Below are positions 1 through 36,360 of a stretch of 36,360 nucleotides of DNA, in pieces (the stretch's first letter is position 1; every line of letters starts with the position of its first letter). The DNA lies in NCBI GenBank assembly GCA_049599475.1, contig JBMYOQ010000041.1:1-36360 (forward strand). Reading direction: 5' to 3'. Below the pieces are notes generated by a model, which did no database searches, was not told the DNA's origin, and worked only from the letters and a program-made list of their open reading frames with translations. The position numbers were made by a program, and so were the translations under genes. Source of the DNA: Opitutales bacterium. GTDB taxonomy: Bacteria > Verrucomicrobiota > Verrucomicrobiia > Opitutales > JABSRG01.

Positions 1-64
1 GTAAACGCTTCTTAGACAACCTTAAGGCTCTTTAATTTTTAGAATCGGTATCAGAGATCCTATT

Positions 65-137
65 GCTAGCGAACCGTCCCGGTGAGCCGATTGAGTGCAA
101 CTTGATCTCTGCCGCTCACCGGGACGGTTGCCCTACC
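65..137. repeat. REP/REPIN-like inverted repeat doublet (GTAG-type)
   Basis: Perfect 16-bp inverted repeat AACCGTCCCGGTGAGC (72-87) / GCTCACCGGGACGGTT (114-129). The right arm read on the minus strand begins GGTAGGGC, the typical REP end. Intergenic, just downstream of the 158..1384 gene. Confidence 0.65.
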
Positions 138-157
138 TGAAATATCGAAAAAAGGCT

Positions 158-1384
158 TTAAACCTCGGCCATCGCCAGCCCTGCTAGGCGGCCTGTGGTC
201 CATGCGTTCTGGAGATTGAATCCTCCAGTAACGCCATCGATATCGAGGACTTCACCTCCGAAATGAAGTCCTGGGACAATCCGACTCTCCATCTTGCGAA
301 AATCGACTTCCTTGAGCGTTACACCGCCGCATGTGACGAACTCTTCCTTATTCATGCTCTTGCCGGTGACTGGGAGTACCATCTCGGTGAGTTCACGTAG
401 GAGTGCTTTCTCTTGATCTGCCTTTAGCTGTGACCAGACCGTGTCGCGGCGAATCTGAGCTGTTTGCACAAGGCGATCCCAGAAGCGTTGCGGCAGTCCA
501 AACAAGGCATGTGAGCCAACTTGCTGGCGTGCGCGTTGTTTGCGAGCGGATTTTAGCGTATCTACCACTTGTTGTGTGCTCTGGCCCGCGAGCCAATTCA
601 GAGACACCTCGAAAGTATAGTTGCGCTTTTGTAATTCGCGGGCTGCGACGGCAGAGAGCTTCAGTACGCCGGGGCCGCTGAGCCCCCAATGAGTGATTAA
701 CACCGGCCCGGTGTTTTCCAATTTGCTACCAATGATTTTTACCCGAGTCGGTTCAATCGCAATCCCTTGGAGGTCTTTGATGCGGAGGTCTTTGATATTA
801 AATGTAAACAGGGATGGAGCCAGCTCCTGAATGCTGTGGCCTAGGTCTTGAAGGTTCTTCGCTAGGGGCCCTTCTTTCAAACTGCCAGTCGCGAGCATGA
901 TTTTTGAGGCAGTGTAAGTCTTGTCCTTGGTCTCTAAGGAGAATGTGCCCTCAGCTCGCTGAATGCTCCGAACGGACTGTTTGGAAAACATCGATACACC
1001 CGTCTCGCGAGCGGCTCTCATGAGCGCATCGATGATTGTTTGAGAATCATCTGTCGTGGGAAAGATACGACCGTCGCCCTCTGTTTTCAATTCTACGCCG
1101 CGGCTCTCGAACCAGTCCATGGTATCGCTCGGCTGCCATTTTGAGAAAGGGCCCCGTAGCTCACGGCTGCCGCGCGGATAGCGGGTTACCAGTTCGCGTG
1201 GATCGAAGCACGAGTGGGTTACATTGCAGCGACCTCCGCCGGAAATGCCTACCTTGGTGAGGTAGCGCGGGGCTTTTTCGAGCACGCAGACAGAGAGATC
1301 GGGATTGGCCTCCTTGCAATTAATTGCGGCGAAGACACCTGCAGCGCCTCCGCCGACTACGATACAATCCCAATATTCAGACAT
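158..1384 (-). CDS. NAD(P)/FAD-dependent oxidoreductase, HI0933/YhiN (BaiN-like) family
   Basis: N-terminal GGGAAG dinucleotide-binding motif, SGGGRCNVT, GRIFP, THWGLSGP, VTCGGV and GEVLDIDGVTGGFNLQNAW signatures; 408 aa. Confidence 0.93.
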   Translation of the reverse strand: MSEYWDCIVVGGGAAGVFAAINCKEANPDLSVCVLEKAPRYLTKVGISGGGRCNVTHSCFDPRELVTRYPRGSRELRGPFSKWQPSDTMDWFESRGVELKTEGDGRIFPTTDDSQTIIDALMRAARETGVSMFSKQSVRSIQRAEGTFSLETKDKTYTASKIMLATGSLKEGPLAKNLQDLGHSIQELAPSLFTFNIKDLRIKDLQGIAIEPTRVKIIGSKLENTGPVLITHWGLSGPGVLKLSAVAARELQKRNYTFEVSLNWLAGQSTQQVVDTLKSARKQRARQQVGSHALFGLPQRFWDRLVQTAQIRRDTVWSQLKADQEKALLRELTEMVLPVTGKSMNKEEFVTCGGVTLKEVDFRKMESRIVPGLHFGGEVLDIDGVTGGFNLQNAWTTGRLAGLAMAEV

Positions 1385-1408
1385 GCTTTCAGTTCTCGAT
1401 TGTTCGGG

Positions 1409-3700
1409 TTACCAGCGTTTGCCCTTGTGCATCGCTGCATCGAACCAGTTGCCGCCAAAGTTATCATTGCTGCGATTGCGGTCTTGGCGAGGTTTACCCC
1501 CGCCGCGGCGGGGTCCCTTAGGGCCGCCTGGGCCTTTGGAGCGCTCGCGTTTAGCACCGATTTCAGGATTCGCCTTCATGGAAAGTCCGATGCGATTGCG
1601 CTGAAGGTCCACCTCGGTGACAGTGACGTTTACCTGATCTCCCACCTTCACAATTTTGTTGGGATCGTCGACGAACTTGTCGGCAAGTTGGCTTACGTGA
1701 ACAAGCCCATCCTGGTGGACACCGACATCTACGAAGGCACCAAATGCAGTGACATTGGTGACGATCCCCGGGAGTTTCATCCCGAGTGTGAGATCGCTTG
1801 GCTTTTCGACGCCTTCAGCGAATTCAAAGATCTCGAATTTGGCGCGCGGGTCACGACCGGGCTTGGCGAGTTCATCCATGATATCGCGGAGGGTGGGGAG
1901 CCCCACTTCTTCAGAGACATAGCTCTTGAGCTCGATCTTTTTTCGAGCGCTCTCGCTGGTCATCAGTTCTTGGACAGAGCAGCCTGCATCGCTGGCCATT
2001 TGTTCTACCAGGGCATAGCGCTCAGGGTGCACCGAGCTCTGGTCGAGCGGATGCTCGCCGTCACGAATTTTAAGGAAGCCTGCGCATTGTTCGAAGGCCT
2101 TGGGGCCGAGACGGCTCACCTTGCTAAACTCTTTGCGGGACTTGAATGGACCATTTTGATTGCGGTGATCTACGATGTTGCCGGCGATCGTTTCGTTTAG
2201 CCCGGAGACATAGGCGAGGAGTTGTTTACTCGCCGTGTTTACCTCCACGCCGACGCTGTTTACGCTGGAGATCACGGTGTCATCAAGCTGGCGCTTGAGA
2301 GCATTTTGATCTACGTCGTGTTGGTATTGTCCGACACCGATCGATTTCGGATCGATCTTCACCAGCTCCGCGAGTGGATCCATAAGGCGGCGTCCGATCG
2401 AGACTGCACCGCGGACGGTGATATCTTCTGTTGGAAACTCTTCACGTGCGACTTCGGAGGCTGAATAGATAGAAGCTCCAGACTCGTTGACCACGATGAT
2501 TGGGATGGACTTGGGGAGGCCGAGGTCGCGGAAGAAGGCCTCGGTCTCGCGGCTTGCGGTGCCGTTGCCAATCGCGACTACCTCTATCTTATGTTGCTGG
2601 GCTAAGGCTTTGGCTTCCATCTTGGCGCGGTCCACCTGCGCGGCGCTCCCGGTGCAGTAGAGCACGTGATGGTAGAGGAGCTGCCCTTGGGCATCGAGGA
2701 TGACAGTCTTGCAGCCGGTGCGGAAACCAGGGTCCACCGCCATCATGCGCTTTTGGCCCAGGGGAGATGCAAGTAAGAGTTCGCGCACGTTGTCGCTGAA
2801 TACCTGGATAGCTGCGAGGTCGGCCTCTTTCTTCGCTTTGAGGCGGATCTCGGTCTCCATTGAAGGGCAAAGGAGGCGCTTGTAGCAGTCTTCGATGGCC
2901 TTCTTGACTTCAGACCCGGCGGGGCCGTTTCCGTTGAGAAATTGCTTTTCCAGAATTGAAATTGCCGCCTCTTGCTCCGGAAGAATGCGATGGAAGAGAA
3001 CGCCCTCTTTCTCGCCACGACGGATCGCGAGGACGCGGTGTGATGGCGCTTTCGCGATCGGTTCTTTCCACTCAAAGTAGTCGCGGAATTTTGCGCCTTC
3101 TTCTTCCTTTCCAAAGAGTACTTCTGAGCTCAGGGTGCCGTGTTTCCAAAACAAGGTGCGCAGAGATTCTCGGGCATCTGCATCATCGCTCATCCATTCT
3201 GCGATGATATGGCGAGCGCCCTCGAGCGCTGCATCCGCATTCTCGACTTCCTTCTCCGTGTCGACGTAGGTCAATGCCTGTTCCGCGACATCGCGCGCAT
3301 CCTGGTTTTCAAACAAATATTGGGCTAGGGGCTCCAGGCCCTTCTCGCGTGCGATTGTCGCCTTGGTACGACGCTTAGGCCGGAACGGTAGGTAAATGTC
3401 CTCGAGCTTGGAAAGTGTCTCAGCCTCAGCTAGTTTTTTGCTCAGTTCTTCGGTGAGCAATTTACGCTCATCCAAAGATTTAATGATGGCTTCGCGTCGA
3501 GCCTGGACATCTGCGAGCTGCTGCAGGCGATCCCGGATTGCTGTGATTTGGACTTCGTCCAGCTCGCCCGTTTGCTCCTTCCGATAACGAGCAATGAAGG
3601 GGACCGTGCCCCCGTCCGCGAGTAAATTTGCCGTAGCGGCTACTTGTTGAACCTTCAGGTTCAGTTCTTCCGAAATTTTATCAATAAATTGGGTCTGCAT
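1409..3700 (-). CDS. tex: Tex family RNA-binding transcription accessory protein (YhgF)
   Basis: TVPFIARYRKE, DPGFRTGCK, GNGTASRET, ESGASIYSAS, DPKSIGVGQYQHDV and C-terminal S1 domain FGAFVDVGVHQDGLVHVSQL; 763 aa. Confidence 0.96.
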   Translation of the reverse strand: MQTQFIDKISEELNLKVQQVAATANLLADGGTVPFIARYRKEQTGELDEVQITAIRDRLQQLADVQARREAIIKSLDERKLLTEELSKKLAEAETLSKLEDIYLPFRPKRRTKATIAREKGLEPLAQYLFENQDARDVAEQALTYVDTEKEVENADAALEGARHIIAEWMSDDADARESLRTLFWKHGTLSSEVLFGKEEEGAKFRDYFEWKEPIAKAPSHRVLAIRRGEKEGVLFHRILPEQEAAISILEKQFLNGNGPAGSEVKKAIEDCYKRLLCPSMETEIRLKAKKEADLAAIQVFSDNVRELLLASPLGQKRMMAVDPGFRTGCKTVILDAQGQLLYHHVLYCTGSAAQVDRAKMEAKALAQQHKIEVVAIGNGTASRETEAFFRDLGLPKSIPIIVVNESGASIYSASEVAREEFPTEDITVRGAVSIGRRLMDPLAELVKIDPKSIGVGQYQHDVDQNALKRQLDDTVISSVNSVGVEVNTASKQLLAYVSGLNETIAGNIVDHRNQNGPFKSRKEFSKVSRLGPKAFEQCAGFLKIRDGEHPLDQSSVHPERYALVEQMASDAGCSVQELMTSESARKKIELKSYVSEEVGLPTLRDIMDELAKPGRDPRAKFEIFEFAEGVEKPSDLTLGMKLPGIVTNVTAFGAFVDVGVHQDGLVHVSQLADKFVDDPNKIVKVGDQVNVTVTEVDLQRNRIGLSMKANPEIGAKRERSKGPGGPKGPRRGGGKPRQDRNRSNDNFGGNWFDAAMHKGKRW

Positions 3701-3953
3701 GGAGTGCTTGAAAAGGTAAAGCGGAGCAGCATACAGGTCCTGATTTGCGGGGAAAGGAAAAGATTTAGAATTTCTCGGAGATGGGGTTTAGGCAGGGGGT
3801 ATCGGACTTCTTGTCTGACTACTCTTGGCGAAAATTAAGTCCCGCTCCTCAAGAGTTTGAAAAGTCAGTATATTCTCTCGTATCGCCTACTGGAAAGGAA
3901 TTCTGTGAGTCCGGTTTCTCAAAAGTAATTTCGTGAACTCGAGTCTTAAAGGG

Positions 3954-4028
3954 TTGTAACCGTGGCGCTCTGCTGCCGCGCATTCGGGCCTGCTTGAATG
4001 CTAGCGCCCCAGCAGAGTGGGGCGACAA
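3954..4028. repeat. degenerate REP-like inverted repeat
   Basis: CTCTGCTG (3968-3975) / CAGCAGAG (4010-4017), GCATTC (3980-3985) / GAATGC (3996-4001), and an internal hairpin CGCCCCA/TGGGGCG (4005-4024). Confidence 0.3.
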
Positions 4029-4083
4029 AAAGCATCAGTAAGTATAAGCGAAAGCATTTTTGAGAAGTGTATAGGTATCGTTG

Positions 4084-7000
4084 TTACGGCGTCTCACTGA
4101 CTTCTAGTCGGTAGAAGCGTTTCTCCTCATTGCCTGGTGTGATGTCGACGCTTACATTTTGAATGCTGTCCACCACATCTTCGGATGCCGCGTTGGATAA
4201 GTCGATGGGTTGCCAGGTGTGCAGGTCTGTGGAGGTCGTGACGGTGTAGTCTAGATTGGTATTGTTGGTACGCCTCATAAACTCGAAATAATGAGAATCT
4301 CTATCGATTACGATATTCGGGAGGCTATCTCTTTCGCTTGTGTCCGCGACCGTTGGGTTGAGGCCATAGATGAATTCGTTGAAGTTTGAAATCGAATCCC
4401 CATCAAAGTCGAGTGATTCAGCTCCGATGTCTTGGCCCCAGAGTTGTCTCCATATTTCGTAGGAAACCGCGCCTTCACCGCGACCGTCGATCTGCTCAAG
4501 GTATGCGATGAGGTCGGCGAATTCGGTACTGTTAAGGGTGTGAGTTCTACTCGCTTGGGTGCCGACGTCGTGAGCATTGATGTCTGGGCTGTTCGGGTCA
4601 GATTCAGATCCTGAGAAGTTGAATACATCTTCGATGGTCGCTGCGCCTCCGTGATGCAAGTAGGGCGCACTCGCGTGTAGGCCCCAAAGGGTAGGGGTGT
4701 CCACGCCAGTCAGTGTTTCCTGGCTCAGACGTTGCCCTGATTCTTCAGTGAGGGTGCCCACGTCAAAGAGTTCGAATTGGCCGGGGACAGGGAGGCTGTT
4801 GGTGAATTCGTCTGTGGGCTTGTGGCATGCGACACAGTTGAGCTGCTCGCCGGATACAGGTAACACCAAGCCCTCGAAGAGTTGTTTGCCTCTTAAGGCT
4901 TCCATTGTGAGGGATCCATCCGCTTCGCGGTGCGGGCTCTTTTCGACGGATTCTTTCCCTAGAGAGGCGACGTAGGCGGCGAGTGCGTCGAGGTCTTCGC
5001 TCCGACCCGCATTCGCGGGGAAGTCCGGTTTGATAGCTCCCAAATCTTCGATAAATCCATCACCTCCGAAATGGTTAACGATATCTAGCTCGAAGTCTTG
5101 AATTTCGTCGAAATTTGCAGACCAGTGAACATTGCCATGCGCCATGCCGGCGCGGCCGCGTAGGTTGGTGGTATTGCGCATGCCTTCGCCTCTCTGGGTG
5201 AAGTCCCATACGCGTCCGTCGTGGTCGCCGTCTTGGTGGCAGGCTGCGCAGCTAATATAATCGTTGCCGCTCATCCTGTTGTCTTTGGCATCGTAGAAAA
5301 TCCGTTTACCTGTGAGGACTTCTTCGGAGAATTTCGAGAAGTCGTTTTGAACAACATCGATCGTGGCCTCGTGCGTGTTTGTGAAATTTCTGGTTAACAG
5401 AGCTTCACTCAAGTTGAAAACTGAGATGTCGCGAGAGTTTAGATTTTTTACGAAGAGCCGTGCGCTCGCCTGGTCGAAGACTAAGCCTTGGGGAGCAAAG
5501 GCATTTTCGTCGAAAAAAGATCCCATTTTGACGCCTCTGAAGTCGTCAAAAACATGAATGGAGTTATCCCCTTGTAGTGCGACAAAGAAAAATTCTCCAA
5601 CATCGGAAAAGGCGATCGCAGAGGGCTGCGAGGAATCATCAATATCGATTCGTGATTCTACGTCTTCCAATTTTGTCGAAAGATCTATTTTCGCGATCAT
5701 GGTGCGAATTGAAGTGTCGGGTAGGAGCGGGGTAGGAGTGTCCAATGTGCTACGTGTTCCGGCGAATATATTGTCTTTTTTCGCAATGACATAAGCGTGG
5801 TTCTCGGTCGGACTGATTGCGATGTCGCTCAAATAGTTTGCGATTCCCCGAGCTTGAGAACCATCGTCGGGCGAAGTGGTGTCCGGGGTGATTGTTATAA
5901 TATGATCGTTGCCATTGACCTGGGTGAATCTGTCTGCCCTTTGGATCTGATTGAATGTGTAGACTTCGCCGCCTGAATCCGGCGAGATGAAACGGCTTGT
6001 CAGGATTTCAAGGTTGTCGACTATGGCGAGTGCCGTAGCTGTTGGTATCTGGCGCGGTGGAATGTGGGTGTCTGCTAGATTCAAGGCCAAGTCAGGGTCG
6101 AAGCGGATGATTTCTCCCGAGCCACTGAGAGAAACAAATCCATATGTGTAATTGGTCATGAATACAATATCGCTGGGACGCGCTCCGTAGGGAAACTGGA
6201 GCGAATCGACGAGTGCGCCGGAAACGGGGTCAATTTTTTCAAGGCGATCTGCATCAATGCAGGTGACCCATAAGTAGCCGTTGTCGTCCAATGCAATACT
6301 GCGTGGATCCGCGCCTACTGAAAATTCCTTCACTTTGATGAGAGTGTCCGCATTGATCGCTGAAATTGTATCGTTGTCGGGATTTACGCACCAGACGAGG
6401 CGGTTTGCCTTATCCAGTATGATTTGTGAGCTCTTACTCGGCATCTGTGATTCTACGATATCGTCCGCAACGGTAAGGAATATGGATTCAGTAGCGAAAT
6501 TGTTTTCTTCATCGATTACAGTGACGCGCGCTTCGAAACGCCCTGTTTGCGTGTAGGTATGGCTCACCCGGAAGTTGTCGGCGCTGTAGCCTGAAGATGT
6601 GCCATCACCGAAGTCCCAATTGTATCGCAGAACGCCTTCGCCGCCGCTTGCGATTACTTCGAGGGATGGGCTGTCATTGACTGCTAAAGGATAACCAATG
6701 CTTGAAGTCGGTGTCTCGAGACTTATGCGGGTGGATTTAATATCTCCAATTGTCGTGAAGGAGAATGAGTCGGGCACGATGTAGTTGCCACTGACATCTT
6801 TGATGCCGATTCCTTGGTCTTCGTCTACGACCCAGGATACGAAATATTTTGTATGCTTTTGGAGGGGGATGTCCGGAGTGAAATTTAGAATATCCTTATC
6901 CGAAATGTTGATACTTCCCGTGATGGACTCTGGGTCTTCACCTTCGGCTGGTTCGGGGTATACGAGTAGGCTTGAGCTGTTGATTGTAGCGTAATCAAGA

Positions 7001-10000
7001 GTCTCGTGAATGATCAGGCCGATTCTGGAGGTAAGTGGAACGTTTTCAGCATCGCTCTCGGGTAGATGGAAGGTGACTTGGGGGCGTGTGGAGTCCGCGT
7101 TCTGTTCGTGTGCGAAGAAACGGATGGGTTGGTTTCTGCCATTGGCTCCCTGACGAGTGTTTTCAGCAGCCACGTAGAGGTTCCCCAGGGGCAGCATATA
7201 CTCGCCAAAGTGTTCGTGGAGGGGGCCATTGGAATTAAAACCATCGAGCTTAATAGGATCCTCGGGAGGATCATTCCGCAGGGGAGACAAGTCGTAGGTA
7301 CTGTCTCCTAAGAACATCTTGTTATCCTGAAACTGAGCGTAGCGAGAATTGCCAGTGATTGAGCCGATTTTGGTAATCACTTGGAGATCGCGAGGATTGG
7401 AGAAATCTACGAACTCGGCATCATTGCCTCTATTTGAATTTGGCAAGATTATGAAGTTGTTCCAGATGAATGTTTCGTAAGCGCGGTCGTCTTGCCGTCC
7501 GTTCGATTCTGTTATCCATTGGCTTGAACCGTTTTCGATTTTGTCGAGTAAGAAGGGTTCTGCAGGATCACTGATGTCGTAGGTCGCCACAGCTCTGAGG
7601 TCTTGCCCTCGGATACCGACTGCTATGAGCAGATTGCCTATCGGAATCGCTTGGGCTTCGAACCCGTGTGCGTCTAAAGTTGCGAGCAGTGCATCCGCTT
7701 CATTGCTGATACGTGCATCGTAAATTTCGATTGTTGACCCGCCGTCGTATATGTACGGGAGTGCTGGATTACTTCGGGAGCTAGTGCCGTATAGGTTATA
7801 TCCTGGAGGGTCTTCGGCTACAATGTCGAGAGGGTTTGAAATATTTGACACATTCTGGGGTGATGCTTCAAAGCGATGATGTGGCAGAAGAATCGACGCC
7901 GTGTGTTGTGGGCGCGTGGATACTTTATAACTGACTTCTCGAATGTTACTGAGATCGCTAATGTCATACGCGATCCTTGCGTTTCGTTCTGTATTTGTTC
8001 CGCGTTCTCTCACAAATCGACTGTCGACAAACATGTAGCCATTAAAGTAGTCGATTAGGATACTTCTCGCGCGGCTATCTTGGTCGCTGGGGTTATTGGG
8101 ATCGAAGCCATCTAGATAGGGAATTTCGGCGAGGACCGTTCCTGGAGTATCCGATTGGAATTCATTGGAGAATCCTGGACCCGGAGCATATGTATCATCA
8201 TCGGCAAGACGAGCGACAGCGGAGTCTCGACGAGGCACTGTCACGTAGTTGCTGTTCTGTAGGATGGTTGCCTGTATTCTTTCTTCACCTTCGACTTCGC
8301 TATCTTGCGTAGTATTGTAAGTGATATTTCGAAAGGTTTGACCTGCTTGTATGGTGATATTCATGGTTTCCCCCTGGGAGTAATCCTCCCCTGGGGTGGC
8401 TGTTCCACTGTGTCGCAGACTTAGAACGAGGTCCTCGTCCAGGGCTTCTGTTAAATAGAAACCAATTCTAGGACGCCCTTCGTTTGCGAGGCCTTCTGTG
8501 CCGTCTCGAACGCGTTCTGCATAAACCACAGGTAAGTCGGTAGTGACTGCAAATTGATGACTGACGGAGGCTTGATTGTTTTCGCTATCATATACGATAA
8601 ATTCCAAATCATAGGTTCCCAGTTCGAGCGTCCCGAGGTCTTGGAAGTCTGTGCTGTTGAAACTGTATGGTGAGGTGTCAATACTGCCTACGAGTTGGTC
8701 ATTTAAATACATTTCCACATTGCTTACGGGGCCCGTGACTGTGGGCTCGAATGCGAGTGAGGTATAGCTCATGTCGACTTCCTCTGGTGTATTGTTTGGA
8801 AGTGCGATGGCTAGTGTTTGAGTGGGATCGGCCGCGACTTCCAGGTGCATGAAAGTGATCATAAAAGCGCCGTCTGTGTCAGTCGCTTTCATTTCTAGAG
8901 TGTAGAAGCCGGCACCTAGATTAGAGAGGATTTCGGACCCCGTACCGTTTGACGAAAAAGTGAAACTGAAATCTCCCCCTTGGTTGGAAGGCTGGCCAAC
9001 TCCAGCTGAGACTCCGTTTACAAAAAGCTCAACACTATCGATGAAGATGTTTTCATCGTCTCGCCGTTCTTCTGTGGATGTTGCAATCGTGATCTCGTCA
9101 CCTTGCACGACGTTTGTGGTGCTGCTGGCTAAAATCCTTGGCCGAGGGGTATCATTGAAACCATAGGATCCGTTGGATGGATTCGTATATTGTATCGTAT
9201 GGTCTACGGAAGATGTCAGGCCATCGTTGTCAGTGGCTACGATGGTGAATGTGTGTGAACCTGAATTATTGTTGAGGGCGCTTGCGGAACCGTCCTGAGC
9301 GCTGTCGAAAATATAGTAGGGAGAGTCTTGGCGCTGAGTGGTGAACTCCCATACTGAATTCGATCCATTGAAGAGTTCTACACTTTTAATTGTCCCATCC
9401 GGGTCTTCGGCGTTGATGATTATACTGGCAAAGGCTCCGCCGTTATGTGCTCCGTTTTCACTGGTGTATGATTTTACGACCGATACCTGTGGTGGGAGGT
9501 TTTGATCCTCAGGATCGATGACTTCGATCTGTTTCTCGGCAATGCCTTGACCTCCATAAATATCTGTCGAGACGAGCTTGAATACATACTCGCCAATGGG
9601 GAGCCGTGCCAGGGGATCATCTGGGTTGGCGAGGTCGGTAATGAATTGATACGGGGTTTCTGCATCCGAAAGAATCAGAGCTCCGTCTAGATAAAGGGAT
9701 ACTTTGTATATGGCGTTTTCTGAAGCGAGAACATCGGCCCATATAGACAAGTCGGTGTAGCCAACGTTCAGAGTCGCTGGAGTGGAAGCCGCGAATGAGA
9801 CTTCCGGTGGGTTCTTATCTCGCCGCTGGAAGCTCTTATCGGGAATTACCAGCGAGTAGGGGCGATCTAGGCCACTTATTTGATTTTCTGGGAGATAGGA
9901 GAGGTCGCCTGTTGCGCTATCGCGCGAAAAGGTTTCGAGCGTGCCACCGGCGGTGCAGGTCACAAATAGGAAATTTTCTGTCGGATCTAGATCGATTGCC

Positions 10001-11877
10001 GTTGAGTTTGAATCAGTCGGGAGGGTGACGAAACGCTTGTTGGAAAGGGTGCCGTCATTGGGGTCGATGTCGAAAATGCTTAGGGTGTCATCACCCCGGC
10101 GATTATTGGCATAGAGAAACTGTCCGTCGCTACTCATCAGGATATCTGCTCCGGGGCGTATCGATGCGTCGGTTACATTGTGTGACACGTATGTTTCGAC
10201 ATGAGTGAGTGTGCCTTGATTGTGGCTGTATAGCTCTATTTCTCCAGAACCAGTTTCTACGACGTATAGATATGTGTCACTAGAGTTTATTACCATGTGC
10301 CGAGGGCCTGAATCCAGGCCCGTAGAAATGCTCTGTGTTTGAGTTAAAGGCTGAGTTGCCGCTTCGTCTACCGCGTAGACTATGATCTCGTCATTGCCCG
10401 TATTCGCAACAAACAGATATTCTCCTGAATTCGAAAAATATGCGGCGTGTAGATCGTCTGAATTGTCGCCGAACTGAATTTGCTGAATAGGGTCAGTGAG
10501 GCTGCCATCACTATTGCGGGAATACACTGTCAATCGGTGAGCAAAAAAGTTAGCTGTTACTACTAGGTTTCCGCTCGGGCTCACTGATACATAGGTTGTA
10601 TTGACCTGTTCGCCATTGCTCGGATTGTCGAGTTGTTCCTCGATGAATTCTACCGACCCGAAGGTGTCATCTATGCTGTATGCTGCGATTCCTGTATTGT
10701 TGGAGCTGAGATAGAGATTATCGAACTCTGGAGAGGGGCTGGTTCCTAAATGCCATACATTGGCGTGTCGATCGCGGCTGTTTACGAGGCTCAATGTCCC
10801 TGTCGTCGGATCGATAGAGTAGACTTGAAGACTGTTCGTTGCGGCTTCATCTCTGGGTCTACTTCCCAGGTAGAGCTTATAATCATCGATGGGCTCACGT
10901 TCTGTGATATCCATCTTCAGGCTCCACAGATCCCAGAAACCTGTGGGGTCCGTGACGCCATCGCGCACGCTGTGAGCCAGGACAATGATATCTCCATGAT
11001 CCATTTTCCAAGGGCCGGGTATGGTGCTCGTGCTTAAATCGTCGGGCGTGAGTTTCAAGCCCATTGCGCTCCCATTGCCAGGACCTGAGATCAGGCGATT
11101 TTCGCTTACATCAAAGACGAAGAAATCGACGGCGACATCAGCATCTCTACTGGTGAACCGTCCCAAGTGCAGATCCGAAATGACTAGCTGGCTGTCTGCG
11201 CTCAAACCGATATTGGTAAAGGTGTATCCGGCATCCGAACCCACATTCACTCCGAAAAATGCAGATGTATTAGGATCTGCCTGTATATCGCCCTGTGTGT
11301 CTACTGTCAGAATGAGAGCCTCGCCTAGAGTGCCAATTCGCTCGGGGTGCCCCGGGTAGCCTGCCCCCAAGCCCAGATAGCCGGACTGGTCGTGCTCACT
11401 ATATACAGTATAGCCGTAGATATTACCTCGGTGTCCATCGACTAATGCCGGGTTCCGACTCTTCAGGTAGAGTTGAAAATCGCCTCGAGCTAGGGCAGTC
11501 TGGGCATCCTCGCTATTCCAATCTTCTACTGCCTCTAAGCGATAGCCGTAGGTGTCGTTTAAAGCAGGAGATGAGAAAGTAGTGCCGCTGGCCGGGACAT
11601 CTATGTCTTCGTCGGCCACGTAATGAAGCTCATCGCCATAGAATTTAATTTCGCTCCCATCCCAATGATACATGAAGTCCTTGTAAGCCTCATGGCTGCG
11701 ACCCTCGGTTCGGATGGTTATTTGGGCTTCTAGCAAACTGTGAGCGCCCAGCAAACAAGCCAAAAGGGTGAACAGTTGGGCGCGAGGGATTGAAAAGGCG
11801 ACGCTCTTCGTGAGCTCGCGATTGCTTTTTGAGCAGGTAGTCACGCGGCAGTCGCGTACAGGACCATTGAGAGTCAT
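4084..11877 (-). CDS. Large secreted multidomain protein: lactonase-like beta-propeller, Ig-like (Big) repeats, Calx-beta, SbsA Ig-like, PKD, YVTN-type propeller, C-terminal di-heme cytochrome c (CcP/MauG superfamily-like) and verrucomicrobial-type C-terminal domain
   Basis: Signal-like LFTLLACLLGAHSLLEA-Q; GPRHMVI and GQFLYANNRR (lactonase-type propeller); NPP/LPPxV...DxDG Ig repeats; GTATPGEDY...DSEVEGEE (Calx-beta); YNWDFGDG...HTYTQTGRF (PKD); two CxxCH motifs (CAACH 5236-5250, CVACH 4822-4836) with TPTLWG..APYLHHG; tail DFDGDSISNFNEFIYGLNP...STDLHTW...RFYRLEV. ATG 11877 chosen over the TTG at 11922; start uncertain. Confidence 0.8.
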   Translation of the reverse strand: MTLNGPVRDCRVTTCSKSNRELTKSVAFSIPRAQLFTLLACLLGAHSLLEAQITIRTEGRSHEAYKDFMYHWDGSEIKFYGDELHYVADEDIDVPASGTTFSSPALNDTYGYRLEAVEDWNSEDAQTALARGDFQLYLKSRNPALVDGHRGNIYGYTVYSEHDQSGYLGLGAGYPGHPERIGTLGEALILTVDTQGDIQADPNTSAFFGVNVGSDAGYTFTNIGLSADSQLVISDLHLGRFTSRDADVAVDFFVFDVSENRLISGPGNGSAMGLKLTPDDLSTSTIPGPWKMDHGDIIVLAHSVRDGVTDPTGFWDLWSLKMDITEREPIDDYKLYLGSRPRDEAATNSLQVYSIDPTTGTLSLVNSRDRHANVWHLGTSPSPEFDNLYLSSNNTGIAAYSIDDTFGSVEFIEEQLDNPSNGEQVNTTYVSVSPSGNLVVTANFFAHRLTVYSRNSDGSLTDPIQQIQFGDNSDDLHAAYFSNSGEYLFVANTGNDEIIVYAVDEAATQPLTQTQSISTGLDSGPRHMVINSSDTYLYVVETGSGEIELYSHNQGTLTHVETYVSHNVTDASIRPGADILMSSDGQFLYANNRRGDDTLSIFDIDPNDGTLSNKRFVTLPTDSNSTAIDLDPTENFLFVTCTAGGTLETFSRDSATGDLSYLPENQISGLDRPYSLVIPDKSFQRRDKNPPEVSFAASTPATLNVGYTDLSIWADVLASENAIYKVSLYLDGALILSDAETPYQFITDLANPDDPLARLPIGEYVFKLVSTDIYGGQGIAEKQIEVIDPEDQNLPPQVSVVKSYTSENGAHNGGAFASIIINAEDPDGTIKSVELFNGSNSVWEFTTQRQDSPYYIFDSAQDGSASALNNNSGSHTFTIVATDNDGLTSSVDHTIQYTNPSNGSYGFNDTPRPRILASSTTNVVQGDEITIATSTEERRDDENIFIDSVELFVNGVSAGVGQPSNQGGDFSFTFSSNGTGSEILSNLGAGFYTLEMKATDTDGAFMITFMHLEVAADPTQTLAIALPNNTPEEVDMSYTSLAFEPTVTGPVSNVEMYLNDQLVGSIDTSPYSFNSTDFQDLGTLELGTYDLEFIVYDSENNQASVSHQFAVTTDLPVVYAERVRDGTEGLANEGRPRIGFYLTEALDEDLVLSLRHSGTATPGEDYSQGETMNITIQAGQTFRNITYNTTQDSEVEGEERIQATILQNSNYVTVPRRDSAVARLADDDTYAPGPGFSNEFQSDTPGTVLAEIPYLDGFDPNNPSDQDSRARSILIDYFNGYMFVDSRFVRERGTNTERNARIAYDISDLSNIREVSYKVSTRPQHTASILLPHHRFEASPQNVSNISNPLDIVAEDPPGYNLYGTSSRSNPALPYIYDGGSTIEIYDARISNEADALLATLDAHGFEAQAIPIGNLLIAVGIRGQDLRAVATYDISDPAEPFLLDKIENGSSQWITESNGRQDDRAYETFIWNNFIILPNSNRGNDAEFVDFSNPRDLQVITKIGSITGNSRYAQFQDNKMFLGDSTYDLSPLRNDPPEDPIKLDGFNSNGPLHEHFGEYMLPLGNLYVAAENTRQGANGRNQPIRFFAHEQNADSTRPQVTFHLPESDAENVPLTSRIGLIIHETLDYATINSSSLLVYPEPAEGEDPESITGSINISDKDILNFTPDIPLQKHTKYFVSWVVDEDQGIGIKDVSGNYIVPDSFSFTTIGDIKSTRISLETPTSSIGYPLAVNDSPSLEVIASGGEGVLRYNWDFGDGTSSGYSADNFRVSHTYTQTGRFEARVTVIDEENNFATESIFLTVADDIVESQMPSKSSQIILDKANRLVWCVNPDNDTISAINADTLIKVKEFSVGADPRSIALDDNGYLWVTCIDADRLEKIDPVSGALVDSLQFPYGARPSDIVFMTNYTYGFVSLSGSGEIIRFDPDLALNLADTHIPPRQIPTATALAIVDNLEILTSRFISPDSGGEVYTFNQIQRADRFTQVNGNDHIITITPDTTSPDDGSQARGIANYLSDIAISPTENHAYVIAKKDNIFAGTRSTLDTPTPLLPDTSIRTMIAKIDLSTKLEDVESRIDIDDSSQPSAIAFSDVGEFFFVALQGDNSIHVFDDFRGVKMGSFFDENAFAPQGLVFDQASARLFVKNLNSRDISVFNLSEALLTRNFTNTHEATIDVVQNDFSKFSEEVLTGKRIFYDAKDNRMSGNDYISCAACHQDGDHDGRVWDFTQRGEGMRNTTNLRGRAGMAHGNVHWSANFDEIQDFELDIVNHFGGDGFIEDLGAIKPDFPANAGRSEDLDALAAYVASLGKESVEKSPHREADGSLTMEALRGKQLFEGLVLPVSGEQLNCVACHKPTDEFTNSLPVPGQFELFDVGTLTEESGQRLSQETLTGVDTPTLWGLHASAPYLHHGGAATIEDVFNFSGSESDPNSPDINAHDVGTQASRTHTLNSTEFADLIAYLEQIDGRGEGAVSYEIWRQLWGQDIGAESLDFDGDSISNFNEFIYGLNPTVADTSERDSLPNIVIDRDSHYFEFMRRTNNTNLDYTVTTSTDLHTWQPIDLSNAASEDVVDSIQNVSVDITPGNEEKRFYRLEVSETP

Positions 11878-12253
11878 AGTAGGGGATCTGGAGGGGGGTG
11901 GGTGGGGGGAAGAATTGAACAAAAATTGTGTAACGAAAAATTATTATAAACTTACGGGTAGAACGATAGGCAGGTTGGGTGCGGGGATTGTTTAGGGGGA
12001 GGGCTCAAGGACCAAACAAAGGAGGGGACGAGCGAATGTTTATGAGTCCAGATTATCACTTTAATCATTAAAAAGTCCAATGAGATCCGGCGCTTAACAG
12101 GCCCTGTTTTGACGGAGTAAGCGTATTGAATGTATCCGAATTAAAGGGTCTTGGTGATAGGTATGTGTATGTGCGTGGCGCGATTTGAATATGCGCGCCA
12201 AGGTGAAATTGGCACCGTTCAGAGGCTCTACCAAACATGTGGAGACTCCATGC

Positions 12254-12280
12254 TTGATTTTTCCACAAAAACTGTAGAAT
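12254..12280 (+). promoter_or_regulatory. possible sigma70-type promoter of tmRNA
   Basis: TTGATT (12254-12259) and TAGAAT (12275-12280), ~55 nt upstream of the mature 5' end. The spacer is only 15 bp, so support is weak. Confidence 0.3.
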
Positions 12281-12334
12281 AGAGGCTCGGTTCTTTCACA
12301 GTTTTCATGTCACATGAAACTGAAAGGCTATGAA

Positions 12335-12688
12335 GGGGGTGTTTTTGGATTCGACTTCTGGCCGTAGGTTTGGGTGGCGCGTCGGAGTTGATCGCTTGGC
12401 TCCGTTATCAAGGCGATTACAAAAATTACTTGGCGAACAAGAATACGCCATGGCTGCCTAATAGCTGTAGCCCGTCCCATCCCGGATGCTCTCTAAGGGA
12501 ATGGGGCGTCGACTAGAGAGCACCTGTCCTTATCTTTCTCATCGGATAAGGACAAAATTTAGATGAGATGGTTTGGGAAAAGCGTGTTGCTGCGCGTTTC
12601 CTTCACGACACCAAATCAGCAAATACACGCGTAGAGGCCTATCCCGAAAACCAAAAGGACGCGGGTTCAACTCCCGCCACCTCCACCA
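12335..12688 (+). ncRNA. ssrA: tmRNA (one-piece), tag peptide (A)GEQEYAMAA
   Basis: 5' GGGGGTG...GGATTCGAC; 3' GGACGCGGGTTCAACTCCCGCCACCTCCACCA. Acceptor stem GGGGGTG/CACCTCC has the G3-U alanyl identity pair and an encoded CCA. Tag ORF GGC GAA CAA GAA TAC GCC ATG GCT GCC TAA TAG at 12432-12464; 354 nt. Confidence 0.97.
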
Positions 12689-12691
12689 TAT

Positions 12692-12704
12692 TATCAACGA
12701 CTTA
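12692..12704 (+). promoter_or_regulatory. IHF-consensus site in the attL arm
   Basis: TATCAACGACTTA matches WATCAANNNNTTR exactly, 3 bp after the tmRNA CCA. Confidence 0.6.
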
Positions 12705-12774
12705 CGGAATTCCTGCCAAATTCCTATCAAAAAGAAGTCGCATTCCCGCGCTGGGCGGCAAGACTAGGAAAGTC

Positions 12775-14004
12775 TTGGCAAAGAAGGAACAGAGCCCGCT
12801 CCAGGCCTGGGAATACCCGGCAGGGAGCTCCATCCGCATCCGTGAGGTCATTAACCGATATCAGGGGAAAGACTTCGGTGTGTCCTATCGTGTATCCATT
12901 CCTCTCAAATTAGCTGGTAGGAGAATCCTCAAACAGTTCGCCGATGCCGAGGAAGCTGAGGCATGGGCTGAGGCCGAATTTAAGGCTCTGCAGAAACGGG
13001 GATACAAGCATTACGAGGAACTTAGCTCATCTCAGCAGCAAGATGCTCGGGATGCCTTGGATATCCTCCAGGAGCTCGGCTTAAACTTGGTTGATGCGGC
13101 GAATTTCGTCCGAAAGAATTACAGGGTCGTTGACAGGAAGATCACGGTTTCTGATGCCGTGAAGGAAATGTTGAAGCTCAAAGAGGCCGAAAATCTTCGT
13201 CCGCGATCGATCAAGGATCTTCGAAATCGCCTAGCTCTCTTTGAATTGAGTTTCGGCGATGAAATGCTATCGGGGGTCGCGACGTGTGAAATTCAGAAAT
13301 GGGTGGATGAACTCACCACAGTGACGAAGGATGGGACGAGCAATATGTCTCCACGCTCCAAGAAGAACTATTTGGTGACCCTGAAAACCTTCTTCAATTT
13401 CGCGATCCAGAAGGGCTATCGAGCCAAAGAAGATAATCCAGCAGACGGCGTTGTTGTACCGATCATCGACTGGGAGGTGCCATCCATCCTGTCAGTCGCC
13501 GAAGCGCGCAAACTTATCGAGAAAGCTCGAAAATTCGAAGGCGGTATTTTGACTGCACCCATCGCCTTGGGACTTTTCGCGGGCATTCGAACCAAAGAGC
13601 TAGAGGAACTCGATTGGTCAGCCATCGATCTTGAAGAGGGGACGGTTACTATCGGCGCGAAGATCGCGAAGAAACGTGGCTTCCGTTTGGTAGAGTTATC
13701 AGAAAATTGCATTGCCTGGCTGAAAGCATCACCAGTCCAATCCGGTCAACTCGTGACCCATTCGATGCGTAAGATGATCCCGGGTCTTCACAAGGCAGCG
13801 GGATTCGAGAATTGGCGCGAAGAGAAGTCGAACGCGATGCGCCACAGTTTCGGCACCTATCACTATGCCTTGCACAGAAATTCAGCCCTCACTGCTTCGG
13901 CGCTCGGGCACAAAGCGAATGATCAGGTGCTGTTCGATAGCTACCGTTCACTTGCGCGAAAAAAGGACGGAGAGGCATACTTCAAAATTAAACCAAAACG
14001 CTGA
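12775..14004 (+). CDS. int: Tyrosine recombinase / phage-type integrase
   Basis: Catalytic motifs GIRTKEL (R), KIAKKR (K), NAMRHSF (variant of HxxRH), LGH and FDSYR (Y), plus a core-binding region. Start placed at TTG 12775 with AGGA at 12766-12769; the frame is open back to 12568, inside the tmRNA. Confidence 0.92.
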   Translation: MAKKEQSPLQAWEYPAGSSIRIREVINRYQGKDFGVSYRVSIPLKLAGRRILKQFADAEEAEAWAEAEFKALQKRGYKHYEELSSSQQQDARDALDILQELGLNLVDAANFVRKNYRVVDRKITVSDAVKEMLKLKEAENLRPRSIKDLRNRLALFELSFGDEMLSGVATCEIQKWVDELTTVTKDGTSNMSPRSKKNYLVTLKTFFNFAIQKGYRAKEDNPADGVVVPIIDWEVPSILSVAEARKLIEKARKFEGGILTAPIALGLFAGIRTKELEELDWSAIDLEEGTVTIGAKIAKKRGFRLVELSENCIAWLKASPVQSGQLVTHSMRKMIPGLHKAAGFENWREEKSNAMRHSFGTYHYALHRNSALTASALGHKANDQVLFDSYRSLARKKDGEAYFKIKPKR

Positions 14005-14008
14005 AGCC

Positions 14009-14218
14009 TCAGTTTTCTAATTTTTTCAGCGCCGTCAAGACAGCATCCCTACGGAAGATTTTCCGTCGTCCCACGCGAATGACGGGGATTACTCCTTTTT
14101 GGGTGTAGGTGCGCACGGATCGTTCTGACAAGCCGAGGAAAATCGATATCTCTCGTTCATTCATAAGAGCTGGAGGATTCGCACGAATGGATTCAGGGGA
14201 ATTGTCGGATAGCTGCAT
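14009..14218 (-). CDS. Excisionase-like helix-turn-helix protein (HTH_17/MerR-like)
   Basis: LMNEREISIFLGLSERSVRTYTQKGVIPVIRVGRRKIFRR pattern; 69 aa; convergent with the integrase. Confidence 0.82.
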   Translation of the reverse strand: MQLSDNSPESIRANPPALMNEREISIFLGLSERSVRTYTQKGVIPVIRVGRRKIFRRDAVLTALKKLEN

Positions 14219-14301
14219 AAACCTCTATGCGCAGAACTCCGCTCATTTACCTGTTGAAATTTAGGCACGGGCGGTATTTTGGGGGACAACAGGTATTGAA
14301 T

Positions 14302-17300
14302 TTAACAAGCTTGGTCTTGGTGGATGAACACTAAGTTCCTAACGGCCCAGTATTCTAATTGCTCTCTAATTTTATGATAATTCAGGTGACTCTCATTGAA
14401 TCGCTTTTTGATTTCTTCAGGCTGAATTTCCAATATCGCATCTATAACAAAAGTAATTCGGTCAGTAGAATATTCCTCCTCTCCGAGGAAATAGAGTGTA
14501 TCTAGAACTTTGCATAACTTTGAAAGGTATTTTTCGGATTTACTTTTTGCTAGACCGGAAGTAACCGCTTCAAATGTTTCAATTTCTGGCGTATCCATGT
14601 AACTGAAAAGCCTATCGTATGATTTCTCTCTTTGAGACTCATGTAAATCTCCTATACTATTCGCGACCCAATATTTAAGGCCTTCGTGGCATATCTCATC
14701 GAAGTTTTTGAGTAGGTCTAAAATAGTGCGTTCATAGTATGCCCTTGTATTGCTTTTCTTTCTTGATTTGCTGATGAATGAGAAAAGATACGGGTATCGA
14801 AAATTACCTATATCAGTCCTTTTGATTTCCGCTAAAAGCAGATCCTGAATATTTGTTAAATCAGCATCCAAATAGAATAGTTGATCAAGAATAACTCTTG
14901 AAATATCTTCGTCTTCGGTATCCATAGCGACTTGGAAAACCCTCTTGATTATCGATTGATCAGTGCTCCGTGCTAGTGCTTTGGAAGCTCTATTTATGAG
15001 CGATAAATCAGTTGTTGATTCTAGAATTTTCGCAATTGGATCGCCCTCAGAACCTAGAGAAACTCCATTTAGTGTATCCAGTGCAATGCTTTGTATAATG
15101 TTTTCGTTAGGGTTTAAGTGTAATGAATTAATTATTACATTATAAGATTGAGAATCGATACCGCCTTTAAAATCCAAAGCAAAGTACTCTGAGGGTTCTG
15201 ATCCTGTTCTAGCTATGTCGATTTTCTTATTAAAGAGAGCTATTTTTACTTTTGTAGAATTTGAATTTATAAGATAGTCCCAGATGTGCTTGATGTCTAC
15301 GTTGTTAGCGCTTTTTAGCATGTCACATGCGACATCAATACAGTTCTTTTCGTCATAATAATCTAGGTTTTTAAGAATATTAATTTTCTCTCTGTATGAA
15401 GTCATATTTGAAGACATTTTCGATAGCATGACATTAAGATTATCAGGATAGGCATACAGGATATTTTGTATTTTTTGGTGGAGTTCAAACTTTTTACTTT
15501 TCTCCATAGATTCCGATAAGCCAGTTATCTCTCTAATGGAATCGGGGACTTTCGAAGATATTGCGCTGATGTTTGAACGATGAGTCCAAAACTGAAGATG
15601 TGTTTCATTGTTATTCAGTGCTTGAACCATCTTCTCCGAAACCCAAACCGGATCTAGTTGGACTATGCATTCAATGCTGAGCCCATTCCACCTGAATTTA
15701 TTTATGTTTTGAATCAGGCCTCTTCTAATCACGTCAACTAATTTAAGGCTAGTTTTGAGGGAGTGTCGCATGTCGGCGAACACCAAGGCCGCATAGCAAT
15801 AAATCAATCCGTAGAAATCCGGATTGTCTAAGACATTTTCCCAATAGGTTAAGAAATTATTGAAATTGCAGGACCGTTTTTTTGTTGAGCCAATAAAGAA
15901 CTTCCATTCCTCAACATGCTGCCAACTCAAACCATATCTTTGTATGATCTCTGAGAATTCGTCAGGGGGCAGGGAATCCAGCTTTCTCCCTGCTAGGTAT
16001 TCTTGTATAGAAAAGTGGACGAAAGTGTAGTTTTGGTCAAACCCTCGTTGCTTCGTTATAATTCTCGAACGAGTAAATGATTCATAAGCGTCCGATGTCT
16101 TTATTAGTCTGTGCAGGTTAAATTCAATCTCCTTCTCTTTAGCTGTGAAACTTAGCGAAAAGGCTATTTCAGAAAATAATTTAATATCACTGTCTCGTAA
16201 TGTTGGGTGATATGACTCGGATCGTTGATACTTAATTGCCAGTCCCAGTAACTCTTCTATGAGAGCACTGGTTGATTCAATTTTTTGATTAGATGATCGA
16301 GGCTCGCATAAAACCTCGCATAGCGTAGTCGTTAAAAATGGATTTGTTGCTAGGCGCGATAGGGATTTGTCTTTATCAAGACGCTCAAGAATTGTATTTA
16401 TATTTTCAGGCTTTTTTAGGCTATTGCATACGCGCGTTACTAAGGCTCGCGTGGATGGGATACCCAAATCTTCAAGCTCATAAATTCCTGTATAACCGCC
16501 GCTTAAGAAACTGGGTAAACCAACAGGCCGTGTAGTGATAATTACATCGGCGAAATACTCAATGCTTCGGACTTCTAAAAGGTATCGCTGTTTTAAGCGA
16601 TCAGGGACTTCATCCCACCCATCAAAAATGAAAGTTGGTTTGATTCGGGCGTTTTCAAACAGATCCTCGAGTTCTTGTAAATCCGAAGAGAAATCCTTCT
16701 GTTTTGTTGCACAAAATCGTTTTAGAAAAAACTTTGTGATTGGTTCTACTTCACAGCCCTGGTTGGAACTTACGTAATCGCGTAATCTGACTACGATCGG
16801 AATTCGTTTCCACTTTTTGATGTCGGAGATAAGGGTGTGCGCTATCCACTTCGTGAGTGTTGTTTTTCCGAAACCAGGGCCACCCACAAAAATACTTACG
16901 TTTCTAAGAGTAAGAAGGATTGAATTGACTGATCGTGTAGATGGCGTTTCTACGGCATTGTCGGTAATGTTCGCATAAATATCTTTTACTTGTTCACTCT
17001 TAAAACGATCGTAATCCCGGCAGCCAGGTTCTACATAAATTTTTTCGATTGGGACTGGGTTCGATCCGAGTATAGAAATTGAATTCCATTCCGGCGACTC
17101 TAAGAGGGTCTTTTTCCATTGCTTCAAGCAGCGCGGGAGTAATACCTCAGCGGGTGCCTTCGGCTTGTGAATAGCAGCTCTTACGTGATCGGGTGTCTTG
17201 AAGCCCGGCCAAGTAAGAGGGTGAGATAAATGAAAAATTTTCAGGATTTTCTCGGCTGCTAATTTGAGATCACTGTGTCTGAGTTCATTGGTGGTGAAAG

Positions 17301-17859
17301 GAGACTTAGAATCTGGAGAGCCATTGTTGAGGACCTGAGCGTCCTTAAAAGTATCTTTTTTCAGCGAAACCTGAATTTTCGGGAAAAAATATGTGATAGC
17401 TTCTACTTGGCTCTTTCTTATCTCCGCACCGTTGGTGCATTGAAGTAACGGATCCCACACCTGAGACCACTCACTGCTACCTATGTTATTTTTCAAGGAA
17501 AGCATCTTTAGGAACCATTTACAGCGGCCATGACCAGAAGGTTGAAGCATTCTTGCAAGGTCCAGTGCAGGCCCTTTTCCAGTTCCACTCAATAGAAGGA
17601 TTTTTTGATCAGACCCAGGAAGCTCATCCACTTGTAAGATTTTCGCGTAAATGAGCATAAGTGCTATGGCGTGGGCAGAAACCGATGCGCTGGAAGATTC
17701 TCCAAAGATCATCGGGGACCCTATAGTGTAATGCACTTCCCCCATCTGAATGTCATTGGTTTTGCTTGTTGGCGTTGTGCAAAGTGCGCGCATAGATTTC
17801 AAGCTGAAGTCTTCATTCAGTTCTATGCCGAAGGCTTTAATGTCGTGATCGAGGCTCAT
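14302..17859 (-). CDS. NACHT (STAND/NLR-like) NTPase with unassigned N-terminal domain and C-terminal helical (HEAT-like) repeats
   Basis: IEKIYVE pre-NACHT motif, Walker A GGPGFGKTT, IPIVVRLRDY, Walker B FIFDGWDE, ITTRP, LATNPF, winged-helix FVHFSIQEYLAG. Visibly AT-rich. ATG 17859 preferred over 17970, which would overlap the divergent ORF as called from 17931. Confidence 0.88.
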   Translation of the reverse strand: MSLDHDIKAFGIELNEDFSLKSMRALCTTPTSKTNDIQMGEVHYTIGSPMIFGESSSASVSAHAIALMLIYAKILQVDELPGSDQKILLLSGTGKGPALDLARMLQPSGHGRCKWFLKMLSLKNNIGSSEWSQVWDPLLQCTNGAEIRKSQVEAITYFFPKIQVSLKKDTFKDAQVLNNGSPDSKSPFTTNELRHSDLKLAAEKILKIFHLSHPLTWPGFKTPDHVRAAIHKPKAPAEVLLPRCLKQWKKTLLESPEWNSISILGSNPVPIEKIYVEPGCRDYDRFKSEQVKDIYANITDNAVETPSTRSVNSILLTLRNVSIFVGGPGFGKTTLTKWIAHTLISDIKKWKRIPIVVRLRDYVSSNQGCEVEPITKFFLKRFCATKQKDFSSDLQELEDLFENARIKPTFIFDGWDEVPDRLKQRYLLEVRSIEYFADVIITTRPVGLPSFLSGGYTGIYELEDLGIPSTRALVTRVCNSLKKPENINTILERLDKDKSLSRLATNPFLTTTLCEVLCEPRSSNQKIESTSALIEELLGLAIKYQRSESYHPTLRDSDIKLFSEIAFSLSFTAKEKEIEFNLHRLIKTSDAYESFTRSRIITKQRGFDQNYTFVHFSIQEYLAGRKLDSLPPDEFSEIIQRYGLSWQHVEEWKFFIGSTKKRSCNFNNFLTYWENVLDNPDFYGLIYCYAALVFADMRHSLKTSLKLVDVIRRGLIQNINKFRWNGLSIECIVQLDPVWVSEKMVQALNNNETHLQFWTHRSNISAISSKVPDSIREITGLSESMEKSKKFELHQKIQNILYAYPDNLNVMLSKMSSNMTSYREKINILKNLDYYDEKNCIDVACDMLKSANNVDIKHIWDYLINSNSTKVKIALFNKKIDIARTGSEPSEYFALDFKGGIDSQSYNVIINSLHLNPNENIIQSIALDTLNGVSLGSEGDPIAKILESTTDLSLINRASKALARSTDQSIIKRVFQVAMDTEDEDISRVILDQLFYLDADLTNIQDLLLAEIKRTDIGNFRYPYLFSFISKSRKKSNTRAYYERTILDLLKNFDEICHEGLKYWVANSIGDLHESQREKSYDRLFSYMDTPEIETFEAVTSGLAKSKSEKYLSKLCKVLDTLYFLGEEEYSTDRITFVIDAILEIQPEEIKKRFNESHLNYHKIREQLEYWAVRNLVFIHQDQAC

Positions 17860-17972
17860 TTTTGGACAGAGGCTGTAAGTATACAGGCGTCCTGATAGTA
17901 TACAAGTGATATACAGGTCACTGTACAGAGATGACCTGTTGTCACCTCGGCGAAAAGGGGAATCGGGCAAAA

Positions 17973-18938
17973 ATGCGGAACATGGCTAAAACACCATGTA
18001 CTATTCTTATACCGACAGATCCGGAGGCTCTAGCTATCTGGATCTCTGAAAATCGTGCTAAATATATCAATCTAGTCCGTTCTCATGACATCTCAGAGCA
18101 GGATGCGGAGGATATATACAGTAATTACACTAAAACGTTAATAACGTTAGGGCCTAAAAGGCTTGGTATTCCGAGTATTCAAAGCTTTGTCATGCGACTC
18201 TATCGTAATCGTGATAATTTCATCCGACGTCGTAGTGCCAACAAACGACAGGGAAGCAATGCCGGTCTCGATTTCGTTGAATACCAAGAGCGCATTTATA
18301 ACCTGTCCAACAGCGATGAATTCGCAAGCTGGATATTGGCGCACGGTCCCTTCGCGATTAATTCGATCTTAGCAAGAGCGAGTGATCTGACGCGAGAGGA
18401 TGCCGAGGATATTTTCGGGGATCTTCTCATGGGTCTCACCTTTCGTGGCTATGACAAAATCGGAGAACCGACGACTCAAAACCTCATGTGTCATTTAAAG
18501 CGTTATTATATTCGTTTCGTTCGCAGACGAAATGCCCAGAAACGCGGTTGCGGGGATGCCGATGCTGCGTTTGCGGATTATCATACCAGTCTTTTTGGTA
18601 AATTCTCCACGTCTTCGCCAGATATTCGAGTCGGGTACCGTGATCTGCTAGGTCGAATTATCGACGATGCATCGTTCTCGAAGTCGATCAAGGAGAGGTT
18701 GTTGCTCGATTACATCGGTATTCTTCAGTCGGACGATGTTCCGGCTATTTATGAGGCGATGTCTGCCCGCGAAAGAGGCAAGTTCTTGCCGAGGAGAAAA
18801 GTGGGTGCAGAGGAGTATCGTAGCGTGGTTCAGAATGGAATGCACCGAACACTTTCCGAGCTACGCAAGCGCTTGCGCCACTTTCGCAAAAAAATGTCGG
18901 AGCAGATCGCGCTGCCTCACGCATATAGCTCTGAATAA
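17973..18938 (+). CDS. ECF sigma-factor-like protein with tandemly duplicated region-2-like domain
   Basis: Two copies of W...DAEDI(Y/F)...F(I/V)RRRxAxKRxG, 99 aa apart; C-terminal VVQNGMHRTLSELRKRL resembles the region-4 recognition helix. Start is 17973 or 17982. Confidence 0.6.
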   Translation: MRNMAKTPCTILIPTDPEALAIWISENRAKYINLVRSHDISEQDAEDIYSNYTKTLITLGPKRLGIPSIQSFVMRLYRNRDNFIRRRSANKRQGSNAGLDFVEYQERIYNLSNSDEFASWILAHGPFAINSILARASDLTREDAEDIFGDLLMGLTFRGYDKIGEPTTQNLMCHLKRYYIRFVRRRNAQKRGCGDADAAFADYHTSLFGKFSTSSPDIRVGYRDLLGRIIDDASFSKSIKERLLLDYIGILQSDDVPAIYEAMSARERGKFLPRRKVGAEEYRSVVQNGMHRTLSELRKRLRHFRKKMSEQIALPHAYSSE

Positions 18939-18965
18939 AAGTATTAACCTTACGGAATTATCAAC

Positions 18966-19235
18966 ATGGAAACACTCTTTAATCCGGATACCATCGCGAT
19001 TCTTGCGCAGCTCACCAGTCTCACTGACGCTGTGCAGCAGGCTATGGAGACCTTCAAGCTTATCATTGGGATGCTTGTTATCGGCGTGATCATTTACGCG
19101 GGCATTCTCTTTAGCCAAGGCCAGATTGCCCAAGCTGCTTACTGCTTCTTTGGAGCAATCGTGATCGCCACAAGCTTCTTGGTGGCTTCTAGTCTGATGG
19201 AAGCGACTGGTTCAGATCTCCCACCACTCGGTTAA
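18966..19235 (+). CDS. VirB2/TrbC-like pilin (two hydrophobic helices)
   Basis: 89 aa, two TM segments joined by SQGQ, first gene before the VirB4-like ATPase. Confidence 0.55.
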   Translation: METLFNPDTIAILAQLTSLTDAVQQAMETFKLIIGMLVIGVIIYAGILFSQGQIAQAAYCFFGAIVIATSFLVASSLMEATGSDLPPLG

Positions 19236-19236
19236 C

Positions 19237-21990
19237 GTGAAGGATAAACCAGAACTACGCTGGAAATCCACCCACTTCTCCGACGAGCGACAAATTTCCG
19301 TTGGGAAATTTGTAGGAGCCCAAGTCTACGGACTTGGGCTTTCCTTAGTTTTAGGAATCTCGGTAGTGGGTGTGTTAGTACATAGCTTCAATTGGCCCGT
19401 TGTAACGAGTGCGCTGCTCGGGGCCAGTTTACCCATCGTGACCGCTTGGGTCTTACTTAAATTCGTCGTAGACAAACCTCGTGGATATATGACCGACCTG
19501 CTTGAGTGGAAGATGCGCAATCTTTCAAAGACCAGTCTCCTTCCACGGAATCAGCGGGGTTCGCAGTATGCCAGTCGCATTGAAGGAGACGCTGTCATCC
19601 ACGGCGATCCCGAAAGCTCTCTAATTCAGGGGGTTCGCATCGAGCTGCCCGGCTGGGAAAATCGCTCGGAGGAAGAGCTCCTAAGCCTTGAATCGATGAT
19701 TCGAGGGATTTTGGGCCACGCTCAGAATGATATACGCCTGCAGTTCAAGTGGTCTACAGGCTCCTATGATAGGGCGATTTTAAAACGCTACTTCGATGAC
19801 ACCGAATTGAAAGGGAGCAACGCTTGGTGCCGAGAACAGCGGAATTTCAATATCGCCCGACTTGCTGAGCAGAACAAAAGCGGGGTTCTGCGCGAGCCGA
19901 AGGTCCAACTCTTCTTATCGAAACCCTTATCTTCCGGCGAGAATGCGGTTCAGACGGCAAAGGCAGAATTGCGTTTGCCTATAGAAGACATCATTCGGCG
20001 AGTGAAATCGCTCGGTGGCTATGCGCAGATTTTATCAGAGTCCGATTTGATTGAGTTGCATCAGAAGCACTTCCATGTATCGGATAAAGAAGGCCATTTC
20101 GATCCTAACGTTTCGATTCTGGACACCTTGCTTGAGGGCGAAATCGAGGGGTGCGAAGCACCTGGTGCCAGTATTTGTGTCAATGGCGTTCATCATGGTT
20201 TCGCGATAATGAACAGCGTTCCATTGGCTACCATTCCTGGTATGATGGCATCCATTGCCCTTCTGGAGTTCAATGAATTCAGTATCAGCCTTAAAGTGCG
20301 TCTCATCGACCGAGATAAACTGATCCAGAGTGAGGAGAGTGAAGTAGAAAAGCTTGAAAGGGCGTATCGCGCGAATGGTAAAGAATCCCTAACGAGCACA
20401 AGTCAGAGCATCCGTCAGCGCATCAAACGACTGCTCACGCGCGAATCGCACCCGATGCACTTCCAATTGTTTGTTCACTGTTGGGCTGATTCACCAGAAC
20501 ACTTATCGAAGCGACTCAAGAAAGCGTCAGGGATGATCGAAGCACTCAATGCAGCTAAATCACATGTCCTCGAAGTACCCACTAGTTGCTGTAAGGCATT
20601 TTTCAATACGATGCCCGCAAGTGGGTATTCGGATGATCAAGGAAAACAGTACCTAGAAGACGTGAATCTCGCCGATTTGGTTCCGATTTGTGGAGGCAAT
20701 GGTGAACTTGGGACGAAAAATGAAGCTCTCTTCAACGCGGCTCACGGTTCTTTGCATGGTTTAAACACATTTAGCCCCCAAACGGGTTCTCCCCTCCATT
20801 GTATGGTTACGGGAAAAACGGGTGTAGGCAAGAGCTGCACAGTGAGCGAGGTGGCCACCCAAACGGGTATTCATTTTGATACCACGGTGATCTTGGATTC
20901 CGGCAAGTCGCATGCCTGCTTTGTCATGGCTAATGATAAAAACGCGAGGGTTTTAGAGATCGATCAACACAGTAAGGAAGTTCTCAATTACATGAGTACA
21001 AATGGAAGCCCATTCAGTCCTGAACACTTGCAGGCAGTGGTCCCCATTGTAGGCATTTTTGCTGCAAAGTTCATCGAATCTGTCGAGTATGGAGAGTCCC
21101 TCATATCTGAAAAACTCAATGAGTTTTATGAGTATTGGGCAACGCGGGGTGATGGGGTTAAAGTGAAAGATGGTTCCACTGCATGGTATTCTTTTTACCA
21201 CAACTTGCCTGAGGAAAAGCAGCCCACGCATTCCGATTTTCAAGCGTGGCTGAAGGAGGACTCGAAGAAAGAGTCCGAGTTTTCACACAAGGTGAGTATC
21301 TTGGCCCTGATCCTATCTCGTTGGTGCAAAGGCAAAGGGGGGCCGTCGTTGTTTGACGGAGTGGGGACGGTTTCTTTGACAGGGAAAACGGTTTATGTTG
21401 AGCTCGGGAAGTTAGCGTCTGCCCCGAAAGAGATAAAAGCAGTGACTGCGCATATTATCTCAAATATCATTGTTTCACATTTGATGCGTTTGCCACGCGA
21501 CTTGCCCAAGCGCATTATTGTCGAGGAACTGGGTGCATTTCTGGATATCGAAGGGGCCCATGCTGTTATCCGTAATCTCTACGAGCGTATGCGGAAAAAT
21601 AACGTTTGGGTGTGTGCGGTTATACAGCAGATTTCGAATCTGCCCAACGAAATAGCAGCTTCGGTTCTTGGTAATTGCAGCCAAGCAATCATTCTTCCCC
21701 AGAAATACGAGGCAGATGTTCGCATGCTTCAAAAGGCGTTTAACTTGCCTGACGCTGCCGTGCAGCGTTTGAAGAGCTTTGGTCCGCCAACGAAAGAGAC
21801 GGGGGCTCCTTTCCTCCACATGGTCAGTGAAGGTGAGCGTGTTCAGGTAAATACTGCTTATAGCATAGCAAGTCCAGAAATGCTGTATGTCTCCGATTCA
21901 GGTGGAAAGCACTTCGAGAAACGCGAGAAGGCATTGGCACAATACGACGACATTCTTGAGGGCATCTCTATCGAGGCGCGGAAACCCTAA
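19237..21990 (+). CDS. virB4: VirB4-family conjugative ATPase with fused N-terminal VirB3-like membrane domain
   Basis: Two N-terminal TM helices followed by DKPRGY; Walker A GKTGVGKS, ILDSGKSH, SLFDG, Walker B region RIIVEE, MRKNN...VIQQ, VLGNC; 917 aa. Confidence 0.85.
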   Translation: MKDKPELRWKSTHFSDERQISVGKFVGAQVYGLGLSLVLGISVVGVLVHSFNWPVVTSALLGASLPIVTAWVLLKFVVDKPRGYMTDLLEWKMRNLSKTSLLPRNQRGSQYASRIEGDAVIHGDPESSLIQGVRIELPGWENRSEEELLSLESMIRGILGHAQNDIRLQFKWSTGSYDRAILKRYFDDTELKGSNAWCREQRNFNIARLAEQNKSGVLREPKVQLFLSKPLSSGENAVQTAKAELRLPIEDIIRRVKSLGGYAQILSESDLIELHQKHFHVSDKEGHFDPNVSILDTLLEGEIEGCEAPGASICVNGVHHGFAIMNSVPLATIPGMMASIALLEFNEFSISLKVRLIDRDKLIQSEESEVEKLERAYRANGKESLTSTSQSIRQRIKRLLTRESHPMHFQLFVHCWADSPEHLSKRLKKASGMIEALNAAKSHVLEVPTSCCKAFFNTMPASGYSDDQGKQYLEDVNLADLVPICGGNGELGTKNEALFNAAHGSLHGLNTFSPQTGSPLHCMVTGKTGVGKSCTVSEVATQTGIHFDTTVILDSGKSHACFVMANDKNARVLEIDQHSKEVLNYMSTNGSPFSPEHLQAVVPIVGIFAAKFIESVEYGESLISEKLNEFYEYWATRGDGVKVKDGSTAWYSFYHNLPEEKQPTHSDFQAWLKEDSKKESEFSHKVSILALILSRWCKGKGGPSLFDGVGTVSLTGKTVYVELGKLASAPKEIKAVTAHIISNIIVSHLMRLPRDLPKRIIVEELGAFLDIEGAHAVIRNLYERMRKNNVWVCAVIQQISNLPNEIAASVLGNCSQAIILPQKYEADVRMLQKAFNLPDAAVQRLKSFGPPTKETGAPFLHMVSEGERVQVNTAYSIASPEMLYVSDSGGKHFEKREKALAQYDDILEGISIEARKP

Positions 21991-22048
21991 ATTAATTCGC
22001 GGAGCTTAGACGCTCCCTGCGCATATCAATCTGAATACTCAGATTGAT

Positions 22049-22357
22049 ATGCATTATCTTAAATACATTACTCTAATTACGTGCGCGGGTTCATCCGCGC
22101 TCTTGTCGACCGGTTGTTCTTCTGTCGGCTACTACAATAGGGAGCAAATGCAGGGCTCCTTGGACTACGCTCATGATCGTGGCTTCACCGATGGGGTTGG
22201 ACATCAAATACGGCTGAATGAGCACGAACGCCAGAACGAGCTGGAGAAGCGCCAGATCAAGGAGACTTACTACCGCATCCCTGTGAGTGGGCATACGACC
22301 GAAGACGGCATCATCATTGAGCCACATGTGGTGCCTATTCGTATCATCACCGATTAG
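22049..22357 (+). CDS. Small lipoprotein, VirB7-like by position
   Basis: Signal peptide with lipobox-like LSTG-C; 102 aa; inside the T4SS operon. Confidence 0.5.
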   Translation: MHYLKYITLITCAGSSALLSTGCSSVGYYNREQMQGSLDYAHDRGFTDGVGHQIRLNEHERQNELEKRQIKETYYRIPVSGHTTEDGIIIEPHVVPIRIITD

Positions 22358-22362
22358 ACGTC

Positions 22363-23163
22363 ATGAAATATTCACTACTTGTATTTTTCGTCTTTATTTT
22401 GACGTGCATGCCATTCACTTCGTTGGAAGCTGCATGGCCGGTGGTTGACTACAGCCAACTGCAATTGAAGGCTTTTACATCAAAACGGGCTATTCTTCAG
22501 GAAATCCTTCAAGAGGGTAACCAGCGTGTTCAAATCCTTAAAATGGTGGAGCAGATCCGTCAGATTGATAGGCAAATCGAGCTCCTAGGTGACCCGAGCA
22601 AAGTAAACCTGAGGACATTGCGTCGGTTGTATCGTCTCATCGAAGATATCCCCATTTCCAAAACTGCGGAGGAGCTTGAAGCGGTCTTTCATCCAGATTT
22701 TCTTTTTGCGGAAAACGCGGCGTTTGATCCTGTTAGTCGAGAGATCCGGATAGACGGTGCTACGGTTGCTCAGCGCGATAGCGCGCTCTTCATTCCAGAA
22801 GTCAAAGCGCGGCAGGCATTCGATCACTACGACTCCGTAAAGAGCCACAGCCTAGATCGGCGGGCTGAATTGGACTCGGAGATTCAGGATGCTCTGGATC
22901 AATTACAAACGGCTCAGACCGATAGTGAAGTGCAGAAGCTCAATGGTTTGATCGTGACGCTCAACGTTCGCCGGGCTGAAATGAGCGACGAGATCGAGCT
23001 GGCCGCGACCGAAGCTTCGAGTCGTTTCTACCGTAATCGTGTCGAATCGGACATTGCTCGCAAGGTGCGTTTCCAGGATGAGCGCGTGCGTTATCGGGTA
23101 GGAGCCCAGAAACACCTCGAGTCCTTCCCCATGCTCGACTCACCCGTGATCTTTAAGCCATGA
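22363..23163 (+). CDS. VirB5/TrbJ-like secreted helical protein
   Basis: Signal peptide LEA-AWPVVD (the PVxD start typical of VirB5/TrbJ), Gln-rich coiled coils, directly upstream of the VirB6-like gene with ATGA overlap. Confidence 0.6.
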   Translation: MKYSLLVFFVFILTCMPFTSLEAAWPVVDYSQLQLKAFTSKRAILQEILQEGNQRVQILKMVEQIRQIDRQIELLGDPSKVNLRTLRRLYRLIEDIPISKTAEELEAVFHPDFLFAENAAFDPVSREIRIDGATVAQRDSALFIPEVKARQAFDHYDSVKSHSLDRRAELDSEIQDALDQLQTAQTDSEVQKLNGLIVTLNVRRAEMSDEIELAATEASSRFYRNRVESDIARKVRFQDERVRYRVGAQKHLESFPMLDSPVIFKP

Positions 23164-24203
23164 GCGAAGCAAACCTTATTGATAGTTTTCCTGTCATTTA
23201 CCAGACGTCTCAGGATTTGCACGGCCAGCTTCTTCCGGTTGCTTTTTTGTGTACTGGGATCGGCCTTGCAGTCCGGGTTTTCAAGGGAAGCTTTGGTGAC
23301 CCCTCTGGGCTTGTTCGTGCAGTCCTATCTGCATGTATTGTTGCGGTGTGTATCTCGCAGTTCGCCTTGTGGGTGAACTCCCTGCAGCTGGCGGCGCATA
23401 GCCTCGTCGAGAGCATGGATGTCAACCCGGCTGACACCAATCGCCGCTACGCCGAACTAGTGCTAGGAGCCCAGGAGGAGAATGCTGCGCCTCGAGGCTT
23501 TTGGGATATTTTGTGGTCTGATGATGCTGGGTTTGGTGAAGCAATCACATATGCTTTGATTTTCCTGTCATCGCAATTGGCGTGGGCGTTGAGCTACCTC
23601 TTGAAAATTGTGCAGCAGGTTATCCTCGTATATTCGATATCCCTGTCGCCGGTGTTTCTGTCTTTTTTCCTGATAGACTATTTAAGGCCGATGGCGGGAC
23701 GGTTCATTATGACGATCGTCAGTGTCGGACTTTGTCCTCTGGGCTGGGCTATCGCTGATCAACTGACAGATGCATTGATGCAGATGGCTGTCGGCACCGA
23801 AAATACTTTAGCAGGGAATAGTCAGGCTCTGTTTTTCGTTATTGTGCTGACTTTGTGGATACTCTTTAGCTCCATCGCCGCTCCCTTGGTGATCATCAAA
23901 ATTCTCTCGCAAGGTGCTGACGGGATGACGACCTTGCTTAGTGGCTTTGGCAGCAGTGTGTCTCAGGGCGCAGCGTATGGGGCTGGAGGTGCCGTTGCCA
24001 CGCACATGATGGGTGCAGGGCCTATCGCTACCTCAGCGAGTGCATTCGCATCTGGTGTTGCTGGAGTGGCTAGCGGTGCCGCAGGTCGCAGCAATATGCT
24101 CGTCCCATCCATGATCGGTCTATCCTTGGGAGCGGCATCGTCTTCCACGCATTCATCCGGGAGCTATACCGATCGAGCACGCGAAATCTTCGAAAAATCA
24201 TGA
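23160..24203 (+). CDS. VirB6/TrbL-like polytopic inner-membrane protein
   Basis: Five to six hydrophobic segments, LSPVFLSF and LCPLGWAI motifs, Gly/Ala/Ser-rich tail as in TrbL. Confidence 0.72.
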   Translation: MSEANLIDSFPVIYQTSQDLHGQLLPVAFLCTGIGLAVRVFKGSFGDPSGLVRAVLSACIVAVCISQFALWVNSLQLAAHSLVESMDVNPADTNRRYAELVLGAQEENAAPRGFWDILWSDDAGFGEAITYALIFLSSQLAWALSYLLKIVQQVILVYSISLSPVFLSFFLIDYLRPMAGRFIMTIVSVGLCPLGWAIADQLTDALMQMAVGTENTLAGNSQALFFVIVLTLWILFSSIAAPLVIIKILSQGADGMTTLLSGFGSSVSQGAAYGAGGAVATHMMGAGPIATSASAFASGVAGVASGAAGRSNMLVPSMIGLSLGAASSSTHSSGSYTDRAREIFEKS

Positions 24204-24802
24204 AAACCACTATGTCCATTATCAAACGCTACAAGCATATGACCCACCTTAGTTTGGGCCTATGCTTTCTCGTAATCGGGATTTCAACGGTCGATCGTTG
24301 GAATCTCGCGCGGAGTATCCAGGAAGGGCCGCGATTTGTCGTTGTCGACGATACAACCTTCATGTTTCCGCGCTCTTTCGTGTTTCAAGACGCGCATACT
24401 ATGCATCGTGAGCAAGCGGTCCTTGCAGCTACCACACTGCTGAGCCGTTCGCCTAGTGGGATCGATAATAGAGATCGTCTTGAAGCACTCTATCACCCCG
24501 ATGCCTTCGATGAGGCGATGAAGCTCGTGAACCGGGAAGACCCTGTCTTCCAAGCCAAGTCCATTCATCAAAAAGCTACGGTAGCTGAGACGCGCTTGCT
24601 GCATTTGAGTAATCAGGCTGTGAAGACATCCGTCATCGGTCAGCTGCTTCGCGTCGGTTTGTTCGAAGATGAGACCGTTGTCGAGGTCCTCGATTTTGAA
24701 CTCAGCAGCCATTTTGTGCTCAATCCAAACTCAGTCCAGAATGGCCGCTACCCCACTATTGTATCCGAATTTAAATTAAAGATTAAACCATCCTCATTAT
24801 GA
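24200..24802 (+). CDS. VirB8/TrbF-like bitopic protein (resembles Bacteroidota TraK)
   Basis: Single N-terminal TM, FVVVD, alpha/beta periplasmic part ending NGRYPTIVSEF; overlaps both neighbours by 4 nt. Confidence 0.6.
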   Translation: MKTTMSIIKRYKHMTHLSLGLCFLVIGISTVDRWNLARSIQEGPRFVVVDDTTFMFPRSFVFQDAHTMHREQAVLAATTLLSRSPSGIDNRDRLEALYHPDAFDEAMKLVNREDPVFQAKSIHQKATVAETRLLHLSNQAVKTSVIGQLLRVGLFEDETVVEVLDFELSSHFVLNPNSVQNGRYPTIVSEFKLKIKPSSL

Positions 24803-25659
24803 AAATCGCAGCCCTACTAGCACTCATATCTACGTCATTGATGGCGTATCAACCCAAGGATCCCGAATCCGTTCATCTGGATCCCGAGAATATTCTCCCT
24901 GTTTATCTGAATCAAAATATTGATACGCTTCTTTTATTCCCTGAGCCGATTGAAATGGTGTCTGGAGTCGGCTTCAGTGAAGATTGGGAAACCTCGGATA
25001 TTCACTACCGCGCTAGCTCCAATAGCTATCGTCTTGTTCTTAAACCTAAAAAGGAGGTCTTTTCAGCTTACCTCAAAGTGAGTATCGACGGAGACGTCTT
25101 TGTGCTGCACTGCCTTCCCAGTGAGACACCGTCTACAGTTATTCGTTTTAGGCCTCCTATTCCCGTTTTGGAACCGTTTGTCGTGACTGCCGAGATTGAT
25201 CTTCCTGAACTCGAAGATCTGCTCCGTAAACCCACCCGTGAACGGCAATTTGAGTTGATGCGCCTAACCTACGAGGAAGAGGTGCTGAGGAAGCAAATAC
25301 CGTCATTATTCGATGGATACAGCTCGAAGGTCGTAAACAAGTCACACACGTCTGGGCACTTTGAAGTGACATTTGAGAAGCTCGGGCGTTTTGCGCATGA
25401 AGATGCGCTTGTTGTGGTGGCCAATGTGAGTTTCCTCCCCGGATACCGCGACCTCGATCCTACTTGGAAGCTGCGTCTCAGGATAGGTCCACAGAAGGTG
25501 TTTCCTTTCAATGAAATCCATTTTATTGCTGCTCCGACCTCGGGCCACGCTCCACTGCAATTTGTCGCGATTCTTGTCGGAGACGGATTCGGGGGGCCCG
25601 GGCACTACAGTCTCGAGAACGACTTCCACATCGAATTCATCGAAAACGGGGTTTTCTAA
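24799..25659 (+). CDS. VirB9/TraN-like outer-membrane core complex protein
   Basis: Signal peptide, DTLLLFPEPIEMV motif, beta-rich, between VirB8-like and VirB10-like genes. Confidence 0.6.
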   Translation: MKIAALLALISTSLMAYQPKDPESVHLDPENILPVYLNQNIDTLLLFPEPIEMVSGVGFSEDWETSDIHYRASSNSYRLVLKPKKEVFSAYLKVSIDGDVFVLHCLPSETPSTVIRFRPPIPVLEPFVVTAEIDLPELEDLLRKPTRERQFELMRLTYEEEVLRKQIPSLFDGYSSKVVNKSHTSGHFEVTFEKLGRFAHEDALVVVANVSFLPGYRDLDPTWKLRLRIGPQKVFPFNEIHFIAAPTSGHAPLQFVAILVGDGFGGPGHYSLENDFHIEFIENGVF

Positions 25660-26576
25660 TGCGTTTACGTAAACGTACACGCCAGCTTCTGTTATTTACG
25701 GCATTGGTCCTAGTCCTCGGAGCTGTGGTAACGATCGACATGATCCGCAATATGAAGCCCAATCCGGAGGATACCGTTGAGCGCTTGCCGAAGATTCCGG
25801 TTATTCAGGAGGAGATTGATTGGAAAGACCCAGTGATCGATACGCCCGAGCCTGAGGAAATCTTAGCCACGTTTAAAGAAGACTTCGAACCTCTTCGTAT
25901 TCGTAAAACTGAGACAAAGGTTGCTCCACAGCCGGAGGCGGCCGAACCGGAACCTGTCGAGCTCCCCCCTGAGGCCTCCATTGTCTTTGACGAGCGTCCG
26001 GTCGTTCCTAAGGAGGAAAGCGCTGTCGACATTCTGGAGCTCCCGTTTGGCACTATGATCTACGCGCGCCTTATCACGCCAATCTACTCGCATAGCGCAA
26101 GTGGGCAGCGTGTCACCTTGGAGCTTACACGTTCGCTGGTTATTGATGCACGGTCTATTCTGATCCATAAAACGCGACTGAGTGGTAAGGTGACGGGCCT
26201 CAACAACGGGCACGTGGAATTCGAACGTCAGTGGCAGATCACCGATGGGTTCCAAAAAGGTAAAGTCCTCGAAGTTCAGCTTCAACAGGCCGACTACGAT
26301 CCACACACTGCCCGCTATGGTCCCTTAGATGGTGCGAATGGAATCCGGATGGCCGATGAGTCAAAGGATATCGAGATCGAGCCTACAAAGGCTGAACAGC
26401 TGTTCCTAGATATCGTAAAGCCTGCGATTTCTCGCAGCCTTTCACCGGACGATTTATATCTCCCTGATCTATCCGGTTTAGGCGGAGATCCCTTCGGAGG
26501 GAGTCCAGGCATGCCGCCGGATCCGCCCGGTTTCTTCGTTCCATCTGGAGCGCTTGTTTATTTAGTCGCAGAATAA
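25659..26576 (+). CDS. VirB10/TrbI-like protein
   Basis: N-terminal TM, Pro/Glu-rich linker, LPFGTMIYARL, DGANGI and terminal FFVPSGALVYLV, matching the TrbI/VirB10 beta-barrel pattern. Confidence 0.68.
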   Translation: MRLRKRTRQLLLFTALVLVLGAVVTIDMIRNMKPNPEDTVERLPKIPVIQEEIDWKDPVIDTPEPEEILATFKEDFEPLRIRKTETKVAPQPEAAEPEPVELPPEASIVFDERPVVPKEESAVDILELPFGTMIYARLITPIYSHSASGQRVTLELTRSLVIDARSILIHKTRLSGKVTGLNNGHVEFERQWQITDGFQKGKVLEVQLQQADYDPHTARYGPLDGANGIRMADESKDIEIEPTKAEQLFLDIVKPAISRSLSPDDLYLPDLSGLGGDPFGGSPGMPPDPPGFFVPSGALVYLVAE

Positions 26577-26586
26577 GGCTCTCATG

Positions 26587-26621
26587 AATCCCTCGTATTT
26601 CGAAATACGAGGGATTTTTTT
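26587..26621 (+). terminator. Intrinsic terminator between convergent tra operons
   Basis: Perfect 30-bp palindrome AATCCCTCGTATTTCGAAATACGAGGGATT (26587-26616) running into a T-tract. Confidence 0.8.
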
Positions 26622-26627
26622 GTTGGC

Positions 26628-28088
26628 TCAATACCAAGGGTAGATGCCGCCTTTACCATCGATGGGCGCGAGCTTCTTTTTTCTAAAGCGTTTCGATGGG
26701 TGCACGATTACCGCTTGATGATCCGGGAGCCTGAGGAGTTTTTCGGGCTTTACGTAAAACTCTTGTTCTTGGCGTCTACTTACTGTGACTTGCCCTAGCG
26801 GCTTTGAAGAGCGTGTTTGCTTCCAGATCGTGCGTTTGCCAATGAATTTCGCACTCAGCTCCGCATCATCGGCATCAGCGGCGCGGAAGATGAAGCGGGT
26901 GCGGAGATTGAGTGAAAGAACCTTACGTTTGCGTTCGCCGATGGCTGGATCTGCTGAGAGCTCGGATTGCATGCCCGCGATAATCGCTGTCTTGGCGGAG
27001 CGGATACGGTCGACGATTTTGTGGTCTGAAATACCGTCCTCGCTGGATGTCACGAGATCTTGAAATTCGTCGGCTACGAGCAGCAGCAAGTTCTCATTTC
27101 TGCGTAACGCATCCAGTTTATCCAGCCGAGAAAGCGCTTGGTTGTAAAAGAGCATCTTGAGGTAGGTTTGAACGTAGCGACGCTCACTTGCTAGGGATTG
27201 CGGCATCGTAATAGTTATTACTGCGCCGTTGTTAACCTCGTTGAACGAAAAAGTATTCGGCAAATCACTAGAGAACACTGCCGCAACATCTGGATTGGTG
27301 AAAAACCCAAGGTATGTTTTTATGGTGCCTTCGATCGCTTCACGTTGTTCGTAAGCCTTGGCATCGATGAATGAGGTCTGGAAGAACGCGATGAGCCTCA
27401 ATCGCTCAGGAGTAGGCTCCAGCCGTTTTAGGCGTTTTATAAATTTGGCGGCAATTTCTTGGGATGTGAGCAAATCGTAAGTCCGGGTGAGGGTTACGGG
27501 TAAGCGCAATTCATCGATGAGCGCGAAGGCATTGGCCATCGCTATTTGAGCCATCGGGCGAAAGAACGCGTGTTGCTGTCCGTCTGTCATGCTTGCCGCG
27601 ATATCCACGATGTATTTTGCGTGAGTCATCCATGGTATCCGACGGTCACTAAGAAGATTAAAACGGTGTGGAGGTATCCAGTTTGTGGATACAGCGGTGG
27701 GGCGAACTTGTAGGTCGATCAAATCATCTTTGCGTCCTGCATGATCGAGCAGTTCAGAAATATATTCTGACTCATCGCCTTTCACTCCCAACACGAGGCC
27801 ACCCCAGTTTGGCACATTTTTACTGATTTGAAATAAGATGGTGTGGAAGCCACTGGTCGTCTTGCCGCAGCCGGTATCACCGCTTAGCAGGCAATGCCGG
27901 AAAAGTTCTTCGGCTGTCCAAGTCAGAGAACCAAAACGCAGCAATACGCGGCGTGTTTTGATCAGCAAAACACAATACCCGCCTACGGCGGAGAAACCAA
28001 GGAATGCGATGCCTAGATCGCCGCCTGTGTATCGAAAAACAAAAAAGCCGAGCAAGAGGAGCCCGGCCGCAATAAGGGATTGTATCAT
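26628..28088 (-). CDS. virD4: Type IV coupling protein (VirD4/TraG/TraD family)
   Basis: Two N-terminal TMs, Walker A GDTGCGKTT, GGLVLGVKGD, FNLL, Walker B LLVADEFQ, RIRSA...GMQS, FIGK. ATG 28088 lies 1 nt after the upstream stop. Confidence 0.87.
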   Translation of the reverse strand: MIQSLIAAGLLLLGFFVFRYTGGDLGIAFLGFSAVGGYCVLLIKTRRVLLRFGSLTWTAEELFRHCLLSGDTGCGKTTSGFHTILFQISKNVPNWGGLVLGVKGDESEYISELLDHAGRKDDLIDLQVRPTAVSTNWIPPHRFNLLSDRRIPWMTHAKYIVDIAASMTDGQQHAFFRPMAQIAMANAFALIDELRLPVTLTRTYDLLTSQEIAAKFIKRLKRLEPTPERLRLIAFFQTSFIDAKAYEQREAIEGTIKTYLGFFTNPDVAAVFSSDLPNTFSFNEVNNGAVITITMPQSLASERRYVQTYLKMLFYNQALSRLDKLDALRRNENLLLLVADEFQDLVTSSEDGISDHKIVDRIRSAKTAIIAGMQSELSADPAIGERKRKVLSLNLRTRFIFRAADADDAELSAKFIGKRTIWKQTRSSKPLGQVTVSRRQEQEFYVKPEKLLRLPDHQAVIVHPSKRFRKKKLAPIDGKGGIYPWY

Positions 28089-28089
28089 T

Positions 28090-28536
28090 TTACCTGAGAA
28101 ATAGAAAATATAGAGTTGCAGCGCTGACCAATGCGCCCGTGGCAAACGGAAAGACCCAGCCTAAGCGGCTGGGTCTTTCGGCCGCGGCATCAGCTTGAGT
28201 CCGTATGATGCGTTTCAGTGCAGTTTCATGGTTTTCCAGACGCTCGGCCATACGGCGGAGGTCTTCGTAGGAAGGGACAGACTCTTTGATCGCGTCATGA
28301 ACAACTGTTTTGAGTTCTTCATTGCTGCCACGTGGGGCGCTGGATTTAAGGATCTCTTGAATATCTTCTGGGACCCGTTGCCAAAGCAATGTCATGAATC
28401 CAATTGCTTCGAGGACTTGAAGGTATTCGTCATCTTGTGGCACGCTCTTGAACCTTGCGCACATCAATAGAAAACGTTCTCGTTGTTCGGATGGGAGCAG
28501 TTTGGCTACCTCTTCAAGTGTACTTGACGCACTCAC
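28090..28536 (-). CDS. Helical protein with C-terminal membrane anchor (StbC/TraM-like by position)
   Basis: C-terminal TM WVFPFATGALVSAATLYFLFLR; GTG 28536 just after the upstream stop; third gene of the HTH-ATPase-membrane triad. Confidence 0.5.
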   Translation of the reverse strand: MSASSTLEEVAKLLPSEQRERFLLMCARFKSVPQDDEYLQVLEAIGFMTLLWQRVPEDIQEILKSSAPRGSNEELKTVVHDAIKESVPSYEDLRRMAERLENHETALKRIIRTQADAAAERPSRLGWVFPFATGALVSAATLYFLFLR

Positions 28537-28541
28537 AACCA

Positions 28542-29267
28542 CTAGGGAACAAGGATGTCTTTTGCAGATGTGAAGCCATCCCAAAGTTCTTTGCTGTAGG
28601 CCTTTGCGCGGGTGAGAATGCGTGTTTTTTGAAAATACGGAATATCCACCTGACGATCGATGATCTGCTGAAGCGTGACCGTATGGTTGCGGATCTCCGA
28701 TTGGATTTCCTGGATACGCGCCTGCATGCTGATCACTTTGGGGGCGAACGCTGCTTCAAATTGGGCGACAGCGGGCTCTTGATGCCAGTATTCAAACTTG
28801 CAGTCCTTTTCGCGTAGTGCATTGAGCACGACAAGGTATTCGACATCGTCTTGGAGATGGTCCGCCCATTTCAAGACCGACTGCACCGCGCCTGCCTCAT
28901 TGTTTGTTACGCCGATTGCGGTGAAATGAATTCCGAGGGATTTTGCCTCGCTGGCGACCTCTTCGAACCACTGGTAGGTGGAAGTTCCAGCCCCGGAGCC
29001 CAGGTCCGCAATGATCACCTTGCTCTCATCGCTATCACAAATATCGAAAAAGGAATCGAGAGCTCCCTCAGCATGGACGTCATATTTCTCCGCCTCTGGG
29101 TAAAAATTTTTGAGCCCTGATTTATTGGTATTCTCAATGTCAAAATCGAGAAGAATGGGGTCGAAACCCTGTGAGTGATACCAAGGGATCAGTGCAAACA
29201 CGACTTCGCTTTTGCCGACTCCGCCTTTCCCGCCCTGTGTGAATACAATACGCTTTTTATCAGTCAT
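28542..29267 (-). CDS. ParA/MinD-like ATPase (StbB/TraL-like)
   Basis: Deviant Walker A GGKGGVGKS, LLDFDIEN, IIADLGSG, YLVVLN; 241 aa. Confidence 0.8.
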   Translation of the reverse strand: MTDKKRIVFTQGGKGGVGKSEVVFALIPWYHSQGFDPILLDFDIENTNKSGLKNFYPEAEKYDVHAEGALDSFFDICDSDESKVIIADLGSGAGTSTYQWFEEVASEAKSLGIHFTAIGVTNNEAGAVQSVLKWADHLQDDVEYLVVLNALREKDCKFEYWHQEPAVAQFEAAFAPKVISMQARIQEIQSEIRNHTVTLQQIIDRQVDIPYFQKTRILTRAKAYSKELWDGFTSAKDILVP

Positions 29268-29314
29268 AATTAGAAATCTTTGGATTTCTAACTAATGCGT
29301 TGTTTATCCCTGAA

Positions 29315-29668
29315 CTATCCGGACACATTTCGATTAATTTGAATGGGCTTGGATGCGTCGTAGCTGAATTTTTTCTTTCGCCGTTTTTTCATTGGAGCGG
29401 GCTCTGAATTCTGCGTAGGACGGCTGTTCTGGATATCAGTGCTTGCTCTGTGAAGGCGCACTTCTGTTGCGGGTGGGCCTTTTGAGATATTTCGAACTTT
29501 GCAGAACTGCCTGACGGCCTCACCGGAGATTGAAAAATTGCATTCTTCTGCGAGCCATTGAGCGATCGCATCATGCGGCCAGTTCAGAGACCTCATTTCG
29601 ACGATGTCATCTCTCCAAGTTTCGAGCTTACTCACGTTGGTGCGCTGGTAAGGTGTATGTTTTTTCAT
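29315..29668 (-). CDS. Small HTH-type DNA-binding protein (StbA/TraK-like by position)
   Basis: SKLETWRDDIVEMRSLNWPHDAIAQWLAEECNFSISGEAVRQF HTH-like pattern and basic tail. ATG 29668 chosen because the longer ORF runs through the repeat array. Confidence 0.55.
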   Translation of the reverse strand: MKKHTPYQRTNVSKLETWRDDIVEMRSLNWPHDAIAQWLAEECNFSISGEAVRQFCKVRNISKGPPATEVRLHRASTDIQNSRPTQNSEPAPMKKRRKKKFSYDASKPIQINRNVSG

Positions 29669-29689
29669 ACACTGATATGCGTCAATAGC

Positions 29690-29761
29690 CTTGGAATGAC
29701 CTTGGAAAAGTCTTGGATGCTTACTTGGGAAACCCTTGGAGGGTGCTTGGAGAACCCTTGC
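29690..29761 (+). repeat. Seven CTTGG direct repeats at 11-12 bp period
   Basis: CTTGG at 29690, 29701, 29712, 29724, 29735 and 29746, and CTTGC at 29757; spacings 11, 11, 12, 11, 11, 11. Confidence 0.85.
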
Positions 29762-29777
29762 CGGACACATGCCCCCT

Positions 29778-29812
29778 CCTAAGCGCGCAGCGCTTAGGGT
29801 ATTGTGTCTTGG
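29778..29812 (+). other. oriT: Candidate MOBF-type oriT / nic site
   Basis: Inverted repeat CCTAAGCGC-GCA-GCGCTTAGG (29778-29798) followed by G-TATTGTGT (29799-29807), a 7/8 match to TATTGTCT that follows the hairpin at the R388 nic (recalled sequence). A MOBF relaxase is encoded in the same element. Confidence 0.65.
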
Positions 29813-29924
29813 AAATTCTAGAGCCTGAGATTACGGAAAGAGAGCGGCTCTGTGGATGCGGATCTGATAATATTCAAATGATATCGTCGCGGGAGGTTAT
29901 GGTTTTCGGATCCCAATGAGCACA

Positions 29925-29982
29925 ATAACCGATAAATTGATAGACAGGATAACCGATATTTTGATAGGCTTGATAACCGATA
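29925..29982 (+). repeat. Three ATAACCGATA direct repeats at 24 bp period upstream of fic
   Basis: ATAACCGATA at 29925, 29949 and 29973, with TTGATAG in both intervals. Confidence 0.8.
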
Positions 29983-30018
29983 CACCCGTTGTGGGTTCGA
30001 ACTACGAAAGGAAGTATT

Positions 30019-31542
30019 ATGGCAACACCTGCTGAAAACCTAGCTAAGTCTCTAGAAGCCCTCAAGAAGCTTCAAAGCCAGAGCGAAGGCATCGCGATTC
30101 GCTCGCGGGATCTCTCGCGGACTGATCGGGAGCGGCTTACGGATAATGGCTTTCTGAAGGAGGCTATGAAGGGCTGGTATTATCCGACGAGCCCTAACGA
30201 GCGGCTTGGGGAGAGCACGGCGTGGTATGCTGCTTTTTGGCCGTTTTGTGCGGCTTACCTTGAGGAACGCTTTGGAGCAGACTGGAGCTTGTCTCCCGAG
30301 CAATCGCTGTTGCTCCATGCGGGAAACCTCACTGTGCCGCCGCAGCTTCTGGTGCGTGCAAAGAAGGCCGGTAAAAAGATTATCCAGCTTCCCCATAAGA
30401 CCTCATTGCTCGATGTTGCAGCTGCGTTGCCTCCTGAAGGGCATGCTGATACTCTTGAGGGGCTACGCGTATTTTCATTGGAGGCTGCTCTCATATTCTG
30501 TTCGCCGGGATTTTTTGCGCAGCATGCAATCGATGCTAAAGCTGTCCTTGGGAAAATTCAGGACTCTTCCGCTTTACTGGCAATGCTACTTGAGGAGGGG
30601 CGCAGCCGCATCGCGGGGCGCTTGGTTGGAGCGTTACGCCATATTGGGCGAGAACGCATCGCCGATGACATGCTAAAGACGATGGAGTCGGTCGGTTACA
30701 CGGTTAATGTGAGCAATCCTTTTGAAGATGAGCAAACTATTCTTAGTAGGACTGTTTCGGAACCCGCTCATGTCACTCGCTTAAGGATCATGTGGGATTC
30801 GATGCGTGACCCCGTAATCGCAAATTTTCCAGAAGCTCCTGGGCTTCCACAGGATGTTCAATCATATTTAGAATCGGTAAATGAAATTTACGCGAACGAT
30901 GCCTACAACTCGTTGTCCATAGAAGGCTATCGTGTGACGCCAGACTTGATTGAAAGAGTAAAGAGCGGGCGATGGAATCCGGATCAGGATCGCAGTGATT
31001 TCGAACAACGAGATGCATTGGCCGCACGCGGATATTGGCAGGCGTTTCAAGGTGTAAAGAAAAGCGTGGAAGCAATTTTGAAAGGTGGTCTAGCGGGCGA
31101 AGTAGTCGACCAGGATCATGGAGACTGGTATCGCGAACTCTTCGCGCCGAGTGTCACAGCGGGAATTATTCGACCTTCAGATCTCGCCGGTTACCGATCC
31201 AATCCCGTTTACATTAGGCAGTCGATGCACGTGCCGATGAACTTTTCTGCTGTGCGCGATGCGATGCCGGTGTTTTTTGAATTGTTAAGCAAAGAAGAGA
31301 ACGCAGCCGTCAGGGTTGTCTTAGGACATTTTGTTTTCGTGTATATCCATCCATACCCAGATGGAAATGGCCGTATCGGGCGATTTCTGATGAATACGAT
31401 GCTGGCTTCTGGAGGTTATGATTGGCTGGTCGTTCCTCTCGAGCAACGCGAACGCTACATGCGATCTCTTGAAACTGCGAGTGTACAGCAAAATATAGTG
31501 CCTTTCACTCAGCTATTGGCTGAACTGCTGGATATGCAATGA
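30019..31542 (+). CDS. fic: Fic family protein (class II-like) with large N-terminal extension
   Basis: Canonical Fic motif HPYPDGNGRIGR (31348-31383); inhibitory (S/T)xxxE(G/N) motif SLSIEG (30910-30927); ATG 30019 with upstream AAGGA. Confidence 0.9.
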   Translation: MATPAENLAKSLEALKKLQSQSEGIAIRSRDLSRTDRERLTDNGFLKEAMKGWYYPTSPNERLGESTAWYAAFWPFCAAYLEERFGADWSLSPEQSLLLHAGNLTVPPQLLVRAKKAGKKIIQLPHKTSLLDVAAALPPEGHADTLEGLRVFSLEAALIFCSPGFFAQHAIDAKAVLGKIQDSSALLAMLLEEGRSRIAGRLVGALRHIGRERIADDMLKTMESVGYTVNVSNPFEDEQTILSRTVSEPAHVTRLRIMWDSMRDPVIANFPEAPGLPQDVQSYLESVNEIYANDAYNSLSIEGYRVTPDLIERVKSGRWNPDQDRSDFEQRDALAARGYWQAFQGVKKSVEAILKGGLAGEVVDQDHGDWYRELFAPSVTAGIIRPSDLAGYRSNPVYIRQSMHVPMNFSAVRDAMPVFFELLSKEENAAVRVVLGHFVFVYIHPYPDGNGRIGRFLMNTMLASGGYDWLVVPLEQRERYMRSLETASVQQNIVPFTQLLAELLDMQ

Positions 31543-31787
31543 GCGATGTAACGATTATTGATATTCCACAAGAGACAATGCGGATTTTGTGCGAAGGGGC
31601 CGCAAAAGCTGAACTCACCTTGGAGGAATACGTCCGTGGGATTTTGTATGATGCGGCGCTGTCAAAACATATGGGGAGTGGTGGTGACTTATACACTCTG
31701 AGTCGTGAGCTTTTTGATTCAAAAAGAGGTGTAGAACTCGAATTGCCAGAACGTTTTTCCCAGAGAGAGGGTGCGAAATTTGATTAA
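31539..31787 (+). CDS. FitA/Arc-like ribbon-helix-helix protein (antitoxin-like)
   Basis: MSDVTIIDIPQETMRILCEGAAKAELTLEEYVRGIL and GVELELPER patterns resemble FitA-type antitoxins; ATGA overlap with fic. Confidence 0.6.
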   Translation: MSDVTIIDIPQETMRILCEGAAKAELTLEEYVRGILYDAALSKHMGSGGDLYTLSRELFDSKRGVELELPERFSQREGAKFD

Positions 31788-31793
31788 GATCTC

Positions 31794-32369
31794 TCAGCAG
31801 AACGCCTCGGGTCTCAACTGTTTGAAAAACTCTACGCGTAGGAAACTGAAGAAGGTGCCCGAGGCGTAGTCCCTCGGTTTGCTTTTTATAACAGGTGCGC
31901 GGAGATCGTAGTTGTCGCAGGGACGGGTGAAATCCGGTCGTTGAGCGTTGATGAAAGTTTTCAGCTGGTTTTCGGTGTAGGTATCCATTTGGGCAGCTAG
32001 CGCTCCCGCAATTTCAAATTCCCGTTGTTGCGTGGCCTTTTTCTTAAATATGGCAGCATCACGAACTCTTTCTTGGCGCGCGGCCTCTTTGCGCTGTTTT
32101 TCGATTTCAATTCGGCGCGTTCGCTCCAGTTCGCGCTCGGTCCGTGTTTTGTAATTTTCGGGCGGTGCGTAATCTCTCTCGATGCTCAGGTATAGGTATC
32201 CGGCTGGGCTCGAAATGTTGCCTGGGCGTTCGGATAATAAGTATTCTAGGACATCGATTTTTGACTCGATGAATTCTGCGGGCTTTTGCGCCAGTAGCGT
32301 GCGTGCCGAATGGTCGTGGATGCCATATGAGCAAAGTTTGCTGTAAAGGGGATGTGTATCGGTATTCAT
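31794..32369 (-). CDS. Hypothetical protein resembling the C-terminal domain of replication initiator proteins
   Basis: LCSYGI...ARTLL...IESKIDVLEYL...ISSPAGYLYLSIERDYAPP followed by a charged coiled coil. Resemblance is recalled, not searched. Confidence 0.45.
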   Translation of the reverse strand: MNTDTHPLYSKLCSYGIHDHSARTLLAQKPAEFIESKIDVLEYLLSERPGNISSPAGYLYLSIERDYAPPENYKTRTERELERTRRIEIEKQRKEAARQERVRDAAIFKKKATQQREFEIAGALAAQMDTYTENQLKTFINAQRPDFTRPCDNYDLRAPVIKSKPRDYASGTFFSFLRVEFFKQLRPEAFC

Positions 32370-32395
32370 CAGGAGAATCTCTTTTCGAAAAATGA

Positions 32396-32422
32396 TGGGC
32401 CAGCTACTGGGAGGCTGGCCCA
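32396..32422 (-). terminator. Possible intrinsic terminator after the antirestriction gene
   Basis: 9-bp stem TGGGCCAGC/GCTGGCCCA with 9-nt loop, followed on the minus strand by TCATTTTT. Confidence 0.5.
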
Positions 32423-32428
32423 GTTGGT

Positions 32429-32842
32429 TTAGTCAATAAAGCGATAGATCAACGCGCCTTCTTCATGCTCTGAGGCGTAGTCTAGGAGTGCGTGATATTT
32501 CTCCGTGAAACGTCCCGCATCGACTTCCCAAGCAAACGCATTTTGCGCCATGAGGCTGATTGCAATACCTGCAGCATCTGCGCTCATTTCACCTTCGAAG
32601 AAATTGTCGGCCCAAGTCATCTCCAGTTTATCTGATCGGTTGGGTGCCATATAAAAGCCTCCGTTGGATAGATGATAGAAGTGCCAGTGACCGCCATTAT
32701 ATTCATGGCAAGCCTTGTCCATGAAGGTGAAGGTGAGGGCTTCGTATTGTAGGAATTTATTACCGACTGCGTTTGGCAAAAACTCCATGCGAAGTTCCTC
32801 AGGGCATGGTGTTCGGGTAATTGTTTGTTGTGGTTGTGACAT
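32429..32842 (-). CDS. ardB: Antirestriction protein, ArdB/KlcA family
   Basis: YNGGHWHFYHLSNGGFYMAP, MSADAAGIA, YHALLDYASEH and IYRFID signature; AAGGAG SD 8 nt upstream. Confidence 0.92.
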   Translation of the reverse strand: MSQPQQTITRTPCPEELRMEFLPNAVGNKFLQYEALTFTFMDKACHEYNGGHWHFYHLSNGGFYMAPNRSDKLEMTWADNFFEGEMSADAAGIAISLMAQNAFAWEVDAGRFTEKYHALLDYASEHEEGALIYRFID

Positions 32843-32878
32843 TCATAAATCTCCTTTGTTTTGAATGTGTTGAGTGCT

Positions 32879-32898
32879 CTTTGATTATAGCATCAAAG
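32879..32898 (-). promoter_or_regulatory. Extended -10 promoter overlapped by an inverted repeat, upstream of ardB
   Basis: Minus strand reads CTTTGATGCTATAATCAAAG: TGnTATAAT inside CTTTGAT-N6-ATCAAAG. Confidence 0.5.
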
Positions 32899-33019
32899 TG
32901 TCTTTGTTGTGTCTCGACTGCACACATAGGTATGCAGTGTTGACGGTTTATCTCGGTCTCATCGAATCAGCTCCTTTCTAAATTCTCTCGTTCGCATGAA
33001 CCCTTGCCCAGCGGCGAGC

Positions 33020-33180
33020 GTCCTTCCAAAAAAATCATAAAAGCCCCGCGCGGCTTGCCGTGCGGGACACATGAAGGACCTCGATCAAGTTCTGGAATGG
33101 ATCAATAACTTTTGTGGGGGACCGTTAGCGGATGTCGGCAGCTTGCTGCCGCGAACAGCCGCTTACGGGAAAAAGTTATT
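33020..33180 (+). promoter_or_regulatory. Two long stem-loops (ssDNA promoter/ssi-like or structured RNA)
   Basis: GTCCTTC/GAAGGAC enclose CCCGCGCGG-CTTG-CCGTGCGGG (33045-33066); AATAACTTTT/AAAAGTTATT (33104-33180) enclose CCGT/ACGG, AGCGG/CCGCT and CGGCAG-CTTG-CTGCCG. Confidence 0.55.
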
Positions 33181-33292
33181 TTTCCATTACAGGTTTTGAT
33201 ATACGCTGAAAGGGAAGGTTTCTTGCAACGTGCTGCGACAGCAGCTCAATTATTTCGGATATTTTAATCCCTTTTATCGCATTCAACAATGA

Positions 33293-34621
33293 GTGATTAC
33301 CGCAAGTAAGATAAAAGGGGGCGATGGATACATGAAGCGCCACCTCAGTGCCAACGACTACTACTGTGAAGAGGAAACAGTCGTCGGTTATTGGCGTGGC
33401 AAAGGAGCTGAGATGCTGGGCATCGAAGGCCAAGAGGTAACGGCTGATGCATTTGAGTCCTTGAGGACGAATAAGCACCCGTTGAGTGATGAAAAACTCA
33501 GGCCACGCAACTCAGATGTGGCTTACCACGATATTGTCATCTCTTGCCCGAAGACAATCAGCATCGCCGCTCTCGTCGGTGGTGATGAGCGTTTAATAAA
33601 CGCCTTCGAGAGAGTGGTTGATGAAGTCTTTAATGAGCTCGAAGCCTATGCCTCTAGGCGGGATCGAAAAGGCGGTAACTATCGCACCGAGAATACTGTA
33701 AAAACGGGCAATGCTGTGGCTGCTGTCTATCACCACGATACGAGCCGATTATTAGATCCCCAACTCCATGCTCACTGTGTCTTTTCAAATCACACATGGT
33801 GCCCTGAGGATCAGCGATGGTATGCCTTGCAGCCGCGAGAGATGATGGAGAAGAGCAAGGAATTTATCCGAGATCGATTTTATAAACGCATGGCTCAGGA
33901 ATGCGAACGTCTTGGTTATGATGTTCACTGGAAGAAAGACGCGCAGACGGGTCTATCCGTCCCAAGACTCACCAAGATTTCGACAGAAATGGAGCTTCAG
34001 TTTTCTCGACGAGCGCGGCAGAAGGTGGAGTTTATTTCTCGTTACGAAACCCTTTTCGGTAAGAAGCCGGACGAGCGCCGAATCGAGCATTTTATCAAGG
34101 AAACCAAAGGTGCAGCCACCAAACGATTTATTGGTGAATATGAAAATGCCTTTGGCCATACACCCGGCGATGACGTCGTGAAGTCGTTTGTTCGCGACTG
34201 GCGATCGTCGAAAATGGCCCACAGCTCTCAAGAGCAAGTCTTTGCAGGGCAGCAGGCCTTGCTAACCCGTGAGCAGCGTCAAAGTCTGCGTAAAACAGTG
34301 CAACAGGCGATCCTTACGGAACAGGGAATGACGGCCGAGTCTTTGAATACTGCCGGAGAACCTGAAAAAGAAAAACTTCAAGAAAACATCCACATCGAAG
34401 GATTGGAAAACCATGTTATTGGTAGCCAAGGGCATTCCACCCGCGATACTCGTGTTAAACCGCGCGAGGCAATCAAGGAACGAGCACAACGACCGGAACG
34501 ATCTCGCTTCGAAGCTATGCGTAAGCTGCGTCGTGGTCAGGCCGTGCTTAAAGCGCTCAATGGCAATCCCACGGCTTTGATCGCTTACGAGTTGCGCCGC
34601 TCTGCTGGGAGGCGGCGCTAA
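33293..34621 (+). CDS. MOBF (TrwC/TraI-type) relaxase, relaxase domain only
   Basis: GY...NDYY catalytic tyrosines, YWRGKGAEMLG, DIVISCPKTISI, HDTSRLLDPQLHAH (HUH), FSRR; no helicase motifs in 442 aa. Confidence 0.9.
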   Translation: MITASKIKGGDGYMKRHLSANDYYCEEETVVGYWRGKGAEMLGIEGQEVTADAFESLRTNKHPLSDEKLRPRNSDVAYHDIVISCPKTISIAALVGGDERLINAFERVVDEVFNELEAYASRRDRKGGNYRTENTVKTGNAVAAVYHHDTSRLLDPQLHAHCVFSNHTWCPEDQRWYALQPREMMEKSKEFIRDRFYKRMAQECERLGYDVHWKKDAQTGLSVPRLTKISTEMELQFSRRARQKVEFISRYETLFGKKPDERRIEHFIKETKGAATKRFIGEYENAFGHTPGDDVVKSFVRDWRSSKMAHSSQEQVFAGQQALLTREQRQSLRKTVQQAILTEQGMTAESLNTAGEPEKEKLQENIHIEGLENHVIGSQGHSTRDTRVKPREAIKERAQRPERSRFEAMRKLRRGQAVLKALNGNPTALIAYELRRSAGRRR

Positions 34622-34932
34622 TGGTCGCGGAATTAAATTTTGAAGAGGATGAAGCCTATGAGCTTTATGCCGGATGTCCTACGTTGAGCTTTCGAATTGA
34701 AGACCGGGAGGAATCCGTGCCGTATTCCAGTTTTAACAAGGGCCTCTACGAACTCGGCGAAATCCGGCTTAAATTCGACAAGGGGTCCTTGGTCATCCGT
34801 GGCAAAAACCTACGGGATCTTTGGCGGCATCTTCAATTGCAAGATGTGCGCTTCGTGAAATGCAATGATGCTGACCCTTCGCAGGATGTTCTCATCTCCA
34901 GTATCGCATGGTTCTCAGCAAAGGCCTCTTAA
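34621..34932 (+). CDS. Hypothetical protein translationally coupled to the MOBF relaxase
   Basis: TAATG overlap with the relaxase stop; 103 aa, globular alpha/beta-like composition. Confidence 0.6.
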   Translation: MVAELNFEEDEAYELYAGCPTLSFRIEDREESVPYSSFNKGLYELGEIRLKFDKGSLVIRGKNLRDLWRHLQLQDVRFVKCNDADPSQDVLISSIAWFSAKAS

Positions 34933-36005
34933 GGTTCGCTTCTTTTCTCATGTTCAGTCGAAGCGGTGGCGGATAAACCATGATTCTCTAATCTCTGAAG
35001 TTCATCGTCTATATGACGGTTCATTGCGGATAGTTCCTGTCTTAACGACTCAAGTTTTCGGATTCGGAATGACTGAATACCCGTTAAGCGCTGAAGGATG
35101 CCGGCTTGAGCAATTTTGAATTCTATCTTTAGAATTTTACTCAAGATACTGCTCATTCCCAAGGCATCCTCCATCTCTTTGCGTTTATTCAGAATAAACT
35201 GTGCGCGTTCTTTTTGAGTATCTTTGGGTGTATCGTTTAAGGCTTGAATATCGGATAGATTGCCGAGCCTTTCCTTAAATTCTTTGGTAGTGATCCCTAG
35301 AGCGCGGACTGGGTTGATGACATTTCCGTGCGGGTCGACAACGACCAATCGCCGGCCTTTTGCGAGCGCGTAGTCTGCTTTCTGTAGGTGGTTTTGAAAT
35401 TCAAAAGCATTGGTTGAGTTTTCCCATGCTTCGCGAATCACCCGATCGCAGAACTTCGACTTGAGGCCGCTCTTACGTTTCTGGGCATTGAGTTCTCTTT
35501 GTGGACAGTACATATGTCCCTCCTTTCGTTCATATTCTAGGGCGTATTTCGATAGTTTGCGTTTGGTGTAGTCTAGCTTGGCAACGAGGCCCGTTTGCGG
35601 GCTGACTGCGTTTGTCACAACATGCACGTGGGGGTGCTCAGTGTCCGCGTGCGCAGCGATGATGCTTTGGTGGTCCGCGAGCCCTAAAACGGCTAGAGTC
35701 TCGCGCACCGCCTTCATCATCTTCTTGCGCGTTGGGTTTTCGCTCGGATGCCATGATATGCTGTAGGTGTAGACAGGTTTCTGGAGCTTTGCACCGGTTG
35801 GCTTTTGTCCAGTGCCGCGCTTGATTGCCTCATTATTCATAGCGACATAAGCCATGCGTCTCCATCCTATGCTGGGATCGTCGGTCATCAGGTTTAAACA
35901 TTCTGACCACGCGACGCGGTTTTCGCCTGCAGGGTCCTTCTTTAGAAACATATATTTGAAAATACCGGCAAATGATCGACCGCGTTTTGCAATGGATATA
36001 ATCAA
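34929..36005 (-). CDS. MOBP-family relaxase (VirD2/MobA-like)
   Basis: GRSFAGIFKY (catalytic Tyr), PVYTYSISWHPSE (motif II), AAHADTEHPHVHVVTNAVSP (HUH motif III). Confidence 0.9.
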   Translation of the reverse strand: MIISIAKRGRSFAGIFKYMFLKKDPAGENRVAWSECLNLMTDDPSIGWRRMAYVAMNNEAIKRGTGQKPTGAKLQKPVYTYSISWHPSENPTRKKMMKAVRETLAVLGLADHQSIIAAHADTEHPHVHVVTNAVSPQTGLVAKLDYTKRKLSKYALEYERKEGHMYCPQRELNAQKRKSGLKSKFCDRVIREAWENSTNAFEFQNHLQKADYALAKGRRLVVVDPHGNVINPVRALGITTKEFKERLGNLSDIQALNDTPKDTQKERAQFILNKRKEMEDALGMSSILSKILKIEFKIAQAGILQRLTGIQSFRIRKLESLRQELSAMNRHIDDELQRLENHGLSATASTEHEKRSEP

Positions 36006-36343
36006 GGTTCTTCTCCTACAGCTTGATCGATAAGCTTCTCAATTTTTGCGCACAGCGGGTCGAGGTAGGGTGATACACGGCCTGTAATATGGAAGCGTTT
36101 GGTCATTTGGTTTAGGTTATTGCCGATCGCTATGAGTTGGGAAATGAGGGCAGGGTCGGTCTTGTGGGTTGTTTTGAGTGTCATTTGAAGCCTTTCGCTC
36201 AGTGCTTTGAGACGTGCGAGCTCGTTTACGCGGATGTCTAAGCTAGCAGCTTGAAAGGACATGCGTGTGTAGTCAGCTTCGTTGACCCGGAAGCTGACTG
36301 AACGGGATAGGCGTTTGGGGGATTTTTTACGTTTATAATTCAT
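36002..36343 (-). CDS. mobC: MobC relaxosome accessory protein (RHH)
   Basis: SVSFRVNEADY RHH start and QLIAIGNNLNQMTKRFH MobC signature; ATGA overlap with the MOBP relaxase. Confidence 0.9.
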   Translation of the reverse strand: MNYKRKKSPKRLSRSVSFRVNEADYTRMSFQAASLDIRVNELARLKALSERLQMTLKTTHKTDPALISQLIAIGNNLNQMTKRFHITGRVSPYLDPLCAKIEKLIDQAVGEEP

Positions 36344-36360
36344 GCTAACATTTCTTCTTA

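Follow-up and report, generated by a model that had tools for sequence, protein, structure and literature searches.

A NACHT Gene Facing an ECF-like Sigma Gene Next to the Transfer Operon of an ICE: a Possible Sensor-Gated Switch

In an ICE of an Opitutales bacterium, a gene for a NACHT protein and a gene for an ECF-like sigma factor lie head-to-head between the integration genes and the transfer (tra) operon. Comparison with related elements indicates, at the level of sequence, that the constant partner of the sigma gene is the N-terminal domain (NTD) of the NACHT protein and not the NACHT domain, as found in three of four elements. We favor the view that the gene pair is a resident regulatory module in which the sigma factor would activate transfer and the NACHT-HEAT portion would be an exchangeable sensor carried by the NTD, a view to which we give about even chances. 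The fuller proposal, in which an NLR-like receptor gates excision and transfer (NACHT-HEAT sensing phage or stress and oligomerizing, the new domain then activating sigma and xis, with sensors swapped among relatives), is put forward tentatively.

Results

The features discussed here are collected in Table 1; the window is the whole 36,360-nucleotide stretch that was analyzed. The element is classed as an ICE by its integrase, relaxase, coupling protein, VirB4-type T4SS and duplicated attachment site. The second copy of that site is on a different contig, whose linkage to the element is presumptive, and contig C69 is the candidate far end. The integrase frame opens within the tmRNA gene, and the true start probably lies after 12688. 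The core genes of the ICE have a GC content of 48-53%. The pilin label was assigned from size, hydrophobicity and place, and the VirB5/6/8/9/10 labels of T4SS operon genes, which gave no Pfam match, are likewise putative.

Table 1. Features of the integration and transfer region (positions in the window)
Feature	Position	Strand	Remarks
tmRNA gene, integration site	12335..12688	+	last 24 bases repeated on contig C69
Tyrosine integrase	12568..14004	+	PF00589 above cut-off
Excisionase-like (xis-like) HTH_17 protein, 69 aa	14009..14218	-	HTH_17 above cut-off
xis leader	14219..14301	.	two inverted copies of ACCTGTTG at 14249-14256 and 14287-14294
C-terminal helical (HEAT-like) region, presumed sensor	14302..15984	-	weak HEAT_2 match under cut-off
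NACHT/STAND module	15985..17160	-	motifs intact; Walker A, residues 326-333
NTD, ~233 aa, without family match	17161..17859	-	common to L093 and G050 proteins
Divergent spacer	17860..17972	.	7 ACAG/CTGT units; two ACAGGT in inverted orientation
ECF-like sigma factor: duplicated sigma2-like domain, then sigma4-like helical domain	17973..18938	+	
sigma2-like copies	about 18015-18302 and 18303-18596	+	DAED in each
Pilin-like first tra operon gene	18966..19235	+	27 bp past sigma gene
T4SS operon: VirB3-VirB4 fusion, then six genes	19237..26576	+	P-loop_TraG match

The NACHT frame (14302-17970, minus strand) and the sigma-like frame (17931-18938, plus strand) are both open and head-to-head. With the NACHT protein starting at ATG 17859 (1185 aa) and the sigma-like protein at ATG 17973 (321 aa), the spacer measures 113 bp, as the first-pass annotation had estimated; its figure of 83 bp between the NACHT and xis-like genes was also reproduced when measured to the xis-like start at 14218. 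Identical proteins exist in a public collection for both starts, the sigma-like one beside a shorter 248-aa call, and the homology of the NACHT protein to that of the related G050 element begins at residue 7. The same annotation had described the NACHT gene as AT-rich. This is true of the NACHT part (40.8% GC) and of the C-terminal part (about 36-37%; 37% for 15001-16000), but not of the NTD, whose 45.8% matches the sigma gene (47.1%). Its remark that no CI/ImmR-type repressor is visible agrees with our searches of this incompletely assembled element, in which no XRE-type regulator was recognized and none of the genome's nine HTH_3 matches fell on the window's contig. The contig stops inside the ICE, so a repressor may lie elsewhere in the element.

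The NACHT protein scored 29.4 bits against PF05729 (cut-off 26.7), and the motifs that we take to be Walker A, Walker B, sensor and winged-helix are intact, which together place it among the NACHT/STAND NTPases. Its layout is the three-part one of bNACHT proteins (N-terminal module, NACHT, C-terminal repeats), with its own HEAT match under the cut-off; the homologue P0013 has a precomputed PF13646 domain. Four further NACHT-HEAT relatives were found, all lacking the NTD, and relatives that share the NACHT body have TIR (P0014) or CHAT (P0017) domains.

The NTD gave zero matches in Pfam, PHROG, PADLOC, NCBIfam and PDB sequences, with no known effector domain found, and none to OmpR-type winged-helix or XRE profiles, both of them small; an OmpR-type winged helix was consequently dropped as its identity. 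The predicted structure was poor (mean pLDDT 36). In Foldseek, the model returned nothing below E 0.001, the best VIA match had Z 4.4, and ESM Atlas offered no usable match. Prediction of a complex between the NTD and residues 113-321 of the sigma protein scored 0.00 with the fold of the partner uncertain, and is given no weight here.

The window ICE and the elements that we call G050, C87 and L093 form one VirB6 clade (100/100); our clade evidence comprises these four. All three relatives keep the pilin-like gene and an identical T4SS gene order. The NTD, with pairwise matches of E 9e-7 to 2e-8 (vs ~7000 ORFs), is present in three of the four, and its gene heads tra in each of these; it faces the sigma gene in two of the three clade members where this is visible. 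It is fused to NACHT-HEAT in the window element and in L093, where the gene for a full-length NACHT homologue (27% identical over 1160 aa) immediately precedes pilin-virB3-virB4. Such divergence across two ICEs suggests that the NTD-NACHT-HEAT fusion is old and moves with the element; the VirB4/5/6 proteins of the same two elements are 40-46% identical. The L093 gene is co-oriented with tra, with no sigma gene between, and its upstream flank lies beyond the contig. A contig of run X2 reaches 3.3 kb upstream of the L093 NACHT gene. In G050, the order (sigma and NTD genes divergent, then xis and int) is that of the window element, and the NTD stands without NACHT, yet faces the sigma gene; the protein ends in a short C-terminal domain and adjoins a HExxH protein. 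C87 keeps the sigma gene, with an unrelated divergent gene, no NTD or NACHT, and a slot that contains RadC and a TPR-CHAT protein. Outside the clade, the NTD occurred in 0/399 genomes of the order and 0/400 of the class, and was absent from 20 more distant virB4 loci and 46 other virB6 loci. Related loci were not found in viral contigs, plasmids or a metagenome VirB4 scan. By eye, both the G050 C-terminal domain and the C87 regulator had looked like XRE proteins, identities that we discarded: 62 of 200 shuffles scored as high for the former (hhalign P 0.023) and 26 of 200 for the latter (hhalign P 0.37).

The L093 homologue and the G050 gene order support part of the earlier interpretation, in that these genes belong to a module which recurs where tra begins, and are not a one-off insertion. 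An obligate NACHT-sigma pair is not supported, in view of G050 and C87. The sigma gene directly precedes pilin-virB3/virB4 in all three elements with that side visible; NACHT is confined to the window element and L093. The arrangement that the first-pass annotation had named as unfavorable to its own model, a sigma-like gene retained beside unrelated cargo, does exist in C87; G050, on the other hand, keeps the NTD. Observations that speak against a module include the C87 sigma gene without NTD or NACHT, the inversion of the L093 gene relative to tra, and the lack of any DNA-binding fold or family assignable to the NTD.

These comparisons also bear on a different explanation, possible although we doubt it, by which NTD-NACHT-HEAT is an NLR-like protein that defends against phage on its own by means of a new effector domain, its gene occupying a slot of variable content between int and tra, and the sigma factor regulates transfer independently. 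Defence cargo usually shifts between hosts and contexts. The contents of the C87 slot, the different orientation in L093, the low GC of the NACHT and HEAT parts, and the pairing of the same body with TIR or CHAT would all suit this explanation, as would the effector-NACHT-repeat layout, described for bacterial anti-phage NACHT proteins in the accessible part of 10.1101/2022.07.19.500537. The position of the NTD corresponds to the effector position in those proteins, which is a point against the module. A pure defence role is harder to reconcile with a G050 NTD that faces the sigma gene in the absence of NACHT, with the confinement of the NTD to the ICE clade in the genomes searched, and with the PADLOC and NCBIfam defence models, none of which covers the protein beyond the P-loop.

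The sigma-like protein matched nothing in Pfam or NCBIfam and reached no curated cut-off; two of seven relatives matched TIGR02937 (E 1e-7 and 6e-6), both under the cut-off. The next matches of the family profile were ordinary ECF sigmas. The best fold matches were RpoE (Z 8.1, rmsd 4.0, 82 aligned) and SigR (Z 7.6, rmsd 1.9, 69 aligned), and Foldseek also placed ECF sigmas on top, though at E 0.24 or worse. For the C-terminal domain, which had no sequence match, SigH sigma4 (Z 6.6) and SigD4 (Z 5.2) scored near unrelated helical folds. The acidic 2.2 motif of sigma2 is found as DAED in both copies, and DAED or a close acidic variant is kept in 8/8 relatives examined; a role of this type of motif in RNA-polymerase binding is stated in the accessible part of PMC8999054. 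ECF membership calls for a curated score and for one sigma2 and one sigma4 only. Here there is no such match and sigma2 is doubled, and the sequence and model evidence supports calling the protein ECF-like without filing it as an ECF member. Weak matches to the sigma profile occurred in 18/400 and 3/37 genomes; three inspected of the 18, and all three of the second set, resemble ordinary ECF sigmas.

The two sigma2-like copies are 31% identical over 98 aa (E 4e-15). The duplication occurs in one of nine aligned family members, P0011 having been left out of the alignment as a repeat artefact. This rarity, together with the unclear integrase start, might be taken to mean that the element is decaying, with a leftover arrangement and a sigma2 duplication that is a neutral accident. 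We consider this very improbable: the int, xis, NACHT, sigma and tra frames are all open, the motifs are intact, and the sigma2 copies have diverged that far while both keep DAED.

The divergent spacer is, from its sequence, a candidate operator array. It shares the 10-mer ACCTGTTGTC, which has four occurrences in the genome, with the xis leader. Among 1454 other spacers, 12 had a match of at least 10 bases to the divergent spacer and 2 contained ACAGGT twice; this box motif was chosen after inspection. The 4-mer richness of the spacer is modest (equaled by 12/1234 spacers; 144/1234 for 6-mers). The box motif is missing from the G050 and C87 spacers and from most other ICE spacers of the window, and it could be bound by Xis instead. 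A Sigma70 promoter scan found none in the divergent spacer and none on the tra strand of the L093 gap.

A divergent layout and a shared 10-mer would suit any common regulator, including one that works in the opposite direction: sigma or Xis, working at the shared boxes, would drive the NACHT gene together with xis, and NACHT would be an output produced when the ICE is activated, serving donor protection, exclusion or donor death. An NLR-like system does have such an output role when gene transfer agents are released, according to the accessible part of PMC13236601. We think this direction improbable, since it leaves the persistence of the NTD with different C-terminal partners unexplained; moreover, the bases past the 10-mer differ at the two sites, which is unlike one sigma promoter.

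Discussion

If the gene pair is a resident regulatory module, the sigma factor would, by its place, be an activator that the element itself supplies for its tra operon. The acidic RNA-polymerase-binding motif is retained, and no anti-sigma gene follows; control of the factor would thus have to come from elsewhere, presumably from the divergent gene by way of the NTD. As the target of the NTD, we lean slightly toward DNA, namely the ACAGGT-type boxes of the spacer and of the xis leader, over the sigma protein. The NTD would accept exchangeable inputs, either NACHT-HEAT (window element, L093) or a short C-terminal domain with a HExxH neighbor (G050); the exchange of partners itself is seen as architecture. 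The HEAT region would sense a cytoplasmic cue, which may be a phage protein, the NACHT ATPase would oligomerize, and the clustered NTDs would switch the expression of sigma and xis, the effect being probably activation.

Compared by description, the closest parallel for an ICE-borne sigma is Tn916 Sig7-8, which the accessible part of a preprint presents as activating both excision and conjugation in a system without a repressor (bioRxiv 10.64898/2026.10.01.756105). As described there, Sig7-8 has two subunits and switches stochastically, whereas the sigma protein of the window is a single chain carrying an additional sigma2, and its gene immediately precedes tra and is divergent from the NTD gene. 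The bNACHT proteins share the order of N-terminal module, NACHT and C-terminal HEAT-type repeats, and their N-terminal adaptors include transcription-regulatory wHTH domains (10.1101/2022.07.19.500537, accessible part). In contrast to the bNACHT modules described there, the NTD matches none of the library families, can stand without NACHT and is linked to the start of the tra operon in an ICE.

ICEBs1 reportedly uses the ImmR/ImmA regulator pair. G050 resembles it in having a divergent regulator followed by a HExxH protein, xis and int; unlike ImmR, the G050 and C87 proteins gave no significant XRE match. STAND regulators combine a signal-gated ATPase with a DNA-binding module that acts on box arrays. 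MalT, GutR and AfsR, listed as STAND transcription regulators in the accessible part of 10.64898/2026.01.04.697583, offer a working model for the NACHT protein, although as described they are not NACHT-class ICE genes, and the NTD did not match an OmpR-type winged helix.

Two further systems, each known to us from part of its description, link immune-type proteins to mobile-element release or to an ECF sigma, as proposed here. LypABC of Caulobacter lyses cells and has peptidases (PMC13236601); in CalpL-CalpT-CalpS, CalpS is freed by anti-sigma cleavage after a CRISPR signal. As described, neither is on an ICE and neither pairs NACHT with a sigma factor.

ICE induction is known mostly via repressor cleavage and small activators. 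Control by a sigma factor has been described only recently, for Tn916, in the accessible part of bioRxiv 10.64898/2026.10.01.756105, and a search of the open-licence literature found no comparable NLR-gated conjugation switch. Even if the protein serves defence, the NTD would be an undescribed NACHT effector domain. If the module is real, the NTD would be a regulatory domain of a new kind, to which different sensors can be attached. Its recurrence in related elements suggests that the ICE may time its movement by an infection or stress sensor; an immune-type receptor would then have been co-opted to provide the input to a switch for conjugation, tying the sensing of infection or stress to escape by transfer.

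The element and its relatives

The window is one entire contig (C41 of genome G000), in which the ICE starts at the tmRNA gene and runs through an integrase, an xis-like gene, the NACHT and sigma-like genes, the T4SS operon, the coupling protein, ParA-like, Fic, antirestriction and TrwC genes, and a second relaxase. Another contig, C69, carries a second copy of the tmRNA gene's final 24 bases, so the element probably continues past the contig end. The coordinates, 113-bp spacer and 83-bp gap claimed by the first-pass annotation were correct on re-check, as was the NACHT identity (domain above its cut-off, motifs retained). On contig C45, genes for a relaxase, MobC, an integrase and a Fic 67% identical to that of the window perhaps represent an additional element or a continuation of this one.

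Features of the window and of related elements
Feature	Position	Strand	Remarks
Host protein	4084-11922		2612 aa; beta-propeller, Ig, PKD, cytochrome c peroxidase-like domains
xis leader	14219-14301
NTD-NACHT-HEAT gene	14302-17859	-	N-terminal domain (NTD) of ~230 aa
Spacer	17860-17972
Sigma-like gene	17973-18938	+	followed by pilin gene
VirB3-like-VirB4 fusion	19237-21990		separate ORFs in G050, C87, L093
Repeat units	29771-30020		GATAACCGATA-type, ahead of fic/parA-operon divergence; possible binding array
Fic protein and RHH gene	29989-31787		insertion
Relaxase gene pair	33293-36343	convergent	short TrwC (442 aa) and MobA/VirD2-like with MobC; same pair (short TrwC, MobA/VirD2-like) in G050
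G050 HExxH protein	L004 4920-6299		without family
G050 HExxH protein	L003 4886-6052		without family
C87 element	L005 393-15154

Three further elements belong to the same clade: in a tree of 48 rows (2 fragmentary loci omitted, long branches flagged), a 100/100 branch separates the four VirB6 proteins from all others. In G050, from a different family of the same order, the tra order is that of the window, and a gene with a single sigma2 precedes the pilin. It is faced by a 358-aa gene whose product contains no NACHT and is similar to the NACHT protein over residues 1-260 of the latter alone (E 1.7e-8); beyond lie the gene for an HExxH protein of 459 aa, an xis-like gene, an integrase and tRNA-Val. 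One of the two HExxH proteins of this element stands directly behind the NTD gene, and by analogy they could act like ImmA. The second element of the window genome, on contig C87, has a tra operon with a sigma relative ahead of the pilin. The gene divergent from this sigma relative is an unrelated one of 266 aa, after which come RadC and a TPR-CHAT protein of 1313 aa; that contig showed no integrase. Locus L093 encodes a full-length homologue of the NACHT protein (27% over 1160 aa); 235 bp separate its gene from the co-oriented series pilin-virB3-virB4-virB5-virB6-virB8 that follows it. In run X2, a 20.9-kb contig equals this gene exactly up to base 2338 and then diverges into other DNA, which means that the sample has an interrupted or exchanged HEAT region.

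Related records are mostly Verrucomicrobiota by title. Two titled Bifidobacteriaceae (L049, L056) carry a verrucomicrobial-type VirB6 nested within Verrucomicrobiota rows, reflecting either mis-binning or wide transfer.

The sigma-like protein

Domain and family libraries gave no match to the window sigma-like protein. A search of 1.84 billion representatives returned nine matches, itself included, seven of them sigma relatives (202-243 aa, 26-36% identity); one was dropped as a repeat artefact. ECF model TIGR02937 was matched by two of the seven (E 1e-7, 6e-6), both below cut-off, and the next-best finds of the family profile were ordinary ECF sigmas. For the structure model (residues 113-321, pLDDT 74), the best fold matches were ECF sigma2 domains with Z of 8.1 and 7.6, values middling for helical folds, yet consistent in kind with ECF sigma2. 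This domain is doubled in the window protein and single in eight aligned relatives; both copies retain DAED, a motif described as a contact to the beta-prime subunit (PMC8999054). We class the product as ECF-like.

Co-occurrence and specificity of the NTD

The first-pass annotation paired the NACHT and sigma-like genes. Across the four elements, a sigma gene precedes the pilin in 3/4, the NTD is present in 3/4, and the NTD-NACHT fusion in 2/4. In L093 the NACHT gene occupies the place before the pilin and the contig starts there, no sigma gene being in view. The NTD faces the sigma gene in two of the three testable elements.

The three NTDs retrieve one another at E 9e-7 to 2e-8 among ~7000 ORFs. 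Their profiles matched 0/399 other genomes of the order and 0/400 of the class, matches in G000 and G050 being by construction; VirB4 at E below 1e-150 occurred only in these two among 401 genomes. Neither the sigma nor the NTD-NACHT gene was found in 20 more distant virB4 loci or in 46 other virB6 loci, DNA upstream of virB4 being clearly visible in only 16 of the latter. Four further NACHT-HEAT relatives all lack the NTD, one terminating in TIR and one in CHAT. Two NACHT-HEAT relatives, P0015 and P0016, have a common 140-aa C-terminal domain (mutual E 4e-20). Since in these searches the NTD turned up in this clade alone and NACHT-HEAT relatives occur without it, the NTD is, from these comparisons, the portion tied to this ICE clade and the NACHT-HEAT body a mobile conflict-type module. 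The AT-rich composition, previously taken to favour defence cargo, characterizes the NACHT and C-terminal parts but not the first 260 codons (GC 45.8%, close to the 47.1% of the sigma gene).

A stand-alone defence gene is a possible, if rather unlikely, alternative, kept at that level because the NTD occupies the effector position, relatives bear TIR or CHAT, other conflict genes occupy the same slot, and the C87 element lacks the NTD.

Shared boxes and proposed mechanism

The spacer contains seven ACAG/CTGT units, a number reached by 12/1234 genome spacers. The 10-mer ACCTGTTGTC, with four occurrences in 4.7 Mb, is common to the spacer and the xis leader, and at each site it points the way the adjoining gene, sigma or xis, is read. 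At least 10 bases in common with the divergent spacer were found in 12/1454 spacers and two ACAGGT copies in 2/1454, for a box motif selected post hoc, after looking, and absent from the G050 and C87 spacers. The sharing suggests one putative regulator for both sites, which could be the NTD, Xis or the sigma factor.

Alongside the architecture, co-occurrence, intact motifs, ECF-likeness and shared boxes established here, we propose a mechanism to which we give an even chance as a whole: the sigma factor would activate tra, the NTD would regulate sigma and xis, and NACHT-HEAT would gate the NTD. The NTD would more likely act on DNA than as an anti-sigma, because its gene is divergent, not co-transcribed, and boxes are present. 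STAND regulators are gated via signal-dependent oligomerisation, and NACHT-HEAT may gate the NTD in this style. The feature first annotated is real, and its interpretation is borne out in part only.

Among known systems, Tn916 is an ICE reported to be under the control of a sigma factor (10.64898/2026.10.01.756105). An NLR-like system serves release of a gene transfer agent (PMC13236601), some bacterial NACHT proteins are mentioned in passing as carrying transcription-type adaptors (10.1101/2022.07.19.500537), and in CalpL/T/S an ECF sigma is linked to a CRISPR signal. Searches of the open-licence literature found nothing relevant on an NLR-like/NACHT and ICE sigma combination; supplementary bNACHT domain tables may name the NTD. 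The window module combines already known kinds in a new form. Tentatively, an NLR-like receptor might gate the ICE, NACHT-HEAT sensing a phage or stress cue and the NTD switching on sigma and xis, with relatives swapping the sensor.

Follow-up and report, generated by a model that had tools for sequence, protein, structure and literature searches.

The gene at positions 17973..18938 of the window (the whole 36,360-nt stretch of DNA from a marine Opitutales bacterium analyzed here) stands first in the mating-pair operon of a conjugative element integrated at a tmRNA gene and is best explained as encoding a protein that derives from verrucomicrobial ECF sigma factors. We assign a probability of about 0.55 to a reading in which this protein is the element's own alternative sigma factor: the second of its two region-2-like repeats, together with region 4, would form the working unit, a promoter in the divergent intergenic gap would be its target, and the product of a divergent partner gene would gate it.

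A sigma-like gene with a duplicated region 2

The gene, on the forward strand, encodes 321 amino acids from the start used here (other candidate starts, 17931 and 17982). It comprises repeat 1, an extra sigma-2-like domain with a DAED motif (18027..18293, +); repeat 2, a sigma-2-like domain with DAED that is continuous with the tail (18303..18557, +); and a sigma-4-like domain (18612..18911, +), with regions 2 and 4 on one polypeptide, in one open frame supported by contigs. A preliminary description of this DNA had quoted nine motifs, all of which are present within the single open frame, and had placed the two copies 297 nt apart, as are the DAED motifs at 18102 and 18399. It had given the copies as ~85 amino acids long; there are two, with a true period of 99 amino acids, ~85 being the extent of the sigma-2 core.

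Alignment of the two halves of the protein gave a score of 125, compared to 28.8 ± 4.8 (maximum, 58) in 2,000 shuffles, with 30 of 95 aligned residues identical between the repeats. A family HMM built without the window protein matched it twice, at residues 19-107 (59 bits) and 111-311 (150 bits). A contig from a second study spans 18084-18468, including the repeat junction, with 0 differences, and a single contig of a possible source run covers 12659-29848. An assembly artefact as the origin of the duplication is ruled out by the second-study contig, and the repeats are ~30% identical. The duplicated layout of the gene is real.

Profile and fold evidence for a sigma factor

Profile and predicted fold each match both repeats to ECF region 2, and the ECF-type sigma2-sigma2-sigma4 layout put forward in the preliminary description is supported by the family HMM, the predicted fold, and hhalign. 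When the family profile was compared with 19 canonical verrucomicrobial ECF-type ORFs, hhalign returned 98.9% (E = 1e-17, 146 columns), with an alignment that begins in region 2, reaches the first helix of region 4, and stops at an insert. This insert, which is family-wide and lies at the turn of the region-4 helix-turn-helix (18762..18824, +), amounts by alignment count to ~15 extra residues relative to canonical ECFs and adds one extra helix (265-271; pLDDT of the stretch, 95-98). Several family members matched TIGR02937 below its cut-off (best E, 1e-7), all 48 profile-found homologues scored under the cut-offs of the curated Pfam and NCBIfam models, and the window protein had no match in Pfam, NCBIfam, PHROGs, or PADLOC.

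A single-sequence fold of the protein was uninformative (pLDDT, 43). The structure model was built on the family alignment (pLDDT, 78.5), with inter-domain packing that is not confident (pTM, 0.40). Against 48,161 chains, the best six rows were ECF sigmas or the PhyR sigma-like domain. Repeat 1 (model residues 9-90) resembled AlgU region 2 (Z, 7.2; rmsd, 3.0; 81 aligned), repeat 2 (residues 111-195) resembled Bartonella RpoE region 2 (Z, 8.9; rmsd, 2.8; 82 aligned), and the tail (residues 214-313) resembled Fusobacterium sigma-H region 4 (Z, 6.4; rmsd, 3.3; 75 aligned), these Z values of 6 to 9 being modest and within the range usual for helical bundles. Foldseek with the model returned nothing significant (top row, 9n9q, the sigma factor of an RNA-guided transcription complex; E = 0.44), nor did PDB sequence searches with the protein. 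Since the Z values are modest and the Foldseek result is not significant, the sigma assignment rests on the agreement of profile and fold.

DAED is present in both repeats of the window protein and is the best-kept motif of the family (D, 77%; E, 81%; D, 73%), while the region-2.4 Asp, kept in 62% of the family, is missing from both. The protein shares with ECF (group 4) sigma-70 factors of the verrucomicrobial KRGG type the region-2 fold, DAED, a KRGG-like motif, a short linker, and a region-4-like tail; it differs from them in its region-4 insert, its mobile-element context, its two region-2 domains, and the lack of a curated-family match. We infer that it is a divergent ECF-derived sigma factor, predicted to bind core RNA polymerase and to activate the tra genes.

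The duplication within a single-domain family

A search of 1.84 billion representatives with a four-row profile gave 49 matches, including the window protein. An HMM from the other 48, of which 3 or 4 are fragments, matched each of them once and the window protein twice. Genome searches added 7 more distinct homologues with one domain each, so that a single sigma-2 domain was found in 55/55 homologues. In database proteins, gene calling could mask a further repeat; in the 12 relatives for which long stretches of surrounding DNA are available, it could not. The duplication is, as far as these sequences indicate, private to the window element.

Two single-repeat homologues at the same position were reached via VirB4, one on contig C87 of the same genome and one in another genome (G045). 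The latter was the only match to the window protein among 17 VirB4-like regions in a single-sequence search of low sensitivity, and more distant T4SS relatives seem to be without such a homologue. Word-index protein searches yielded nothing beyond the inputs or one known match; viral-contig scans, a plasmid search with the closest relative (P0004), and a metagenome VirB4 scan yielded nothing. One candidate member, L150, was excluded as an unrelated ECF-type gene.

The preliminary description had proposed, for a sigma-type activator of an integrative and conjugative element (ICE), an architecture that it did not know from any described conjugation regulator. The duplication itself stands, in this copy only; the activator has a precedent. 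In Tn916, Sig7-8 is an ICE-encoded, auto-activating split sigma factor needed for excision and conjugation-gene expression (10.64898/2026.10.01.756105, as far as the accessible text goes), so sigma control of an ICE was already known. The likeness is one of role: Sig7-8 is the product of two genes of a Gram-positive ICE, whereas the window protein is a single ECF-derived chain encoded at the head of a VirB-type operon. The main text of the ECF reclassification (10.1101/2019.12.11.873521), in the part accessible, does not mention conjugation, plasmids, tandem, or Verrucomicrobia, and titles and abstract openings in the literature, with few subscription journals covered, gave no such family, tandem region-2 sigma, or CHAT-sigma-conjugation link. 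The family, one of conjugation-linked sigma-like proteins, is thus far undescribed in the literature searched and, with its partner genes, is a stronger lead than the duplication.

The gene heads the mating-pair operon of a conjugative element

The left end of the element (12335..14004, +) consists of a tmRNA gene (12335-12688), an attachment site (12665-12692), and a tyrosine integrase gene. The tmRNA end recurs as a 28-nt copy at C69:19719-19746, placing a putative right end on a contig other than that of the window. The ICE location proposed in the preliminary description is upheld by the tmRNA, att repeat, integrase, VirB4-like ATPase, coupling protein, and relaxases, all present in the element.

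The sigma gene ends at 18938, and the ATG of a VirB2-like pilin gene (18966..19235, +) follows after the previously reported 27-nt gap; the pilin, which has no profile match, was recognized by position, hydrophobicity, and homologues. Next come a VirB3-VirB4-like fusion ATPase (19237..21990, +; P-loop_TraG, E = 4e-9; TIGR00929, E = 3e-17) and six further mating-pair genes in an order kept in relatives (22049..26576, +). On the opposite strand are genes for the coupling protein, a TraL/ParA-like ATPase, and a small putative DNA-binding protein (26628..29770, -), and two relaxase genes occupy 33293-36343. Profiles name VirB4 and the coupling protein; the remaining VirB labels, including VirB5/6/8/9/10-like, are positional. 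The N terminus of the window VirB3-VirB4-like fusion matches separate small ORFs in relatives; the two are fused in the window, L141, L143, and L145 and separate in G045, G945, C87, and others.

Linkage of the homologues to tra operons, suggested earlier as a synteny check, was found: the sigma gene lies directly upstream of a co-oriented pilin gene at 12/14 loci. Of the 11 loci reached solely through the sigma profile, 9 have it directly before the pilin gene and 10 have it touching the tra block. The closest relative, P0004 (locus L149, on a 1.9-kb contig), has a methyltransferase-like gene downstream instead of the pilin. At L144 (6247-9521), the block of pilin, VirB3, and VirB4 genes is turned around with respect to the adjacent sigma gene and the remaining operon genes. 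Contig C87 (L046) of the window's own genome (G000) carries a second such element, which has a TPR-CHAT gene, RadC, and a sigma homologue with one domain; the two sigma proteins may cross-talk.

Several other features of the region were recorded. One relaxase is a short MobF/TrwC that lacks a helicase, and the other is a MobP accompanied by MobC; G045 and G945 have both. A candidate oriT (29690-29812) has a hairpin and a nic-like 9-mer (29799-29807), which we take to resemble TrwC-type nic sites; it adjoins six 5-nt repeats with an 11- to 12-nt period before a small gene (29315-29668), an arrangement that recurs in G045 and G945 with different repeat sequences. At 29989-31787, a Fic-domain gene is followed by a small ribbon-helix-helix antitoxin-like gene, with short direct repeats at ~29930-30000. 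Outside the element, a host gene (4084-11922, -) encodes a 2,612-amino-acid protein with beta-propellers, Ig/PKD domains, and a di-haem cytochrome c peroxidase-like domain.

Repeats and hairpins flank the sigma genes

The 113-nt divergent intergenic region of the window contains four 7-nt direct repeats (17880..17928), spaced 19, 11, and 12 nt apart, that form a candidate operator. Across the 14 loci, the 110 nt upstream of the sigma starts hold direct repeats with an 11- to 12-nt period, a pattern that was spotted before it was tested: at lag 11 there are 49 matches versus 6.6 ± 3.1 in shuffles, a value reached in 0/300, and 8 of the loci are significant singly. With three close kin removed, 25 matches remain versus 5.0, the best lag of any of 150 shuffles reaching 19. 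The window repeats by themselves are modest (shuffle P = 0.017; 2.7% of random genome windows; 58/1,178 element windows), and the repeat sequence varies from element to element. No shared promoter motif or k-mer rose above shuffles in the 14 upstream regions, and a sigma-70 promoter scan stayed at chance level.

A significant hairpin was found between the sigma stop codon and the pilin gene in 8 of 11 relatives (L029, L109, L141, L142, L143, L145, L147, and L148); some of the hairpins have U-tracts, and they lie just before the pilin start. None was found in the 27-nt gap of the window. Simple cotranscription of sigma and pilin genes is complicated by the hairpins in these relatives, where they would imply read-through control of the tra genes.

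A model for activation and the role of repeat 1

In the model that we favor, an ICE-encoded sigma factor at the head of its operon, repeat 2 and region 4 would dock on host RNA polymerase, and the docked sigma would drive a promoter in the divergent intergenic region. By transcribing its own gene and the tra genes, it would set up an auto-amplifying switch, which the partner, a NACHT fusion in the window, would gate via the direct repeats or by binding the sigma protein. Repeat 1 may act as a brake. The beta-prime clamp helices hold one region 2 at a time, and the linker of an ECF sigma passes through the RNA exit path. Because only one region 2 can be held and what comes after repeat 1 is a folded domain instead of a threadable linker, docking of repeat 1 would be unproductive, and activation would be damped or delayed. 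That repeat 1 is an in-gene duplicate kept as a second, damping DAED surface is a weaker claim, which we offer tentatively as one option among several for this repeat.

The idea that the sigma factor is kinase associated, made in the preliminary description, did not hold up: a Ser/Thr kinase catalytic-loop motif was found in 0/17 regions scanned, and no kinase domain was found among 25 window ORFs. EcfP (ECF43) lacks DAED, is activated by phosphorylation, and needs its kinase, whereas DAED is intact in both window repeats. PhyR uses a sigma-like domain as an anti-sigma decoy, but on a separate response regulator, while the window repeat is in the sigma protein itself (both comparisons follow the accessible portion of PMC8999054).

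Repeat 1 has a family-likeness score of 0.58 and repeat 2 one of 0.65, within a family range of 0.07 to 0.97; judged by these scores, repeat 1 is not decayed and appears as family-like as typical members. Identity between the repeats by codon position is 0.48/0.61/0.33 in a protein-guided alignment, which makes the measure partly circular. In a simple neutral simulation at 0.5 to 1 substitution per site, the frame of the copy stayed open in 2 to 4% of runs, and with indels it did so in 0/3,000. In a tree of 60 rows and 94 columns, the repeats are sisters at 92/77, under the starred threshold, with branch lengths of 1.04 for repeat 1 and 0.84 for repeat 2. The simplest reading of these sequence data is that an old in-gene duplication has probably been held by selection.

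It is also conceivable that the protein is a sigma factor of the ICE that works like its single-domain relatives, with repeat 1 being a tolerated passenger or left untranslated by a start at ~18192. One region 2 suffices for all 55 homologues, the database entry for the window protein (P0001) is a 248-amino-acid call from the internal ATG near 18192, inside repeat 1, packing between the domains is not confident in the model, and the branch of repeat 1 is the longer. We nevertheless consider this rather unlikely, since the internal ATG comes only after the W, R, DAED, and LG that are conserved in repeat 1, an open frame at such divergence is improbable without selection, and the 113 nt to the divergent gene fit the 103 to 125 nt measured in four relatives only with a start near 17973.

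Divergent partners and CHAT or NACHT neighbors

A gene lies head to head with the sigma gene at 12/14 loci. In the window, it is a NACHT fusion with weakly matched HEAT repeats (14302..17859, -) and a low GC content of 0.40. Its N-terminal domain of ~255 amino acids has no family match and resembles the divergent gene of G045 (E = 1e-11), where it stands alone; it is perhaps also present on a NACHT protein in L144. A winged helix of the OmpR type was looked for in this domain and not detected (hhalign, 0.0 to 0.2%). Of the 12 head-to-head genes, 9 form one family, encoding proteins of 340 to 390 amino acids, often with a TPR-CHAT neighbor (L109:1103-2188, L107:9247-10272, L141 to L143, and L145 to L148). 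The C-terminal part of this family matched DUF4384 in 2 of 9 members, weakly and below the cut-off, and comparison with the nine detected no homology to the window partner domain. Among selected neighbors scanned at 13 loci, TPR-CHAT proteases are nearby at 6 and NACHT ATPases at 2; the window has no CHAT gene, and no CRISPR effector was seen in the regions retrieved.

Two known systems invite comparison. In type III-E systems, Csx30 is a sigma-binding substrate of the TPR-CHAT protease Csx29, the sigma factor being RpoE (10.1101/2022.08.17.504292). A sigma factor, a DUF4384-like partner, and a TPR-CHAT protease occur in both this system and relatives of the window element; the output here would be conjugation, the window has a NACHT fusion instead, and the likeness of partner to Csx30 lies in the DUF4384-like part. 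Large SARP regulators such as AfsR, as described in the accessible text of PMC10936776, resemble the window partner in joining an N-terminal domain to a nucleotide-binding oligomerization domain and helical repeats, and their direct repeats of 11- or 22-bp period resemble the 11- to 12-bp arrays. AfsR, however, uses the housekeeping sigma, and the window partner domain has no detectable OmpR-type winged-helix homology.

These neighbors suggest a protease- or STAND-gated anti-sigma cascade in which the divergent protein would inhibit the sigma factor until released by TPR-CHAT or NACHT activity, with repeat 1 as a threshold-lowering decoy. It would account for the TPR-CHAT and NACHT genes near the partner and for the weak DUF4384 matches, DUF4384 being one type of Csx30 C terminus according to the accessible part of the same report (10.1101/2022.08.17.504292). 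We regard it as quite improbable, as those matches are under the cut-off, the window is without any CHAT gene, no homology was detected between its partner domain and the DUF4384-type partners, the arrays suggest that the partner binds DNA, and the CHAT and NACHT genes may be defense cargo. A sigma-derived protein that does not initiate, serving as a DNA- or polymerase-binding repressor, appropriator, or antiterminator of the tra operon, would suit the altered region-4 helix-turn-helix, the absent region-2.4 Asp, and the hairpins right before the pilin, with scant space for a new promoter, but it is very unlikely indeed given that DAED is the best-kept motif of the family and the full region 2-linker-region 4 layout is maintained.

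On a broader and more speculative view, which we think unlikely to hold as a whole, a CRISPR-free cascade would decide transfer in verrucomicrobial elements, with a swappable sensor of threats (TPR-CHAT protease or NACHT ATPase) acting on the divergent partner and the partner acting on a dedicated sigma factor whose remodeled region 4 would read the 11-bp arrays or the partner. The window would then represent a variant with sensor and partner fused, no hairpin before the pilin, and a region-2 decoy setting the threshold.

Implications

Control of conjugation in Verrucomicrobiota is essentially uncharted in the literature searched. For the element described here, a candidate master switch, a likely operator, and upstream partners have been identified, each of which is directly testable. 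A natural sigma factor with two DAED-bearing region-2 domains offers a test case for a sigma carrying its own competitor, and the CHAT/NACHT link, if real, would couple the decision to transfer to sensing of an immune type. The duplication, a one-off, is of less weight than the family that it brought to light, which points to a way of switching on DNA transfer that has not been described.
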